Positions 1-64,000 of a DNA stretch of 64,000 nt are shown in pieces. The stretch is from a virus (taxonomy: Duplodnaviria; Heunggongvirae; Uroviricota; Caudoviricetes): positions 1 through 64,000 of the IMG/VR virus record IMGVR_UViG_3300028048_000103; one strand, given 5' to 3'. Below the pieces are notes generated by a model, which was given only the letters and a program-made list of their open reading frames with translations, was not told where the DNA came from and did not search any database. Numbering within the stretch: the first letter of the stretch is position 1; every line of letters begins with the position of its first letter. A program made the translations under genes and the position numbers.

Positions 1-268
1 CCTCATGAATGCATTTAAATATAGAATGAGAATGGGCACTAAACCAGATAACTCAATACAACAAGACCTACAAAAAGAACAATGGTATCTTAATAAGGCT
101 AAACAACTTAAAGAAAAAGATAATAACTCTAACTAATTACTGAACCTACTTTTATATCAATATAAGGTACTCTTTTGAGTACCTTTTGCCTTTTTATAAC
201 CTCCTTTTTACCTTTTTGTACTATTTATTTCTATACATTTTAATAATATTTAAAACCATTCTTGAATA

Positions 269-685
269 ATGAAATCAAATAACAATTCAACACTCCTTCT
301 TAAATTTAAAATCTTCGTGGAATTCTTAATATCCTTCTGCGCTTTCTATTTTATCCTTAATAACCCTGTCTCAGTTTTTATGTCTTTCATTATTGGCTTC
401 TCTGCTATATTCGTCCTTATGCAAGCACTCGGTAATATTGATAAACTTAATGGCTATGGTAAATATAATAAATCTAATAACCAACAAAACTTTGAACCAC
501 ATCATGACTATAATGATTTCCACCAAGATACTATGGATGATACTACTAATATTACCCATGAAACTGAATTGGATGATGATACACAAAATGATATAGAAAA
601 TGATTTACCCGATATTAATGATAACTCAGACTTCCTTATTGATAATACTTCTGACTTCCACTCTATGGATGATATTATGGAATAA
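269..685 (+). CDS. hypothetical protein; hydrophobic N-terminus, strongly acidic Asp-rich C-terminus
   Basis: 138-aa ORF from the track. Two predicted TM-like segments followed by a D/E/N-rich tail. Followed by an imperfect hairpin plus T-run at 711-748. Confidence 0.4.
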   Translation: MKSNNNSTLLLKFKIFVEFLISFCAFYFILNNPVSVFMSFIIGFSAIFVLMQALGNIDKLNGYGKYNKSNNQQNFEPHHDYNDFHQDTMDDTTNITHETELDDDTQNDIENDLPDINDNSDFLIDNTSDFHSMDDIME

Positions 686-710
686 ATACTAAACTTAATA
701 AAATAAATTA

Positions 711-748
711 ACAGCCGAAAAGTATATTCTTTCCGACTGTTTTTTTTA
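711..748 (+). terminator. putative rho-independent terminator
   Basis: acagccgaaaag...ctttccgactgt forms an imperfect inverted repeat (about 10 of 12 bp) followed by tttttttt, directly after the stop of 269..685. Confidence 0.4.
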
Positions 749-1084
749 CTGTAGTGTCAAAAGGTAGAATTTCTACAATTTTACCTTAATATCATCTGAC
801 TTATGGAAAATTTTACTATATTACTATTTTTTATCTTAACTATCTAACTATCACATCATTATCACACTTTTTGCTATTTTTTCATACCCCATGAAAATGA
901 GCAAAATTTTGGATAACATTTTCATTATCAAACAATTAAATGTGGCGAAACTGTTTATTTTGTGGTAAACAACAGTCTATAATAGTATTAAAATTTCTCC
1001 AAAAAAATTTTTAAAAAAATTGGGAAAAATTAACACAAGACACTGTTTCTTTCACTATTTTTGTTATTATCTATGACAGAGAAA

Positions 1085-1471
1085 TTAATTTTTATGGGGT
1101 TTGTAATATTTCTCATAACTATCAGCCACAGCCTTATCTGAATATTGAAATTCGTATTTCAAACGCTTTTCAGAGACATGATAATTAACCAAATAAAGAC
1201 AAGCCTTTGTTCTAATCACTTGTAATTCTAAAATTTCATTAAGTAGCCTACCCTTTTCTTTTTTTACATTTTGTAATGCATAATACACTCCCATAGATGG
1301 AATAGCAGTAGTGTCATACTTTTCTATAGTCCTACATACTTCATCATAATTTTTATAAACATTAGCCAATCTATAACTTGCCTTATTATAAGTCTTAATA
1401 AGATTTTTCTTTTCCTCAGAATGACAAGAATTAAAAAACAAAGTAGCAATTGCTACAAAAACAAAAATCAT
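1085..1471 (-). CDS. putative lipoprotein
   Basis: 128-aa ORF. N-terminus MIFVFVAIATLFFNSC has a signal peptide plus a lipobox Cys. Confidence 0.5.
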   Translation of the reverse strand: MIFVFVAIATLFFNSCHSEEKKNLIKTYNKASYRLANVYKNYDEVCRTIEKYDTTAIPSMGVYYALQNVKKEKGRLLNEILELQVIRTKACLYLVNYHVSEKRLKYEFQYSDKAVADSYEKYYKPHKN

Positions 1472-1518
1472 TTTTTTTCATAATACAAAATATTTTAAAA
1501 TTTACATATTTAATTATC

Positions 1519-1538
1519 TTACAAATATCATGCCAAAA
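1519..1538 (-). promoter_or_regulatory. class I phage promoter-like motif (ttacaaatatcatgccaaaa on the + strand)
   Basis: One of 11 copies of the consensus cttacaaaaatc(a/g)tgccaaaa. Lies 25-50 nt upstream (minus sense) of the start of 1085..1471. Confidence 0.45.
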
Positions 1539-1655
1539 TAATGTTTCTTTTCTTATTTTTACACTATTTGTGACAGAAAAATTAATAATTATTTCTGTGT
1601 TATTTATTACGAAGAAATTTCCTCTATAACACATTATATATTATAGAGGAAATCA

Positions 1656-1871
1656 TCAAAATGAAAAAACACACCCAACAATTCCGGTTATTAGCATTGT
1701 GACCGAACATAATAAAATTATAATACTTAACCACATTTTTATAGTCATGACACTCTCCCAATATTTTTTTCTATATTCCTTAAAAATATATGAATTTGTA
1801 ATTATTTCGTCAATTAAATAACATAATGTTCCAACTATAAAAGCAATAGTAATAATTATAATGTAGACCAT
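1656..1871 (-). CDS. small membrane protein
   Basis: 71-aa ORF with two hydrophobic helices. Confidence 0.35.
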   Translation of the reverse strand: MVYIIIITIAFIVGTLCYLIDEIITNSYIFKEYRKKYWESVMTIKMWLSIIILLCSVTMLITGIVGCVFSF

Positions 1872-1882
1872 ATTTTATAATA

Positions 1883-2221
1883 TTATTTTGTTTTTTTGTA
1901 CATGTCAGTAGGCGCTTCAAGGGCAAGTTCTTTCTCAATCAAGTCACGATAGTCAAAATGATGGGCATTGAGCCAATCAATATCTTGCATTGTATATCGC
2001 AAAGTATCATAACCAAATTCAGTATACTCTTCCTCAGTCATAGAAGACATTGGACGGAGATAGGGTTTAATCTTTTCAATATCATCATAATAATTTGAAA
2101 GAATAAATGGAGTAAGTGTTAATTCCTTCCATTCTTCAACACTTGATACATCTACTTTAACTCCATACGGCAATCTTGCACAAAGGTCTTTCAATAAAAG
2201 TTGTTTTTCTTTTTGTGTCAT
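1883..2221 (-). CDS. family A paralog (MTQKEKQLLLKDLCARLPYGVK ... KPYLRPMSSMTEEE ... DWLNAHHFDYRDLIEKELALEAP)
   Basis: 112 aa. Shares conserved N- and C-terminal blocks with 2658..3035, 5256..5690, 6458..6871 and 6925..7602. Confidence 0.6.
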   Translation of the reverse strand: MTQKEKQLLLKDLCARLPYGVKVDVSSVEEWKELTLTPFILSNYYDDIEKIKPYLRPMSSMTEEEYTEFGYDTLRYTMQDIDWLNAHHFDYRDLIEKELALEAPTDMYKKTK

Positions 2222-2273
2222 ATCCTATTCAGTTTTTATACATACCTTCAGGTGCTTCCATACTGTTGCCAAA

Positions 2274-2654
2274 TTACCATTTATTAAAAATTCTTTCCCA
2301 CAAATTTCTATTTCTGAGACAGTTAATAGTTTTTTCGTGCTGCTCGGCAATATCCTTAAAGTTTTTAACCATCGCCGAGAGTCTATCTATCTCATTCTGC
2401 GCCTTTTTAAGACTTTCCTCCTTTGATATGATTGATAGACGGGGTATGTCAGAACAAATGTGGGAAATGCCTGTAAGGTTTTCGGTTGACAGATATATTT
2501 TGTATTCTATATAAGTTCCACGTTCCTCACAGTCTTTCTTCAATTCTTCCCTCGCTTTTTTAAGGTCTTCGCTATCCTTTACCAGTTCTTGATATTCATC
2601 CCAAGGAACAAACACTTTTTTCTGTTCTTTTTCTTCCATATATTTCTTTGACAT
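2274..2654 (-). CDS. hypothetical coiled-coil protein
   Basis: 126-aa ORF, K/E-rich and heptad-like. Tightly packed between two family A genes. Confidence 0.5.
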   Translation of the reverse strand: MSKKYMEEKEQKKVFVPWDEYQELVKDSEDLKKAREELKKDCEERGTYIEYKIYLSTENLTGISHICSDIPRLSIISKEESLKKAQNEIDRLSAMVKNFKDIAEQHEKTINCLRNRNLWERIFNKW

Positions 2655-2657
2655 AAT

Positions 2658-3035
2658 CTATTCAGTTTTATACATATCCTTTGGTGCTTCAAGGGCAAGA
2701 CCCATTAGAATTAAACCTCTCCAATCAAGGTGATGGCGGTGAAAGAAGTCAAATTGTTTAATATTCGCAATATATAAGGGAATAGGTGTTTTAATATACT
2801 TCCACGCATCAGTCTCATGAGGTCTTAGTCTGGATAGAGCTATACATTCTTTCTCAGTCATACTCGACATTGGACGGAGATATGGCTTGAATTCTTCATC
2901 CCTCCTTCGTGCAACACTTAATACAAACTCGTCAAGTACAATCGGAGCGATGACGCTTGGAAACCACATTTTTACCCCATAAGGTAACCTTGCACTGAGG
3001 TCTTTAATCAATAGTTGTTTTTCTTCTTGTGTCAT
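2658..3035 (-). CDS. family A paralog
   Basis: 125 aa. Carries MTQEEKQLLIKDLSARLPYGVK, KPYLRPMSSMTEKE and HHLDWRGLILMGLALEAPKDMYK. Confidence 0.6.
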   Translation of the reverse strand: MTQEEKQLLIKDLSARLPYGVKMWFPSVIAPIVLDEFVLSVARRRDEEFKPYLRPMSSMTEKECIALSRLRPHETDAWKYIKTPIPLYIANIKQFDFFHRHHLDWRGLILMGLALEAPKDMYKTE

Positions 3036-3250
3036 ATCTAAATCAAATTAAAAAGGGCGAAGGCCATCAATGCAAGGGAGATAAATTTGCCTAAAACCAT
3101 CCTTGCCACTCCGCCCTATGGTTCTACTTCTTTTTCTTATTAAGTAAATCAAACGACATTGCTCCAATAAATCCACAGATTAGAGCTGCTACTGGAATAA
3201 TCCAAAATGGAATTGTTATTGTCATATTACAATTATTTTAATTGTTTATT

Positions 3251-4348
3251 TTATTTACAAGAGTTACCATTAAAATACGAATCAAATTCTGTTCTAAACC
3301 AATATTGAATACCGTTACACAGTTCATTTACAGATTCTTCCATTTCATCATAGTCTTGGAAAGGGGCTTTGCTTCTCAACCAGAAAACACCGGTTGGATT
3401 GGTATCGGTTGAATCCACAAGTAACTCCCATTTTCCATCAGAATAATTATGCTCAACGCATCTTCCAAGTCGTGAGATTGTAATAACATCATCACAGTAA
3501 AACCATATAGAATACCTGTCCTTCAGATGTCCACAACAAGATTCAAATGTATCTATTGATGGGATGGAATTGAGAATATCACAAAGTTTAATACATTCCT
3601 TATCCATATTTCCATCATATTTTTTATCGCTTGGTTTCCAAGAAGGATGATACTTCTCTATATATCTCATTATTTTAGCCCAGTCATTCTCCTCGAAAGC
3701 CTTGTCTATATCCTTACATTCTCCATTTGATAGACTCATTTTTCCATCAGGTCTATTCTCGTCAAGGTAGTTCATAAATGCTATTGCAAGATGATGTTTA
3801 CCAAGTTTGTACGCTTCGTTTTTCTCTTTGTATATTTCATCTTTAGACTGAGGACGGAGGGATTTGAGTTTCTTCAGTATGTCATCTCTTGTAATGCCTA
3901 ATCTTTCTAATTCTTCATTGGGAATATAAGCCGTAAATCCCCAAAAAGTCTTCTCATCCTCTTCACTCCACTCATTAGAACAGAGTTTTGCTACATCCTC
4001 ATTCTTCTTTTTAAGATTTAGAGAAAGGGATTGGAGCCAGTTGATTTGCTCATTATATTTTTCAATGGTCTTGCCTGTTGTAGCGAAAGTATAATTTCTT
4101 TCAAACTCTATATCTTTGATAATACTCTGCCTTATCTTTTCATCTTCCTCGCTCCACTCTTGTTTTGGCAAATCATATTCGCCATCACGAATTGCTCTAA
4201 GAAGACCAATCTTTCCATCATAACCGCAGAATGATTTGGCGGCTTTTTCATAGTCATCTATTATAGAGTCTAACAATTTCGCCTCCTCCTCGCCCCACTC
4301 CCATGGCTTCTGTTCTTTCTGCTGCTTTATGTAATTTTTATTTTCCAT
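3251..4348 (-). CDS. WSEEDE-motif protein (family B)
   Basis: 365 aa. Contains PKQEWSEEDEKIRQSIIKDIEFERNYTFATTGKTIEKYNEQINWL and a second NEWSEEDEK. About 70 aa are near-identical to 14504..15859. Confidence 0.6.
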   Translation of the reverse strand: MENKNYIKQQKEQKPWEWGEEEAKLLDSIIDDYEKAAKSFCGYDGKIGLLRAIRDGEYDLPKQEWSEEDEKIRQSIIKDIEFERNYTFATTGKTIEKYNEQINWLQSLSLNLKKKNEDVAKLCSNEWSEEDEKTFWGFTAYIPNEELERLGITRDDILKKLKSLRPQSKDEIYKEKNEAYKLGKHHLAIAFMNYLDENRPDGKMSLSNGECKDIDKAFEENDWAKIMRYIEKYHPSWKPSDKKYDGNMDKECIKLCDILNSIPSIDTFESCCGHLKDRYSIWFYCDDVITISRLGRCVEHNYSDGKWELLVDSTDTNPTGVFWLRSKAPFQDYDEMEESVNELCNGIQYWFRTEFDSYFNGNSCK

Positions 4349-4372
4349 ATTAAATTAATTTTTATTAATATA

Positions 4373-4394
4373 CTTACAAAAATCGTGCCAAAAA
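4373..4394 (-). promoter_or_regulatory. class I promoter-like motif
   Basis: cttacaaaaatcgtgccaaaaa, about 25 nt upstream (minus sense) of the ATG at 4348. Confidence 0.45.
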
Positions 4395-4616
4395 CCCTTA
4401 TTTTATTTTACATATATTTAGAAAATGTAGAACCATATTTACGGGTAGTGACATTAAGTTTATTTTTATTTTTCCATAATGTTTTTTCATATAGGTATCG
4501 TATCATGTTTTTCCTTTCAACCTGTTGTGTTCTACCATTAAAAATGATTTCAGGTAGGGTACACAAAGAGGGGGAATCAATATTTTTCATAGACATTATG
4601 TTTATGGAGTATAATA

Positions 4617-5228
4617 TTATTTATTATTTATGTAATCAATTATATCTTGTTCGAGTTTATTTTCATCTGTAATATAGTTTACGATTGTTTTCAGTTCATC
4701 ATTGTTAATTGTTTTAATTTTATCTTGTGGTTCAACGACATAACGAACATCATATTTTGGGTTTCTTGCTTCAAACACTGTAAAGGTATAGTAACCGTGT
4801 TTTTCTTGTTTCAGGAGTCTAAGTATTCCTTGACCATAGCCATTGGCATCTTTATATTTATCATCGCAAAAGTAGCAATATTGTGCATCTTCTTTCAACG
4901 TTAATATAAATGGAAGAAAATCATCCTTTGTATATTTTTCTTTTATTGGTAAGGGTATGAGGATTGGTTTATAAAAGTTAAAGTATTTCTCGTCCACATA
5001 TTTATCACCAATGGTTGTTTTAATTTCCTTATCAAGCCATGAATTATTTTTAAGGTAGAAGAGGTTTTCATTACCATCGCATTGTGTAAACAAATCGTCA
5101 AAAATATATTCATCATTATTTTTCTTATTTTCATTTAATGATTCTTTTCCAATAATTGGGAGTGATGATGCTGCTATTGCTGTTGTAGCGCCAAACAATT
5201 TTTTTAAAAAGTTTCTTCTATTTTCCAT
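4617..5228 (-). CDS. hypothetical exported protein with twin-arginine (Tat)-like signal peptide
   Basis: 203 aa. N-terminus MENRRNFLKKLFGATTAIAASSLPIIG matches the S/T-RRxFLK motif followed by an A-rich hydrophobic region and an AxA-like site. Confidence 0.5.
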   Translation of the reverse strand: MENRRNFLKKLFGATTAIAASSLPIIGKESLNENKKNNDEYIFDDLFTQCDGNENLFYLKNNSWLDKEIKTTIGDKYVDEKYFNFYKPILIPLPIKEKYTKDDFLPFILTLKEDAQYCYFCDDKYKDANGYGQGILRLLKQEKHGYYTFTVFEARNPKYDVRYVVEPQDKIKTINNDELKTIVNYITDENKLEQDIIDYINNK

Positions 5229-5255
5229 AATATTGTTGTATTTTTATATTTTATT

Positions 5256-5690
5256 TTAATTAATTTTATACATATCCTCTGGTGCTTTAATGGCAAGTCC
5301 TTTTTCAATTAATCCACGATAGTCAAAATGATGAGCGTTTAGCCAATCCATTTGCTCAAGACTTAATATACATGTCGATTTCTTTTCTCCAATCCTCAGA
5401 ATACTGTCACTTATCTGTATAAACTCAAATGTTTCTTCCTCAGTCATAGAAGACAGCGGACGGAGATAAGGTTTTAATACAATATTATCATTGAGAAAAT
5501 CATTGATGATATCAGTATTAAGTGTTTTTTTTAGTGTAATGTCGCACACTTGATTAACAGGCATGCTTATGCCGTTATCCATTGGTTTCAGTTCCCTGAC
5601 TACACCTTTTTTGGTAACCCTGCATTTTACCTTATAAGGCAATCTTGCACTAAGGTCTTTTAATAATAGTTGTTTTTCTTCTTGTGTCAT
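5256..5690 (-). CDS. family A paralog
   Basis: 144 aa. Same terminal blocks (MTQEEKQLLLKDLSARLPYKVK ... KPYLRPLSSMTEEE ... DWLNAHHFDYRGLIEKGLAIKAPEDMYK) with a divergent middle. Confidence 0.6.
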   Translation of the reverse strand: MTQEEKQLLLKDLSARLPYKVKCRVTKKGVVRELKPMDNGISMPVNQVCDITLKKTLNTDIINDFLNDNIVLKPYLRPLSSMTEEETFEFIQISDSILRIGEKKSTCILSLEQMDWLNAHHFDYRGLIEKGLAIKAPEDMYKIN

Positions 5691-5691
5691 A

Positions 5692-6081
5692 TTAAATCAA
5701 ATTTTTTAAGCAATACTTAATAGCTTCTTCGCAGGCTTCTTCGTAAGTATTATTGTGAGATTCCCTATCACAGCCTTTTGGTGCCCCGTCCTCATAGCTA
5801 TACCACACATAACTCATGTCTATATGTTGCTGTATTGATATAAAGATTTTATGTACTTCTCTCAGCCACTTCATTGCCATTTGGATGGTTGGTGCATCAA
5901 GGTATCTTTCAGGATATCTTGACCTGTCTGTAATATTATATTCACTGACAATTTTATCTAAATTATATTGCTTATCAGTATTCCAATTAAATCCCTTTTC
6001 CTTCAAGAGTTTTGCTGTTTCAAAGCTGACGTAATCTTCAGTAATCATATTATTTTGCATAAAAATTCCAAAAAGGTTCAA
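5692..6081 (-). CDS. hypothetical protein
   Basis: 129-aa ORF. Overlaps the next ORF by about 30 nt. Confidence 0.45.
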   Translation of the reverse strand: MNLFGIFMQNNMITEDYVSFETAKLLKEKGFNWNTDKQYNLDKIVSEYNITDRSRYPERYLDAPTIQMAMKWLREVHKIFISIQQHIDMSYVWYSYEDGAPKGCDRESHNNTYEEACEEAIKYCLKNLI

Positions 6082-6439
6082 TACTTACAATACCATAAAA
6101 CGGACGTTTTATACCATCCTTTTCGTCAGAAAAGTTTTGTGTAATGACTTTCATGAGGAACCCTTTTCCGGTACTGCCATCGCACCAATCATAGGGATTT
6201 TCTCCGTAATCCTGCTTATTCAGGTGCTGCTTCACTATCTCGGAGACAATATGCACATCGAAATCAAAAGGGAATGGTTTCCATCCGTCTTCTACCGTCC
6301 ATCCAAGACAATATTTACCATCCTTTGAAATTTGATAGGACTCACACTTGCCACCGGACATACTAATGGCAAATTCAATAGCCTTTTCGAGTTGACCCAT
6401 ATCACCTGATACCTCAAATATCTGTTTACTTGAAAACAT
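6050..6439 (-). CDS. hypothetical protein
   Basis: 129-aa ORF. Confidence 0.45.
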   Translation of the reverse strand: MFSSKQIFEVSGDMGQLEKAIEFAISMSGGKCESYQISKDGKYCLGWTVEDGWKPFPFDFDVHIVSEIVKQHLNKQDYGENPYDWCDGSTGKGFLMKVITQNFSDEKDGIKRPFYGIVSIEPFWNFYAK

Positions 6440-6457
6440 AATTGTTGAATTTTAGTT

Positions 6458-6871
6458 TTAGTTTTTATTATACATTCCTTCAGGTGCTTCAAAAGCAAGA
6501 CCTTTTTCAATGAGTCCACGATAGTCAAAGTGATGTTCATTTAACCAATCCATTTCTTCATATACTTCACACTCACCATCAGCAATCAAAATGGAAAGGC
6601 TATTATAGTACTTTCTCTCTTCCTCAGTCATAGAAGACATTGGACGAAGATATGGAAGATAGGTTAGTATATAACCACTACCCTCTTCTTCTTTAATATC
6701 TCCGTGAAACCGAATATACCCATCAGAGTTTATATCATCTAATATCATTGGTACTGGATATTCACAACCTTTGTCTTCATCCCAATAGAGGTATTTTACT
6801 TTTAGTCCATATGGTAACCTTGCACAAAGGTCTTTCAATAAAAGTTGTTTTTCTTCTTCTTGTGTCATCAT
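6458..6871 (-). CDS. family A paralog
   Basis: 137 aa. Carries MMTQEEEKQLLLKDLCARLPYGLK ... LPYLRPMSSMTEEE ... DWLNEHHFDYRGLIEKGLAFEAPEGMYNK. Confidence 0.6.
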   Translation of the reverse strand: MMTQEEEKQLLLKDLCARLPYGLKVKYLYWDEDKGCEYPVPMILDDINSDGYIRFHGDIKEEEGSGYILTYLPYLRPMSSMTEEERKYYNSLSILIADGECEVYEEMDWLNEHHFDYRGLIEKGLAFEAPEGMYNKN

Positions 6872-6894
6872 AATTAATAATATTTTCTTGTTTA

Positions 6895-6917
6895 CTTACA
6901 AAAATTATGCCAAAACA
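6895..6917 (-). promoter_or_regulatory. class I promoter-like motif
   Basis: cttacaaaaattatgccaaaaca, upstream (minus sense) of the start at 6871. Confidence 0.45.
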
Positions 6918-6924
6918 ATTTATT

Positions 6925-7602
6925 TTACATCAGTTTATTCAAATATTTAATAAATTCTTCTATGATATAGTTTGACATATCATCAGGATGGGTAAACCCT
7001 TTTTTAGTGAGTTCATTTTTAAGTTCAGAATTTGTCCACAGTCCCCATTCATTTCTAATCCATCTTCCAAGTGAGTTGTGCATAGAGATTGCACCGTTTT
7101 CGATAAGATATTGTTTATCTTCTTTTGAAATTATTTTGGCAAGGGTAGACATTGCTTCATCAACTGTTTTAGGGACAGGGGTTTCATTTTCTACTTCAGT
7201 TTTATACATATTATCAGGTGCTTCCAATGCAAGTTTTTTTTCAATTAAACCTCTAAAATCAAAATGATGTGCATTGAGCCAATCAAGCCCCTTTTCGCTA
7301 AACAACATTGAACCATCTGATGCGTCATAAATAAAGGATAATCTTTCAAATTCAATCCTCTCTTCTTCTGTCATGCTTGACATTGGACGGAGATAAGGAC
7401 GATAATTCCAAATATCATATATATGTCCAATAGCCACACTATTAGATTTTGGGTATATCTGATTGGTGGATAATTGCATCGTATAGATATTGAAATCTGT
7501 CGGAACAAGTATCAAATCGGAATTTTCAAATCCTAATTTTACTCCATACGGCAACCTTGCACAAAGGTCTTTAAGTAGTAGTTGTTTTTCTTTCTCTGTC
7601 AT
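6925..7602 (-). CDS. family A paralog with about 90-aa C-terminal extension
   Basis: 225 aa. Carries MTEKEKQLLLKDLCARLPYGVK ... RPYLRPMSSMTEEE ... DWLNAHHFDFRGLIEKKLALEAPDNMYK plus an extra C-terminal domain. Its ATG overlaps the stop of an upstream small ORF as ATGA. Confidence 0.6.
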   Translation of the reverse strand: MTEKEKQLLLKDLCARLPYGVKLGFENSDLILVPTDFNIYTMQLSTNQIYPKSNSVAIGHIYDIWNYRPYLRPMSSMTEEERIEFERLSFIYDASDGSMLFSEKGLDWLNAHHFDFRGLIEKKLALEAPDNMYKTEVENETPVPKTVDEAMSTLAKIISKEDKQYLIENGAISMHNSLGRWIRNEWGLWTNSELKNELTKKGFTHPDDMSNYIIEEFIKYLNKLM

Positions 7603-7760
7603 AACTCTGATATTTTTTCAATAAATTCATCAAGCATCTCTATTTTGTCTTTGTTCGGATTGCCGGACATAATAGTACGCATAGTAAGAGGATACCAATC
7701 AAATTCTTTCTTTTTCTTTTTACACCAGTTAATTAAAACCCGTTTTTCTTCCTGTGTCAT
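7599..7760 (-). CDS. small ORF with family A N-terminus only (MTQEEKRVLINWCKKKKKEFDWYPL...)
   Basis: About 53 aa; not in the track because it is under 60 aa. ATGA overlaps on both sides join it to 7757..8035 and 6925..7602. It begins MTQEEK like the family A members. Confidence 0.3.
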   Translation of the reverse strand: MTQEEKRVLINWCKKKKKEFDWYPLTMRTIMSGNPNKDKIEMLDEFIEKISEL

Positions 7761-8035
7761 AATGAGTTTAACTTTGCAATCAATACTTTATAAGCGTCAA
7801 TTCTCCCCATAGTAGAGGCTTTCATATAACTTGGACCATCATATTTGGCGAGTTCCTCTTCTTGGCATTTAAGAACAAACTTTGCCCATTCTATCAGAGT
7901 ATCCTTGTGGATGTATTCTTTCCACCCTTCAACATGGTCAATGACTTTTCCTTCAAACCATTCATCACTAAGATGTGTGTCTATTCCATCATAATTTGGA
8001 TAAAATGGTATGTAAATTTTATCTGGTGTTATCAT
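7757..8035 (-). CDS. hypothetical protein
   Basis: 92-aa ORF. Confidence 0.45.
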   Translation of the reverse strand: MITPDKIYIPFYPNYDGIDTHLSDEWFEGKVIDHVEGWKEYIHKDTLIEWAKFVLKCQEEELAKYDGPSYMKASTMGRIDAYKVLIAKLNSL

Positions 8036-8056
8036 ATCTAAATTAAAAATTTTAAA

Positions 8057-8227
8057 TTATTTTCTTAATATGTAATACAGGGGTATAGTAATAAGCCATA
8101 TAAATGATAAGAATAAATCCTTTATCCATCCTTTCCAAGAGTCATCATATGGTTTAAACGTACAATAGGCAATAAAAAAACCTACCCAATAAATTAATGA
8201 TATAATTATTGCAATTACAGTTATCAT
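8057..8227 (-). CDS. small membrane protein (about 57 aa)
   Basis: Hand-translated as MITVIAIIISLIYWVGFFIAYCTF...; not in the track. A promoter-like motif lies just upstream. Confidence 0.25.
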   Translation of the reverse strand: MITVIAIIISLIYWVGFFIAYCTFKPYDDSWKGWIKDLFLSFIWLITIPLYYILRK

Positions 8228-8264
8228 ATCTATTCAGTTTTGTTATGTTTTAACTTATACAAAT

Positions 8265-8288
8265 ATACAAATAAAAAAGTTAAATAAA
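8265..8288 (-). promoter_or_regulatory. class II (Bacteroides-type -7 box) promoter-like motif
   Basis: The + strand reads cttatacaaatatacaaataaaaaa. The reverse complement contains TATATTTG, matching TAnnTTTG. Confidence 0.35.
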
Positions 8289-8508
8289 AAAAAATATTAT
8301 ATTTTTATTTTATATAGGGATGGTGTTTAAGTTTCATTCTAATGATATCGAGTTTTGCTTTTTCCTGTGGGGACAAAGATGTATTTGTAACTATTGCCTT
8401 ATTTAAAAGTGTGATATCCTCATTGGTAGGTTTCCAATAATATTCTTTTTGTTGGCATTCATTTGTTTTTTCTTCCATACTCATAATGTTTATTTTATGA
8501 TTCAGTAA

Positions 8509-9000
8509 TTAAAATATTCTACGCATATTATCATTTAGTGGTTGGTACATCATATTATGAGAGGGTTCTATTATTTTTTCATAGACAATAGATTCTGAGG
8601 CAATGCCTTCATAAAGTGTATCGAAGTAGCCTTCTACATAATGAGTTCCTTGTGGTATAGCACATAGGGCGATTACATAATTTATGAAATTAGATGTGTT
8701 ATTATATTGTAACTTAGATTTCAGTTTACAAGCATCTTCAATATTTTTACATGAATGAAAAACGCCTATAGATATTGGATATCCATAACCTTTGACATAT
8801 GCTAATACATGATGATTAATTGCTTTTTGAAAATTTAGCAGCATATCATTATTAGATGAATAGATTTCATTTAGATTAATATTCATATGAGCATATGGTG
8901 TACGATAATCACCATATGGATTTTTTTCAAGCACTTTATATACAGTCAAATTTTCTTCAGTTGTTTTAACTGTTAATGGGCAGTTAACAAAAAGGCACAT
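8509..9000 (-). CDS. hypothetical protein
   Basis: 163-aa ORF. Confidence 0.45.
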   Translation of the reverse strand: MCLFVNCPLTVKTTEENLTVYKVLEKNPYGDYRTPYAHMNINLNEIYSSNNDMLLNFQKAINHHVLAYVKGYGYPISIGVFHSCKNIEDACKLKSKLQYNNTSNFINYVIALCAIPQGTHYVEGYFDTLYEGIASESIVYEKIIEPSHNMMYQPLNDNMRRIF

Positions 9001-9003
9001 AAA

Positions 9004-9222
9004 TTAGATTTTATTATAATAGTTACACCAGTTATCGCATTGTTCTTTTGAGTAAAAGGCGTTATTAAGGAAATTCATCAAATCTTGTGCGTTTGAGAAG
9101 CATGAGAGTATACCGAAAAAGGAATACGGTATGGACTGATAGATACCATTATTATTCTTTAGTGGATAATAAATTGTGAAATCATTAGATTCCTTACTAA
9201 AATCAATAATCATAACAAACAA
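9004..9222 (-). CDS. hypothetical protein
   Basis: 72-aa ORF directly abutting 8509..9000. Confidence 0.35.
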   Translation of the reverse strand: MFVMIIDFSKESNDFTIYYPLKNNNGIYQSIPYSFFGILSCFSNAQDLMNFLNNAFYSKEQCDNWCNYYNKI

Positions 9223-9366
9223 AAATTAAACATTAATATAATATGCAAAAACTGTACCAAAGTTTTTAATTTTTAAAAATATACAAAAAAAAAAATAAAT
9301 AAAAAAACTTGATTCTTTTTTGTATATATAGAATCAAGTCAGTGGGATTATATTATAATATTTTTT

Positions 9367-9564
9367 TTAGATATAGTGATATTTTATATAGTTAATATCA
9401 GGTTGAATACTATCTATTTTAATTTTATTTTGTTGAAGTAGTTTATATTCCGCAGGGAAATTTTGTTTCAGATATTTGATATTTTGTGTATCTATTGGTT
9501 GATATAATGGAGGCGAACAGCCATTAATTAATAATAATGGTATTAGTAGCAATAATTTTTTCAT
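9367..9564 (-). CDS. small lipoprotein
   Basis: 65 aa. MKKLLLLIPLLLINGCSPP has a lipobox. Confidence 0.45.
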   Translation of the reverse strand: MKKLLLLIPLLLINGCSPPLYQPIDTQNIKYLKQNFPAEYKLLQQNKIKIDSIQPDINYIKYHYI

Positions 9565-9571
9565 GTGTTTA

Positions 9572-9880
9572 TTATTTTACATGCGGTTTAATATCTTTAA
9601 GTGTTAGTGGAAATGAATTAAAAGTTTTATAATTGAGTCTAATAGTTTCATTTAATTCAGTAGAGGTCATATCATCTTTATAAAAAGAAACTAAAGATAG
9701 AAATTCTATAATAAAGGGTGATTCGTGTGGTGTCATATTATAATATTTTTTTTTATGTTGGCAAGCATATATTTCCATAGCCATAGAAATCTGAAGGTTC
9801 ATCATAATCAAGTGGAAGTTCATATATAATATCGAATTTAAGGTAGATTGGTGTAAATTCAAAAGTGCTACTGTCATCAA
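9572..9880 (-). CDS. hypothetical protein
   Basis: 102-aa ORF. An alternative overlapping frame exists at 9753..9959. Confidence 0.3.
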   Translation of the reverse strand: MMTVALLNLHQSTLNSILYMNFHLIMMNLQISMAMEIYACQHKKKYYNMTPHESPFIIEFLSLVSFYKDDMTSTELNETIRLNYKTFNSFPLTLKDIKPHVK

Positions 9881-9936
9881 TGGGATACTGTATATCTGTT
9901 GGTCCTACATTTTGTGTTTCAAAGGGAAGTGGTAGT

Positions 9937-10164
9937 TCAAAAGCATCGAGTGGTGTCATATGTTTGATTTTTATCTAATTTATAATTATCCGTTATAGAA
10001 CGTTGTTGACGGATGAATGGTTTATAATTATTTGCAGACAGCATATATGGGCTATTTACAAACATTTTTGAATCTTGATATTCAATAAGGATATCATCAT
10101 CAAGATAATCATCATGTAATAGAGCCATTATAAAAAGGCCATTAGGTGAATCTGTTATTCTCAT
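9937..10164 (-). CDS. hypothetical protein
   Basis: 75-aa ORF. Confidence 0.3.
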   Translation of the reverse strand: MRITDSPNGLFIMALLHDDYLDDDILIEYQDSKMFVNSPYMLSANNYKPFIRQQRSITDNYKLDKNQTYDTTRCF

Positions 10165-10370
10165 TTATTTATATATGTTTTATCATTAAAACTTTGTATA
10201 GTAGGTTTAATTTTAGAAATAACCATCATTTCAACGGGATATTGAAATATTCGTTTTGAGGGAAGTGAATTTGAGTATCTTTCTTTTTTATATGCCCTAT
10301 ACAAAGCCAAGCAATCACGATTTAACATTTCTGAAAAGAAAACATAATAAGGGAAATCTATTGGTCTCAT
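10161..10370 (-). CDS. hypothetical protein
   Basis: 69-aa ORF with a 4-nt overlap with the neighbouring ORF. Confidence 0.3.
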   Translation of the reverse strand: MRPIDFPYYVFFSEMLNRDCLALYRAYKKERYSNSLPSKRIFQYPVEMMVISKIKPTIQSFNDKTYINK

Positions 10371-10371
10371 A

Positions 10372-10836
10372 TTAAAGATTTTTGTTCTTTATAATTTTAT
10401 CATGGTCAAAAGCCCATTGATATTCATCAATATCTTTAATGGGAATCCATTTTATTTCGTCAACTTCATTTGGTTCTGAGAATTCAGAAGTAAGGTGTTC
10501 ATCATTAAGCCCATAATAAATGCAATCATAGATAAAGGTAACATTTTGTCTACCGTTAAGACTATCATCTACATAATTAATTTTAAGTTCTGAAACATCA
10601 TCTTTAGCAAGACCGGTTTCTTCATGTAATTCTCTATATGCAGCATTTTGTAGTGTTTCATCATAATCAAGATAACCACAAGGGCAGCACCATTTACCAA
10701 CATTATCAGGACAACCAACACCTCTTTTAACTGCAAGAAATGCTTTTCTTTTAGGGTCATATACAAAGACAGCAACGGCCACACTTCTACTTATCCAATA
10801 TTCTTTATTATCAATATTTACAGGAAAATTTCTCAT
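10372..10836 (-). CDS. Nudix hydrolase
   Basis: 154 aa. Nudix box GYLDYDETLQNAAYRELHEETGL (Gx5Ex7REuxEExGu). Confidence 0.75.
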   Translation of the reverse strand: MRNFPVNIDNKEYWISRSVAVAVFVYDPKRKAFLAVKRGVGCPDNVGKWCCPCGYLDYDETLQNAAYRELHEETGLAKDDVSELKINYVDDSLNGRQNVTFIYDCIYYGLNDEHLTSEFSEPNEVDEIKWIPIKDIDEYQWAFDHDKIIKNKNL

Positions 10837-11312
10837 TTTAAATTTCTATTTTTATAATTTTCGATACAAGTTGGAATTATTTTTTGATATTCAGGGTTAT
10901 TAAAGAGAGGTGAAGTCAGAATCATATCTGCTGTTGTTCTATTTGTTGCAAAGGCAATATTATATAATGATGCCAATCTTGTTAATGCTGACACATCATT
11001 TTGATGTCCTTGTTGAATAAGGTTGTCACAGAAAAATATAAGGACATCAATTTTTCCTTCTGCAATCATTGCACCTATTTGTTGGTCACCACCAAGTGGC
11101 CCTGATAAAAGTGGTTTTACAGATAAAGGCATCGTCACCCAATCTTGTGTTATTTCACCGGTACAATAGTTATTAACTGCAATATTCCTTAATATTTTTG
11201 CGGTTGTTCCGGTTGCATATAATTTATGTGGATAGAGTTTTTGTTTATTATATTCTACCCATTCTTTTAATTCAGTTTTTCTACTATCGTGTGCTACTAA
11301 TGCTATATTCAT
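10833..11312 (-). CDS. mgsA: methylglyoxal synthase homolog
   Basis: 159 aa. NIALVAHDSRK...LYATGTT...GPLGGDQQIGAMIAEGKIDVLIFFCD...ALTRLA...NIAFATN is collinear with the bacterial MgsA signature blocks. Confidence 0.7.
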   Translation of the reverse strand: MNIALVAHDSRKTELKEWVEYNKQKLYPHKLYATGTTAKILRNIAVNNYCTGEITQDWVTMPLSVKPLLSGPLGGDQQIGAMIAEGKIDVLIFFCDNLIQQGHQNDVSALTRLASLYNIAFATNRTTADMILTSPLFNNPEYQKIIPTCIENYKNRNLK

Positions 11313-11322
11313 ATTATTTTTT

Positions 11323-11523
11323 TTATAATCTTAAATTAATTATTCTACTTCTATCTTCAAATCCTAAAGGTTTTTTTTTAAAATGATTATAAGAGTTTTT
11401 TATTCTAAGAGTATAAATGCTTGAAGTATATGTTGGACACTTACCCAAATAAGTACTATTAGAATTTTCTTCCATATATTGGTCATATGCAGCAAGCATA
11501 AAGTTATCAACGGGCATCATCAT
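11323..11523 (-). CDS. hypothetical protein
   Basis: 66-aa ORF. Confidence 0.3.
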   Translation of the reverse strand: MMMPVDNFMLAAYDQYMEENSNSTYLGKCPTYTSSIYTLRIKNSYNHFKKKPLGFEDRSRIINLRL

Positions 11524-11822
11524 CTTTTCCGAACATTATTTTTCCTATACCAAAACAAAGCACCACTACAATCAATATGTTTAAAAATATTTCCATATCA
11601 TTATTTCTTTCATGCCTAAAAATAACCTGTTTTTTTACTAAAATATTGTCTTTTAAATGTTTCTATTATTTCCACTTTTTTACATTTTTTTCCACCATTT
11701 TAACCTATTGATTATTAATCGGTTATAAAAATACTATTTAATAATCAAATATTTAAATTCAATATTATTGAAAATTAATGAGTTAAAAGTACATAGACAA
11801 TGTAGCAAAATTTTAAAACATT

Positions 11823-12224
11823 TTAGTTTTCAAATGGTATATTTTTAGGTTTTTTCATATAGTCAAATGTTTTAATTTGGGGTAATTCAGCATTACCTGT
11901 AATAGTAATTGTTTCAAGAGTTTTTTTATTGTTTCGTGGGTTTGTTTTGATTTGATAAAGTTTATTTGATTTACCTTCGTCATTAACACCGACAATAAAA
12001 ATACTGATATTATCAGTAACCATCATAAAGTCATATGCTTTTTGTTCGTTTTCCATATTTTCATTGTTTTCAATTCTTGTATTGATTTGTGTTATCAATT
12101 GTTCATTGACATTTTCAGTATAAGTAATTGCTTCTTCTTTTGTTTGAAGAAGTTTAATGAAAAATATTTGTGGAATATTTTTATAGCATGGAATAACAAG
12201 ATATTTTATGTTTGAATTTCCCAT
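11823..12224 (-). CDS. hypothetical protein
   Basis: 133-aa ORF. Confidence 0.45.
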   Translation of the reverse strand: MGNSNIKYLVIPCYKNIPQIFFIKLLQTKEEAITYTENVNEQLITQINTRIENNENMENEQKAYDFMMVTDNISIFIVGVNDEGKSNKLYQIKTNPRNNKKTLETITITGNAELPQIKTFDYMKKPKNIPFEN

Positions 12225-12225
12225 T

Positions 12226-12423
12226 TTAATCTTTTTTAATTAATGCTGAATAATTCTTACAGAGTGGTCCTCCTGCTGAAATACCATTAATCTCACTTGG
12301 CTCATAGAAGTCGTTTTCATTATAATAATCTCTCATAATTGCAATTGCATCTTCCACTTTGTCAGCCACGACAAGATGTCCATCAATTTCCCAAACTCGT
12401 GTTCTTTCGTAATTTAGTTTCAT
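12226..12423 (-). CDS. hypothetical protein
   Basis: 65-aa ORF. A class II motif lies immediately upstream at 12433-12460. Confidence 0.4.
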   Translation of the reverse strand: MKLNYERTRVWEIDGHLVVADKVEDAIAIMRDYYNENDFYEPSEINGISAGGPLCKNYSALIKKD

Positions 12424-12432
12424 ATCTATAGT

Positions 12433-12460
12433 TTTTTAACAAATATACAAAATAAAAATA
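12433..12460 (-). promoter_or_regulatory. class II (TAnnTTTG) promoter-like motif
   Basis: The + strand reads ttttttaacaaatatacaaaataaaaat. The reverse complement gives TATATTTG about 17 nt before the ATG at 12423. Confidence 0.4.
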
Positions 12461-12470
12461 AAAAAAGCAA

Positions 12471-12902
12471 TTAATATTTAAGCCATTTAAGAACTTTAGG
12501 TTCTTGGTCTGCCTGTGCATGGGTTGACCAATAAACGTCAAAACCGGTTTCTTTGGTATAACCTGCAATACCTTCAGCGCCATCATTAGTTATTATAAAA
12601 TAGATACCGTGTACTGGAGGTAGTTCATTTTTTGTCATTACCCATGAAATGGTTGCATCAGAGTTATCAGTTATTTCTTCAGGCTGTGTGTCAACTATAT
12701 CATTATTTTCTTTTGTGTTTTTTTCTTTAAGTTCTTTATCAGCAAAAAAAGCAAAAATGAAAATAGAAACCCATGACATCAATAATGAAATAACTGCTTT
12801 CCACCATGAGGTTTTCCAATCAAGCATTTTTAATTCATCAAATATCAATGAAGTATAAAGAATTATTCCTATAATCCAAAATACAATAAAAAATGTTGTC
12901 AT
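12471..12902 (-). CDS. membrane-anchored protein
   Basis: 143 aa with two N-terminal TM helices followed by a soluble domain. Confidence 0.45.
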   Translation of the reverse strand: MTTFFIVFWIIGIILYTSLIFDELKMLDWKTSWWKAVISLLMSWVSIFIFAFFADKELKEKNTKENNDIVDTQPEEITDNSDATISWVMTKNELPPVHGIYFIITNDGAEGIAGYTKETGFDVYWSTHAQADQEPKVLKWLKY

Positions 12903-12903
12903 A

Positions 12904-13200
12904 TTAAAAAAAATTAAATTCTATATTATTATTTCTTTCTTCTATGGTTATTCTTTCCCATAGTTTCCATAATGCTTGACGAATATCCATATCATCATAT
13001 TGATATAGAATAGAGTCATCAACAATCTCATATTGTGCAAACCATCTACCATTATCTGTTCTATAAAGTGATAGTTCATATTTAGATGTCTGACCATATT
13101 TATTTACAGATAATGGCATGTAGTCCAAAATTTGTTCCAATGTAAAATCAGAAATATCCCCAAGTGTTTTGGGGATATTGTTATTAGAATGTGTTATCAT
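12904..13200 (-). CDS. hypothetical protein (start moved to an internal Met)
   Basis: The track ORF 12904..13266 overlaps 13184..13582 by about 80 nt. An internal Met (MITHSNNN) at 13200 removes the overlap. Confidence 0.35.
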   Translation of the reverse strand: MITHSNNNIPKTLGDISDFTLEQILDYMPLSVNKYGQTSKYELSLYRTDNGRWFAQYEIVDDSILYQYDDMDIRQALWKLWERITIEERNNNIEFNFF

Positions 13201-13582
13201 TGGTAATTCGCTTAATATATGCCTTATTATGTTCATTACAGCCCTCAGCCTTATCAATGAAACCATCCTTCAATGGTGCAAGTGCTTCAATAGTATCAAG
13301 AAGTTTTCCCCACCTTCGCAACATTTCATTTTTCAAAAGAACATAAGCCCTTGCTTCAGCCTTTGCCTGTGCAATCTTCTTACCCTTTTCAATACTGAAT
13401 TCATCATCAGGGTGACACTTTGCTGTTGCACAAACACTCATAAATGAACCACCACAAAGAAAATAGTATGCATCAGGTGCATCCAATTCAACATCTACCT
13501 TACAAGTAATGTTTTCACCATTGTAATAAAAATGTGTGTCCAAAACAGACATCTTAATGTTTTGCTTTTCAAAATTTACCAT
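13184..13582 (-). CDS. hypothetical protein
   Basis: 132-aa ORF. Confidence 0.45.
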   Translation of the reverse strand: MVNFEKQNIKMSVLDTHFYYNGENITCKVDVELDAPDAYYFLCGGSFMSVCATAKCHPDDEFSIEKGKKIAQAKAEARAYVLLKNEMLRRWGKLLDTIEALAPLKDGFIDKAEGCNEHNKAYIKRITNDNTF

Positions 13583-13610
13583 AATTAAATTATTTTTTAG
13601 TTAAAATTAG

Positions 13611-13726
13611 CAACTGTGATAGGACTCGAACCTATGACATCGGTATTAAAAGTACTAAAATAATTGCTGTTAATTTTCCCTATCGGAAAACTATGTTACG
13701 TGCTCTACCCACTGAGCTACACAGTT
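13611..13726 (-). tRNA. tRNA-like gene with about 40-nt insertion in the anticodon region
   Basis: The reverse complement gives an acceptor AACTGTG/CACAGTT, a D-arm TAGCTCAGTGGGTAGAGCA and a T-arm ATAGGTTCGAGTCCTAT. The central region is about 40 nt too long and contains the hairpin TTTTCC-gatag-GGAAAA. Confidence 0.5.
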
Positions 13727-13747
13727 GACAATGTAAATCTATGACAA

Positions 13748-13769
13748 TGCAAATATATAAATCTTTTTA
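13748..13769 (-). promoter_or_regulatory. tgcaaatatataaatc motif (reverse complement contains TTATATATTTGCA, i.e. a TAnnTTTG -7 box)
   Basis: One of 4 near-identical copies (13748, 27747, 29264, 31228). This one sits about 20 nt upstream (minus sense) of the tRNA. Confidence 0.4.
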
Positions 13770-14178
13770 TTAATAACCAAACATTTTTTCGTTTTTCTTC
13801 AGTTCATCAACAAATTTGTTTGCCAATTTAATACACAAAGAAGTGGTTGCATCAAGATTTTCTATTTTAAAATCCGGTGATTTTAATGCATGAAGATATA
13901 GTTTTTTAGCTATATCATGATGATATGTTCTCCAATTAAATTTCATTGTTTACATTTTTTAACAAAATTATAAATAAAATTTTTAAAAACAAAATATTAT
14001 TTTTGGGAACGATATATTTGTTGGCTACACTCCCGTTATTTTTTGCCAATAAATTGTTTATTTTCTGAATTTTAAGTGAAAGATTCTTATGTTTAAGGAG
14101 TATAATATACTGTAGAACATAAGGAACCTGCACTATGATTGACTTCAGCAACTTCAACTCCCTCGTGGAAATTGCCCT

Positions 14179-14487
14179 CTACTTTGACAATGAAAACTTC
14201 TTGCTGTCAATATAGTGGAGCATTTCCTGCTCTAAACTCAAGTTGTCCATATCAACGATAACTGGTTCTGAAAAATACTTATACTCCCATTGTGTTGTCA
14301 GCCACGGACCTTTTCTGATTTCTTTGAATGCACCGTCTTCGTTTTGAAGATGAGATATGTGTTGGACATCAATGTTGTGTTCTACCTTTTTGTACAATTC
14401 GCTCCGACCTATCTTTTTGATTTCTTCGTCAAGAAGTTTTTTCATCTCGTCCGTGAGATGTTTATAGTCAAACTTTTTCTGTTTCAT
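14179..14487 (-). CDS. hypothetical protein
   Basis: 102-aa ORF. Confidence 0.45.
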   Translation of the reverse strand: MKQKKFDYKHLTDEMKKLLDEEIKKIGRSELYKKVEHNIDVQHISHLQNEDGAFKEIRKGPWLTTQWEYKYFSEPVIVDMDNLSLEQEMLHYIDSKKFSLSK

Positions 14488-14503
14488 ATTGTTTCCTTAT
14501 TTT

Positions 14504-15859
14504 TTATCCTATTTTTTTAATATTACACAAGCACTGATACCGAAGGGATTTGAACCAAGAAAGCATTTCATCTCTTGGACAGAGTGGTTCATAGAGAGAG
14601 TTTGATATTATGTCTATCATTGCATCAAACATTTCCTCATCCTTCTCACTCCACTCATTAGAACAGAGTTTTGCTACATCCTCATTATGCTTTTTATGAT
14701 TAAGAAAAAGGGCTTTGAGCCAAGCAATTTGCTCATTATATTTTCCAATGACCTTACCTGTTGTGGCGGAAGTATAATTTCTTTCGAATTCTATATCTTT
14801 GATAATACTCTGCCTTATCTTCTCATCCTCCTCGCTCCACTCTTGCGTTGGCTGAGGAATTATATGGTCAAGCAACCACAATTTGACAGATACACCATTT
14901 GCTTCCTCCTTCTCTAATTGATAGTGGTCTTCCGCAAATCTGATGCACTCAAGCACCTTTCCGAGCATTTCCTCATCTTCCTTGCTCCACTCCACGGGCT
15001 TGTCATATCTAACACGAATTGCATCTTTTAGCCAACTTCGCAGTGGTTCGTCTTTGATATAAGATAAACAGACATTTAGATTTTGTTCATCTTCCATATT
15101 CCACTCTGCTGATTTCTGCTCTTTCTGTTTTTCCTCCTTTTCTTTCCATCCCATGAAATGCACAGCGGTTTCCTCAATAGTTACTGCTATGTCCTCCCAA
15201 TCAAAATCATCAAGAGTTCTCTGTCCGTTTCCAAAGGTTTCATGGTACTTTTCCTCCGTGTACCTTTTGATTTCGGCTTCCAAAGCCAAATCCCTTGTAT
15301 TAACCTTGTGTTTGCCACTTTCGATGTCTGACTTAGGCTTTTTCTGCTGTCCATTATAAAAAGACATTCTTTCCCTACTATGCTTATAAATGTTCTCAGT
15401 TGTTAAATCTTTCTGCTTTTCCTCGTCCTCATCAACTTTTACTATCAGAACTTTAACTTTGTCACCATATGATAAATCACACTCATCAACCGGCACTATA
15501 AGATGCCAATCGTCATCATAGTTAATAGTTGCATCGAACATATCTTGTTTTATATGTTCCCACTGCATATCAAGATGTTCTTGAAGTTGTTGTGGACTAA
15601 ATAGTTCTTTCTGCTTTTTGAGCCAAGCAACATATCCATTCCTTGTTTCATTGGAAATATAATACTCGCCGATTGTTTCTATAAGAGAAATAAGTGATTC
15701 CCTTATTCTATCATCATCGCTCTCTTCAAGTACAGGGAAGATGTTTTGAATAGCATCTTCAATGGTATAATTATCTTGTATTGCTTGAGGGTCATTTAAC
15801 CACCATTGTGCTTTTTTTAAAGCCTCATCATAGGCTCTTGCTTTTTCTTCAGTTGTCAT
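14504..15859 (-). CDS. WSEEDE-motif protein (family B)
   Basis: 451 aa. Contains PTQEWSEEDEKIRQSIIKDIEFERNYTSATTGKVIGKYNEQIAWLKALFLNHKKHNEDVAKLCSNEWSEKDEE and PVEWSKEDEEM. Confidence 0.6.
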   Translation of the reverse strand: MTTEEKARAYDEALKKAQWWLNDPQAIQDNYTIEDAIQNIFPVLEESDDDRIRESLISLIETIGEYYISNETRNGYVAWLKKQKELFSPQQLQEHLDMQWEHIKQDMFDATINYDDDWHLIVPVDECDLSYGDKVKVLIVKVDEDEEKQKDLTTENIYKHSRERMSFYNGQQKKPKSDIESGKHKVNTRDLALEAEIKRYTEEKYHETFGNGQRTLDDFDWEDIAVTIEETAVHFMGWKEKEEKQKEQKSAEWNMEDEQNLNVCLSYIKDEPLRSWLKDAIRVRYDKPVEWSKEDEEMLGKVLECIRFAEDHYQLEKEEANGVSVKLWLLDHIIPQPTQEWSEEDEKIRQSIIKDIEFERNYTSATTGKVIGKYNEQIAWLKALFLNHKKHNEDVAKLCSNEWSEKDEEMFDAMIDIISNSLYEPLCPRDEMLSWFKSLRYQCLCNIKKIG

Positions 15860-15908
15860 AATTTTATATTTTTCGTAAATATATAAAAAAGTAATAATAA
15901 AACAAAAT

Positions 15909-16160
15909 TTAAAGATTGAATAATTCTTTAAATGAATACCAAATCCAAATAATTAGATTCCATATCATAGTTAAAATAAACCATACAGCAAAAAAAAGTA
16001 CATAGTACCAACTAAGAAAAATGGGGACAAACCATAACAAACTAAAAATTGTGTTTTCTTTATAACTAAAATAGTTTCTTGTTATAAGGAACATCCAAAC
16101 AATTAGTCCACTAAAAAGTACACCCCACCAATAAAATTCAGTAAATAATGTTGTTATCAT
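15909..16160 (-). CDS. small multi-pass membrane protein
   Basis: 83 aa, Trp/Phe-rich and hydrophobic. Confidence 0.4.
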   Translation of the reverse strand: MITTLFTEFYWWGVLFSGLIVWMFLITRNYFSYKENTIFSLLWFVPIFLSWYYVLFFAVWFILTMIWNLIIWIWYSFKELFNL

Positions 16161-16185
16161 AACTAAAATATTTTTTTCTTTATTA

Positions 16186-16210
16186 TTTACAAAAATCGTG
16201 CCAAAATAAA
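16186..16210 (-). promoter_or_regulatory. class I promoter-like motif
   Basis: tttacaaaaatcgtgccaaaataaa, upstream of the start at 16160. Confidence 0.45.
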
Positions 16211-16236
16211 ATATTTTAAGTTTATAAACTATTTAT

Positions 16237-16620
16237 TTGTATAAAAATAGTTTGGCTATGACATTGAATGAAGAAAAAATATTAAGGGAAAAAATTAAAG
16301 ATATAATCAGGGAAACAATCTTTGATTATTTTAGTAATGAGGCTCAAAAAAATGATAAAAGCAAAAAAGATGATAAGGAAGATAACCCTAACGGTACAAA
16401 AAAAATAAGCAAATCAAGGGTTATCAATCAACTTAAATCAAAGGGTATTAATAAAGCACAGTTTGCATATAAATTATGGCCTGAAAAAGACAAAGATAGT
16501 GCAAGAAGTTATTTCTATAAGTGTTTGAACCACGAAACCAATGATGATGGTGATGTTTATTCATTTGATGATAAAGAAGCAACTGAATTACGAAGTATGT
16601 TAAATAATCAACAGATATAA
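16237..16620 (+). CDS. hypothetical basic protein on the opposite strand to its neighbours
   Basis: 127-aa ORF; one of the few plus-strand genes in the left arm. Immediately followed by a strong terminator. Confidence 0.45.
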   Translation: MYKNSLAMTLNEEKILREKIKDIIRETIFDYFSNEAQKNDKSKKDDKEDNPNGTKKISKSRVINQLKSKGINKAQFAYKLWPEKDKDSARSYFYKCLNHETNDDGDVYSFDDKEATELRSMLNNQQI

Positions 16621-16623
16621 AAA

Positions 16624-16655
16624 AAAGAGGAACTAAATTAGTTCCTCTTTTTTTT
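16624..16655. terminator. bidirectional rho-independent terminator
   Basis: aaaaaaagaggaactaaattagttcctctttttttttt is a perfect 7-bp stem flanked by an A-run and a T-run. It lies between the convergent genes 16237..16620 (+) and 16657..17049 (-). Confidence 0.7.
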
Positions 16656-16656
16656 T

Positions 16657-17049
16657 TTACTTAACATTAATTTTAATTCTTTTTGTTCCCGTTTCCTTTT
16701 CCTTTTCAACCGGTTTCTTATCAACCTTAATAATAAGTTGATTAGTTGTTGCATCAAAATTTGCGGTCAAGGTGTCAACAATAATATTTTCAGGTAAACT
16801 ATTAGTATAACTACCACAGGATGATGAACTCTTATCTTTATACTCATATTTAACGGTAATTGTTTTGTCATCCTCAATTTCAATATTAATGTTTTCATCA
16901 TTAACAAACTTAGGAAGCGGAATTACTAATTCCCAATCATTTTCATTTTCTTTGAACATGTGAAAATCATCATTATTAAAATTAAAAGAATCAAATGGTT
17001 TCCTGAATGTCGGAAAGCCAAAAAAGTCATCAAAAATAGTAGGTAACAT
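16657..17049 (-). CDS. Hsp20/alpha-crystallin-like small heat-shock protein
   Basis: 130 aa. DWELVIPLPKFVNDENINIEIEDDKTITVKYEYK ... LPENIIVDTLTANFDATTNQLIIKVDKK fits the alpha-crystallin domain pattern. Confidence 0.5.
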   Translation of the reverse strand: MLPTIFDDFFGFPTFRKPFDSFNFNNDDFHMFKENENDWELVIPLPKFVNDENINIEIEDDKTITVKYEYKDKSSSSCGSYTNSLPENIIVDTLTANFDATTNQLIIKVDKKPVEKEKETGTKRIKINVK

Positions 17050-17080
17050 AATTAAAACATTTTTAATATTTTTATTATTT

Positions 17081-17431
17081 TTAAAATATAACCATAAATA
17101 AGATTAAAGTCAAGAGAATTTGCAAAGAATTTATTATAGTTTTTGTGGAAAATTTAATTTTTCTTATTTTATACAAATCATTAGCAATATAATAAATTGC
17201 ACTGTTAATGACAATCATACACAACAATATTAAACCACTGCACATCAACATAAGCAGTATTGGTAATTCAATTGCTGATGACCAAAAAATTGCTTTCATA
17301 GATGAAAAAACATCCTCACCATTTTTCGTATACAACTCTGTCATTTCTTGTTTACTGAGAAATAAAGGGAAAAACACAAATTCACAAATAAAATGGCATA
17401 ATGCCATTAAAATCAAAATCTTACAAAACAT
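17081..17431 (-). CDS. membrane protein
   Basis: 116 aa with 3-4 hydrophobic helices. Confidence 0.4.
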   Translation of the reverse strand: MFCKILILMALCHFICEFVFFPLFLSKQEMTELYTKNGEDVFSSMKAIFWSSAIELPILLMLMCSGLILLCMIVINSAIYYIANDLYKIRKIKFSTKTIINSLQILLTLILFMVIF

Positions 17432-17451
17432 ATTCTTTTATTATTTAATAA

Positions 17452-17937
17452 TTAAAGTCCACTTTGTACAGTAAAAAAAGGTTTATTACCGGTACCAATA
17501 ACATGAAGATTTTTATTGTCATCAACAAAAAAATCAATATCACCATTAAAATCTTCAATTACGGCTGCACACCAATTATGTGTTTTAATCCATAATTTAT
17601 TTTCATCATTAAGCAAGTTATAATCAAATACGCCAACTTCACCTGCATCAGCACAAAATTCACCAAGTGTTTCAGTTTCTAACCAACTCTTTTTAAAATC
17701 GTCAAATGTTTTTGCTAATGTTTTTTTCTCTTCATCATTTTCAGTCGTGAAGTTATAGTCGTGGAAAAATTTGGAATAATATCCATCCCATTCTTTGTAT
17801 TTTAGATTTTCTTCAAGTTTACCGGAGTAAACCATACAAGACCAATCACCATAAATTGTGTTTCTTTTTATACATGGCCCATAATAATTTTTCAGATAAC
17901 AAGGGTCAGTAATAACAAGTGTTCCTATAAATTTCAT
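17452..17937 (-). CDS. hypothetical protein
   Basis: 161-aa ORF. Confidence 0.45.
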   Translation of the reverse strand: MKFIGTLVITDPCYLKNYYGPCIKRNTIYGDWSCMVYSGKLEENLKYKEWDGYYSKFFHDYNFTTENDEEKKTLAKTFDDFKKSWLETETLGEFCADAGEVGVFDYNLLNDENKLWIKTHNWCAAVIEDFNGDIDFFVDDNKNLHVIGTGNKPFFTVQSGL

Positions 17938-17975
17938 AATAAATAATTTATTTTTTATATTTTATTTTTTATAAA

Positions 17976-17996
17976 TGCAAAAATTATGCCAAAAAA
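17976..17996 (-). promoter_or_regulatory. class I promoter-like motif (variant)
   Basis: atgcaaaaattatgccaaaaaaaa, upstream of the start at 17937. Confidence 0.4.
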
Positions 17997-18000
17997 AATG

Positions 18001-18732
18001 TTATATTTCTATTTGAAGAATTTCATAAGATGGTTTATATTTTTCATTTATATATGAAACGTTTGCCATTTTAGTTCCTTCAATGTTTTCTAAATTATGG
18101 TTTCCACTATGAATGTGTCCACTAAAAAAATATTTAGGTTTCTTTTTCTTAATTTCTTCGGCTAATGGTAAATTACCAGCATCATAACCACTATTCCAAC
18201 CTTCTGTAATTGTTCCTATGTTGTTCAATGATGGCGAATCATGAGATATAACAATATCACAATTTTCAGGCATAAATGAATAATATCTTTTTAGTGTTTC
18301 ATCATTAACCATAAAAGCCCAATCACCAAAAATATGACAATATGGAGTACCAAATATTTTTAATGTTTTTATACCATTATCAGTAAAATATTCAAAATTA
18401 TAATCTTCATTATTAAGAATTTTTACTCTGTTTTTTGTTGTAATATTAAAACAATTAACATGTTCTTTTGATATTTGCAGACCGACAAAATCATGATTGC
18501 CCCAAACCATTACAACCTTACTCCATTCATTTTTAAATGGTAATGTGTTTATCCAATTAGCAAAATCGTGTTGAAACCAATTAATTTGATATGAAAAATA
18601 ATGACTATGTGCAGGGCAAATGTCACCGCAGATTAACAATAAATCAAACGGTGTTGTTATCTCAGGCAAATGGCCGTGCAAATCACTTGTTGCTAATATC
18701 TTTAAATTTTCCATCATTAAATCACTTTGCAA
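18001..18732 (-). CDS. calcineurin-like metallophosphoesterase
   Basis: 243 aa. Motifs DLHGH, GDICP, GNHDF and GHIHSGNH occur in the canonical order. Confidence 0.65.
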   Translation of the reverse strand: MQSDLMMENLKILATSDLHGHLPEITTPFDLLLICGDICPAHSHYFSYQINWFQHDFANWINTLPFKNEWSKVVMVWGNHDFVGLQISKEHVNCFNITTKNRVKILNNEDYNFEYFTDNGIKTLKIFGTPYCHIFGDWAFMVNDETLKRYYSFMPENCDIVISHDSPSLNNIGTITEGWNSGYDAGNLPLAEEIKKKKPKYFFSGHIHSGNHNLENIEGTKMANVSYINEKYKPSYEILQIEI

Positions 18733-18947
18733 TAAATTCCATAATCGTAATAAAGTGTGTCTTCAAGGTCTTCAGCATCTTTACAACTGTATTGTTCAAG
18801 ATATTTATTAAGATTTTCTGAATAAATCTTCATTACGCCATTGTCCAAATCAACAATATCATTTCTATGTGTAATATTGTTTTTAAATTCTTGGTTTGAT
18901 GAAACCATTTCTTTAAATGCATCAAAAGAAAAAGTTGTCTGTGCCAT
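18717..18947 (-). CDS. hypothetical protein
   Basis: 76-aa ORF. Confidence 0.35.
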   Translation of the reverse strand: MAQTTFSFDAFKEMVSSNQEFKNNITHRNDIVDLDNGVMKIYSENLNKYLEQYSCKDAEDLEDTLYYDYGIYCKVI

Positions 18948-18958
18948 AATATTAAATT

Positions 18959-19180
18959 TTAATGTTTTTCTACATAATTTCCTCTAAAATTCAAACTCAT
19001 TGTGTCAATAATTTGTTTAGCAAGTTGCAAACCTTGTCTAAATCTACTACTTGGCCCAAGGTTTTTAAGAACATTTTCAAATTGTGTGTTAATTTTATTT
19101 AACTCATGATGTTTACCATAATGCCAACTAATTAAATTTGTACAAATTAAAATTACTACAAAAACTAAAATCATTTCCAT
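18959..19180 (-). CDS. small membrane-anchored protein, paralog of 19239..19517
   Basis: 73 aa. WHYGKHHELNKINTQFENVLKNLGPSSRFRQGLQLAKQIIDTM aligns with the neighbouring ORF. Confidence 0.45.
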   Translation of the reverse strand: MEMILVFVVILICTNLISWHYGKHHELNKINTQFENVLKNLGPSSRFRQGLQLAKQIIDTMSLNFRGNYVEKH

Positions 19181-19191
19181 ATTTCTTATTT

Positions 19192-19222
19192 TTTACAAAT
19201 ATACAAAAATCATACCAAAATA
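19192..19222 (-). promoter_or_regulatory. hybrid class II / class I promoter-like motif
   Basis: ttacaaatatacaaaaatcataccaaaataa combines both motif types; upstream of 18959..19180. Confidence 0.4.
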
Positions 19223-19238
19223 ACAAAAATAGTACAGA

Positions 19239-19517
19239 TTATTCTGTACTATTTTCAATATAATCACCGTTAAAATCTTTATCCATTTGTTCAATAACTT
19301 GTTCAGCAAGTTCAAGACCTTGCCTAAATCTACTACTTGGACCTAAATCAACCAAACGGTGTTCAAATTCAGCCCTTATTTTATGTAGTTCGTGATGTTC
19401 TGCATAATGCCATGTAACAAAACAGGCAATAACTAAAATGACAATAAATAAAATAAACCAACCCATATTACTTTTCTTTAATGTCCCACATTTGTGTAGA
19501 GTTACCAAGAAGAACAT
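19239..19517 (-). CDS. small membrane-anchored protein, paralog of 18959..19180
   Basis: 92 aa. WHYAEHHELHKIRAEFEHRLVDLGPSSRFRQGLELAEQVIEQM. Confidence 0.45.
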   Translation of the reverse strand: MFFLVTLHKCGTLKKSNMGWFILFIVILVIACFVTWHYAEHHELHKIRAEFEHRLVDLGPSSRFRQGLELAEQVIEQMDKDFNGDYIENSTE

Positions 19518-20310
19518 CTACATTAACATTTTCCTTATTCTTAATCATTTCAACTTTTTCCAATTCAATTTCAGCATATCTAAGTTTAATAAAAGCATCA
19601 GGTGAAAGACCCATTGAGTTCATGTATGATTTATCAGCATAAGCTCTCTTTTGCTCAGTAATGGCACGTTGTTCTTCCATTTCCTGTTGCCTTTCCTGCG
19701 TAATTTTCTGTTGTGCCATTGCTGCTGTCTTATTAAGCTCTTCAAGTACCATATCATTAGGCTTTGCCTTGTCAACAACAACATTGACAATTTCAATAGG
19801 AAATTCAGCAATACCATTTAACTTGTCAAAATATGCTTGCATCTTCTGTGTAATATCAAGTTTTACTTGGTCATATACTTCCCTATCAGAAACAAGTGTA
19901 TACATATTGTATGTACTAATAAAGTTTCTAACAATTTCCCTGAAATTTTCCTTTACATTATTATCATACCAATCAGCACCATAGTTCTTGTGCAAAATAG
20001 GTGACTTACCATCCTTAATTTTAAGCGTAATATGTGCACTTAAATCAAGTGGTGTGTTGTCATCACAAAAAACATCATCAAACTGTTCAGTGTACTTTAC
20101 AGGAATTTTCTTGTACTTAACAAAACTTGTTGTCCATACCCTCCACTCTGAACCTTGTGTAAGTGCCCTTTCCTGAACGCCACCACGTCCAAAAAACATT
20201 GGCTTCATAATAAATACACCTTCCTCATCACCATCAACCGTTGACAGTGAACAACTACTAAAACTAAACATGGCCATAACAATGGCAAAAAAATAAAAAA
20301 TCTTCTTCAT
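19468..20310 (-). CDS. lipoprotein with SPFH/band-7-like domain (tentative)
   Basis: 280 aa. The signal-plus-lipobox N-terminus is MKKIFYFFAIVMAMFSFSSCS. The C-terminal Q/E-rich helix (AAMAQQKITQERQQEMEEQRAITEQKRAYADK) resembles HflK/C-type proteins. Confidence 0.35.
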   Translation of the reverse strand: MKKIFYFFAIVMAMFSFSSCSLSTVDGDEEGVFIMKPMFFGRGGVQERALTQGSEWRVWTTSFVKYKKIPVKYTEQFDDVFCDDNTPLDLSAHITLKIKDGKSPILHKNYGADWYDNNVKENFREIVRNFISTYNMYTLVSDREVYDQVKLDITQKMQAYFDKLNGIAEFPIEIVNVVVDKAKPNDMVLEELNKTAAMAQQKITQERQQEMEEQRAITEQKRAYADKSYMNSMGLSPDAFIKLRYAEIELEKVEMIKNKENVNVDVLLGNSTQMWDIKEK

Positions 20311-20324
20311 AATATTTACGTATT

Positions 20325-21302
20325 TTAAATTTTATATGTGTTTTTGCTAATATCAATTTTGCTATCAATCAAATCTGTTTCAATAATATCCCAAGTTTTT
20401 ATTTTGTACAGATAACGTTTATCACCAAATGTTTTTATGAATTTAATCTTTTTCCGTTCACCATTTATTTCTTGCAATATTTCTTGATGGATATTATCAT
20501 ATGCATTGTCTCTATCTTCCTCATTTTCAAACACCAACAACTTATTATTATATCTTGTAAAAAACCATCCATCAAATTTATTGTTATCTACATTTTCAAC
20601 AGTGGCTTTAATTGCAAATAATTGATTTTCTAATCTTTCTTTGTCTCTTTTCTCATACTTTTCAATAATTTTAGGAATCAATGCATCTTGGATGGCTTTT
20701 AATTTTTTTCTATCTTCTTCCTTTTTAAGAAATCTCGGTTCAAATTTAAATCTAAACCCTTTTTCACCAGGTTTGTTATACCAACCACAAGCACCATTAG
20801 TTTTTTCTAAATCACCATTGTAGTACTGATAAGTAAGAATACTTTCCCAATATTGGTCTTGGCACATCCAATCATCTTCATCTTCTTTAGGTATATATGT
20901 GGTTACAGAAATAGCAAGACCAAAAAAAACAATTGTAAAATGTGCAGGAAATTCATATCTAAAATCATCTTCGTCCCATTTTGTTTTGTACATTATATCA
21001 CAGTTGTACCAATGAAATGCTAACCAAATTGGTAGTTGCCAAACAGGTTTTTTTATAATCTTTGAAAGAATAGGATGGTTCTTCTTACCTGATTCATTCC
21101 ATTCAACAGATTCCAATTTAGCCCAATTCCAATTTTCAGTCCTTTCATAATGTTTACCAAAACGAATTTGTGGGCCTCTTCTCCAAACAGGAAGATTGTG
21201 CTCATGTCTCCATGAGCCAAAATACCATTTAAGTTTTGGTTTTACAAAAACATCCTTGGATTTTTTCCATGTGTCTAAAAATCTATATCTATATTTACTC
21301 AT
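20325..21302 (-). CDS. hypothetical protein
   Basis: 325-aa ORF, Trp-rich. Confidence 0.5.
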   Translation of the reverse strand: MSKYRYRFLDTWKKSKDVFVKPKLKWYFGSWRHEHNLPVWRRGPQIRFGKHYERTENWNWAKLESVEWNESGKKNHPILSKIIKKPVWQLPIWLAFHWYNCDIMYKTKWDEDDFRYEFPAHFTIVFFGLAISVTTYIPKEDEDDWMCQDQYWESILTYQYYNGDLEKTNGACGWYNKPGEKGFRFKFEPRFLKKEEDRKKLKAIQDALIPKIIEKYEKRDKERLENQLFAIKATVENVDNNKFDGWFFTRYNNKLLVFENEEDRDNAYDNIHQEILQEINGERKKIKFIKTFGDKRYLYKIKTWDIIETDLIDSKIDISKNTYKI

Positions 21303-21307
21303 GATTT

Positions 21308-22456
21308 TTAATATGATGCATAGTTATTAAAATAGTTTTTAATTAAAATAATTGGTGTTCCTTTCTGCCCTGAACCACTAACCAAATCACAAAGTGATGC
21401 AATTAAGTCCCTATACTGTCTTGGTGTTGTACCTTGTGCTATCATGTTTCCAACCAAATTGTGTGCATTGTATTCCTTAATTTCATTTTTAATTGCATTG
21501 TCAAGTTCAGTACCATGCAAGTCCTTATATTTATCATCAGCAAACGCCTTAATTTTAATCTCATTAGGTGTTGATTCAAATATTTCAGGGTCAGTATAAC
21601 CAGGCATTGTAACAGGGTCAGCAAATTCATTAATAGAAGTACCTAAAATACCATTAATCATTGGACTATGGAAACAACCATCACCATATACACAAACAAG
21701 TACATCTTTTCCTGTAACAATTTTAATCTTGTCCTTTATGTCTTCACAAACTCTAACACAGTCCTTAATGTTGGGAAATAGTTTAATTTTGTCCTCAGTT
21801 GCTTTATTAGAACCTAAAACACCCCAATCACATCTGTCAGAAAGTATATCAGCCAAAGTATACCAATATCTAAAACCACTGTATCTTTCTTTAAACTGAT
21901 TGTAATCATGAAGACCACAATAAAGAACATTTGTCGGATGTTCATCTGATGGATTGAAATTACTTTCAACAATAACACATTCAACACCTTCGGATTCAAT
22001 AATTTCTCTATAATATTCTGTATAATCCATACCTGTAAACGGATGATTTCTGCTTATATTTCCAACCTCATCAATCAAAGGCATGTATAGATATATTTTT
22101 CCGTCAAAAAAACCCAATTCAGCGCCTTTCTTATATATACCCCTTGCAATTCCTCTAAGTATCATGGCAAACCTGTTTCTTGAATAAATCATGTTCACCA
22201 AAGTAAGGACATTACCGAAAAACTTTTTCTTAACATCTTCAGCAATGTCATCAATAGTAGCATAATTACCAAAACTCCTTGCTACAACAGATTCCGTTAT
22301 GCCAATAATATCTTTGTCTTCGATATCATAAATGTCATTATGTATTCTTGTAGCATTAAACACACTGTCAATAACAGCATCTACAATATTATCACCTTCT
22401 TTAATAATTGGTGCTTTAATACCAAAAGCACTTGTACAAATTCCACTTCTAACCAT
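21308..22456 (-). CDS. hypothetical protein
   Basis: 382-aa ORF. A class II motif lies upstream at 22476-22505. Confidence 0.5.
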   Translation of the reverse strand: MVRSGICTSAFGIKAPIIKEGDNIVDAVIDSVFNATRIHNDIYDIEDKDIIGITESVVARSFGNYATIDDIAEDVKKKFFGNVLTLVNMIYSRNRFAMILRGIARGIYKKGAELGFFDGKIYLYMPLIDEVGNISRNHPFTGMDYTEYYREIIESEGVECVIVESNFNPSDEHPTNVLYCGLHDYNQFKERYSGFRYWYTLADILSDRCDWGVLGSNKATEDKIKLFPNIKDCVRVCEDIKDKIKIVTGKDVLVCVYGDGCFHSPMINGILGTSINEFADPVTMPGYTDPEIFESTPNEIKIKAFADDKYKDLHGTELDNAIKNEIKEYNAHNLVGNMIAQGTTPRQYRDLIASLCDLVSGSGQKGTPIILIKNYFNNYASY

Positions 22457-22475
22457 ATTACATATTATTTTGCTT

Positions 22476-22505
22476 TTTTTTACAAATATACAAATTTAAA
22501 AATTA
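22476..22505 (-). promoter_or_regulatory. class II (TAnnTTTG) promoter-like motif
   Basis: ttttttacaaatatacaaatttaaaaatt, between the start at 22456 and the upstream gene. Confidence 0.4.
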
Positions 22506-23330
22506 ACCAACAATTTTTAATTCAAATTTATCAATATCATTTACCCATTTTTCATCAGAAACATTCCAATATCTGCCGTATTTGGTCATTGTGTGTGTAT
22601 ATCCCAAATTTCTTAATGTTGATTTAAGTGCATTATCTTCACTAATGACAATTTTATTAATCTTTTTATTGTGCTTTTCAATGCTAACAATGTCATTAAC
22701 CAATGACATTTTATTACAATTGATATATTTAACTGTACCTGTATTATAAAATATGAATGTGGGTACAGAATTAGATATTTTGTTTATAAGTCTATTTTCT
22801 CTTTTTATCTTAAACTCAGGCTTCAAATCCATTTCAGACATCTGTTCAGCACTTGCAAGTCTTTGTACTGTAAACAACTCAGGTGCTTTTTCAGATACAA
22901 TTTTTGCAATGTTCATAAAATCTTTTCCATGACATCTTTTGGGATGATACCCTTGCATATCAACATAATAGTGACACATTTCATGTACCAAAGTACTTAA
23001 AGCAGCCTTTTCAGTCCATATATAATTACCATTTAACTCAATAATAGGTTTATATAATTTAGTAAAATTGTTTTTATTAATATATGTAATACTGCCATTT
23101 ACTACAGTATATATTTTTCTATTGCTATTAACTACTCTTACATTTTTACCACCACATTTAAACCACCCTAAAACATTACCGTTCATGCCTTTACCTTTGG
23201 TGAAAATTCTAAATGTGCAAGAACCTAAAACATCATTGAAAAGTTTTTCGTTCATTTCATCAAACTTTTCTGACATCCATTCAACTGTTGGTATAAATCC
23301 CTCCATAAAAAAATAAATTTTGTAATACAA
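22503..23330 (-). CDS. SprT-like / HExxH zinc metalloprotease-like protein
   Basis: 275 aa. STLVHEMCHYYVDMQGYHP is an HExxH motif in an SprT-like context. Confidence 0.45.
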   Translation of the reverse strand: MYYKIYFFMEGFIPTVEWMSEKFDEMNEKLFNDVLGSCTFRIFTKGKGMNGNVLGWFKCGGKNVRVVNSNRKIYTVVNGSITYINKNNFTKLYKPIIELNGNYIWTEKAALSTLVHEMCHYYVDMQGYHPKRCHGKDFMNIAKIVSEKAPELFTVQRLASAEQMSEMDLKPEFKIKRENRLINKISNSVPTFIFYNTGTVKYINCNKMSLVNDIVSIEKHNKKINKIVISEDNALKSTLRNLGYTHTMTKYGRYWNVSDEKWVNDIDKFELKIVG

Positions 23331-23350
23331 ACAAATAAAAACAATGTTTA

Positions 23351-23373
23351 TATTACAAAATTCGTGCCAAACT
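23351..23373 (-). promoter_or_regulatory. class I promoter-like motif
   Basis: tattacaaaattcgtgccaaact, upstream of the start at 23330. Confidence 0.4.
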
Positions 23374-23412
23374 AAACGCTACAATACAGATAAATACAAA
23401 TTATTTTAAATG

Positions 23413-23502
23413 CAGAAGGTACTGGATTCGAACCAGTGGCTCCATCAAAAAAAGAGCGCCGGTTTAGCGAACCGGTAGTTTAAACCACTCACTCAACCTT
23501 CT
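23413..23502 (-). tRNA. type II tRNA (long variable arm), probable anticodon GCU (Ser)
   Basis: Reverse complement: acceptor AGAAGGT/ACCTTCT, T-arm ACTGGTTCGAATCCAGT, anticodon stem CCGGT/ACCGG with loop TCGCTAA (C33 is atypical), and a 14-nt variable arm. Confidence 0.55.
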
Positions 23503-23927
23503 GTAGCGCAATTTTGTAAGTTCCAACTAACAACTTCAATTGCCACCATATCGTGTATACCCAATATGGAAGTTTTGAACATTATTCCACAAAACACCCT
23601 GTAAGAGAAAAAATTGTTTAGATGTCCCCAGAAAACAATTTTTATAAAAAAAAACACAAACTTTACTACATCACTGCGACTGTTGCAACCATATTGGCAT
23701 ACCCTTTCGGATTTTACGCATCTGTTGGCAAGGTGCTTCTCTTAGGATTTATGAATTATGTTCCTAAGTACAAGATATGTCAGCATCCCATCGGTTCGTT
23801 GTGGTCTCATATTACATGGACATATGTACACTATTCCATGCTATTACCTGACGCACTTGGCAAGGTTCTACTCTAAAAATAGAACGAGTTTGTGTTAACT
23901 TATCAAAGAAATGATAAGGAGGAAAAA

Positions 23928-24704
23928 TTAGTATATAAAAACTTCACCTTTTGCACTTCTTGGTGCTCTTGAACTAATTGAGCCACATGGCGGATTTACA
24001 TATGATTCAACAAAAGTAAATCTTGTTGGCTTTCCGCCATTGTTTTTGTATTTTTCACTATTTTTATGTAAATCAGTGAAATACTCCTGAGAAAAATCAT
24101 TAAAAGTTGCATCAGAGCCAAATTCCATATCAATTTCTCCGTTTTTTGTTATATATTTTGGGTTTTCATTACCCTTTTTAAATAAAAAAGAATCTTGATT
24201 ATATTTTTTTGACATTTCAATACCGAAATCATAAAGTTTATCTATTCCAAATACATTACCGTCAGTTGTTCTGTTATAGACCATAAATGATTTCTCATAA
24301 ACATTTTTTTCTGTCTCAGAACCAAGATTTTCAATAAAACCGCCATAAACCGGTGTGTATGAAAGATGGTTTTTTCTTAGAATATTAATAAAATCCTTCA
24401 CTCTTTCATTATTAATATGTTTGCTTTTTTCTTCAACATTGGGGTCATTAGGGTTAGTACCTAATTCCTCAGGATTTGACCTACATGGACTAATAACAAT
24501 GTAGCCATTATCACTATGTCTTGCAAGCATCCTTTTGGCATTTGTTTCAGTTATTGGCACTAAATAAGAATTTTCTGAATAATGTGAAACATTAACCCTT
24601 TCGTCAGAAGGAAATGACTTCCTGTTGCTTTCTTTTATTTCGTTAAGCACTGTTTTTGTGCTTTCAAATATTATTGTTTTTAGTTGTGATTCAGTTATTT
24701 TCAT
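23928..24704 (-). CDS. hypothetical protein
   Basis: 258-aa ORF. Confidence 0.5.
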   Translation of the reverse strand: MKITESQLKTIIFESTKTVLNEIKESNRKSFPSDERVNVSHYSENSYLVPITETNAKRMLARHSDNGYIVISPCRSNPEELGTNPNDPNVEEKSKHINNERVKDFINILRKNHLSYTPVYGGFIENLGSETEKNVYEKSFMVYNRTTDGNVFGIDKLYDFGIEMSKKYNQDSFLFKKGNENPKYITKNGEIDMEFGSDATFNDFSQEYFTDLHKNSEKYKNNGGKPTRFTFVESYVNPPCGSISSRAPRSAKGEVFIY

Positions 24705-24728
24705 TATTTGTGATGTTTAAAATTTTTG

Positions 24729-24800
24729 AGCCTCCTGTCGGAATCGAACCAACATCTACTGATTACAAATCAGTTATAATAACCTTTATACTAAGGAGGC
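24729..24800 (-). tRNA. tRNA-Thr (anticodon UGU)
   Basis: Reverse complement: acceptor GCCTCCT/AGGAGGC, anticodon stem ACTGA/TCAGT with loop TTTGTAA, T-arm GTTGGTTCGATTCCGAC. Confidence 0.65.
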
Positions 24801-24844
24801 GTAAAGCCATGATTTATAAGGAAAACCATGGCGAAAAACCATGA

Positions 24845-24925
24845 CCACCCCTTTGTGGAACCCATCGTATTAGGGAGTCGAACCCTGCTACTTGCATATT
24901 CGAAAACGTGCCCAAGGGGACCTTA
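24845..24925 (-). tRNA. tRNA-like element, not resolvable into a cloverleaf by eye
   Basis: Contains a T-loop-like GGGTTCGACTCCC (reverse complement), but no 7-bp acceptor pairing could be found. Possibly degenerate or intron-containing. Confidence 0.25.
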
Positions 24926-24945
24926 CTAACCGTTCAGGATGTTTC

Positions 24946-24975
24946 TTTTTTTACAAATATACAAAATAAAATATT
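24946..24975 (-). promoter_or_regulatory. class II (TAnnTTTG) promoter-like motif upstream of the first tRNA block
   Basis: ttttttacaaatatacaaaataaaatatt. Confidence 0.4.
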
Positions 24976-25085
24976 AAAATTCAAATATTATTGAATAATG
25001 TTCAGAATTTTTATCTTTGTCCCTTGTCCAAATTCTTACATTGAATGATAATATTTTCATTTTTTTTGTTTTTTAAAAAATTATT

Positions 25086-25676
25086 TTATCTTCTTCCACC
25101 ATTATTACCTCTTGCACCACCACCTCTTGGTGGATTACTTGGTCTTGGCTGTGGCCTTGGCGGTGCAACATTTGGTCTTGGTGGTTGTGGTACAGGTCTT
25201 ACGTATGGTATTGGCCTTGGAATCGGCCCATAATAATGATACCTTGGTGTATAGTAATAACCACCGTATGTTCTTCTATATGAAACATGATACCTGATTT
25301 TACCTGTTCGCTTTTCCACATATTTATACAGTGAAGTAATATCAATTAAACCATGATAATAACGTTCATATAACTCAGGAAAACGTGTTCTCAAACATTC
25401 AATTATTTCAGCATGATTTCTGTAATAATACCTACAAAATTCATAAGAAACATCATAAGAAATATTGCCATTTAAAGTGTTTTCTCTTATTGATTTAATC
25501 CTTAAAACATCTTCCTGATAATAATAATTAAGTTCAGGGTAATAAGTTTCAAGTATATAAGAAATATCATAATCCTTATATACAGCACCAGCAGTAACAT
25601 AATTTCTTGTATCAACACTTGCACAAGAACTTAAAATACTTATAATCAAAATAAGTATTAAATTAATCCTTTTCAT
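25086..25676 (-). CDS. lipoprotein with Pro/Arg-rich low-complexity C-terminus
   Basis: 196 aa. MKRINLILILIISILSSCAS has a lipobox. The tail reads PRPIPYVRPVPQPPRPNVAPPRPQPRPSNPPRGGGARGNNGGRR. The ORF is Tyr-rich. Confidence 0.5.
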   Translation of the reverse strand: MKRINLILILIISILSSCASVDTRNYVTAGAVYKDYDISYILETYYPELNYYYQEDVLRIKSIRENTLNGNISYDVSYEFCRYYYRNHAEIIECLRTRFPELYERYYHGLIDITSLYKYVEKRTGKIRYHVSYRRTYGGYYYTPRYHYYGPIPRPIPYVRPVPQPPRPNVAPPRPQPRPSNPPRGGGARGNNGGRR

Positions 25677-25701
25677 TTTATTTTAGTTTTTTTTTTATTT
25701 G

Positions 25702-25776
25702 GGAGTTATAAGAGATTCGAACTCTTTCCTTCAGAACCACAATCTGACATGCTTCGACCATTAACACCAATAACTC
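25702..25776 (-). tRNA. tRNA-His (anticodon GUG)
   Basis: Reverse complement: acceptor GAGTTAT/ATAACTC, anticodon stem TCAGA/TCTGA with loop TTGTGGT, T-arm AAGAGTTCGAATCTCTT. Confidence 0.55.
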
Positions 25777-25804
25777 CATGTTAAAAACTTTCAGAAAACT
25801 TTTT

Positions 25805-25874
25805 ACCGGTTTTAGGAATCGAACCTTTATCACCTGAACAAATCAGTTGTTCTACCATTGAACTATAACGTCCG
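25805..25874 (-). tRNA. tRNA-like gene, possible anticodon UUG (Gln); acceptor and anticodon stems imperfect
   Basis: Reverse complement has a canonical D-arm AGTTCAATGGTAGAAC and the T-loop GGTTCGATTCC. The acceptor pairs only 4 bp (CCGG/CCGG) and the anticodon stem has a mismatch. Confidence 0.35.
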
Positions 25875-25933
25875 GATTTTTGCCACGTTAAATAAAATTA
25901 AAACATTGCTGTTAGTTTTCTTAATTTTATTTG

Positions 25934-26006
25934 TAGGGCCAACGGTATTCGAAACCGTGTGATAGGAATGAAAATCCTATATCCTTGACCACTAGATGAT
26001 AGCCCC
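25934..26006 (-). tRNA. tRNA-Glu (anticodon UUC)
   Basis: Reverse complement: acceptor GGGGCTA/TGGCCCT (two G-U pairs), anticodon stem TAGGA/TCCTA with loop TTTTCAT, T-arm ACGGTTTCGAATACCGT. Confidence 0.55.
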
Positions 26007-26419
26007 ATAAAATACCTGTTTTGTTAATTTTCTTTGTTTTTGTTCTAAGAAGTGTACCAAAAAAACTCGCCACATGCCTGTGTTTATCCCTGTACAGGTG
26101 AACATACTCTAAAACCTCACTCCTTCATGGGTCGAACAATTTTCTATAAACAACTAATTGTAATTATCCTTTATCTTAACATCATGCCTTCAATTAAGAG
26201 AATAATCCTCGATTAATAGTTCAGAAGGTTAAGTTTCCCTCTATACCTATGTTGGCTCTTTTAACTGTTCTGCAACACCACAACAATCAGTATTGGTCAA
26301 GTATTAGGATTTGCACCAACTTTTTACAACCTTATTATAACACAAAAAAATTAACTAGTACTTTTAAAATATTATAATTAGTTCTCCACTTGACTTCGAA
26401 GCCTCACAAGTGGTATACT

Positions 26420-26496
26420 TGGTGGAATAGACAGGATTCGAACCTGCAAAATGACACCGTGCAAGGGTGTTGCTGTACCATTGAAGCCACTACCCC
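26420..26496 (-). tRNA. tRNA-Ala (anticodon UGC) with encoded CCA
   Basis: Reverse complement: acceptor GGGGTAG/CTATTCC, anticodon stem ACACC/GGTGT with loop CTTGCAC, T-arm GCAGGTTCGAATCCTGT, then ACCA. Confidence 0.65.
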
Positions 26497-26636
26497 AAAA
26501 ATACCGCATTTACGGCAGTGCGGTCAGCCAAAACATACGCTCTTCGAGTGATGTTAATTTTACAGGAAACATTTTTTTCAGAATGTTAGATTAAAAGTCT
26601 AGTCCTTAAAAAACTTGCTGTGTGTTTCCTTATTGT

Positions 26637-26714
26637 TGCGGAGGGTAGGATTCGAACCGTTTGATACGTCCTCCTGCTTATGAGACAGGCGAGCTGACCA
26701 CTGCTCCACCCCGC
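26637..26714 (-). tRNA. tRNA-Met/fMet-like (anticodon CAU) with atypical T-arm
   Basis: The 5' half GCGGGGTGGAGCAGTGGTCAGCTCG closely resembles bacterial initiator tRNA. The anticodon arm is CCTGT-CTCATAA-GCAGG. The T-arm region is about 6 nt too long and pairs poorly. Confidence 0.45.
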
Positions 26715-26908
26715 AATATTTAAAAATAAACGATTTTAGACTAGATTCGTGAACCGTTTTTATGCTTAGAGCCATAGAAAATTTGCAACTTCTCTATGTT
26801 GTTACTTGAACGTGCGAATCCACAAACACACCGCTACCCCTTGAAACCACCTAAAAAGTGTGTACATCACTTTCATTATCAATGATTACCTTTCAAGTAT
26901 CTCTATTG

Positions 26909-26983
26909 TGGGAATGAAGGAATTCGAATCCCTGACCCTTTGAATGTAAGTCAAATGCTCTAACCCAACTGAGCTACACTCCC
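26909..26983 (-). tRNA. tRNA-Val (anticodon UAC)
   Basis: Reverse complement: acceptor GGGAGTG/CATTCCC, D-arm TAGCTCAGTTGGGTTAGAGC, anticodon stem TTTGA/TCAAA with loop CTTACAT, T-arm AGGGATTCGAATTCCTT. Confidence 0.65.
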
Positions 26984-27814
26984 AAAAATACGCCCATTTG
27001 TTCCTCCATGTTGCCACAGTATGTTGTGAAGGACTTCTCACGATATTAGCCCAATGCAACCTCTTTACGCTACTTCTGCACCTATATTTGGAATTAATGT
27101 TGCTTACCTACGTATACCCATCGCAAATTTTAACCTTGAACCTCTGTACATTGCTCCAATCTGTAGCAGGACTCTCCCAAGGTTGGCAGGAACAACCCAA
27201 CAAGACTATTTTCTATTGAGGATTTGAACCTCTGCACATCTTAATCATAGAAAAAAAACAGGAAACATTATAAAAACCCAATTTATTATGCTTAATAATA
27301 AGTTAATTTGCTGTATGTTTCCTTATAAAAATAAATACAAAAAATATCTAAAAAAAACTACTTGATAGTACAAAAAGATATTATTGGTTTAGCCAAAACC
27401 ATTTTGTTTCGATTAGTCCTCTACCTAACCGTGTAGGATTTCCTTTCCACATTTAGAATGGCTTATTCTATTTAGTATGTTGGCTAAGGAAATATTCTAA
27501 TCCCCAACAACTTTATTTTTCAAAAAAAAACGGATGCATGTCAATCGTATTCCGTTATTCTGCGTTAACCTCACATGCCAAGGTCATATAGTCCACAACA
27601 CACCCATATGACTAACTAGTATTTTCATTCTAAAAATTACTTAATAGAATATGAGCAGCCACTATTATAATGGAACCAATAAAACCACTATTGAATTTCT
27701 GCTATTGTTTAGTTTCTAATTTTTCAACATTGTCAAATAACTTACATTGCAAATATATAAACATTAATTGACAAAAACAAATTTATTTTTACTCAAACAT
27801 CAAAAAACTTTTTG

Positions 27815-27853
27815 TACTTCGGCTGCGACTCGAACGCAGGACCAACTGCTTAG
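27815..27853 (-). tRNA. 3' exon (positions 35-73) of intron-split tRNA-Arg (anticodon UCU)
   Basis: Reverse complement: CTAA-GCAGT-TGGTC-CTGCGTTCGAGTCGCAG-CCGAAGT-A. It pairs perfectly with the 5' exon at 28408..28441 (acceptor 7/7 including one G-U, anticodon stem ACTGC/GCAGT 5/5). Confidence 0.7.
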
Positions 27854-28407
27854 CTTACCACTATAACTTTCGTTACCAATATAAGACTAAAAATGACCTA
27901 CAGCACAAGAGGATTGCAGTCATTCCGTAACATCCCTTTTATGTTCCTCTTATTTCGGGTCTTTATATTGTTTGTGGTCTGGACTATCCCTTAACCATAT
28001 TGAAATCTTGCAAGATTGGATTAGGGTTCGTTCTTACCCCGAATAGCAGGTCGCTTTCCTGCACAGTTTGTTTTAATTTTAGAATCCAAATTTCAACTTA
28101 GGTTTCTTCCGTCTAGTCTCTACACACTGTCTATTACAAATACTGAAATGTAGCTTAATTGCATATATTTGCCTTCTATGCAATAACGCCTTTTCATTAC
28201 ATTCCCAATTAACACCTTTTGCAAACGAGGTGAGTATTTGTTTTTAACATTGGTTCGGTATTAGCATATATTAACAGGACTCTTCACCTGTCCGACTCAT
28301 ATAGAGTGTCTGATTTGATTTTATACTTAGCTTTCACCGAATTTGGAAGTTTCTACATCTAAAATTTCTTTTAGTGCACTCCTAATTAATTGATTATCAA
28401 TTACTTA
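27854..28407 (-). mobile_element. group I intron (about 554 nt) in the anticodon loop of tRNA-Arg(UCU), inserted after position 34
   Basis: Both flanking tRNA halves match exactly. The minus-strand reading has an R-like element GTAGAGACTA (28108-28117), an S-like GATAGTCCAGACC (about 27975-27990) and a P-like AATTCGGTGAAA (about 28335-28346) in the canonical order. It ends in G before the 3' exon, and the 5' exon ends in U. Confidence 0.6.
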
Positions 28408-28441
28408 AAGGCAGTTGCTCTATCCACTGAGCTACCGAAGC
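28408..28441 (-). tRNA. 5' exon (positions 1-34) of intron-split tRNA-Arg (UCU)
   Basis: Reverse complement: GCTTCGG-TA-GCTC-AGTGGATA-GAGC-A-ACTGC-CTT. Confidence 0.7.
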
Positions 28442-28465
28442 ATAAATAATATTTTTAAAAATTAG

Positions 28466-28504
28466 TGACCCCTGTGGGATTCGAACCCACGACCCCAACA
28501 TTAA
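28466..28504 (-). tRNA. 39-nt tRNA 3' half (anticodon N-U-U; acceptor AGGGGTC), 3' exon of the second intron copy
   Basis: Reverse complement: TTAA-TGTTG-GGGTC-GTGGGTTCGAATCCCAC-AGGGGTC-A. Same length and junction context (gtaccactataactttcgttacca) as the Arg 3' exon. Confidence 0.5.
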
Positions 28505-28932
28505 CGTACCACTATAACTTTCGTTACCAGTTGCAAACAAGGAGTTTAGCCCTATATTTACATACCTGTTTGTGGTCTGGACTGTATCTTAACCATATTG
28601 AAATCTTGCAAGATACTGTATGAAGAGATTTGCTGAGTTGCACAGCCTGTATCTAACTCCGGTTTCACTGGGAACATTCATACAATAATTTCAACTTAGG
28701 TTCCTCCTGTATAGTCTCTACACACTGTCTAAAGGTATTGCATTCTTGCAACTAAACTATCTCACTCCTTTTAACATTGGCTCGGTATTACCATCAGCAA
28801 CATACTTTCAAATCATTAATCCTCAGTATTCCCAAAGCATTCATTTACTTGTACGTTCTGTTAAGGTTTCACCGAATTAGGGAGGTTCTACATCCGAAGT
28901 TTCCTTCGGTGCACTCAAATTACACATTGTTC
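28505..28932 (-). mobile_element. second group I intron copy (about 430 nt), homologous to 27854..28407
   Basis: Shares four conserved blocks with intron 1: 3'-terminal accactataactttcgttacca, the S-like block at 28567-28612, the R-like block at 28688-28730, and the P-like block plus gtgcactc at 28870-28908. The central regions are divergent. Confidence 0.5.
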
Positions 28933-28967
28933 AAGACCGCTGCATTAGACCACTCTGCCACCTCACC
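28933..28967 (-). tRNA. tRNA 5' half resembling tRNA-Ser(UGA) (class II D-arm), 5' exon of the second intron copy
   Basis: Reverse complement: GGTGAGG-TG-GCA-GAGTGGTCTAA-TGC-A-GCGGT-CTT. This follows the architecture of a bacterial tRNA-Ser(UGA) 5' half. The acceptor GGTGAGG does NOT pair with the 3' half at 28466..28504. Confidence 0.45.
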
Positions 28968-29109
28968 GTAAAATAAAGATTATTCTGAACTCTGTCACCA
29001 TTAACAAATATTAGATAAAAATCTAATATTTAACAAATATTAGGTAAAAGTCTAATAATATTGTTAAACATTTATTCAATGTTACTGTCAGTTTTTTCTT
29101 TATTAAGAA

Positions 29110-29160
29110 AGTCACCATAGTATGCTGCAAGTTGGAATTGAACCAACAACTATATTCAGT
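29110..29160 (-). tRNA. orphan tRNA 3'-half-like element (T-arm GTTGGTTCAATTCCAAC, acceptor TTGCAGC)
   Basis: Good T-arm and 3' acceptor, but no canonical D or anticodon arm upstream. Possibly another split or degenerate tRNA. Confidence 0.25.
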
Positions 29161-29307
29161 TTTTTCATAATCACAGCCTTCGTGACCATATTTTATTTTC
29201 AATTTCACATATTCAATAAAATAATTTGTATTTATCAGTATTGTCAAAGAGCAATTAATTTCATTGCAAATATATAAATCTTTTTTTTAACAACAAAATT
29301 AATTTTA

Positions 29308-29378
29308 GTTGAAGGCAGAGGAATCGAACCTCTATTCTGGGAACCAAAATCCCATGTCTTGCCTTTAGACGAGCCTTC
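29308..29378 (-). tRNA. tRNA-Pro (anticodon UGG)
   Basis: Reverse complement: acceptor TGAAGGC/GCCTTCA, D-stem GTCT/AGAC, anticodon stem TGGGA/TCCCA with loop TTTTGGT, T-arm AGAGGTTCGATTCCTCT. Confidence 0.65.
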
Positions 29379-29405
29379 AATTTATTTCAAAGAACAATTG
29401 TTTAT

Positions 29406-29428
29406 CTTACAAATATCGTGCCAAAATA
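29406..29428 (-). promoter_or_regulatory. class I promoter-like motif upstream of tRNA-Pro
   Basis: cttacaaatatcgtgccaaaata. Confidence 0.4.
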
Positions 29429-29451
29429 TAAATTTTAACATTTTTTTTTTG

Positions 29452-29488
29452 CGGGAATGATAGGATTCGAACCTATAACCTACGGATT
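29452..29488 (-). tRNA. 3' exon of split tRNA-Asn (anticodon GUU)
   Basis: Reverse complement: AA-TCCGT-AGGTT-ATAGGTTCGAATCCTAT-CATTCCC-G. It pairs 7/7 (acceptor) and 5/5 (anticodon stem) with the 5' exon at 29591..29626. Confidence 0.6.
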
Positions 29489-29490
29489 AG

Positions 29491-29562
29491 ACTCAGCAAA
29501 AGGAATCGAACCTTTTTTTGGACTTGCAATGCCACCCGTCCTAACCATTAGACGATACTGAG
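29491..29562 (-). tRNA. tRNA-like element embedded inside the tRNA-Asn intervening sequence
   Basis: Reverse complement: acceptor CTCAGTA/TGCTGAG, D-arm GTCT-AATGGTTA-GGAC, T-arm AAAGGTTCGATTCCTTT. The anticodon-arm region GGTGGCATTGCAAGTCC does not form a canonical stem. Confidence 0.4.
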
Positions 29563-29590
29563 TTGGTTCGTTTCGGTGAACCATTCCGTT

Positions 29591-29626
29591 AACAGTCCGT
29601 TGCACTAACCGTTGTGCTACATTCCC
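29591..29626 (-). tRNA. 5' exon of split tRNA-Asn (GUU)
   Basis: Reverse complement: GGGAATG-TA-GCAC-AACGGTTA-GTGC-A-ACGGA-CTGTT(AA). Confidence 0.6.
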
Positions 29627-29638
29627 AATTATAAACTA

Positions 29639-29872
29639 CTATTCAGTAGTTTCAGTTTCTTCAGTCTTTACTGTATCTTCATTTTTAGGCATTGTTGCTG
29701 CTGTAACAGGTGCAACTGAATTCATCTTTTCATATTCCTCCTTCAACTTTTCAAGCCTCTTTTGTCTTGCCAACATAAGTCTCTTCTTTTCAGTAAGACT
29801 ATTTCTAACGTTTTCATTTGCATCCCTTCTTGGTGCATCAACATGTTTCTTAATGTGCTTTCTCTTTGTCAT
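29639..29872 (-). CDS. hypothetical basic K/E-rich protein
   Basis: 77-aa ORF embedded in the tRNA region. Confidence 0.4.
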   Translation of the reverse strand: MTKRKHIKKHVDAPRRDANENVRNSLTEKKRLMLARQKRLEKLKEEYEKMNSVAPVTAATMPKNEDTVKTEETETTE

Positions 29873-29901
29873 AATATATAAAGTTTAAAATTAAAAATTT
29901 G

Positions 29902-29975
29902 TACCCTCTCTCAGATTCGAACTGAGACTTTATAGGTTTTGAATCTATTCACTCTTCCAATTGGTGTAAGAGGGT
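29902..29975 (-). tRNA. type I tRNA with anticodon CAA (Leu codon UUG), atypical
   Basis: Reverse complement: acceptor ACCCTCT/AGAGGGT, T-arm CTCAGTTCGAATCTGAG, anticodon stem ATAGA/CCTAT (one mismatch) with loop TTCAAAA. The variable arm is short, unlike canonical tRNA-Leu. Confidence 0.45.
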
Positions 29976-30185
29976 AAAAAATATTGAGTTACTTGTCCTT
30001 ATCACCTTACAGTTGGTTCGTACTTCCTTCGCCTTGGATAATATATTGTTCATGCATGTCAACTATATTACCTGTACACCTTTACAACCCGCTATTGTTT
30101 TCACTGTAACACATACTTGCAAAAGCTGAAAGTTGTTTTCCTAATCCCTCACTCAATATTAAAATTTCAAAGAACATTTATTTAT

Positions 30186-30208
30186 CTTACAAAAATCATG
30201 CCAAAGGC
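30186..30208 (-). promoter_or_regulatory. class I promoter-like motif
   Basis: cttacaaaaatcatgccaaaggc, pointing leftward into the non-coding region 29981-30180 and the tRNA at 29902. Confidence 0.4.
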
Positions 30209-30234
30209 AATAAAAGCAAACATTTTTTTTTAAA

Positions 30235-30915
30235 TTACTTATTTAATATTTTGCCGTACAATTGGCCTCTTTTAAAATATTTTGATTTACCTGTGCGAGT
30301 TGGTTCAAGACTTTCTGTTATAATTTTGTCTATATCAATAGTATTTTCTCTCAAAGCCAAATCATCATATATTTTTTTTACTTGTTCAAAAAAAGGTATT
30401 CTAAATTTAAAATGCTTGGATATTTGTGTATAATAGTTATCATCATCTGTTGCATCTACAATTTCATGTTCTTCATGTTGAAGTTTTAATTGTGAGTGCT
30501 TGTCATCACCTTCCCAATATTGATACGAAACCTCTCCATCGTTTTGCATATCAACAAATATCACACTTTCTTGGTTATATTTGTAGCATAGATAAAGTGT
30601 ATCTTCAATAGTGATATTATATACCATTATAGAATTCTCAATACCATCATAGTTACCTTTTACTTTAAAATATTTATAATGTCCAATACTAAGTTGTCTT
30701 TCTAATTCATTACTTGCTTGCTGATTATATTCTTTTTCAGCCTTATTACCCATAGGATTTTCTGCTGAAATAATAGCCATTGTTCTAACCCTACGATTAG
30801 TTCCTCGTATTGCTTGTTGTGCTTTTTGTCTGCGTGATGTTTCCATCATGGCATTTTTAACACTTTTCTCTATTATATTTCTTAAATCAGTTTCAGTAAG
30901 AACTATTTTTTTCAT
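30235..30915 (-). CDS. hypothetical protein
   Basis: 226-aa ORF between tRNA blocks. Confidence 0.5.
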   Translation of the reverse strand: MKKIVLTETDLRNIIEKSVKNAMMETSRRQKAQQAIRGTNRRVRTMAIISAENPMGNKAEKEYNQQASNELERQLSIGHYKYFKVKGNYDGIENSIMVYNITIEDTLYLCYKYNQESVIFVDMQNDGEVSYQYWEGDDKHSQLKLQHEEHEIVDATDDDNYYTQISKHFKFRIPFFEQVKKIYDDLALRENTIDIDKIITESLEPTRTGKSKYFKRGQLYGKILNK

Positions 30916-30929
30916 ATTTTCTTTTTTTG

Positions 30930-31014
30930 TGGGAGTGGTTAGATTCGAACTAACTGTGTGTCATTGTAATGGATTTACAGTCCATCGCCCATCCACCATC
31001 TGAGCAGCACTCCC
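30930..31014 (-). tRNA. tRNA-Tyr (anticodon GUA), long variable arm
   Basis: Reverse complement: acceptor GGGAGTG/CACTCCC, anticodon stem ATGGA/TCCAT with loop CTGTAAA, a 16-nt variable arm, T-arm GTTAGTTCGAATCTAAC. Confidence 0.65.
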
Positions 31015-31095
31015 GTAATTAAATTCTTATTGAATTTAGAAGTCAATGTATCTCATCTTCCTACGGCTTAAAAATCCGAAAAACATACATAGTTG

Positions 31096-31178
31096 TGGGC
31101 ATTGAGAGACTTGAACTCTCACGTCATTCTGACACATGCTCCTTAGGCATGCCTGTCTACCAATTCCAGCAAACGCCC
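31096..31178 (-). tRNA. tRNA-Leu (anticodon AAG), class II
   Basis: Reverse complement: acceptor GGGCGTT/AATGCCC, D-loop AATTGGTAGA, anticodon stem CATGC/GCATG with loop CTAAGGA, long variable arm, T-arm GAGAGTTCAAGTCTCTC. Confidence 0.55.
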
Positions 31179-31250
31179 ATCATTTCATCGTATCACTTTT
31201 ATAAAAACCTCATATGTTTAAAACAACAATGCAAATATATAAATCTTTTT

Positions 31251-31406
31251 TTAAAAACCCAAATTTTTATGTACAAAAATAATGTTTTCTACATCAAAAT
31301 CATCTGTGTAATTCAACACTTCATTCAAAAATGTTTCCATTGTATAACCACTATGGTTTTTAAATTCCTCTTCCAATTGTTTGTGATTTTCCAAAATATT
31401 ATCCAT
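31251..31406 (-). CDS. possible small ORF (about 52 aa; MDNILENHKQLEEEFKNHSGYTMETFLNEVLNYTDDFDVENIIFVHKNLGF)
   Basis: Hand-translated; under 60 aa so absent from the track. It lies between two tRNAs. Confidence 0.25.
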   Translation of the reverse strand: MDNILENHKQLEEEFKNHSGYTMETFLNEVLNYTDDFDVENIIFVHKNLGF

Positions 31407-31429
31407 AATCATTAAATTTTATATTTTTG

Positions 31430-31503
31430 TGGGCAAGGTAGAACTCGAATCTACGGTCTCTTGAATATCAGTCAAGTGCTTTAACCAACTAAGCTACTTG
31501 CCC
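31430..31503 (-). tRNA. tRNA-Ile (anticodon GAU)
   Basis: Reverse complement: acceptor GGGCAAG/CTTGCCC, D-arm TAGCTTAGTTGGTTAAAGC, anticodon stem CTTGA/TCAAG with loop CTGATAT, T-arm GTAGATTCGAGTTCTAC. Confidence 0.65.
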
Positions 31504-31520
31504 TTATTTTTAAAATTTTG

Positions 31521-31602
31521 TGGGCACTGAGAGACTTGAACTCTCACATCCAAAGGATACATGCTTCTAAGGCATGTGTGTCTACCGTTCCACCAAGCAC
31601 CC
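31521..31602 (-). tRNA. tRNA-Leu (anticodon UAG), class II
   Basis: Reverse complement: acceptor GGGTGCT/AGTGCCC (two G-U pairs), anticodon stem CATGC/GCATG with loop CTTAGAA, long variable arm, T-arm GAGAGTTCAAGTCTCTC. Confidence 0.55.
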
Positions 31603-31607
31603 ATTTG

Positions 31608-31681
31608 AGTTTCAGGTGAGATTCGAACTCACGGATGTCAGTTTTGCAGACTGATGTGTTAAACCACTTCACCACTGAAAC
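31608..31681 (-). tRNA. tRNA-Cys (anticodon GCA)
   Basis: Reverse complement: acceptor GTTTCAG/CTGAAAC, anticodon stem TCAGT/ACTGA with loop CTGCAAA, T-arm GTGAGTTCGAATCTCAC. Confidence 0.6.
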
Positions 31682-31689
31682 ATATTTTG

Positions 31690-31764
31690 CAGAAGCGGAA
31701 AGATTCGAACTCTCATCAGGCAACTTTGGAGGATGCTATGCTTAACCATTTACACCACGCTTCC
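31690..31764 (-). tRNA. tRNA-Trp (anticodon CCA)
   Basis: Reverse complement: acceptor GGAAGCG/CGCTTCT, anticodon loop CTCCAAA (identical to E. coli tRNA-Trp), T-arm GAGAGTTCGAATCTTTC. Confidence 0.6.
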
Positions 31765-31775
31765 GTATTAACTAT

Positions 31776-31798
31776 CTTACAAAAATCATGCCAAAATA
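31776..31798 (-). promoter_or_regulatory. class I promoter-like motif upstream of the Trp-Cys-Leu-Ile-Leu-Tyr tRNA block
   Basis: tatcttacaaaaatcatgccaaaataaa, about 12 nt upstream (minus sense) of tRNA-Trp. Confidence 0.45.
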
Positions 31799-32109
31799 AA
31801 AAACCTCTTGGTTTTAATTCTTATTTTGTTGAAGGAATTTTAACTAAGAGGTTGGGAAAAATATGTTGTGGTTAGAAACCTATGTGATTTACTTTATACT
31901 TTCTTATCCTCTTTACAGTTTGTTCTTTCATGTGATGGTTCTTCACATGGGAGTACAAAACTATCATAACCATTAATTTGATTAACGGTTTGCCAGGATT
32001 TATATGTATAATTTTTTTGTAACATAAACAGTTATTTTCGCTTATAAATATTATTGTTTTTTAAAAAAATAAAAAAATATTAAAAAAAATCAACATTTTT
32101 TTTAAAAAG

Positions 32110-32940
32110 TTACAAATTTTCGTCAATAATATCATTAAATATTAAATGCGGATGAAATTTAATGATATCATTTTGTGCTTTAATGATGGTTTTTCCAATT
32201 TTGTTAGTATAAGTTTTAACAACATTTTTTGCCATATTATACCACCAATTAAAAGTTTTATTAAAAGTAGTATTCAGTATTTCATTAATTTTTTCTTTTT
32301 GGTTAGGTGTTAGGGTGTTTGTTACTTTATCAATTGTATTAATGTTTTTATATACTATTGTATTTTTTACTGTTTCAAAAGGGTCAATTTGCCAATTGTC
32401 CATAATTTGTTTATAAATTTCATTTATGAATGCATCTTTTTCAAATTTGTTGTTATAATATATAACATATCCTACTATTTTTTCAAAAGCATCTGTTGAT
32501 TTAGCTAATTTAGTTGCCGTATTATACATTTTTTTAGATTTATCATTATTTAATAAATCTTTACTTGATTTCATTTCTTGAAAAAGGTGTTCTATTTCAT
32601 GTTGTGTTGTTCCATTATAGTCAACATATCTATTTTGGTTTCTGAGGTAGCATAAAGTTGTTGTTAAATAATTATTTTTAAAGTTTCCTGGATTTACCAA
32701 ATTAAGTTTTTTAATGTCAGTACTATCGTTCAAATAAAATATTTGATATTCCACTTCAATAGGAAAACTAAAAACAAATGTTCTAAAAATACCTTTTTTA
32801 ATATTATTTTGTTTATTTTGTTCTTTAGCATTTTTAACTATGTTGGCAATTAACATATTAGTTTCTTTAACAACCGTCCTTGATATTCCAAGTTCTTCGT
32901 TTATTACCTTTTTGATTTCAGTTATTAAATTTTTTTCCAT
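32110..32940 (-). CDS. HExxH-motif protein, paralog 1 of 3 (putative zinc metalloprotease)
   Basis: 276 aa. Carries GTTQHEIEHLFQEMKS, YYNNKFEKDAFINEIYKQIMDN and KTFNWWYNMAKNVVKTY. Homologous to 33916..34800 and 38275..39135. Confidence 0.55.
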   Translation of the reverse strand: MEKNLITEIKKVINEELGISRTVVKETNMLIANIVKNAKEQNKQNNIKKGIFRTFVFSFPIEVEYQIFYLNDSTDIKKLNLVNPGNFKNNYLTTTLCYLRNQNRYVDYNGTTQHEIEHLFQEMKSSKDLLNNDKSKKMYNTATKLAKSTDAFEKIVGYVIYYNNKFEKDAFINEIYKQIMDNWQIDPFETVKNTIVYKNINTIDKVTNTLTPNQKEKINEILNTTFNKTFNWWYNMAKNVVKTYTNKIGKTIIKAQNDIIKFHPHLIFNDIIDENL

Positions 32941-32942
32941 AA

Positions 32943-33158
32943 TTATTTTTCTTTAATATATAATTGGCAGCAACAAATATCTTCTTCTCTATATGCTTTG
33001 CATGGACAGATATCATCATCAGTACCACTATATTTATTATTGCAAGGACAATGACCATTGCATCTATCAAGGCTCTTCATAATACCATTAACAATTTTGT
33101 CGTTTGGATTTATTTTCCATCCATCTTTTCTTAGTATTTTCCAATTTTTAAGTTCCAT
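32943..33158 (-). CDS. small Cys-rich protein (zinc-ribbon-like)
   Basis: 71 aa. CNGHCPCNNKYSGTDDDICPCKAYREEDICCCQLY. Confidence 0.4.
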   Translation of the reverse strand: MELKNWKILRKDGWKINPNDKIVNGIMKSLDRCNGHCPCNNKYSGTDDDICPCKAYREEDICCCQLYIKEK

Positions 33159-33161
33159 TTG

Positions 33162-33944
33162 TTATTTTTTGTTATATTGTTCAATTATTCCATTTTTTGT
33201 ATTTAAAACAAAAGCCTGTCTTACGTCAAGGTCAGCCACCCAATTTTCTACAATTGGTGTATCTTGTAATTGTGTATGGCCACAAATAAAATGTACATTT
33301 GGATATTCAATGTTGTTTTCGTCAGAATATTCATTGATATCAGCCCAAACAATTGACCCATTGTCCCAACCATCCCAACCTCTATATCTTGAATATATAC
33401 CCATTGCTATTTCAAAATCATGTGTAGATTTTGTTTCATAATTTCGTCCGTTATCATATGCAGCATGAAACAGATTGTTAAAATATTCAGCATCAGGAAG
33501 ACCTTCATTGTTCCATTCAAAAAGTTTATTTTTTACCCAAGTATCAAACCAATCTTTTCTTACACCTGCATGTGAAAAAAAATAACGTTTATTATTGATA
33601 GTTGTCTCCCAAGCAAGGTCAAATAATTTTATATTAGAAAAATATAATTTATTAAGTTTATTATAGTTTGTATAGTCAGTTCGACATTCACATATATTAC
33701 TATTAATGTATGAAAAATCATGATTTCCCATTAATAATACTACTTTATCATTATTTTCTTTTTTAAACTTAATAATTTCTTTGAAAATTTTCATTGCATG
33801 TGCATTGGTTATCTCTTCATATGGATATGGTGATACATAATCCCCTAAAAAAATAACCTTATCATAGTCATCAATATGTGCACATGGTTCAATCCAAAAT
33901 TCTCTTCCGTGTACATCAGGAATTATTAGTATTTTGTTCATCAT
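33162..33944 (-). CDS. calcineurin-like Ser/Thr phosphatase / metallophosphoesterase
   Basis: 260 aa. Motifs DVHG, GDYV, GNHD and a later GH... histidine motif in order. The stretch IIPDVHGREFW...VIFLGDYVSPYP...LLMGNHDFSY is PPP-family-like. Confidence 0.6.
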   Translation of the reverse strand: MMNKILIIPDVHGREFWIEPCAHIDDYDKVIFLGDYVSPYPYEEITNAHAMKIFKEIIKFKKENNDKVVLLMGNHDFSYINSNICECRTDYTNYNKLNKLYFSNIKLFDLAWETTINNKRYFFSHAGVRKDWFDTWVKNKLFEWNNEGLPDAEYFNNLFHAAYDNGRNYETKSTHDFEIAMGIYSRYRGWDGWDNGSIVWADINEYSDENNIEYPNVHFICGHTQLQDTPIVENWVADLDVRQAFVLNTKNGIIEQYNKK

Positions 33945-34800
33945 TTAAGAAATCATCTGTTTTAAAATTATTTTCTTCTATTCTTCCATATATATGTGTT
34001 AATGTGTTTTCTTGACACAAATCTTTTTGGGCTTTAACTATTATTTTTCCTATTTTGGTTTTGTAATTTTTAACAACATTCTTAGCCATGTTGTACCACC
34101 ATTTATAATGTTTTCCAAAGGTGTTTGAAACAATGTTATCTATTACTTGTTTAACATAAATTGAATCATTGTTCAGATATTTTTCAATAATTAATATGTT
34201 ATTAAATGTGTCAGTTTTTTTTACTATATCAATTGGGTTCTTAAATTTGTTATCAATAATTTGTCTATATATATCATTAGCATATCCATCCTTTTCGAAC
34301 CTATTGTTATAATAAACAGTAAAACCAACAAGTGCTTCAAATAAATTATTATTGGTTATACCTATTGTTATTAAATTTTTTGCTTTTGTATATGTAGTTA
34401 TATTTTGAGGTGTTAATAAATATTTTCCAGATTTAATTATTTGATATGTATGTTCAAGTTCGTGTTGTGTGCTTCCTTTATAGTCAATATATTTGTTTAT
34501 TTCCTTAATATAACAAATTATAACATGTATTTCTTTATTATTTGTGGTGTTACCTGCATCAATATAACTGAATTCTTCTTTTTCTTTAATGGTATTAAAA
34601 AAATATAGAGTATAAAAAACATCATATTTTTCACCAAAAAGATTATATTGTTTTAAACAGCCTTGTTTAATGCTATTGTTAGGTATAGATTTACTATTTT
34701 TAACAATATTGTTAATTAGTATGTTTGTGGTATTAGTTACCAATTGACTAATACCCAATTCTTCATTTATTTCTTGTGTAATTTCTTCAAAAAGTGTCAT
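33916..34800 (-). CDS. HExxH-motif protein, paralog 2 of 3
   Basis: 294 aa. Carries GSTQHELEHTYQIIKS, YYNNRFEKDGYANDIYRQIIDN and KHYKWWYNMAKNVVKNY. Confidence 0.55.
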   Translation of the reverse strand: MTLFEEITQEINEELGISQLVTNTTNILINNIVKNSKSIPNNSIKQGCLKQYNLFGEKYDVFYTLYFFNTIKEKEEFSYIDAGNTTNNKEIHVIICYIKEINKYIDYKGSTQHELEHTYQIIKSGKYLLTPQNITTYTKAKNLITIGITNNNLFEALVGFTVYYNNRFEKDGYANDIYRQIIDNKFKNPIDIVKKTDTFNNILIIEKYLNNDSIYVKQVIDNIVSNTFGKHYKWWYNMAKNVVKNYKTKIGKIIVKAQKDLCQENTLTHIYGRIEENNFKTDDFLNDEQNTNNS

Positions 34801-34840
34801 TTTTTGCTTTTTTTATACTATTTATTCTAAAAATTATTAA

Positions 34841-34984
34841 AGATATGGCATGTGCATGTAAACAAAAATCATCAGGTGAAGTTAAGGCTGTTAAACAAGT
34901 AGTAAAAAATGTTAACAAAAAAACAACGCCTAATACAAGTGTAAAGAAAACAACTGTAAGAAAAATTACTTATAGAAGACCCAT
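34841..34984 (+). CDS. possible small basic protein (about 47 aa, MACACKQKSSGEVKAVKQVVKNVNKK...)
   Basis: The only plus-strand ORF in the 188-nt gap between two minus genes; part of track ORF 34794..34988. Confidence 0.2.
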
Positions 34985-34988
34985 TTAA

Positions 34989-36563
34989 TTATAATCCGAC
35001 AGATAATGGATATTTAATTGAGGGATATGACTGATATTCTTTAATCTTAATATCACCATATGTAAACTCTTCTATATTTTTCCTCTCAGGATTAAGCCAT
35101 AACTTAGGAAGTCCATACATGTGTGGATTTCTATTTTTTTGCTCTTTTTCGTAAATTTCAATTTGGTTTTCATACATATGTACATCACCACCGCTAAATA
35201 TAAGTTCATCTACACCCATATTACAACATTGCGCAATCATATAAGTCATTATAGAATAGGAAGTTATATTGTACGGTAAACCTAAACCACAATCCACGCT
35301 GCGCTGATTCCACATACAACTTAGTTTTCTTGTTGGAACACCTGCATTGTCAAATATTCTATTACTTCTTTCCTCATCATCAGGATACCATATAACAGAC
35401 CCATCAGCATAATTATCAACTACGTATTGTTCTCTTTCTTTGAAAGTCATTTTCTTCGTATAGAACTGACAGCAATAGTGACAAGGAGGCAATGCCATTG
35501 TTTTTAATTCACCAACGTTCCAAGCGGAAACAATAAGCCTTCTGTCATCAGGGTTAGTTTTAAGTTTATTAATAAGTTCATTAATTTGGTCAACACCGTT
35601 CCAATTTCTCCATTGTTTACCATAAACAGGGCCTAAATCACCAAACACATACTGTTTATAAGTAGATAAATTATCTTCGATACTTTTAGGGTATATTTTA
35701 GTTTGTTTTAAAACCTCAGATAAAAAATCATTTTTTGAAAGTTGTGGTGTTGTATTATTTTTGGTAAGTTCCAAATAATACCTATATGCATCATCATCCC
35801 AAATATGAACACCATTTTCTACTAAATATTTAATATTGGTTTCACCTTTTAAAAACCAAAGAAGTTCATGAATAATTCCTTTTGTAAATACTTTTTTTGT
35901 CGTGAGTATTGGTAAACCCTCTTTTAAATTAAATCTAAGTTGTTTACCAAATAATGACCTTGTTTTACCTGCTCTTGTATCTTTGATTTCACCATGTTCA
36001 ATAATATCATTAACTAAATTAAGATATTGTTCATCAACATGATTGTTCATACCATTACATTTAATATATGTCATTGCATAAGCCTTTCTATGTTCTATCT
36101 CAATAGGTTGACCAATTTCCTCCCAATTTGGATTCGTTACAATATCTGGAAAAAAAGTATCAGCATCAGGTACATCAACCGCAAGCATATCAATCATCAC
36201 CTTGTCTACTAAATTATGTGATAAAGCATAATCATATATACTTGCACCACCAATAATGAAAATTTCATCATCTATTGTTTTAGCATAACTTATTGCTTCT
36301 TCGACATCACTGACAACTTTTACATCTTTATATCTTGCTTCATATTCTTTTCTTGAAGTAACAACAATATTGGTTCTGTTTGGAAGTGGATGACCAATTG
36401 CTTCAAATGTTTTTCTACCCATAATAACAGGATGTCCTGTTGTTGTGTCTTTAAACCATTTTAAATCCGCCTTATTATTCCAAGGCATATTTCCTTTTAT
36501 ACCAATAGGGAAACCATGATTTGGTACATAGTTTCCCACGGCAACAATAATATTAACACTCAT
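34989..36563 (-). CDS. bifunctional dihydrofolate reductase-thymidylate synthase (DHFR N-terminal, TS C-terminal)
   Basis: 524 aa. The N-terminus IVAVGNYVPNHGFPIGIKGNMPWN...DLKWFKDTTTGHPVIMGRKTFEAIG...RTNIVVTS matches DHFR. The C-terminus PVYGKQWRNW...DDRRLIVSAWNVGEL...MALPPCHYCCQFY matches ThyA including the catalytic Cys. Confidence 0.8.
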   Translation of the reverse strand: MSVNIIVAVGNYVPNHGFPIGIKGNMPWNNKADLKWFKDTTTGHPVIMGRKTFEAIGHPLPNRTNIVVTSRKEYEARYKDVKVVSDVEEAISYAKTIDDEIFIIGGASIYDYALSHNLVDKVMIDMLAVDVPDADTFFPDIVTNPNWEEIGQPIEIEHRKAYAMTYIKCNGMNNHVDEQYLNLVNDIIEHGEIKDTRAGKTRSLFGKQLRFNLKEGLPILTTKKVFTKGIIHELLWFLKGETNIKYLVENGVHIWDDDAYRYYLELTKNNTTPQLSKNDFLSEVLKQTKIYPKSIEDNLSTYKQYVFGDLGPVYGKQWRNWNGVDQINELINKLKTNPDDRRLIVSAWNVGELKTMALPPCHYCCQFYTKKMTFKEREQYVVDNYADGSVIWYPDDEERSNRIFDNAGVPTRKLSCMWNQRSVDCGLGLPYNITSYSIMTYMIAQCCNMGVDELIFSGGDVHMYENQIEIYEKEQKNRNPHMYGLPKLWLNPERKNIEEFTYGDIKIKEYQSYPSIKYPLSVGL

Positions 36564-36566
36564 TGT

Positions 36567-37268
36567 TTATTCTTTTGACTTCGTTATTATTTCATCAATA
36601 AGGCCATAAGTTCCATATACGCCAGGTAATGCTTCATTAGGCATAAGCCAATGGTCTCTATCAGCATCTTTTTCAATTTCCTCAAATGTTTTACCTGTAT
36701 TCTCAGCCAAAATATTGTAAAGGATATTTTGCCATTTTTGTGATTCTCTTGCTTCAATTTGAAGGTCTGCGTTTTTAAGATAACCATTATATGATGCAAC
36801 CTGATGAATCATAATTGTACTGTTAGGCAATGCATATCTTTTACCTCTCACGCCTGATGACAAGAGTATTGATGCCATTGATGCTGCCATTCCCATGCAG
36901 TATGTAGCAACATCAGGTATAACAAAATTACATGTATCTCTTATTGAAAGGCCATCAATAACACTCCCACCTCCGCTTGATATGAACATTTTAATTGTGT
37001 CATCAATATCTGAAATTGAATTAAGATAAAGAAGTTGTGCGTTAATCACACTTGCGGTATCACCATCAATTTCGCCTGAAAGATAAATAATTTTCTCTCT
37101 AATCAAGGCAGAAAACACATCCATTGATGCAACATTAAGTGGTCTTTCCTCAATAATTGTAGGGCTTATAATCCTGTTCTTAATTGTGTTGTTATAGCCG
37201 TTAATTTTACTTGTACTAACACCCTTATCAATGGCAAATTTCTCAAAATCGTTTAACTTATAATTCAT
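36567..37268 (-). CDS. clpP: ClpP-family serine protease
   Basis: 233 aa. MFISSGGGSVIDGLSIRDTCNFVIPDVATYCMGMAASMASILLSSGVRGKRYALPNSTIMIHQ aligns with the ClpP Ser (GMAASMAS) and His (MIHQ) catalytic context. Confidence 0.7.
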   Translation of the reverse strand: MNYKLNDFEKFAIDKGVSTSKINGYNNTIKNRIISPTIIEERPLNVASMDVFSALIREKIIYLSGEIDGDTASVINAQLLYLNSISDIDDTIKMFISSGGGSVIDGLSIRDTCNFVIPDVATYCMGMAASMASILLSSGVRGKRYALPNSTIMIHQVASYNGYLKNADLQIEARESQKWQNILYNILAENTGKTFEEIEKDADRDHWLMPNEALPGVYGTYGLIDEIITKSKE

Positions 37269-37278
37269 AATATTTTAA

Positions 37279-37303
37279 TTTTTAACAAATATATAAAAAG
37301 TTA
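37279..37303 (-). promoter_or_regulatory. class II variant promoter-like motif
   Basis: tttttaacaaatatataaaaagtt, about 12 nt upstream of the ClpP ATG. Confidence 0.35.
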
Positions 37304-37321
37304 TTTTAAAAAGCAAAAATA

Positions 37322-38263
37322 TTAGTCCTCATGTTTTAACAACATTGACGGATTAACATGTGTGATTTCATCCGTTATAGGTTCAATTTCTTTATCATCG
37401 TAATAAACTGATGCTGCACTACCAATACCTTTAATTAGTTTGTTCAATCTAAAATTGATTTTTTTTCTAAATTCTTTTTTAAATGATAATAGTCCATCAT
37501 GATATGGTTTAATGTTTATTCCACTTTTTCGTAAACTTACGTTTATTTGATGATAATTATCATTGTTAATCGCACGGAACAAATCAGGTAAATTTTCTCT
37601 TATTTTTCTATATAGACAATATGCTTGACTTTCTTGAATGTCATGTCTGAAATTTTTTCTCTCTGAATTACAACCTTGTAAAGAACCGTAAACAGATGCT
37701 ATTAAAGCGTTTAGTTCAGTTTCCGAAAATAGTCTATAAATAATAAGTTCTAAGATTTCTTTAAGATAATCATCAATTTGTATGTCAGCAGTGTCAATTT
37801 TTGACTTTGTGGCACTGTTCGCATATCTTCTTGCAACCCCCCAATTATTAGTTATATCTTGATAGTAATCGTACACATGGTTTAGTTCATGATACAATGA
37901 TGTCAATATAGTTTTAGTGTACAAAACATGTTTGTAAGAATATGCATATATAAAAATTTTAGCGTTTTTTAATTTACCGTTAACAATTTCGTTTGTGTAT
38001 TTTACTGTTGTTTTTCCCCCACCACTCAAAAATTTACCATTAACATTTTCAGTGACCGTAATTTCAAGATAAAGATTTTCAACAAAATCAATTTTTTGTG
38101 TAATTTCATTTGGAAGTACGAAATTTGTAGTTCCGGTAAATTTGTTTTTCCATATAAAATCTTGACAATATTTAATAATTTCTTTAGCCACATTATTATA
38201 TTTTGATGCAGCAACACCTCTTTCTTCGACTAATCTTATTATTTTTTCTTCTGATAATACCAT
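37322..38263 (-). CDS. hypothetical protein
   Basis: 313-aa ORF. Confidence 0.5.
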   Translation of the reverse strand: MVLSEEKIIRLVEERGVAASKYNNVAKEIIKYCQDFIWKNKFTGTTNFVLPNEITQKIDFVENLYLEITVTENVNGKFLSGGGKTTVKYTNEIVNGKLKNAKIFIYAYSYKHVLYTKTILTSLYHELNHVYDYYQDITNNWGVARRYANSATKSKIDTADIQIDDYLKEILELIIYRLFSETELNALIASVYGSLQGCNSERKNFRHDIQESQAYCLYRKIRENLPDLFRAINNDNYHQINVSLRKSGINIKPYHDGLLSFKKEFRKKINFRLNKLIKGIGSAASVYYDDKEIEPITDEITHVNPSMLLKHED

Positions 38264-38274
38264 AAGTCACTCAA

Positions 38275-39135
38275 TTATTTTAATAATTCTTCACCAATTC
38301 CAAATGTTCCACCATCAAGTTCATGATATTTTTTATTTAAATCATTATATGCTTTAGCATAAACTTTTCCAATTTTGTTAATATATGTTTTAACTACTTT
38401 ATTTGTCAAATTATAAAACCAAGTGTAATTTTTACCAAAATTTGTTTTAACAATATCAGTAAATTTGTTTTTATAAATTTCGCTATCTAATACATATTTT
38501 TTAATAGTATTGATGTTTTGATATGTTATTGTTGATTTTAATGTTTCGTATGGATTGTTATTTGGATTATTTATTATTTGTCTATAAATTGCATTAGCAA
38601 AAGCATCTTTTTCAAACCTACAACCATAATACACAACAGTACCAACAATTTTATCACAAAAATCAAAAGAATTTTTTAGTTTTTCTGATTTTTTATATAA
38701 AGAAAGGCTATCTCTATTTGAAAGCAAATGTTTTCCGGATTTAATCATCTGATAAATATGTTCAAGTTCGTGCTGAAGATTACCATTAAAATCAATATAT
38801 TGATTAATATCACTAACATAAACTATTGTTGTTTTTAACTCGTATGTGTTGTTGTTAATTTTATTGGAACTTCCTCTATTATTCGAAATTGAATAAAATA
38901 TGTCATTATATGTAGACACATAGTACAAATCATAATTTATATTAATTGTACTATTTTCAAAATTATAAGCAAAATTACCATGTTTATAATTTCTAATACT
39001 GTTTTTTTGTGAAGGTACGGTTTTACTGTGTTGAATTATTTTTGATAATATATCATTTGATGTTGTTGACACAATATCAGCAACACCGAGTTCTTCATAT
39101 AATTTGTACCTTATTTCTGTTAACAAATCTTTCAC
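38275..39135 (-). CDS. HExxH-motif protein, paralog 3 of 3
   Basis: 286 aa. Carries GNLQHELEHIYQMIKS, YYGCRFEKDAFANAIYRQIINN and KNYTWFYNLTNKVVKTY. Confidence 0.55.
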   Translation of the reverse strand: MKDLLTEIRYKLYEELGVADIVSTTSNDILSKIIQHSKTVPSQKNSIRNYKHGNFAYNFENSTININYDLYYVSTYNDIFYSISNNRGSSNKINNNTYELKTTIVYVSDINQYIDFNGNLQHELEHIYQMIKSGKHLLSNRDSLSLYKKSEKLKNSFDFCDKIVGTVVYYGCRFEKDAFANAIYRQIINNPNNNPYETLKSTITYQNINTIKKYVLDSEIYKNKFTDIVKTNFGKNYTWFYNLTNKVVKTYINKIGKVYAKAYNDLNKKYHELDGGTFGIGEELLK

Positions 39136-39140
39136 TATTA

Positions 39141-39980
39141 TTATAAATTAATTAACTCTTCATTATCATTTTCAATATCATCAATATTATTTATTACAAA
39201 TTTGTAATAACCACCATCAGGATTAGGGACATCAATATATTCATAAATAACATCATCCTTGTCTGATATGTCCCATAACACAAAACCATGTTCGGATATA
39301 CTTTCACCAAAATTTTTTTGATTAATTGATGAACAGTACACGATTTTAACACCGTTCTTTTTAATTTCCTGTTTTTTATGAATATGGCCGGCAATAACAA
39401 AATCACAATTTTCAAAAACATTGGGGTCAACACCATTTTCGGTAACACGATTAGTTGCAGTAATTGCACCATTGACATCACCATGGATTAAACCAATGTA
39501 TATGTTATCATCACCGTATTTTGTTTTTGCTGCTTCTATATCAGGAGGGTTAAAACCTTCAAATGATGAATAAAGACACCAAACAACATTATCATCTTTA
39601 AAACAATCTGATTTATATTTAAGTTGTTTGTCAAGATAAATAACATTTTTCATTTTGTTAATTTCGAATAGAGGTGTTATTGAATCAACCCTTTCTATAT
39701 TATTCATTAACATATCATGGTTTCCTGCAATAACAATTGTTTTAGTTATTTTACCAAGTTCATCTAAAAACCAATAAGCCAATAATTGTGATTCATTCGA
39801 AATATTAATTTTTTGATTAAATAAATCACCTGCAACCACAATTCTTACATTATCTTTTTCCTCCTTTTCAACAATCTCTTTACATTGATTTATAAATGTG
39901 GTTAAAATAGTTTTTAATTCGTCAATCCCCTGATAATTAGGAATATGTATATCACTGCATGCAATTATTTTAGTTATCAT
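39141..39980 (-). CDS. SbcD/Mre11-like metallophosphoesterase (putative nuclease)
   Basis: 279 aa. Motifs ACSDIHI, VVAGDLF, AGNHD and GHIH in the canonical order. Confidence 0.5.
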   Translation of the reverse strand: MITKIIACSDIHIPNYQGIDELKTILTTFINQCKEIVEKEEKDNVRIVVAGDLFNQKINISNESQLLAYWFLDELGKITKTIVIAGNHDMLMNNIERVDSITPLFEINKMKNVIYLDKQLKYKSDCFKDDNVVWCLYSSFEGFNPPDIEAAKTKYGDDNIYIGLIHGDVNGAITATNRVTENGVDPNVFENCDFVIAGHIHKKQEIKKNGVKIVYCSSINQKNFGESISEHGFVLWDISDKDDVIYEYIDVPNPDGGYYKFVINNIDDIENDNEELINL

Positions 39981-40330
39981 TTCTTTTTGTTCTTTTTTTG
40001 TTGTTCATCATATTTATATATTTCTTCATAGTCAAAATCATACTTAAGACCCCATTGAAGATTAAACCAATTGAATTCACGTTCCATTTGTGATTTTTTC
40101 ACTGATTTTGGTTGCCAATCATAAAAATGGTCGTAGAAAAACTGTCTCCATTCAAGAAACTGTTCAAGGGTTTTAAATGTAAATCTTGTATAAAATTCAT
40201 ATTCTTTTTGTTCTTCTTCGGGCATTGCTGTAATGTCCTTATATCTGACATCAGTACCACTGATTTCAAGTTCTTTGTCTATTATTAATTCAACAAATTC
40301 TTTGTCTGTTAATTTTTTTACATAAGCCAT
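39977..40330 (-). CDS. hypothetical protein
   Basis: 117-aa ORF, Phe/Tyr/Trp-rich. Confidence 0.45.
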   Translation of the reverse strand: MAYVKKLTDKEFVELIIDKELEISGTDVRYKDITAMPEEEQKEYEFYTRFTFKTLEQFLEWRQFFYDHFYDWQPKSVKKSQMEREFNWFNLQWGLKYDFDYEEIYKYDEQQKKNKKK

Positions 40331-40354
40331 AATATCGTATAATTTATTTTGTTA

Positions 40355-41404
40355 TTAAACCAATTCAAGTTCAGTAAATTGTTTTTTTGATTTCATTATT
40401 TTAATTATATTTTTTTTACCATCTTCTTCATAGGCTTCGCCAAAATCTTTCCACGGTAATGTGTTAGTTCCTAATCTAACATACCAAATTTTGCCATATA
40501 GTTTTCCTTGATTAAGTAGTTGGTATATTCTTTTTATTTCACTAATATCAACATCACCATCAAGACATATTGTGACATTGGCATTTGCTTTTTTATAAAT
40601 TTTTTTATAGAGTTCAGTATCTTTAGTTAATGCTTTTCCAAGTAAACTAATAACATTGCCGTTGCCATATATACAATCAATTGCACCCTCAACAAGCCAT
40701 ATATCAGCGTTCCATTTAATTTTGTCTTCCTGAAATATTATTTGTTTTTTATCAATATTACAGTTTTTATATTTAACTTTTTTGGAATTACCTGAAAAAT
40801 CTCTTCCAACCCAATAATTTAAATCACCATTAATATCATATGATGGTATTATAATCCTATCTCTATCTTGCCATTTTTCCTCATCCCAAGTAGTATAACC
40901 AATGTTATAATAATCAATAATTTCTTGGTTAATATTTCTTTTTTTTAGATATTCAACTAATTTCTTTTTTTTACATTTTTCAAGATTAATTTTAGTAAAA
41001 GTTGGTGGCAAAACAACATTGTTTGTTATACCTAATAAATTATTTTGATTATCTTTGAATAGTTCTAAATTATAATATTTATTTTCTTTAAATTCATCAA
41101 TTATTGCAAAATATTCAGACAATAATTCAGAAGTGCCCCATCGTTTTATCAATTTTGATATGTTACCACCATGTTCAGTTGACCAATCATGATATTTACC
41201 TAATGATAAAGATACTTCAAGATTATATTTGCCATCAGGTATTCCACTGTTTTCATCAGTTATCCAAGGTGAATTAAATTGATATTGAGTTTCATTTACA
41301 TTGAACCCTCCTTGTTTTGATTCACCTAAAATTGTTTGTAAAATGTTATATATACTTTTTACTTCTAATGGTAACATATATAGTGGTTTTGTACAAAAAT
41401 ACAA
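40355..41404 (-). CDS. Toprim-domain protein (DnaG-like primase candidate)
   Basis: 349 aa. WLVEGAIDCIYGNGNVISLLG ... VTICLDGDVD gives the conserved Glu and the DxD of a Toprim fold. Confidence 0.45.
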   Translation of the reverse strand: MYFCTKPLYMLPLEVKSIYNILQTILGESKQGGFNVNETQYQFNSPWITDENSGIPDGKYNLEVSLSLGKYHDWSTEHGGNISKLIKRWGTSELLSEYFAIIDEFKENKYYNLELFKDNQNNLLGITNNVVLPPTFTKINLEKCKKKKLVEYLKKRNINQEIIDYYNIGYTTWDEEKWQDRDRIIIPSYDINGDLNYWVGRDFSGNSKKVKYKNCNIDKKQIIFQEDKIKWNADIWLVEGAIDCIYGNGNVISLLGKALTKDTELYKKIYKKANANVTICLDGDVDISEIKRIYQLLNQGKLYGKIWYVRLGTNTLPWKDFGEAYEEDGKKNIIKIMKSKKQFTELELV

Positions 41405-41439
41405 AAAAAAATTAAATAAACAAAAAAGGCTTAGATTTT

Positions 41440-42294
41440 CTAAGCCTTAATAGTAGATACAACATTCAATAGTCTTTTCTTAGTTTTAGAAATTATTTGT
41501 CTAATACGTTCAGAGGAAAAACCAAGTTGTTCTCCAATTTCATAATTAGTATATTCTTTATCATAATCAATGCCAAAAGCCATTTTCATTATTGTTCTAT
41601 CTCTTTCGTTTAATATTGAAAGAAGTTTCTTTATTACTGCCTTGTTATGTTCCTTATCTATTGTCTCTTCATAATCATTATAACTGGCTGTTCTTTGATT
41701 ATATGCTTTGGTTTTTTCTTTAGTATTTTCTTCATCATCAAGAAAATCATTTATTGATTCCGATGAAATATCAAATACTTCACTTTCATTCTGAATTTCA
41801 ACATTAAAATCATTTTTCATGAAATCAATTATTTCATCATCAGAAGGATATCTACCGTTTTCGCAATAAAATTTGTTTTTAATCTTATTTAGTTTAGTAC
41901 CAATTTTCATATTATTGGTTCTTTTAATAAGAAGATTATCATTTGTCATATAATAATTTATGGCCCTTCTTATATACCAAACAGCATATGACAAAAATCT
42001 TACACCTTTTGTATCATCATATTTTTCAATTGCCGTAATGAGGCCAATGTTACCTTCATTAACTAAGTCCATTATTGAATCATCTGATGCATATCTTTTG
42101 GCAATAGCAAAAACAAACCTCTGATTACAATTAATAAGTTTTTCTCTTGCTTCATTATCACCTTCTTTAATCTTATAAATCAAATCAATTTCCTCATCAG
42201 GAGAAAGCAAAGGATATTTGCGTATTTCGGAAAGATAAGTATTAAGACCATCAGTTTTAGGTGTAAAACCACCATTAATAAGTTTAATATTCAT
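41440..42294 (-). CDS. sigma-70 family RNA polymerase sigma factor
   Basis: 284 aa. Region 2 reads DLVNEGNIGLITAIEKYDDTKGVRFLSYAVWYIRRAI. A region 4-like helix-turn-helix reads YTNYEIGEQLGFSSERIRQIISKTKKRL. Confidence 0.7.
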   Translation of the reverse strand: MNIKLINGGFTPKTDGLNTYLSEIRKYPLLSPDEEIDLIYKIKEGDNEAREKLINCNQRFVFAIAKRYASDDSIMDLVNEGNIGLITAIEKYDDTKGVRFLSYAVWYIRRAINYYMTNDNLLIKRTNNMKIGTKLNKIKNKFYCENGRYPSDDEIIDFMKNDFNVEIQNESEVFDISSESINDFLDDEENTKEKTKAYNQRTASYNDYEETIDKEHNKAVIKKLLSILNERDRTIMKMAFGIDYDKEYTNYEIGEQLGFSSERIRQIISKTKKRLLNVVSTIKA

Positions 42295-42304
42295 ATTGTT
42301 TTCT

Positions 42305-42655
42305 TTAATTTAAATTATATAAAATTTTTCCGTATTTAGTTTTTCCTTCTCTTATATATTTACCATCAATATTGTAAATTATTTCACCATATGATGTCTG
42401 CCCTTTCCTTATATAGTTTCCATCAATAGTATAAACTATTTTACCATAAGAAGAAGGTCCTTTTCTTATATATTTACCATCAATATAAAAGAGAATATAA
42501 CCATAACTTGTTTGTCCCTTTCTTATATATTTACCGTCAATATTATAAACGATTTCGCCATAACTTGTTTGTCCTTTTCTAATGTTAATTTTTTCAGAAA
42601 AGGGTGATAGTATAAATGAAAGGAGTATAGTTAGTATTAACAAAAATCGCACCAA
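42305..42655 (-). CDS. secreted tandem-repeat protein (four 19-aa repeats, MORN-like)
   Basis: 116 aa. A hydrophobic N-terminus is followed by four YIRKGQTSYGxIxYNIDGK repeats. Confidence 0.5.
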   Translation of the reverse strand: MVRFLLILTILLSFILSPFSEKINIRKGQTSYGEIVYNIDGKYIRKGQTSYGYILFYIDGKYIRKGPSSYGKIVYTIDGNYIRKGQTSYGEIIYNIDGKYIREGKTKYGKILYNLN

Positions 42656-42659
42656 ACTT

Positions 42660-42962
42660 TTAAATATTTAATAGTTCTTCCATGATAAAATCCCTATCAA
42701 GTATCCATCTTTTACACTTCTTGGTAGCATCTTTAAGTGCAAGTGGTTTTAATTCAAGGTTTTCAATTTCGTAACCTGAAGGTACATTTGCCTTAACTTT
42801 TTCCATTGCATCATTAAGGTTTTCTTCATTCAAACAAACATGCCCATTATCAATAATATTACATGACACACAATTAAGGCACATTTTTTTCAAATGCATT
42901 TCAGCATTAGGACATTTTCCATCAATCTTTTCAGTTCCACAAATTTTACAAATTTCACTCAT
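42660..42962 (-). CDS. Cys-rich zinc-ribbon protein
   Basis: 100 aa. CKICGTEKIDGKCP...CLNCVSCNIIDNGHVC. Confidence 0.45.
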   Translation of the reverse strand: MSEICKICGTEKIDGKCPNAEMHLKKMCLNCVSCNIIDNGHVCLNEENLNDAMEKVKANVPSGYEIENLELKPLALKDATKKCKRWILDRDFIMEELLNI

Positions 42963-43428
42963 AATTTTTTTCTTTTATTAAATTATTATAATTAAAAACA
43001 ATTGGTTCTGTTTCAGCAATTTCTTTAACATAAAATTCTTTTATTAAAATTTTATTCAAACCTTTTTGTTCTTGCTCTATTATATTGTTAATATAATTAA
43101 TGTTTTCTTTAATTGTAACTAAAATATCTCCGTCAATATCAAGATTTTTGTCATATGAGCGTATAAGATATTCAGTTGTTTCATATAAGTTTTTGAAATT
43201 TTTTAGTTCTGTTTCATTATTAGATAAACCATCACAAGTTGGTCCTAAAGTGGCAAGACAAAGAAAAAGATTAAAAATAAATAATACATATAAATCATTA
43301 TTTTTTTTACCTAAAAAATAAGTTCCAAATATTAAAATAATATTGAAAACAATAAAAATAAACAATAGTCCCATATTAATTTGCAAGTTTGTTCCATTTA
43401 TATTCTTTTCTATTAAAAACATATTCAC
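42955..43428 (-). CDS. membrane protein
   Basis: 157 aa with two TM helices. Confidence 0.4.
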   Translation of the reverse strand: MNMFLIEKNINGTNLQINMGLLFIFIVFNIILIFGTYFLGKKNNDLYVLFIFNLFLCLATLGPTCDGLSNNETELKNFKNLYETTEYLIRSYDKNLDIDGDILVTIKENINYINNIIEQEQKGLNKILIKEFYVKEIAETEPIVFNYNNLIKEKNYE

Positions 43429-43891
43429 CAGGTGTTAAACCGCCATTATCTATAAATTGGAACATGATATTAATAATATCTGTCATATTGTTAACAATGT
43501 ATAGATATAGTTCCCACCAATGGTCTTCCAACTCCTTAGGATACTGTTTACCCATAGGACTTTCCTCTGTACCAGGAATAAAATCCTCATAGTGACCAAG
43601 AATAAGTGCCACATCTTCCATGACGTAAGTACCACCAAACAAATTCCATTGGTTAATACCCCATGCATTGCACTCTTTTAAATCAGAAATTAACATTATC
43701 TTATCTTTTGCACGAACAAGTTGGTCTCTTAACAAACCAAATTTCTTCATATTTTCTGGTGAAGATTCAATTTCTTCAATTGCATTTTGTATAAACTCTG
43801 TGTTAAAATTTTCACCCATTTCAAATTCTTCAAACTTAATGTTCTTGATTAATTTGATATGTTCATCTGTTAATACTATTTTTTTTACCAT
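43376..43891 (-). CDS. hypothetical protein
   Basis: 171-aa ORF. Confidence 0.45.
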   Translation of the reverse strand: MVKKIVLTDEHIKLIKNIKFEEFEMGENFNTEFIQNAIEEIESSPENMKKFGLLRDQLVRAKDKIMLISDLKECNAWGINQWNLFGGTYVMEDVALILGHYEDFIPGTEESPMGKQYPKELEDHWWELYLYIVNNMTDIINIMFQFIDNGGLTPGEYVFNRKEYKWNKLAN

Positions 43892-43927
43892 AATGTTTCA
43901 AAAAGTTAAAATATTTTTTTTTTTAAG

Positions 43928-44470
43928 TTAATCTTTTCTTATTAAAATGTCAATTATTTTTTCAATGTCTTTTTCAGTTATTCCTGTTTCTCTATCAATA
44001 TGTATAAAGTTATTTTTTTGTCCTAATAGAAAATCAGTATCATCATCAATAATTACAAATTCATAATCAATCTGTTCATCGCCATATCTATGCCTATAAT
44101 ATGGTACACCATCAGGCGAAAAACCATATTTAGTACCTAATCCTTTAAAATTTTCTATTAACCACTTTTCTATTTCGTTACCTCGGCACATCCAATCAAC
44201 ATGAAAATGGTCAGTATAACCAATAATTGGTAGTTCAAGGCCACAATCTTTTAGTGCTTTTTCTGTCCTTCCTTCATCATATCCCCAAGAAGATGATATA
44301 ACTATTTCAACATTATAATTTTTAAGTGTATTAAGTAGTTTACATTTTTCGGGGTCAATGTAACCTTTGCGTTTCATTAAAAAAGGTATAGAAGCAAGAC
44401 AACCATCTATGTCAAGGAAGACTATACGTTTATAACTACACATAACTAGTGTATTTTTAAATTTTCTCAA
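43928..44470 (-). CDS. HAD-like phosphatase (tentative)
   Basis: 180 aa. Motif I is FLDIDGCL and motif IV is IIDDDTD. Confidence 0.4.
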   Translation of the reverse strand: MRKFKNTLVMCSYKRIVFLDIDGCLASIPFLMKRKGYIDPEKCKLLNTLKNYNVEIVISSSWGYDEGRTEKALKDCGLELPIIGYTDHFHVDWMCRGNEIEKWLIENFKGLGTKYGFSPDGVPYYRHRYGDEQIDYEFVIIDDDTDFLLGQKNNFIHIDRETGITEKDIEKIIDILIRKD

Positions 44471-45470
44471 CTAACTTATTTTCAAGCCAATCCTTGCACT
44501 TATAGAATCGTGAATTTGAGTTCTCATAATCATTGATAACAACCTTGCAAGCTTCAATAGCTGTTTGGCGCATACGTTCATCTTCCTCACTCCATTTTAT
44601 TAATCCTCTCAGATATGCATAATGTGTGTCCTTTGGAATATCACACCACTCAGTTATGCTATTGTGAGTGTAGTAATCTTCACTATCATATACATTCACC
44701 ATCCAACTACCATCATAACGAGTAAGCAGGACGTTTCCAAAACTGTCTTTTGCAAGAACCAACCTTTTACTATCAGGTAGAGAATCAGTCACTTTATGCC
44801 ATTCGTACTCACATTTTGTGACAGATGGAACAGAATCTGTGGATTTTGAACCTTCTTTCTGCTTTTCGATAAATGAATCATATATATCTACAATCTTGTT
44901 TACATTATAACCTTTCCTAACTGGTATATATGCTCCATTAAACGCAAGAACAAGACGGTCTCCTTCATTCGCTATTCTGATTGCTTGTTCTGCTGCGATG
45001 GTTATATCAGTCCCAGCCAATGGTCTGAAAACATATTCCTTTTCTATGTTTTCTTTCTGCTTTTCAAGACCAAATAGGTAACCTTCCCTGAATCCTTTGG
45101 CATGAGCACATTCGATATAATCATCTTCAAAAGAGTCTACTGTTCGAGAACCACATTCGTTATAAGACTTCCAAGCCTTGTCAAGAGCAGACTCAAAAGA
45201 TTCTTGATTGTCATAGACAGGTTGCATCCTGTTATATTTCTGCTTTTCGAGCCAAGCAATCATATCAGATACGGAAACAGTACCATTTGGCAATCCATTT
45301 GGTTTATCACCTTGTTCTTTAATGTACCTTTTAATTTCTCGAATCATCCTCTCATCCTCGCTCTCTGCGAGTTCGGGAATGAGAGTTTCTAATGCTTCTT
45401 GGTCCACTAGGTGAAGGCATGTGCCATTTATGAACTCTTTTACAATTTTTATTGCTTCTTCTCTTGTCAT
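44457..45470 (-). CDS. WSEEDE-motif protein (family B)
   Basis: 337 aa. The N-terminus MTREEAIKIVKEF...LIPELAESEDERMIREIKRYIKEQ is shared with 45783..46901. Ends with WSEEDERMRQTAIEACK. Confidence 0.55.
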   Translation of the reverse strand: MTREEAIKIVKEFINGTCLHLVDQEALETLIPELAESEDERMIREIKRYIKEQGDKPNGLPNGTVSVSDMIAWLEKQKYNRMQPVYDNQESFESALDKAWKSYNECGSRTVDSFEDDYIECAHAKGFREGYLFGLEKQKENIEKEYVFRPLAGTDITIAAEQAIRIANEGDRLVLAFNGAYIPVRKGYNVNKIVDIYDSFIEKQKEGSKSTDSVPSVTKCEYEWHKVTDSLPDSKRLVLAKDSFGNVLLTRYDGSWMVNVYDSEDYYTHNSITEWCDIPKDTHYAYLRGLIKWSEEDERMRQTAIEACKVVINDYENSNSRFYKCKDWLENKLVEKI

Positions 45471-45620
45471 AATGAGTTGATTTTGATTTTATTTAATAGT
45501 TTTTATAAACCTTTGAACAGTTGAATGAATTTTATCGAGTTTATTTTTATCCTCGTTCCACTCTTGCTTCGGTTGAGGACGGAGGAATTTGAGTTTATTC
45601 TTAAACCAATCAAGCCTCCT

Positions 45621-45785
45621 TTAGCAATCGTCATACAGTTCGCTTTCTTCTTTAGAAGGATAATCAGGAAAATCTCCAGGATACCATAATTCCTCTTCAA
45701 TTTCCTTTGCTATCTTCTCATCCTCTTCACTCCACTCTTGCTTGGGTTTGGACAACATTTTGTCATCTATATCTTCTTTCTTTCA
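45621..45785 (-). CDS. small ORF (about 54 aa) carrying KQEWSEEDEK motif
   Basis: Hand-translated as MLSKPKQEWSEEDEKIAKEIEEELWYPGDFPDYPSKEESELYDDC. It is followed by a further start-less KQEWNEDKNK segment at about 45510-45600. These look like remnants of the family B module. Confidence 0.3.
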
Positions 45786-46901
45786 CTCTGTAACAATTTC
45801 TCCTATTTTGCATTTGTGGAATCCCATTTTCTCTGCAAGTGCGCGAAGCCAATTAATTTCTTTATCTTTTGCTACCTTAAATGTATCACTATCCGCAAAC
45901 TGTTTTGAAGTTTCAATTGATTTTATACAACGAGAAAGCATTCTTTCATCCTCCTCGCTCCACTCTGTTGGCTTACATAAGCCATATTTTTTAGGATGTT
46001 CAACTACTTCCTTTTTCCCATCTTCAAATGCTTCATTGATGTTTCTAAACACTTCTTGAAGTTTGTCCCACTCTGCTGACTTCTGCTTAATGGATACATA
46101 TTTATCATAAAAATAAAGTGGATTGTCCTTGCATTTCTTTAATTCAGCCTCGTAATCTACTGGCTTCTGCTCATCAGCAACCATTGGAGTAGGAACAGGG
46201 GCAATATAGGGTTCTTTATGAACCATCATTTCAGATAGGTCTGCTGACTTCTGCTCCACAGGTGTATAATCCTTCTGTGGAATATTGGCACATTCATAGT
46301 CAAATGGCTTCTTCGCCAGCAAATATGTGTAGTCAGTGAAAGTGATAATATGATTTGCTAAAAGATGGTATAAGTATTCTTCTCTTGGTATTTTACTATC
46401 AGGTTCTACATTTGTTTCTCCTGATGGCTTCTGCTCTTTCTGCTCAACTTCTTTCATTGCCTTGTTATATCCTGCGGTAAAGCCGTTCCGTCTGCCTTCC
46501 TCATACCCTTTCTTATATTCATCACAAGTGAAGCACCCATTAGGATGTTTCTGCTCTTTCTGCTTTTCAATCTCAGAAGCATAACACATTCTACCATCAG
46601 TCGTGTAAAACATTCCTGTCTTGTCAATATGTGGCTTGTCAGGGTTTTTTACGTTATCACTTTTAAACCATCGAATGCCTGTTTCTTTCTGCTTTTCAAG
46701 CCAAGCGAGAATATTTGGAATTTCAAGGTTTATCCATGATTCTACATGTAACTCCTTAAAATACTTAACTATAACTTTCCTAATTCTCTCATCCTCGCTT
46801 TCTGCGAGTTCAGGAACAAGGGTTTCGACAGCATCCTTAGTCTCTTTCCACATAGTAGGCATCGCTTCCTTGATTTTCTTTATTGCTTCTTCTTTTGTCA
46901 T
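45783..46901 (-). CDS. WSEEDE-motif protein (family B)
   Basis: 372 aa. Carries MTKEEAIKKIKEA...LVPELAESEDERIRKVIVKYFKEL and PTEWSEEDERMLSRCIKSIE. Confidence 0.55.
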   Translation of the reverse strand: MTKEEAIKKIKEAMPTMWKETKDAVETLVPELAESEDERIRKVIVKYFKELHVESWINLEIPNILAWLEKQKETGIRWFKSDNVKNPDKPHIDKTGMFYTTDGRMCYASEIEKQKEQKHPNGCFTCDEYKKGYEEGRRNGFTAGYNKAMKEVEQKEQKPSGETNVEPDSKIPREEYLYHLLANHIITFTDYTYLLAKKPFDYECANIPQKDYTPVEQKSADLSEMMVHKEPYIAPVPTPMVADEQKPVDYEAELKKCKDNPLYFYDKYVSIKQKSAEWDKLQEVFRNINEAFEDGKKEVVEHPKKYGLCKPTEWSEEDERMLSRCIKSIETSKQFADSDTFKVAKDKEINWLRALAEKMGFHKCKIGEIVTE

Positions 46902-46931
46902 AGTATTTTTTATAATAATTAAATTAATTTT

Positions 46932-47231
46932 TCAAAACATACACATTGGGTCATTGCCCATTATTTCGTCAAGATAATCTTCGTCTTCGCTTGATAAATT
47001 GCATCTGTTCATCTCCTGAGATAACCCGTACAATAATTCTACTGTGTTAGTTTTATTGGAATTTGTTTGTTTCTTCGTTTTCATTTCAAAATAATCGAAG
47101 TTATTTATGATGAATGTCAGCCGAGAATTATTGAGTGCAGTGCCCGTATCTTCGAGTTCCATGGCGCGGTTTAGAAAATATTCATTTTTCGCAATATACT
47201 CCCTGCCTTTGCATCTTACTATTAATTCCAT
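46932..47231 (-). CDS. hypothetical protein
   Basis: 99-aa ORF. Confidence 0.45.
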   Translation of the reverse strand: MELIVRCKGREYIAKNEYFLNRAMELEDTGTALNNSRLTFIINNFDYFEMKTKKQTNSNKTNTVELLYGLSQEMNRCNLSSEDEDYLDEIMGNDPMCMF

Positions 47232-47266
47232 ATTTAAATTAAATTTTCTTTTATTACTCTACAAAA

Positions 47267-47289
47267 ATCATGCCAAATATGTTTTTAAA
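47267..47289 (-). promoter_or_regulatory. class I promoter-like motif
   Basis: ctctacaaaaatcatgccaaata, upstream of the start at 47231. Confidence 0.45.
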
Positions 47290-47503
47290 GTCGTGCTACA
47301 ATTCTTCCTCTTGTTAAATCATATGGTGACATTTCAATTTTAACTTTATCACCAACAATTACTTTAATAAAATTTTGTCTCATTTTACCTGATGATTGGC
47401 ATAAAATAATCATACCATTACTGTCTAATTGTACCCTAAACATTACATTGGGTAAACTTTCAATAACAACACCTGTTTGTTCTATCAATGCTTGTTTTGC
47501 CAT
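47285..47503 (-). CDS. infA: translation initiation factor IF-1 homolog
   Basis: 72 aa. [72 protein letters not shown] is collinear with bacterial IF-1 (S1-like OB fold). The blocks MFRV, SGKMR and PYDL..GRIV are conserved. Confidence 0.75.
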
Positions 47504-47558
47504 ATGCTTTTAATATATTATTTTTTACAAAAATACAAATTATTTTTTAAAAAACAAA

Positions 47559-47590
47559 AACACACTCCAATAATTGGAGTGTGTTTTGAC
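47559..47590 (-). terminator. rho-independent terminator for 47626..48801
   Basis: acacactccaataattggagtgtgt is a 9-bp perfect stem with a T-run in the minus sense. Confidence 0.6.
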
Positions 47591-47625
47591 AAATTTAGAA
47601 ACTAAACTTGAAGGATATGGATAAA

Positions 47626-48801
47626 TTATATAATTTTCTTTCTAATAATTTCATATGAGTCTTCAGTGAAGTTATAGATATCAGCAAGTGTCAGCCCCTT
47701 ATTTACCTTAGGTATTTCAGTTTCTGTTGTAGGAACATTTCCTCTATTTTCTATATCTTCTTCGGTAGTTTCTACCTCTTCCTTAGCCTTTTCGGTATAA
47801 ACAAATTCAAGAAGTGCATTTGTTTTTTCAACTGTAAGTGGTTTAAATTCATATTTACTTACAAGCCTACCCTTTCTCATAAGTGCTGAATCAATATCTT
47901 TTATATCAGCATTAAAAGTACAAATAAATTTAATACCAAGGTCATCAGCAAGTAGTCCATCAGACATATTAAGAAGGGTTGAAACGCCTGAGGTCATACC
48001 TGTGGTTCTTCTATCCCTAATAACGTTTTCGCAATCTTCAAGAATAATTATATGGTCACTAAGAGTATTAAGGAATGAAGTAAATGCTGGTTGTCCTAAC
48101 ATTTCCACAAGGTCAGGGGTAACATAAACAAATTTTCTACTTGGATTAGTATTAATAAGATTTCTAATGTAGGTTGTTTTTCCTGTACCTTTTTCACCAT
48201 GAAGAATTACAAGGCCACTCTTATCTTTATCTTCAATAAATTTCTTAATCTTTTCGTCTTCGTGGACAAAATCATCATTATATTGTCTTTCAATTGAAAA
48301 ATTCTTTACTTCCTTAATCTTACCTTTCTGTAAACAGAAACCTGCTTGTGTTTGTGCAATTTTCCATATATTACCCTTTTCTTCATCAGGTGCAACATAA
48401 AAGTCATTAAGTGTATTTACTAAATTGACAAGATTTTCAGTGTTATTATTTCCGTAAAGAATATAACACTCATTGACCTGCTTTTCAAATCTTGCAAAAA
48501 GATTTTGTTTTAGAAGAACAACGCAAAAACCCATTGAATCTTCTTTAGTGTCAATATTATGTGTTATATACTGAATATATTCCATTTCAGTCTCATCATA
48601 TGTTTCTATAAAATAATCAAACAATTTTTTAACATCAAAAAAATTATCATTTCCCTTATAGTTTTTTGTAAACATATAGCAGTTAGGGAAATAACCGTTT
48701 TTAACAAAAAATAAATTTTGCAGGGACAAACCATCAACCTCATTGTAAATTGATGACATTGATTTATCCATCAATAGATTTTTAAAATTACTTTCTTTCA
48801 T
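47626..48801 (-). CDS. AAA+ ATPase
   Basis: 391 aa. Walker A is GEKGTGKTT, Walker B is IIILEDCE, and an arginine-finger region lies downstream. Confidence 0.65.
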   Translation of the reverse strand: MKESNFKNLLMDKSMSSIYNEVDGLSLQNLFFVKNGYFPNCYMFTKNYKGNDNFFDVKKLFDYFIETYDETEMEYIQYITHNIDTKEDSMGFCVVLLKQNLFARFEKQVNECYILYGNNNTENLVNLVNTLNDFYVAPDEEKGNIWKIAQTQAGFCLQKGKIKEVKNFSIERQYNDDFVHEDEKIKKFIEDKDKSGLVILHGEKGTGKTTYIRNLINTNPSRKFVYVTPDLVEMLGQPAFTSFLNTLSDHIIILEDCENVIRDRRTTGMTSGVSTLLNMSDGLLADDLGIKFICTFNADIKDIDSALMRKGRLVSKYEFKPLTVEKTNALLEFVYTEKAKEEVETTEEDIENRGNVPTTETEIPKVNKGLTLADIYNFTEDSYEIIRKKII

Positions 48802-48865
48802 ATAATAATATTTTTAAACTTTCTTTTGCAAATATACTAACATTATTTTAAAAAAACAAATCATT

Positions 48866-49126
48866 TTAAATTTTTTCAAAATCATAGGTTGTATTATTGG
48901 GCCAAGGATTTTCATCATCAATATATAACTTCCACATATCAACACAAGGTCGTAACAATATACTAGATATATCATTTTTATCTTCTACAAAATCATTGGC
49001 TTCACCCCTATAATATTGTAAATTGTTTATTATACAACTATAACTTTTTCTGGTGTTTTCTTCATCGTCAAATTCAATAACAGAATATAGTGTATCAGGT
49101 TTGGTGAATCTATTTTTTTTCGACAT
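48866..49126 (-). CDS. hypothetical protein
   Basis: 86-aa ORF overlapping the helicase start by 17 nt. Confidence 0.4.
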   Translation of the reverse strand: MSKKNRFTKPDTLYSVIEFDDEENTRKSYSCIINNLQYYRGEANDFVEDKNDISSILLRPCVDMWKLYIDDENPWPNNTTYDFEKI

Positions 49127-50726
49127 CTTCTTTAATTTTTAAAAATTCATTATAAAGGCTATCATTACCTGAATAACTTTTTTCTGGAGGAAATTCTTTT
49201 TCACTGATAAAATTCAATGTTTTTTTGGCTCTTGTCCAAGCAACATAAACCAAATTTTTTTCTGAAATTATTTCCCAATCTTTTTTTGCTAATTTATTTG
49301 GTAACAGTGAAGGACATAATATAAAAACATTATTTGCTTCCAAACCTTTTGCCCTATGTACAGTTGAAAGATGTATATATTTATCATCATCAATACCTAT
49401 TTCTTTTGTTTTTGTTACAAATATTTCATTAACATATTCTTCCAAATCATCAACTGAACTAATACCATCAGATAATAATTCTAATGTCAATATTTCATCA
49501 TATAATGTAACAACATCAGATTCGCCTACAACTGATTTCAGGTCTGTTTTATAAATCTCAGCAATTTCCTCCCATTTTGTAATCAAATTTTTTTTAAGAC
49601 TATTAATTACAACATTTAAATCATTGGTTTTGTATGAATCAACAGTTTCAATAATATTGTTACCTATTTCAATACCTTTTATATAAACAGGTTTACCTTC
49701 TTTCATTAAATTTAAGTATAATTTGATTAATGGTGATGTTAATCTACACAATACCATATCACCTGGCTTAATGTTATTTAATGGAACATTATAATTAATT
49801 TCACCATCAATTGCCTTTTCATATGCTTCAAAATCAGGAACAATCGTTTTTGCTAAATCAGCAACCTTTTTGGAACATCTATATGATGTGGTTAATTTGA
49901 ATTTTTTAACATTTGGTCTATTATTAAAATGTGTAAAGGCTTCTTCATCACTTCCTGCCCATGCATTAATCATTTGCTGTGAATCGCCAAATAATAAAAA
50001 TCTTGTATTTCTTTTCATGCACATGTCAATTAAATGCTGCTGTGCCAATGAAGAATCTTGTGCTTCATCAATAAAAATCATATCAAATTTCAAATATTTG
50101 TTAATGATACCTAATTCATAAGGTAACCATATCATATCTTGATAATCAACAAAATCATTGTTTTCACAACCCCATTTCATTATTTTTCTCACTGCTTGAC
50201 ATTCATTGGAAAATACTTTAATACCGTATTTAATTGCCATTTTTGCAATTTCCTTTTCTGACTGCATCAGATTATAACGAGAATAATCCAATAATTTTTC
50301 TATGTTTTTGATATATCTACCTTTATCCGCATTTGAAAATGTGTTGAAATCAGGGCATAAATATTCAATATGACTGTTAATATATTTAATGTATTTTTTT
50401 TCATCTAACTCAACTTTGTTATTAAATGACTTAATTAATTTATAGCCTAAACTATGATATGTTAATACTGTTACATTTTTTAATGAACAAAGTTTTGCCC
50501 TTAAATGGGTCGCAATATGAACATTATATGCTAATACTAAAACCGTTTTATTTGATGGTATAAAATGACAAGCCAATTCAATTGTCTTCGATTTTCCACT
50601 ACCGGCTCTTGATTCAACTGAACCATTTCCAATACCATGTTTTACAAATTCAAATATTTCTTCTTGTGCTTTTGATGGAACAAAATTTTCTCCACCTATT
50701 TGCTTATATATTTCTAAATCAGTCAT
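49110..50726 (-). CDS. UvrD/Rep/PcrA-like superfamily 1 DNA helicase
   Basis: 538 aa. Motif I is AGSGKSKT, motif II is IFIDEAQD, and a C-terminal VHRAKGLE-type motif VI region is present. Confidence 0.7.
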   Translation of the reverse strand: MTDLEIYKQIGGENFVPSKAQEEIFEFVKHGIGNGSVESRAGSGKSKTIELACHFIPSNKTVLVLAYNVHIATHLRAKLCSLKNVTVLTYHSLGYKLIKSFNNKVELDEKKYIKYINSHIEYLCPDFNTFSNADKGRYIKNIEKLLDYSRYNLMQSEKEIAKMAIKYGIKVFSNECQAVRKIMKWGCENNDFVDYQDMIWLPYELGIINKYLKFDMIFIDEAQDSSLAQQHLIDMCMKRNTRFLLFGDSQQMINAWAGSDEEAFTHFNNRPNVKKFKLTTSYRCSKKVADLAKTIVPDFEAYEKAIDGEINYNVPLNNIKPGDMVLCRLTSPLIKLYLNLMKEGKPVYIKGIEIGNNIIETVDSYKTNDLNVVINSLKKNLITKWEEIAEIYKTDLKSVVGESDVVTLYDEILTLELLSDGISSVDDLEEYVNEIFVTKTKEIGIDDDKYIHLSTVHRAKGLEANNVFILCPSLLPNKLAKKDWEIISEKNLVYVAWTRAKKTLNFISEKEFPPEKSYSGNDSLYNEFLKIKEDVEKK

Positions 50727-50736
50727 TTTTCAATAT

Positions 50737-50760
50737 TTTTATACAAATATATAAAAAATA
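50737..50760 (-). promoter_or_regulatory. class II variant promoter-like motif upstream of the helicase
   Basis: tttttatacaaatatataaaaaata. Confidence 0.35.
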
Positions 50761-50859
50761 ACTATAATTAACAAAGAAAATGTTTTTATCTTTTAAACAA
50801 CTATTTATTGTTAAATAATAGTATTGAAATTATAAAAAAATAAAATAAATATTTTAATT

Positions 50860-52173
50860 ATGGGAAAATATATTCATTATTTTGATTCAGTAACTGAATA
50901 TAATGATATGAGAGAAAATCATTATGAAGAACCATGGACATCATTAACAGAAGAAAATGATGAGGTTAACTTTAATAAAACATTGGAAGAAACTCCATTA
51001 ACATTTGAAATAACAGGTGATGGCAATATTGTATGGAAAGCAAGTAATACCGCCTATACTGTTACTTTGGAATATAAGTTAAATGATGGTGAATGGACTG
51101 AGATAACATCAACAACAGGTGGTACAACAATACCTGTTGTTAGTGGTGATACTATTCAGTTCAGAGGAAATAATACTACTTATACAAGTTATGATATTGA
51201 CGATAATACGTTTAATGGTAGCACAGCACAATTTAGTGTTAAGGGTAATATAATGTCATTGCTTGATAGTACTAACTTTACAACAATGAACACATTATCA
51301 AGTGCTTATACATTTTATAAATTATTTTATGATTGTACTGGCTTAACTGATGCTTCTAAACTAATTTTACCTGCTACTACATTAACAAGTTATTGTTATG
51401 ACAATATGTTCAATGGTTGTATTTCATTAACAACAGCACCTGAATTACCTGCAACTACTTTAGCAAATGATTGTTATTATGAAATGTTCAATGGATGTAC
51501 ATCATTGACAACAGCGCCTGAATTACCGGCAACTACATTAGCACCTTATTGTTATGAATGTATGTTCCAAGGATGTACGTCATTAACAACAGCACCTGAA
51601 TTACCTGCTACTACATTAGCGGATAATTGTTATAGTACTATGTTCAATGGTTGTATTTCATTAACAACAGCACCTGAATTACCTGCAACTACTTTAGCAA
51701 ATGATTGTTATGGTAGTATGTTCTATGGCTGTACTTCATTAACCCAAGCACCTGCATTACCTGCTACTACATTAGCACCTTATTGTTATGAGTATATGTT
51801 CGATGGTTGTACATCATTAACAACAGCACCGGAATTACCTGCAACTAACTTATCAGGAGCAAATAATTGTTATCAATATATGTTCCAAGGTTGTTCAAGT
51901 TTAACCCAAGCCCCTGAATTACCGGCCACAACATTGGTTTCGAATTGTTACGATAGTATGTTTAGAAACTGTACAAATTTAAATTATATTAAATGTCTTG
52001 CAACTAATATTTCAGCAACTAATTGTACTCAAAATTGGGTAAATGGTGTGGCTGCATCAGGTACATTTGTTGCTTATGATAGTAATGTTGCATGGCAAGT
52101 AGACAATGTAAATGGTATTCCAACAGGTTGGACTATTGATTATGAATATTCTTCTGAACCGTTAGTATCTTAA
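50860..52173 (+). CDS. BspA-type leucine-rich-repeat protein (putative receptor-binding / tail protein)
   Basis: 437 aa with at least 9 tandem repeats of about 23 aa (NCYxxMFxGCTSLTTAPELPATTLAxxCY), typical of the Bacteroidota BspA-like LRR class. Confidence 0.6.
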   Translation: MGKYIHYFDSVTEYNDMRENHYEEPWTSLTEENDEVNFNKTLEETPLTFEITGDGNIVWKASNTAYTVTLEYKLNDGEWTEITSTTGGTTIPVVSGDTIQFRGNNTTYTSYDIDDNTFNGSTAQFSVKGNIMSLLDSTNFTTMNTLSSAYTFYKLFYDCTGLTDASKLILPATTLTSYCYDNMFNGCISLTTAPELPATTLANDCYYEMFNGCTSLTTAPELPATTLAPYCYECMFQGCTSLTTAPELPATTLADNCYSTMFNGCISLTTAPELPATTLANDCYGSMFYGCTSLTQAPALPATTLAPYCYEYMFDGCTSLTTAPELPATNLSGANNCYQYMFQGCSSLTQAPELPATTLVSNCYDSMFRNCTNLNYIKCLATNISATNCTQNWVNGVAASGTFVAYDSNVAWQVDNVNGIPTGWTIDYEYSSEPLVS

Positions 52174-52372
52174 AAAAAATATTTACTTTTTCAGTTTTTC
52201 TATAATAAGAAATTATTTATATGAAAACGGATAGAAATTGAGGATATATTTTTATGTTACCGAATCCCTTTTCTGATTTTCAGTTTTTATGGTAGATAAG
52301 TAATTATCTACCATTTTTTTTGTTTCCAATGACTATTTATAAGAAAAATATTGTTTAAAAAATAATTAAAAT

Positions 52373-53314
52373 ATGGGTAGAATTTTATATAATAAAAACA
52401 CAGTACAAGAAAGTGGTGTTTCAGCATTATTTGATAGTACACTTTATACAGGTGAACTTGTTTTAAACAACAATAATGACAACCCTGGTTTATGGATGTC
52501 AAAAGCAAATGGCACAAAGATAAAGGTCAACGGTGCTAAGAATGTTAAAATGGATGAGAGTCTTTCATCATTATCAGGTGCAATTGCAGCAAATGATAGT
52601 GTTCATGATGCTATTTCCAAGTTAAATAACAACACATATACCAAACAAGAAGTTGACGATAAAATTTCTCAATCAGGCACGTTTGACCCAAGTCAATATT
52701 ATACCAAAAATGATATTGATAATAAGCATTATATAACAAGTGGTGATGCAAAAACTCAGATTGAGAATTATCACTATACTACTTCAGGTAATGTTAAAAC
52801 ACAGGTAGAGAATTATCATTATATCACTTCAGGTGATGCAAAAACACAAATAGAAAATTATCACTATATTACTTCTGCTGATACTTCTAATGCAGCAAAG
52901 AAATTAGACCACAATGTAACATTATCATTAAGTGGTGAAGTAAAAGGTAGTGCTGTAACTGATTTTTCAGGCAATGCAGTTGCCATGAATACATACAAGA
53001 CTTTTACAACAGTAACAAGTTTAAGTAATCTTACTTTTGAAAATTTCCTTACAGTTGCAACAATTGGAGCAAATGCAACTTTAACAATCTCATCTACAGG
53101 TTTAGTTTCAATACCTAATGGTGCAGTAAGAGAAGGACATTTGCTTATACAGAACAGCAGTTCTTCAAATATTGCAATTACAATTGCAAGTGATAGTAGA
53201 GTAAAAACAACCAACGGTACAACTTTCACTGTTGAAGGAAATGGTATTGGTGAATTAAATGCACTTATTACCAATAATGGTGGTACTTATACTGTTTATA
53301 TTATTACTTCGTAA
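52373..53314 (+). CDS. tail fiber-like protein with tandem 13-aa repeats
   Basis: 313 aa. TQIENYHYTTSGNVK/TQVENYHYITSGDAK/TQIENYHYITSADT repeats, with a Ser/Thr/Asn-rich beta-rich C-terminus. Confidence 0.5.
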   Translation: MGRILYNKNTVQESGVSALFDSTLYTGELVLNNNNDNPGLWMSKANGTKIKVNGAKNVKMDESLSSLSGAIAANDSVHDAISKLNNNTYTKQEVDDKISQSGTFDPSQYYTKNDIDNKHYITSGDAKTQIENYHYTTSGNVKTQVENYHYITSGDAKTQIENYHYITSADTSNAAKKLDHNVTLSLSGEVKGSAVTDFSGNAVAMNTYKTFTTVTSLSNLTFENFLTVATIGANATLTISSTGLVSIPNGAVREGHLLIQNSSSSNIAITIASDSRVKTTNGTTFTVEGNGIGELNALITNNGGTYTVYIITS

Positions 53315-53379
53315 AATTACATCCAATAGGATATAATTTAATTAAAAAATAAAAAATTACATTCGAAAGGATATAAATT

Positions 53380-56300
53380 ATGGCAAGAAGAAGATTACTT
53401 TTTTCATATTTTTATTTAACATATAACGGAAACAAATATGGTGAAACCGTCAATGTATCATCATTCAGTGAAGATGGTGGTACTGATAGTTTTTCCGTAA
53501 CATCAAGTAAAGAATGGAACATTGTTTCAAGCCCATCATGGATAACAGCAAGTGTTACAAGTGGTGGGAAAGGAGAAACATCCGTTACATTAACAGCAAG
53601 TGTAAATGAAGGTACTTCTGAAAAAACAGGTAGTATTGTAATTAAAACCGTTGATGATAGATATACAGCAACACTTTATGTTACACAAGATGGTATTGTT
53701 CCTTACATTAGAATAAACAATAATGATGCTGATGTTAATGAAAATGTTGCTTTCCGTAGCACAATTAGCAGTTATACAATTAAATCTCGTGGAGGATGGA
53801 CACTTGCTATTACAGGTGGTACAACTAATGTTACTGCAATAACAGACACCAATGTAGTTGAAACTGCTTTAACAATAAATTACCCCAAAAACACTGACAC
53901 CGGTTCATCTAAAACAATTAAGATTGTTCTTACTAATACAAGTGATAGTACAATTAAAAGAACAATTACATTAACACAGGCAGCACAATCGTATATTACA
54001 TTCACAAGAAATGGTGCTGATGCAAATGTAATACCATATAATGGAGAAGTTGGAAGTATTTTAGTTAAAACCAATGATATAGGTTATGCGTTTGAAGAAT
54101 CTTCACAATTTGAATTATCTAAAACACTTGGTTTAAATAATAATGAAACCATCTCTTATACAGCGCAAACGCTTACAACAGCAAATACAGCAACGACTGT
54201 AAGCATATCTGTTACGGCAAAAACAAGTGATTATGATGCTTCTGATAACATTGACCAAAAAGTATATACATATCAATATGAATTATACCCATATCTTAAT
54301 GTTGCAAATGTTAATGTAAGTAGTGCTTCAACAACAGGCAGTACCACATATTCTTCAAATTATAATGTAATTAATGCTACACCTGCAAGTCAAGGTATAA
54401 CCAATATTGTGGTTAACAATGGTAATGTTACTTTCACATTACCTGAACCATCATGGAATGATGAAACATATACATTAAACTTACAAACAACAGGTACTGT
54501 TGGTCCTGGTTTAAGTACAACTGCAACAATAACAAGACCTGCCAAAGTTGCTTATCTTAATACTTCGAATATAACAGTTTCAAAAAATGCAGGTGACCCT
54601 ACCAATAATATTATTGGTGCAATTGATACTAATGATACTTATACATTAGATGTTACTTCAGGTAGTGATTGGTTAACTTATAACCCAACAACAGGTACTT
54701 TCTCAATGACAGAAAATACAGGTACAGAAGATAGGACAGCAACCATTACTGTTACAACAACACATAATGGTTCAAACGGCAGTCCTATAGTTAAAACTAT
54801 TACTGTTACACAAGAAGCAATACCTACTGTTGAACAAAATATTACTGTTAACCTTGATATGAAACAAAATAATGGTGGAACTTGGTATATTAAAACAAGT
54901 ACAAGTAATTCATCACTAAATTTCCCAATTACAATTTCTTATGGTGGAAATCAATTTAATACCACAGTTAATAATGGAAATTTTGTTCAAACACCATTTA
55001 CAACAGCCGTAGGTACACAAATTAATACAACAAATATTAGTGGTACACCAAGTTATTTGGATGCTGATGCACATATTAGATATAACATAACCTATGTAAT
55101 GCCAACAAATGTTGCTTATACAGAAACAGTACAAAGTCTTGTTCCAACATCAGTTGAATTAACATATTCTGATACTGATTTCTTGGCAAACGGTAATGCT
55201 TCAACCACTTCACAATATAGTACACCAAGCAATTTTGTTATTAATTATAATGAAATTATTGCTAATAGTTTTGATAATACAACAAGAACTGTTGCAAAAA
55301 CTGAAAGTGGTTTAAACCATATTACAAGTCTTGATGTTACAACATCTAACGGTGGTGCTGTTAACGGAACATATAATATTGGTGCAGCAAGTAGAGGCAC
55401 AACAACAGGAAATTCACAAACAGTTGCTGTTATTGATAAAGTAAACTATACTTTTTCAGGACAGACTTATACTTATGATATTCCTAATATTACCTTTACA
55501 CAGGAAGCAAACGTTGCAGGTGCACCGGTATATGTTAGTGGTGAAACAAACAGTACTGTTACTAATACTGACATACAATCATTCTATCAAGACATTGGAA
55601 TAACAACAGCAACAACTGGTGGTACATCTTTTACAGCAAAAGGTACTAATACAAATGCAGGATATAGTGGAAACAATTATATTCAAGCAAGAGCAACTGA
55701 AACAGGACACACCTATGATATAACAACAACCACACTTTCTGTAACAGGTACAAGTGCATTTACTATTACATATACATCAGGTGAACACACTGATTCTATA
55801 ACAAGTAACACATGGACTGACACTAATGTTGTGACAGGTTCAGTAACAACTTATTCACAAAAAGCACAATATTCAGGTAGTAGTCAAAGCTGGTTATCTT
55901 ATAATAATAGTAATGAACATGCAACTGCACAAAACAGAGGTATTGTAACAGGTAACACACGAAGTGGATTATTATATTTTTATGCTGAACATGATAATTC
56001 AATAAAAGTAAATATTCAATTTAGTCAAAACCAAAACAAACTTGAAAGTTGGACTAAGACAGCTGAATATGAGGTTAGTCGAACATTTGTTTCAGCAGTG
56101 ACAAACTCAACAAGTGAAGAATATAGAAATATTTCAATTGACATAACGGCAAGTGAAACCGATTTTAAGGCTAATGGACACACATTAAATGATAACTCAA
56201 CTATTTCAGTAAGTGCAACAGAAACTGGCGAAAAATGTATTACTTCATCAGTCACATCAACATATGAGGTAGAGATGGGTTATGATTGGATTGATTATTA

Positions 56301-57342
56301 TACATCAGAAGCATCAGGCACAAGTACAACATATGACACTGATTATGTACATATTGATGAAACAATTACAGGTGATTGGGTTAGTTTTAGTGAGAATAAC
56401 ACCAATATTACAACAGGCACAAGTGTTGGCAATAGTCTATATTATGATGATTCATCACAGAGAGTGGTTGCCAATCATCTTGAAGATACAATTACACAAC
56501 AACAATCACTTGAATTAATTGCAACTGCAACTCATGATTCAAATGTGTCCGATTCTATAACAATATATCAAGAAGCCAATCAAATTGTTGAAACAGGTAG
56601 AACAGAACCACTTTCATGTAGTTTAGATGTATATCCAAGTAGTTATACATTTAAACCTGGACAAATGCAAGCATTAGTTTCTGTTACTTCCACAACAAAC
56701 TATTATGTATATAGTGCTTATACATCAACATATTCAGCACAAACTGAAATGATTTCGGCTACTGAACCTAATGGTGATTGGCAAAATGGTAACAGTGGTA
56801 TAACTGTTTCATTAAATTCTCATACCGGTTCCACATATACATATGAATTTGGCGCAGATTTACCATCAGGGTCAGTTAGTGGTGTTAAAGATTATGGTAC
56901 ATATGTGTTTAGTACACCAAATGGTACTTGCACTGATAGTATTGATTTCTATTATTCAGGCGCATCACAAGAAATTATATATCCTACTTTAACTCCATCT
57001 TTTTATAGCCCTCAGGGTGGATTCTGGGGTATTAATTTAAATTTTGATACTTCGGAAGCCACTACAGGTGTACAATGGTCATGTTCTGTTGACTATCAAG
57101 TAACTATAACTGAAGGTTCTAATCTACCAGAAACGTATAGGGCTAGTTTCTACATGACAGGACACTGTGATGAATTTGGTAAAATTGAAGTAGATGATTA
57201 TGATGACGGAGAGGGCGGTACAACAATTTCACAAGTAAAGGTGGAAGGTTGGACAACTGTTTTTGTTCGTAGTAGCCGTGTATTATCTCAAACAGCGTCT
57301 ATGCAAGAAGATGATATAAATATAACACAACAACCAAACTAA
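53380..57342 (+). CDS. giant BACON/Ig-like-domain structural protein (putative tail/adhesin)
   Basis: 1320 aa, very Thr/Ser/Asn-rich. The N-terminal segment GGTDSFSVTSSKEWNIVSSPSWITASVTSGGKGETSVTLTASVNEGTSEKTGSIVIKTVDDRYTATLYVTQDG fits the BACON domain pattern. Repeated beta-sandwich-like modules follow. Confidence 0.55.
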   Translation: MARRRLLFSYFYLTYNGNKYGETVNVSSFSEDGGTDSFSVTSSKEWNIVSSPSWITASVTSGGKGETSVTLTASVNEGTSEKTGSIVIKTVDDRYTATLYVTQDGIVPYIRINNNDADVNENVAFRSTISSYTIKSRGGWTLAITGGTTNVTAITDTNVVETALTINYPKNTDTGSSKTIKIVLTNTSDSTIKRTITLTQAAQSYITFTRNGADANVIPYNGEVGSILVKTNDIGYAFEESSQFELSKTLGLNNNETISYTAQTLTTANTATTVSISVTAKTSDYDASDNIDQKVYTYQYELYPYLNVANVNVSSASTTGSTTYSSNYNVINATPASQGITNIVVNNGNVTFTLPEPSWNDETYTLNLQTTGTVGPGLSTTATITRPAKVAYLNTSNITVSKNAGDPTNNIIGAIDTNDTYTLDVTSGSDWLTYNPTTGTFSMTENTGTEDRTATITVTTTHNGSNGSPIVKTITVTQEAIPTVEQNITVNLDMKQNNGGTWYIKTSTSNSSLNFPITISYGGNQFNTTVNNGNFVQTPFTTAVGTQINTTNISGTPSYLDADAHIRYNITYVMPTNVAYTETVQSLVPTSVELTYSDTDFLANGNASTTSQYSTPSNFVINYNEIIANSFDNTTRTVAKTESGLNHITSLDVTTSNGGAVNGTYNIGAASRGTTTGNSQTVAVIDKVNYTFSGQTYTYDIPNITFTQEANVAGAPVYVSGETNSTVTNTDIQSFYQDIGITTATTGGTSFTAKGTNTNAGYSGNNYIQARATETGHTYDITTTTLSVTGTSAFTITYTSGEHTDSITSNTWTDTNVVTGSVTTYSQKAQYSGSSQSWLSYNNSNEHATAQNRGIVTGNTRSGLLYFYAEHDNSIKVNIQFSQNQNKLESWTKTAEYEVSRTFVSAVTNSTSEEYRNISIDITASETDFKANGHTLNDNSTISVSATETGEKCITSSVTSTYEVEMGYDWIDYYTSEASGTSTTYDTDYVHIDETITGDWVSFSENNTNITTGTSVGNSLYYDDSSQRVVANHLEDTITQQQSLELIATATHDSNVSDSITIYQEANQIVETGRTEPLSCSLDVYPSSYTFKPGQMQALVSVTSTTNYYVYSAYTSTYSAQTEMISATEPNGDWQNGNSGITVSLNSHTGSTYTYEFGADLPSGSVSGVKDYGTYVFSTPNGTCTDSIDFYYSGASQEIIYPTLTPSFYSPQGGFWGINLNFDTSEATTGVQWSCSVDYQVTITEGSNLPETYRASFYMTGHCDEFGKIEVDDYDDGEGGTTISQVKVEGWTTVFVRSSRVLSQTASMQEDDINITQQPN

Positions 57343-57360
57343 ATATAAATATTAAAAAAT

Positions 57361-57390
57361 CCCTCCTAAAATTAGGAGGGATTTTTTTTA
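57361..57390. terminator. bidirectional rho-independent terminator
   Basis: tccctcctaaaattaggaggga is a 9-bp stem flanked by an A-run and a T-run, between convergent 53380..57342 (+) and 57388..57618 (-). Confidence 0.7.
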
Positions 57391-57618
57391 AATAATATTT
57401 TTTCCAACGATTTTATTATTAGGTCTAAGATATTTCCAACCATTTTTTTCTTCATTTTCAATTAGTTGGTCAAAATCTTGTTGGTAAGCAGGTGGTAATA
57501 GACCACCGTCCATATAGTAATTACCATGCATTCTATAAATATCTGTATTTACTCTAATATTTCCACCTTCTCTAAGTGGAATTTCTTTTACTACAATGTA
57601 TTGACTATCTTCTTTCAT
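57388..57618 (-). CDS. hypothetical protein
   Basis: 76-aa ORF. Confidence 0.4.
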   Translation of the reverse strand: MKEDSQYIVVKEIPLREGGNIRVNTDIYRMHGNYYMDGGLLPPAYQQDFDQLIENEEKNGWKYLRPNNKIVGKNII

Positions 57619-58249
57619 GTTTGTTAATTGTTAAATCTAAAGTTATTTCTATTTCACCACAGTTATTACAATATAAAGTATATGAATCAACAGTTATTTC
57701 ATCACCAATAAAATTATAGCAATAATCCACAACAATATAGGTTTTAATATTATAAAATTTTCTATTAGTTTTATTAAACTTTTCATGATAGATATCACCA
57801 TGTTTAGGCTTTAAAGTAAGTTTCAATTTATTTTGCCACAAATTAAAACATTCAATATCATCTGAATAAATAAAAACATCATCTATGGTATCAAAACATA
57901 GTTTTGCTTCATGTTTTTTGTTATGTGGATAAATATATGGATATGTCGGATAATTGTACGGATATGTATAATAATTGGGTATCGAATATGTTTCCGGTAA
58001 AACCTGACAATTATCTTGGAAATCCGTTATTGTGTGTGGATTTAAAGTATCAACATCTATTGGTTTATCATCGAAATCCAACTCTATTGGTTCATTAGGT
58101 ACTGTTAATGTGTCTTCATGTAGCCAAGTTTTGTCCCAATCATTTGTTTTAGTAACAGATGCTGTTGTTGTAGGATTATTATTAATTTTGTTAACTTTAA
58201 TTTTTTTAATGTTTTTGTTCATTTTGTTAATTAAATTTCTATCGTCCAT
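57605..58249 (-). CDS. hypothetical protein
   Basis: 214-aa ORF, Tyr/Asn-rich. Confidence 0.45.
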   Translation of the reverse strand: MDDRNLINKMNKNIKKIKVNKINNNPTTTASVTKTNDWDKTWLHEDTLTVPNEPIELDFDDKPIDVDTLNPHTITDFQDNCQVLPETYSIPNYYTYPYNYPTYPYIYPHNKKHEAKLCFDTIDDVFIYSDDIECFNLWQNKLKLTLKPKHGDIYHEKFNKTNRKFYNIKTYIVVDYCYNFIGDEITVDSYTLYCNNCGEIEITLDLTINKHERR

Positions 58250-58258
58250 GGTATAAAC

Positions 58259-59122
58259 TTATTTAATTATATTATTTATTATTTCTGTTTTATCTGTTGT
58301 TGGTATTATTTCATATGTACCATCATCTTTAAGCCAAATAATTCTTCTACCCAAAACTTTTAGTCCAATATCTTTAAGGCATAAATGGTATGCTGATAAT
58401 TGTATTGTATAACCACCAAAAGGTTCATCATATAAATCATTAAATGGATAATATAACATTTTATGATTGGTTCTTGAAAACTCTTTATATAATTCCCTAT
58501 TGGTTTTCCAATCCATAATAATTAAACCGCTTTTACTATCATCCGTTGGATGTTTAAAATAAACCAATAAATCAAATGTACCTGCAAAATTTTTAGTATA
58601 CTGTATATTTGGGTTAGCACTTGTATAAACTTTTGTTTCAGGTAAAACAACCCACATATTTTCAGGAAACTCATTCCAAAATTTTAAAGCCGCTTCTTCC
58701 TTAATTCTTGTTGGTATTAACCAATTTTTATCAGCAATGTATTTACATTTGTTATCATCAGTAATATTTTCAGGATGACCCATATGGAGCCAAGCAAGTG
58801 ATTCACCGTAGCTATGTACCAATGTACCTGAAACCGTTGCTTTCAAATTTGTGAATTTCCATTGGTCTAACCAATATTCAGGTGTTTCACCGTTTTTTTC
58901 AGCATAGGCAATTGCTTTTTGTACTGAATCAAATTCTTCCTCAAATTGTGAAACAAATGATGAAACTGAAATTAATTCTTTATCACCCAAAAAATACTTA
59001 TGGCCTTCATCAATAAAAACCAAATTATCAAAAGTATCCAATATTTTATTTCTAATATCAGTTACTTCCTGTGGTTCCCCAATAACCTTTACTCTATATT
59101 TATCTTCATTTCTTAGTGGCAT
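58259..59122 (-). CDS. putative PD-(D/E)xK-family nuclease (tentative)
   Basis: 287 aa. GTFDLLVYF...IMDWKTN gives a D...(D/E)xK arrangement. Confidence 0.35.
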   Translation of the reverse strand: MPLRNEDKYRVKVIGEPQEVTDIRNKILDTFDNLVFIDEGHKYFLGDKELISVSSFVSQFEEEFDSVQKAIAYAEKNGETPEYWLDQWKFTNLKATVSGTLVHSYGESLAWLHMGHPENITDDNKCKYIADKNWLIPTRIKEEAALKFWNEFPENMWVVLPETKVYTSANPNIQYTKNFAGTFDLLVYFKHPTDDSKSGLIIMDWKTNRELYKEFSRTNHKMLYYPFNDLYDEPFGGYTIQLSAYHLCLKDIGLKVLGRRIIWLKDDGTYEIIPTTDKTEIINNIIK

Positions 59123-59294
59123 CTTCTTCCTCCTTTTCTAATTCTTTTAATAATGCATCTGCCATTCTAACAGATAACTTAGCAACAATTTTTGGTGCAG
59201 CCTCCAATGCAGTACCAAATGTACCACTTTCCAAAATACCTTGCATTGCATTTACAGCAGCAGTAAATCTTTTTTCATCAGCAGTCATGTTCAT
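59106..59294 (-). CDS. hypothetical small protein
   Basis: 62-aa ORF. Confidence 0.3.
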   Translation of the reverse strand: MNMTADEKRFTAAVNAMQGILESGTFGTALEAAPKIVAKLSVRMADALLKELEKEEEDATKK

Positions 59295-59490
59295 CTAACC
59301 AATCAATTATTTTTTTATAGTCCTCTCTAGACAAAACCGCTTCTGCTGCATCCAAAACAATATTGTATCCTTCGCAATAAGCGCCATCAATTGAATAACT
59401 AAAATAATCAGAACCTTCTTCTTTCAATCTATCTAAAATTTCTTCGGTGTATCTTTTTTTTATTTTTTGTCTGTGTTCCATTTGTCCCAT
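59278..59490 (-). CDS. hypothetical small protein
   Basis: 70-aa ORF. Confidence 0.35.
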   Translation of the reverse strand: MGQMEHRQKIKKRYTEEILDRLKEEGSDYFSYSIDGAYCEGYNIVLDAAEAVLSREDYKKIIDWLDEHDC

Positions 59491-59521
59491 TATCTTAATG
59501 TTTTTGTATATTATAATTAAA

Positions 59522-59890
59522 TTATCTTTTGTTATTTTTAATTGTTTTTATTTTTTCCTTTATTAGTTTTTGTTCTAATTTTCTTTTTATAATATCACCA
59601 TGGCAACTTTTAGGTTTGCAAAAACAACCAAGATATATATTATCACCATTTTTATAGTGTTTATATATTTCGTCAACAGCATCAGTAAATTCTTTATTAT
59701 GACCATACATTACATCAAAATATTCACTATATTTTTCTATCGCTTCTTCTCTATCTTCACATTGAAAAAGAGCAAGTGTTTTGTTTTTATCCAAATGTGT
59801 ATAGGGATTACCTAAAGCACTACCTCTGCCGACATAAAAATATATTCCATCTGTTGGCTTTTCATCATTTATGTTTATGACATTAATCAT
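59522..59890 (-). CDS. DUF4326-like protein (GRxSxxGNP(F/Y) motif)
   Basis: 122 aa. YFYVGRGSALGNPY matches the hallmark DUF4326 motif, a family commonly found next to macro domains. Confidence 0.4.
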   Translation of the reverse strand: MINVININDEKPTDGIYFYVGRGSALGNPYTHLDKNKTLALFQCEDREEAIEKYSEYFDVMYGHNKEFTDAVDEIYKHYKNGDNIYLGCFCKPKSCHGDIIKRKLEQKLIKEKIKTIKNNKR

Positions 59891-60359
59891 TATATCTCCA
59901 ATATTCTATAATAATATCTTCATTATTTTTAAAAACAGTTTCAATCATTGTATTAATAACCAACCATTCAGCACCTGCTAAACCGCATGACATTTTCCAA
60001 GGAAAAGCAACACTTTTTATTTTATGTTCTTGACAATAGGATGCCAATTTTTCAAGTGCTACATAAATACCTTCATAGTTAGTATATCTTTTCTTTTCAC
60101 TACCATATGTTTCTTGTCCGAACAAATTTGCTACTAACCTATTATCATTAAAACCAGGATGTGTTTTAACAATTTGACACATACCAAGTTTAATTAATTT
60201 GTTTTCAACTGCTTTTTTGTATTGCTCATAAACTCTTGGATAAGTATCTCTTATTGTTTTGGCAACACCTGCACCAAAACCACCATAACAATTACACTGA
60301 TGGCATATAATTTCAGCAGAACTATCTACTAAATTACCTTTATAAATTATTTCTTTCAT
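59883..60359 (-). CDS. macro-domain protein (ADP-ribose binding/processing)
   Basis: 158 aa. SAEIICHQCNCYGGFGAGVAKTI resembles the macro-domain ADP-ribose-binding Gly-rich motif. Confidence 0.5.
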   Translation of the reverse strand: MKEIIYKGNLVDSSAEIICHQCNCYGGFGAGVAKTIRDTYPRVYEQYKKAVENKLIKLGMCQIVKTHPGFNDNRLVANLFGQETYGSEKKRYTNYEGIYVALEKLASYCQEHKIKSVAFPWKMSCGLAGAEWLVINTMIETVFKNNEDIIIEYWRYND

Positions 60360-60872
60360 TTAACAAAGAGAGTCATAACTTTCAATTGCAAAATCAACAT
60401 GCACATTAACACAATGTGCAAAATCATCAGGCTCATTGTCCTCAGGTGCATAACATTCAAAACCAACAGTAAATCCACCTGTGCTTATTTTATATCTTTT
60501 TCCGTTTTCGTTTTTTTCTTTATTACTACCATCTTCAAATAATTCACATAACAAATTTAAAAGTTGTTCTTTAATTATTGTTACGGATGGTGGGTTGTTA
60601 GGGTCTATTAATGACCATTTCCAATTAAGTGTAACCATTGTGTCATGAATTTTGTCAAACTCAATAAAATCCATAATTGTGTTAATTTCATCTAACATTT
60701 GTCTTTTACCTTCTTCGGTATCAAGATAATACCAAATTGGTTTTACACTATCATCGTTGTTAACAAAATCTGGTTCATATGGCACATAATTACTATTATC
60801 ATCACCATATTTCTTTAAAAATTCTTCTTTAATATTAAAATTTTTCATATCAAAAACAGTTTTTATATTCAA
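60360..60872 (-). CDS. hypothetical protein
   Basis: 170-aa ORF. Confidence 0.45.
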   Translation of the reverse strand: MNIKTVFDMKNFNIKEEFLKKYGDDNSNYVPYEPDFVNNDDSVKPIWYYLDTEEGKRQMLDEINTIMDFIEFDKIHDTMVTLNWKWSLIDPNNPPSVTIIKEQLLNLLCELFEDGSNKEKNENGKRYKISTGGFTVGFECYAPEDNEPDDFAHCVNVHVDFAIESYDSLC

Positions 60873-61476
60873 TTATTTCTTTACTATCAACAGCAAAATC
60901 ATATAATGTTTTATATCTGAATATGTTTTTGCAATTACTTTTTAAACGTAAATCAGATAAGGTAATTTCTTTATTATATGGTGCATCAATTAACACACCA
61001 TAATCAGCATTACAACCTTCAAAATTCCAATCATTATCATCAATAAAATATGTTGGGTGTAATATGGTTTTGTCTTTTAAAAAACAAATTCCATCAGGAA
61101 TAATATTTTGTTTTTCCAACCATTCCAATGTATCTTTTTTATTAGTATATGATTTTTGGTAAGTGACAATTATCACATCACCATATTGTTTAAGTATTTC
61201 AATGGCTTCTTTTATTTTAGGTAGTGCTTCTGAATTCAAAAACAGTTCAGTACTATGTTCTTGGAAAAACCAATTAGATGCTGTCATTCCTGTTTCCGTT
61301 TTAATTTTCGGAAAAGAATTTTCGACAACAAAATCAGTTATATCATCATATTTTAAATTGTCATTAAACTCTTTATTGTATAATGATAACATATTATTTA
61401 ACAAAGCCCTAAGAACCTCATCACAATCAATAGCAAATGTTATTTTATTCTTCATCATCAATGTGTTTATAATCAA
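60850..61476 (-). CDS. HAD-family 5'(3')-deoxyribonucleotidase-like protein
   Basis: 208 aa. Motif I is FAIDCDEVL and motif IV is TYFIDDND. Confidence 0.45.
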   Translation of the reverse strand: MIINTLMMKNKITFAIDCDEVLRALLNNMLSLYNKEFNDNLKYDDITDFVVENSFPKIKTETGMTASNWFFQEHSTELFLNSEALPKIKEAIEILKQYGDVIIVTYQKSYTNKKDTLEWLEKQNIIPDGICFLKDKTILHPTYFIDDNDWNFEGCNADYGVLIDAPYNKEITLSDLRLKSNCKNIFRYKTLYDFAVDSKEIIEYKNCF

Positions 61477-62323
61477 TTTTGTTTTCTTGTAATAGCCTAA
61501 TCAATTTTCTAATATAATGACTATTTTCTTTACATATTTTATCTAAATAATCAACCTCTTTTTGTTTATTTTTCCAACATTCGTACCAATATTCATATTT
61601 TTCTTTTTCTTTCTCATATTTTTTCTTTAAATCAATATAAGATATTTTTTCTTCATCAGGTTTATCTGTTACTTCATTTAATAATTCCTTAACTTTATTT
61701 GTATTTTCTTTTTCATCACATGCTTTAAGTCTCCAATCTCTATAATTATAATAAAATTTTTCTGTTAAATTAAGTCCCTCAATAGTGTTTTTCTTATTTG
61801 TTAATTTGGGTGCTTGTTTAATTATTTTATGATATGGATAATAATTAAGCATATAAATTAAACCTGCATATTCAGGAACATCATCTTCTTTTATCATGTC
61901 CTCAGGTACAGCATAGTAAAAATATGTTGGTAGCATGATTTCATCATATTTAAATTGTGAAGGATGTTCTTCAACATATTTTTCAAATAAATATATATCT
62001 TCGTTTATATTCCTTTTCTTATATCTATCTAACAACTCGTAATAACCTGGTGTGTAAATTTCTTTGTTTTTGTATTTCTCTTCAAATAGTTGATGTTTTT
62101 TGGTTTTATGTTTAAAATCATTTTTAAAATCTGCTTTTGAAATTTTAATTTCAAATTCATAAGTTACATCTGATTTTGTCATTAACCATAAATCTGATTC
62201 CCATCCATATATGTAAAGATTTTCGGCTAAAAATTTTATGCTGTTCGGTGACATAAAATTATTACTTAATCTTTTTTGTATTAATTCTTCTGTATAGTGT
62301 ATTTTATTTTTAATAACACCCAT
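61445..62323 (-). CDS. hypothetical protein (start moved to the ATG at 62323; the track start at 62347 is a TTG inside the promoter motif)
   Basis: The track ORF begins MYICKKVVMGV; the codon at 62345-62347 is TTG. The first ATG gives MGVIKNKIHYTEE. A class II motif occupies 62331-62358. Confidence 0.45.
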   Translation of the reverse strand: MGVIKNKIHYTEELIQKRLSNNFMSPNSIKFLAENLYIYGWESDLWLMTKSDVTYEFEIKISKADFKNDFKHKTKKHQLFEEKYKNKEIYTPGYYELLDRYKKRNINEDIYLFEKYVEEHPSQFKYDEIMLPTYFYYAVPEDMIKEDDVPEYAGLIYMLNYYPYHKIIKQAPKLTNKKNTIEGLNLTEKFYYNYRDWRLKACDEKENTNKVKELLNEVTDKPDEEKISYIDLKKKYEKEKEKYEYWYECWKNKQKEVDYLDKICKENSHYIRKLIRLLQENKIDYKHIDDEE

Positions 62324-62330
62324 TACTACT

Positions 62331-62358
62331 TTTTTACAAATATACAAAATAAAATTTA
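62331..62358 (-). promoter_or_regulatory. class II (TAnnTTTG) promoter-like motif
   Basis: ttttttacaaatatacaaaataaaattt. Confidence 0.4.
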
Positions 62359-62432
62359 AACCCCCAAAAATAAATAAAAGAAATTAACTGAATAAAACAA
62401 TATTAAAAACTATTTATAAAGAAAATGTTTAT

Positions 62433-63215
62433 ATGTCATTATTACAAACAATATTAAATCTTTTTGTCAGTATTTTTAAGAAAAAAGAAAATACTGAAAC
62501 AATTATAACACAAGAAGATAATACTATTGATACAGAAAATAATGATATTTTTAATAACAACAATAGTAGTAACATTAACATGACATCCAAATATAATGGT
62601 AAAGTAATCCTTTTAGATAATGGACACGCGCAATCAACGCAGGGGAAAATGTCCCCTTTATTTGATGATGGTTCAAGGTTTTATGAATATGAATTCGCAA
62701 GAGATATTGTTAGACGTATTGCACTTGAATTAAATAAACTTGGAATTAAATATCATATTTTAGTACCTGAAGTTAAAGAGGATATTGCACTTTCCACAAG
62801 AGCCAATAGAGCCAACAGTTATTGCAATAGGTATGGAAAAAATAATTGTGTTTTTATTTCTGTTCATGCAAACGCAGCAGGTATGGGTGATAAATGGATG
62901 AATGCAAGAGGATGGAGTGTTTATACAACAAAAGGTGTTACTAAATCGGATGAAATTGCAACTATTTTTTGGGAAGAGGCAAATAAATTATTGCCCAAAT
63001 ATAATATGACATTAAGAAAAGATATGACAGATGGTGACCCTGATTATGAGGCTAATTTTACTGTTATATATAAAACAATTTGTCCGGCAATATTAACAGA
63101 AAATTTGTTTCAGGATAATAAAATAGATGCATCATTTTTACAATCAGATTTAGGAAGAGAAGTTATTGCTAAAATACATGTGAATGCGATTAAGAGAATA
63201 ACTAATTTAAATTAA
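62433..63215 (+). CDS. N-acetylmuramoyl-L-alanine amidase (endolysin candidate)
   Basis: 260 aa. VILLDNGHAQSTQGK and VFISVHANAAG fit Amidase_3-type motifs. Confidence 0.6.
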   Translation: MSLLQTILNLFVSIFKKKENTETIITQEDNTIDTENNDIFNNNNSSNINMTSKYNGKVILLDNGHAQSTQGKMSPLFDDGSRFYEYEFARDIVRRIALELNKLGIKYHILVPEVKEDIALSTRANRANSYCNRYGKNNCVFISVHANAAGMGDKWMNARGWSVYTTKGVTKSDEIATIFWEEANKLLPKYNMTLRKDMTDGDPDYEANFTVIYKTICPAILTENLFQDNKIDASFLQSDLGREVIAKIHVNAIKRITNLN

Positions 63216-63221
63216 TATATA

Positions 63222-64000
63222 ATGGCAAGTATAGAAAGAATAGGTAAATATTTACTATTAAGAAGTAACTCACTAGTTAATGGTGAAGCAAAATTACCAA
63301 CAACAACACAACTTGAAGAAGGTGAATTGGCTTTGAATTTCCATGACGGTGTGGAAAAAATTTCGATTAAAAATGATAATAACGAAATTGTTACTTTTTC
63401 ATCTGATGACCAAGTTAAAGCATGGATAAGTGCAGGTGGCGGTGGAACAGGTGGAACCGTTAATGGTATTACCGGTATCACAATGAATGGTAATGCGGTA
63501 AGCGTTTCTAATTATGTTGCTAACCTTGGAACAGTACTGACAAGTTTTACTGAAACACAACTAAGCACAGGTACAACAAGTGGTAATGGTAATGTTGTTA
63601 CTAATATCAGTGTCAATAACCACCAAATTACTTTAACAAAGGGTTTAACAATACCTTCATGGGCAACAGCAACAACTAAACCTACATATACTGCTTCTGA
63701 AGTTGGTGCATTACCAACAGGTACTACACTTGATAATGTTGCAGATGGCACTACAAGGAAATTAAGTGATTATGTTACAACTAATACTGAACAAAACATA
63801 ACAGCTAAAAAAACGTTCACAACTGCCATTGCAATGAACAAAAGCGAAGCATGGTCAGGAAATTATGGTGGTGGTGACGTTGGACATGGTTTGAGATTTA
63901 CCATACCTAACATGGCTGCTAATAATAGGTTTGTTTTTATTGATGGCGGTAAAGCACTTAGTAGTAATAACTCAATACACTTTGATTTTGGTTTTGTTGG
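63222..64000 (+). CDS. tail fiber-like protein, 5' partial (continues beyond the window)
   Basis: Open frame from the ATG at 63222 to the window end. Gly/Thr/Asn-rich (GGGGTGGTVNGITGITMNG...). Lies directly downstream of the amidase. Confidence 0.45.
   Translation, partial: MASIERIGKYLLLRSNSLVNGEAKLPTTTQLEEGELALNFHDGVEKISIKNDNNEIVTFSSDDQVKAWISAGGGGTGGTVNGITGITMNGNAVSVSNYVANLGTVLTSFTETQLSTGTTSGNGNVVTNISVNNHQITLTKGLTIPSWATATTKPTYTASEVGALPTGTTLDNVADGTTRKLSDYVTTNTEQNITAKKTFTTAIAMNKSEAWSGNYGGGDVGHGLRFTIPNMAANNRFVFIDGGKALSSNNSIHFDFGFV

Follow-up and report, generated by a model that had tools for sequence, protein, structure and literature searches.

Sigma factor gene and its transcription unit

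The analyzed stretch of DNA (the window) comprises 64 kb of the apparently ~94.5 kb genome of a gut Bacteroidales phage. The longest contig with this sigma factor is 94,522 bp, and 4 kb more sequence was recovered beyond one window edge. The phage has no close cultured relative, and a DNA search with 12 kb of the window against GenBank phages returned no match. On its minus strand, the window encodes a sigma-70-family factor, the last gene of a nine-gene unit that has a class A and a class B promoter (see below) at its head and a terminator at its end. The gene and the terminators of this region are as follows:

41440-42294, minus: 284-aa sigma-70-family factor of the phage; regions 1.2, 2, and 4, region 3 weak
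41426-41448, minus: intrinsic terminator, overlapping the sigma stop codon
47557-47587, minus: intrinsic terminator; precedes the class A promoter at 47521

The assignment of this gene by an earlier sequence-only reading was borne out by Pfam matches to the region for core binding and -10 recognition (Sigma70_r2, PF04542; 1e-15) and to that for -35 recognition by a helix-turn-helix (Sigma70_r4, PF04545; 9e-11), both above the cut-offs, and to Sigma70_r1_2 (PF00140; 1e-8). Region 3 (PF04539) scored 17.8 bits versus a cut-off of 25.3 bits, with the matched stretch overlapping region 4. Over its full length, the protein aligned with SigA chains of solved structure (E = 1e-35). Its identification as RpoD, RpoS, or RpoH was rejected because NCBIfam gave only partial scores, to RpoS/RpoD models (best 125–150 bits versus cut-offs of 323–572 bits), and the closest relatives are from phages. 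All homologues with 41%–68% identity were located in phage-like contigs, and the alignment placed the protein in a phage-only clade with the signature RFLSYA[IV]WYIRR. A search of IMG/VR with the single protein found no homologues; the alignment-based search succeeded.

Like the phages that encode SPO1 gp28 and gp33/34 or T4 gp55, sigma-70-family factors running temporal cascades, this phage has its own sigma factor in a unit under host-type promoters. Unlike the SPO1 and T4 sigmas, the present one is full length and group 1/2-like (regions 1.2, 2, and 4), forms a separate clade confined to large gut phage contigs, and has a cognate promoter that is here a candidate.

Class A: host sigma-A promoters

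Three promoter-like classes (A, B, and C) are present in the window. Class A, TTTG-N19-20-TATATTTG, corresponds to the canonical sigma-A promoter of Bacteroidota and is located upstream of replication genes. The window contains 14 matches, all on the minus strand, versus 0.73 expected. Among these promoters are:

47521-47539, minus: upstream of an IF-1-like gene; also feeds the sigma-containing unit
41387-41405, minus: serves the primase gene; immediately follows the terminator at the end of the sigma unit
62330-62348, minus: found by the TTTG/-7 box scan
8253-8271, 12433-12451, 22476-22494, and 24947-24965, minus: class A promoters
37279-37297, 48822-48840, and 50737-50755, minus: class A promoters
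32057-32075 and 32098-32116, minus: weak class A promoters

In those parts of PMC9723704 and PMC7366714 that refer to Bayley 2000 and Vingadassalom 2005, the Bacteroidota sigma-A promoter is given as a -33 TTTG and a -7 TAnnTTTG element. Class A fits this description completely, including the spacing of 19–20 nt. The 14 canonical TTTG/TAnnTTTG promoters, which lie elsewhere in the window than the class B motif, had been overlooked by the sequence-only reading. E. coli-type promoters were not enriched in the window (123–134 found versus 121–133 expected).

Class B: copies, sequence, and placement

The 21-nt class B motif, TTTTGGCAYGATTTTTGTAAG, has the form TGGCAY-N5-TTG(T/C)A, or TT-TGGCAY-N5-TTG(T/C)A with the preceding TT. 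With up to three mismatches allowed, TTTTGGCAYGATTTTTGTAAG had 10 matches in the window, all on the minus strand, versus 0.03 expected from shuffled sequences. These matches start at 1518, 4373, 6895, 16186, 19200, 23352, 29406, 30186, 31776, and 47258. A matrix scan added 17974-17994, 9242-9262, and a weak site at 42637-42657, bringing the class to 12–13 sites. All 11 copies reported by the sequence-only reading exist, 10 of them recovered by the mismatch search and the eleventh (17974-17994) by the matrix scan. Three of their positions were off by 1–9 nt (19192, 23351, and 47267). The sites, with scores from the host promoter matrix described below, are:

47258-47278, minus: heads the nine-gene unit that ends with the sigma gene; 19.5 bits
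42637-42657, minus: weak class-B-like site (TTGGTGCGATTTTTGTT), 10.3 bits in the matrix scan that added it; overlaps the start of the beta-flower ORF; of doubtful function
31776-31796, minus: -12 base 15 nt before tRNA-Trp
30186-30206, minus: followed by boxA-like TGTTCTTTGAAAT and 214 nt of unassigned sequence, then tRNA-Leu
29406-29426, minus: followed by boxA-like TGTTCTTTGAAAT, then tRNA-Gln
23352-23372, minus: upstream of the SprT-like gene 22503-23306
19200-19220, minus: overlaps the class A -7 box 19189-19207; immediately preceded by the terminator 19257-19224
17974-17994, minus: TTGGCATAATTTTTGCA, with canonical TTGCA at -12; 20.0 bits
16186-16206, minus: after the bidirectional terminator 16619-16655; 21.5 bits
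9242-9262, minus: TTGGTACAGTTTTTGCA, just downstream of the class-A-like box 9269-9287
6895-6915, minus: found by mismatch search and host matrix
4373-4393, minus: found by mismatch search and host matrix; 21.4 bits
1518-1538, minus: found by mismatch search and host matrix

GG, TTG, and the trailing A were invariant in 13/13 sites. The -12 base was T in 11 of the 13 sites, the weak one included, and C in two; among the 12 strong sites it was T in 10, and their N5 spacer was nearly constant (GATTT). The copies are all single, intergenic, and on the coding strand. In 11/13 sites, the -12 base is located 15–50 nt before a minus-strand start codon or tRNA 5' end; the other two are the weak 42637 site and 30186, which is separated from tRNA-Leu by 214 nt of unassigned sequence. 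Folding of the 200 nt downstream of 30186 revealed no unusual structure (z = 0.47), and Rfam detected only tRNAs. The spacing between class B and the start codon is variable, and three of the sites precede tRNAs. The unit at 31776 consists of a six-tRNA block followed by a SAM-lyase-like gene. Strong intrinsic terminators are present just upstream of the sites at 19200 and 16186.

The sequence-only reading is literally correct in that an exact TAnnTTTG is absent from the motif, which contains (G/A)ATTTTTG instead. Its 3' half (GATTTTTGTAA) resembles the class A -7 box (TATATTTGTAA). Class B was rejected as a -7/-33 promoter of the Bacteroidota type: the first base of the box is G/A, there is no TTTG at the required distance of 19–21 nt upstream, and the second base of the box is G, C, or T in relatives. 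TTGGCA was likewise rejected as a -35 hexamer, because no conserved -10 hexamer is located 16–18 nt downstream in the window.

The motif's strand specificity, intergenic location, position after terminators and before genes or tRNA blocks, and conservation in related phages agree with its earlier description as a promoter class. It is very improbable that the sites are instead operators, sigma-54 decoys, or terminator or translation-start elements. Such a function is suggested by unrelated viral contigs of higher GC content (L062, L026, L120, and L073), where the same 15-mer occurs as perfect palindromes TTGGCACGATTTTTG-N6-CAAAAATCGTGCCAA or in 35-nt tandem arrays, a pattern pointing to binding of a dimeric protein or an RNA hairpin. 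The copies in the window, however, are single and without an inverted partner, and they occupy the coding strand of intergenic regions, 11/13 of them 15–50 nt before a start and often after a terminator. In addition, a translation signal is hard to reconcile with how variably they are spaced from the start codon, and the tRNAs that follow three of them speak against this reading as a whole.

Class B and host sigma-54 promoters

Class B matches the sigma-54 consensus YTGGCACGrNNNTTGCW at 13/14 positions, with the exact GG-to-G spacing. It has GG at -24/-25 within TGGCAC, a TTGC-type -12 element, and the fixed 10-nt gap from GG to G, and it lies upstream of and co-directional with transcription units. 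The host -7 box is absent from the motif, as the sequence-only reading had it, but the motif corresponds to another host promoter type, the sigma-54 -24/-12 promoter.

The phage 19-mer had 10 matches across 185,579 genomes. Only two of these were in Bacteroidales, and both were upstream of chaperone genes: one 33 nt upstream of the HtpG gene in a Prevotellaceae MAG and the other upstream of a ClpB/C ATPase gene in a Bacteroidaceae MAG. The pattern TGGYAY-N5-TTGY was present in 64/65 distinct upstream regions of Prevotellaceae-like htpG from gut metagenomes. TTGT at -12 was found in 20/64 of these host promoters, some of them as TTTGTAAG, which shows T at -12 to be a natural variant in the host. 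A matrix built solely from 20 non-redundant host htpG promoters recovered 11 phage sites with 14–21.5 bits, all on the minus strand, versus two borderline matches elsewhere and 0–1 in shuffled sequences. The two sigma-54 blocks are the only fixed part of the motif in viral contigs, whether related or unrelated: the N5 spacer varies (GATTT, GGTTT, AAAAA, GCTTT, and GATAA), and many contigs with class B have canonical TTGCA at -12.

In Flavobacterium psychrophilum, mapping of transcription start sites revealed a typical -24/-12 sigma-54 motif at groESL, dnaK, grpE-dnaJ, lon, htpG, and clpB (PMC9723704), and a comparative study reported the corresponding enrichment in Bacteroidia (PMC12316311). 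Class B has the same blocks and spacing as the promoters of this Bacteroidota heat-shock and protein-quality-control regulon (SM4 of F. psychrophilum; htpG/clpB of Bacteroidia), together with the flanking T-run, the trailing A, and the tolerated T at -12. Unlike that regulon, class B is on a phage genome in 12–13 copies, precedes tRNAs and phage genes, and has no detected activator gene or upstream activator site. It also differs from the host htpG promoters (T at -12 in 20/64) in that the phage sites mostly have T and a nearly constant spacer.

The class B motif, as judged from its sequence, is very likely a sigma-54-type promoter, and its reader is probably host sigma-54. Because the motif matches host heat-shock sigma-54 promoters, the phage probably borrows the host factor. 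The presence of tRNA genes under sigma-54 control would be unusual, which is a point against this reading, as are the likeness of its 3' half to the class A -7 box and the negative searches for an activator gene, a sigma-54 gene, and a shared activator site given in the next section.

Search for sigma-54 and activator genes

Canonical sigma-54 promoters are tightly gated and strictly need an ATP-driven AAA+ activator. Neither in the window nor in any fetched locus did we find a gene for sigma-54 or for an enhancer-binding protein (bEBP; no GAFTGA, no PF00158 match). Six-frame regular-expression searches for the RpoN box and GAFTGA were negative in the window, in ~280 loci (~2 Mb), and in the cultured Bacteroides phage DAC19. 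In IMG/VR, scanning with a degenerate RpoN box returned seven unrelated contigs, none of them motif-rich or with the sigma clade. The AAA protein encoded at 47626-48801 was rejected as a sigma-54 activator, since it is a generic AAA ATPase and not PF00158. No shared upstream activator site or k-mer was found above background before 12 class B sites; the host htpG promoters had no universal upstream site either. The CTGACAAAATG element, which is located upstream of some host htpG promoters, was not enriched in the window. With T at -12 and no activator sites, class B could need little or no enhancer-binding protein.

The lack of a host-type activator site and of a bEBP gene would also agree with a reader of class B that is another phage factor, i.e., a divergent sigma-54-like protein, an activator that remodels the host polymerase like T4 MotA/AsiA, or a polymerase encoded in the remaining ~30 kb. 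About a third of the genome is outside the window, and most ORFs have no family match. Nevertheless, we consider such a factor unlikely. Since class B cannot be told apart from host sigma-54 promoters, no additional reader has to be invoked; neither the RpoN box nor GAFTGA was present in the ~2 Mb of fetched loci, and none of the seven IMG/VR contigs with an RpoN box was motif-rich or of the sigma clade. The T4 middle promoters, which are read through sigma appropriation by MotA/AsiA, are superficially similar to class B in having a conserved upstream box and a host-like downstream element. In contrast to T4, no MotA or AsiA homologue was seen here, and in class B the upstream box represents the -24 element of sigma-54, spaced accordingly.

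Class B and the phage sigma factor

The sequence-only reading proposed that the motif is phage-specific and read by the phage sigma-70-family factor or another phage RNA polymerase. With the sigma factor as the reader, GATTTTTG would be an altered -7/-10 element and TTGGCAY an extended upstream element. Several observations are consistent with it. Class B was present in 7/8 loci with a sigma at least 41% identical to the present one, compared to 0/39 loci with more distant sigmas, and DAC19 has neither the sigma nor class B. The pattern nAnnTTTG, which resembles the class A box, is kept in the 3' half of 12/13 window sites. Region 2.4 of the phage sigma reads WYIRR-x-I-N, unlike the WWIRQ-x-I-T of E. 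coli sigma-70 and the standard primary sigmas. The first sigma molecules could be supplied from the class A promoter at 47521.

The proposal was not supported, and we regard it as very unlikely. The agreement with 13/14 sigma-54 consensus positions and the 19-nt identity with the host htpG and clpB/C promoters argue against a phage-specific motif, and the 12-bp separation of its two conserved blocks disagrees with the -35/-10 geometry of the sigma-70 family. The base taken as A(-11) is replaced by G, C, or T in relatives, where ATTG or GTTG takes the place of TTTG. The sigma gene itself is downstream of class B, both in the window and in relatives. Moreover, class B heads the unit with the SAM-lyase-like gene, which has an early function in phage T3, so the promoter would be needed before any phage sigma could exist.

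Shared ancestry confounds the co-occurrence of class B and the sigma clade, as a syntenic gene module is common to these loci. Class B clusters were also found in viral contigs without a sigma in the visible 10–15 kb. A degenerate scan with RFL..A.W[YF]IRR, which misses diverged members such as L132, identified nine contigs, none of them class-B-rich (L001, L048, etc.). Since many other viral contigs in IMG/VR carry class B clusters, with up to 18 copies in 8.4 kb, the class B habit may be widespread. The sigma clade is followed more closely by another motif, ACTATTTAT (class C), which is present even in locus L131, where class B is missing.

Class C and the phage sigma factor

Class C is the motif ACTATTTAT, whose six copies in the window (6/6) are all upstream of plus-strand ORFs, including those for an endolysin amidase and a BspA-LRR protein:

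62409-62417, plus: 24 nt upstream of the amidase (endolysin) gene 62433-63215
52332-52340, plus: upstream of 52373-53314
50800-50808, plus: upstream of the BspA-LRR gene 50860-52173; likewise for its orthologue in locus L127
34817-34825, plus: upstream of the small ORF 34845-34988
16228-16236, plus: upstream of ORF 16258-16620; the orthologue in locus L071 is also preceded by ACTATTTAT
220-228, plus: upstream of ORF 269-685

No separate class C site precedes the next plus-strand gene, 53380-57342 (BACON protein), which may be transcribed together with 52373-53314. The 9-mer core of class C, with its strand and position bias, was significant, and a 19-nt version was not. In the sigma-clade loci, ACTATTTAT was observed 31 times versus 6.9 expected. 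Neither loci with other sigmas (16 versus 26.9 expected) nor class-B-rich loci in which no sigma was visible (3 versus 4.1 expected) showed enrichment of it. Class C is a better candidate for the phage sigma because it is enriched only in phages with this sigma clade. The phage sigma is more likely to read class C than class B, and that class C belongs to it is quite possible, if just short of probable. In T4, TATAAATA precedes the late genes that depend on gp55; the compact AT-rich ACTATTTAT before late-type genes is a similar arrangement.

Proposed transcription program

The overall reading we favor is rather probable: host sigma-54 reads the heat-shock-type class B, and the phage sigma is kept for a third, late class. 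In this model, the ordinary sigma-A promoters of class A would drive the replication genes. Host RNA polymerase with host sigma-54 (RpoN) would bind the 12–13 class B sites as closed complexes, which would be opened by an AAA+ activator, probably the host activator of the heat-shock regulon. Class B would then transcribe the tRNA blocks, the SAM-lyase-like gene, many small ORFs, and the operon ending in the sigma gene. Class C, presumably late, would serve the plus-strand genes, including the endolysin amidase and BspA-LRR genes, and would be read by the phage sigma. The general idea of the sequence-only reading, temporal control through several promoter classes, is plausible.

We tentatively extend this to large gut Bacteroidales phages, which might share a three-channel program: sigma-A promoters for replication, a dozen or more copies of the host's sigma-54 heat-shock promoters, through which tRNAs, anti-restriction and take-over genes, and the sigma gene would be expressed via the host stress pathway, and the phage sigma with ACTATTTAT for lysis and tail genes. 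A full-text literature search did not turn up any phage with a major gene class based on sigma-54 promoters, and no earlier report of a sigma-54-dependent regulon in a lytic phage was found. If host sigma-54 reads class B, a large part of phage gene expression, the tRNAs and the sigma included, would be coupled to the Bacteroidota heat-shock circuit, and the class B channel would stay open even if host sigma-A were shut down by the phage. This would offer a concrete route into the activation of the Bacteroidota sigma-54 heat-shock regulon, itself poorly understood, and would provide compact, portable stress-responsive promoters for engineering of Bacteroides and Prevotella. ACTATTTAT represents a testable promoter candidate for a large uncharacterized clade of phage sigma factors.

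Source phage and gene content

The source phage is uncultured and infects gut Bacteroidales. Its G+C content in the window is ~30%, and it carries 16 minus-strand tRNA genes, many small ORFs lacking a family match, and a replication and nucleotide module (fused DHFR-thymidylate synthase, ClpP, DnaG-type primase, UvrD-type helicase, AAA ATPase, several metallophosphatases, and an exonuclease). The phage additionally encodes BACON-domain and BspA-LRR proteins, an N-acetylmuramoyl-L-alanine amidase, and a SAM-lyase-like protein. A DNA-level search of GenBank phages returned none similar to the window, and the nearest cultured phages by helicase sequence were the Bacteroides thetaiotaomicron phages DAC16-23 and SJC03 (34% identity). 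The longest contig with the window's sigma gene was 94.5 kb; about a third of the genome lies outside the 64-kb window.

The DHFR-thymidylate synthase is a single 524-aa protein (34989-36563, minus strand), a fusion characteristic of protists and plants and seldom found in bacteria or phages. Within the tRNA region, 1.9 kb of above-average G+C (27228-29121; 0.34-0.36) contained no ORF of ≥45 aa and no Rfam match, and may represent an unknown RNA or decayed genes. Two Rfam tRNA matches of unusual span (29452-29626, minus strand, 175 nt; 13611-13726, minus strand, 116 nt) are possibly tRNA genes with long insertions (introns); ARAGORN made no tRNA call at 13611-13726.

The class B motif resembles host sigma-54 heat-shock promoters

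A search for TTTTGGCAYGATTTTTGTAAG with ≤3 mismatches located 10 copies of the class B motif in the window, all on the minus strand, compared with 0.03 in shuffled sequences. A position matrix made from these 10 copies found three additional sites:

17974-17994, minus strand: eleventh site of the sequence-only reading, TTGGCATAATTTTTGCA
9242-9262, minus strand: new site, TTGGTACAGTTTTTGCA
42637-42657, minus strand: weak site

All 11 copies counted by the sequence-only reading were found in this way. Their described placement, 10-50 nt upstream of gene starts or tRNAs, held for 11 of the 13 sites (15-50 nt from the -12 base to the minus-strand start codon or tRNA 5' end) and failed for the other two. 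Strong intrinsic terminators lie closely upstream of the sites at 19200 and 16186.

In the gene sense, class B reads TT-TGGCAY-GATTT-TTG(T/C)-A. It agrees with the sigma-54 -24/-12 consensus YTGGCACGrNNNTTGCW (Barrios et al. 1999, as quoted in PMC9723704) at 13 of 14 positions and with exact spacing, the sole regular deviation being T rather than C as the -12 base. In related phage loci and many unrelated IMG/VR contigs, the two sigma-54 blocks were fixed and the five spacer bases variable, and canonical TTGCA was present in many IMG/VR contigs with the element.

The phage 19-mer TTGGCAYGATTTTTGTAAG was found 10 times across 185,579 species genomes, approximately the chance number. The only two Bacteroidales matches were both upstream of chaperone genes:

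Prevotellaceae MAG: 33 nt before htpG
Bacteroidaceae MAG: ~105 nt before a ClpB/C-type ATPase gene (Pfam)

Among 65 distinct htpG upstream regions, obtained from 80 gut metagenome loci, 64 contained TGGYAY-N5-TTGY ≤200 nt from the start codon. The -12 block of these 64 promoters was TTGC in 44 and TTGT in 20, and several of them read TTTGTAAG, like the phage. When a matrix made from 20 non-redundant host htpG promoters, and no phage sites, was applied to the window, it detected 11 phage sites (14-21.5 bits, all minus strand); elsewhere it gave two borderline matches, and in shuffled sequence 0-1. In Flavobacterium psychrophilum, TSS mapping placed a 'typical -24/-12' sigma-54 motif at groESL, dnaK, grpE-dnaJ, lon, htpG, and clpB (PMC9723704). 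According to a 2025 comparative study, the predicted sigma-54 regulons in Flavobacteriia and Bacteroidia are enriched for these chaperone and protease genes (PMC12316311).

The identity with host promoters, together with the conservation across phages, argues strongly that class B is a sigma-54-type promoter of the host heat-shock kind, the unusual -12 base included. This promoter type is already known. What appears to be new is a phage with a class of genes under sigma-54 promoters modelled on those of the host heat-shock regulon, and full-text literature searches yielded no report of one.

Downstream of the class B site at 30186, a 210-nt stretch (29976-30185, minus strand) contained no ORF, tRNA, or Rfam match, and its fold was nothing unusual (z = 0.47). 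The sequence TGTTCTTTGAAAT is common to 29380-29405 and 30160-30185 (minus strand), just past two tRNA-region class B promoters, and appears similar to boxA, the antitermination element in rRNA leaders.

Two further promoter-like classes

Class A (TTTGTATATTTGTAAAAAA) occurred 14 times (0.73 expected), only on the minus strand, between 8253 and 62348 (e.g., 41387-41405, 47521-47539, and 62330-62348). Most copies had TTTG 19-20 nt upstream, and TTTG-N17-21-TAnnTTTG had 13 minus-strand matches and one plus-strand match. Downstream lie primase, ClpP, AAA ATPase, helicase, and IF-1-like genes. The conservation extends well past the host consensus TAnnTTTG. Class A has the sequence of a canonical Bacteroidota sigma-A promoter, which confirms a Bacteroidota host and points to use of host sigma-A by the phage as well.

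Class C (ACTATTTAT) was present in six copies on the plus strand only (220, 16228, 34817, 50800, 52332, and 62409). Each lies 24-60 nt upstream of a plus-strand ORF, so that six of the seven such ORFs (amidase, BspA-LRR, and four others) are preceded by one. The seventh, encoding the BACON protein (53380), lacks one and may be co-transcribed with gene 52373.

Class C 9-mer in fetched viral loci
Loci with the window's sigma clade (its phage-only relatives): observed 31, expected 6.9
Loci with more distant sigmas: observed 16, expected 26.9
Class-B-rich loci without a visible sigma: observed 3, expected 4.1

The 4.5-fold enrichment was limited to sigma-clade phages, and the 9-mer also lies upstream of orthologous genes in the fetched loci L071 and L127. 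Because of this restriction, we tentatively propose class C as a late promoter that the phage sigma may read.

The phage sigma factor and its gene unit

The sequence-only reading was right that a sigma-factor gene is present: ORF 41440-42294 (minus strand) encodes a genuine sigma-70-family protein. Pfam matched region 2 (1e-15), region 4 (9e-11), and region 1.2 (1e-8), with region 3 scoring under the cut-off, and solved SigA chains aligned with the protein over its whole length. The superfamily is known, and the clade is uncharacterised and confined to phage contigs. The gene is the last of a unit that is headed by class A (47521-47539) and class B (47258-47278) promoters and ended by a terminator overlapping the sigma stop codon. 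A class B site also lies upstream of the sigma gene in the viral loci L132, L124, and L129.

Between the two promoters of this unit lies a phage IF-1 homologue (47285-47503, minus strand; TIGR00008, E = 1e-27, above cut-off). Directly upstream of the sigma gene, 42305-42655 (minus strand) encodes a small protein with five or six near-identical ~19-aa repeats (…DGKYIRKGQTSYGEI…), which matched the Pfam 'six-fold beta-flower' (2e-27) and whose position beside sigma is kept in relatives. A further sigma-70-family ORF, shorter than the first and within 10 kb of it, is present in two relatives (L127, ~13.7-14.4 kb, minus strand; L131, 18278-19024, plus strand; E = 1e-39 to 1e-41 against the clade profile). 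In L124, a 312-kb contig, the sigma neighbours (1-12864) include SAM synthetase, poly(A) polymerase/CCA-adding enzyme, Thg1, a Tad2-like protein, and RlaP; this context is that of a jumbo phage rich in RNA-repair and anti-defence genes.

Which polymerase reads class B

It had been proposed that the phage sigma reads class B as a phage-specific promoter. TTGGYAY-N5-TTGY was indeed found in 7 of 8 loci with a sigma ≥41% identical, compared with 0 of 39 with a sigma ≤34% identical, and the cultured Bacteroides phage DAC19 has neither the sigma nor class B. However, the sigma-clade loci and the window have a syntenic gene module in common; these loci are therefore relatives of the window, and the co-occurrence is not independent evidence. 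Moreover, class B is indistinguishable from host sigma-54 promoters, and its blocks are 12 bp apart, as for sigma-54, whereas the -35/-10 geometry of the sigma-70 family spans roughly 23 bp. If the motif is read as a -7 box, the would-be essential A(-11) is G, C, or T in relatives. Gene order also speaks against the proposal, because the sigma gene ends a unit that class B helps to begin. The class B unit at 31776 includes the SAM-lyase-like gene, and such a function is early in phage T3. Finally, the sigma and class C occur without class B in L131, whereas class B occurs without class C in L001 and L048.

The proposed promoter class thus stands, but its phage specificity and its reading by the phage sigma are not supported, given the match to host sigma-54 promoters. 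Class B is probably read by the host sigma-54 holoenzyme. On the most economical reading of the sequences, host sigma-54 would serve class B and the phage sigma would act later, class C being the best candidate for its promoter.

The SAM-lyase-like protein (30235-30915, minus strand; PF23780/DUF3293) is encoded between tRNA blocks, and its function is likely anti-restriction.

Activator dependence and a possible transcription programme

The sigma-54 holoenzyme requires an AAA+ activator. No gene for such an activator or for sigma-54 was found in the 64-kb window (about two thirds of the genome), in ~280 fetched loci, or in DAC19, and the IMG/VR contigs of interest contained no phage sigma-54. 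Class B sites had no shared upstream activator site. Host htpG promoters likewise had no universal upstream site, from which we conjecture that the heat-shock activator of Bacteroidales may need no fixed enhancer. One strong host promoter may have been copied, which would account for the near-fixed class B spacer and the prevalence of T at -12; alternatively, these features could result from selection for weaker activator dependence, as in vitro work on -12 mutants of enterobacterial promoters suggests.

Under the proposed programme, host sigma-A polymerase would fire class A upon infection and express the replication genes, while host sigma-54 polymerase would sit on class B promoters. A stress-responsive activator would open these as infection loads the protein-folding system. 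Class B transcripts would cover the tRNA blocks, small ORFs, the gene for the SAM-lyase-like protein, and the operon whose last gene is the phage sigma. With this sigma, core polymerase would then be redirected to the ACTATTTAT promoters, which would serve the lysis and tail genes of opposite orientation.

Class B elements in other viral contigs

Canonical TTGGCAC-N5-TTGC formed dense arrays in the large viral contigs L048, L132 (13 in 10 kb), and L001. In L048 (IMGVR_UViG_3300028591_000072, 302 kb), 18 of these elements lie within 8.4 kb, with an ATG ~45 nt after each. In all three contigs, the array elements are followed by a conserved ~30-nt leader (…TATAGTATAGTGACAATT…AACAATTAAAAT) before the ATG.

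In unrelated viral contigs of higher GC, the sigma-54-like 15-mer occurred as perfect palindromes, TTGGCACGATTTTTG-N6-CAAAAATCGTGCCAA. The palindrome or repeat loci were:

L062, 4048-4083
L026, 11585-11700
L120
L024
L073, 3711-3990: tandem array, seven 35-nt units

These palindromes and the tandem array may represent promoters that face each other, operators, or mobile repeats.
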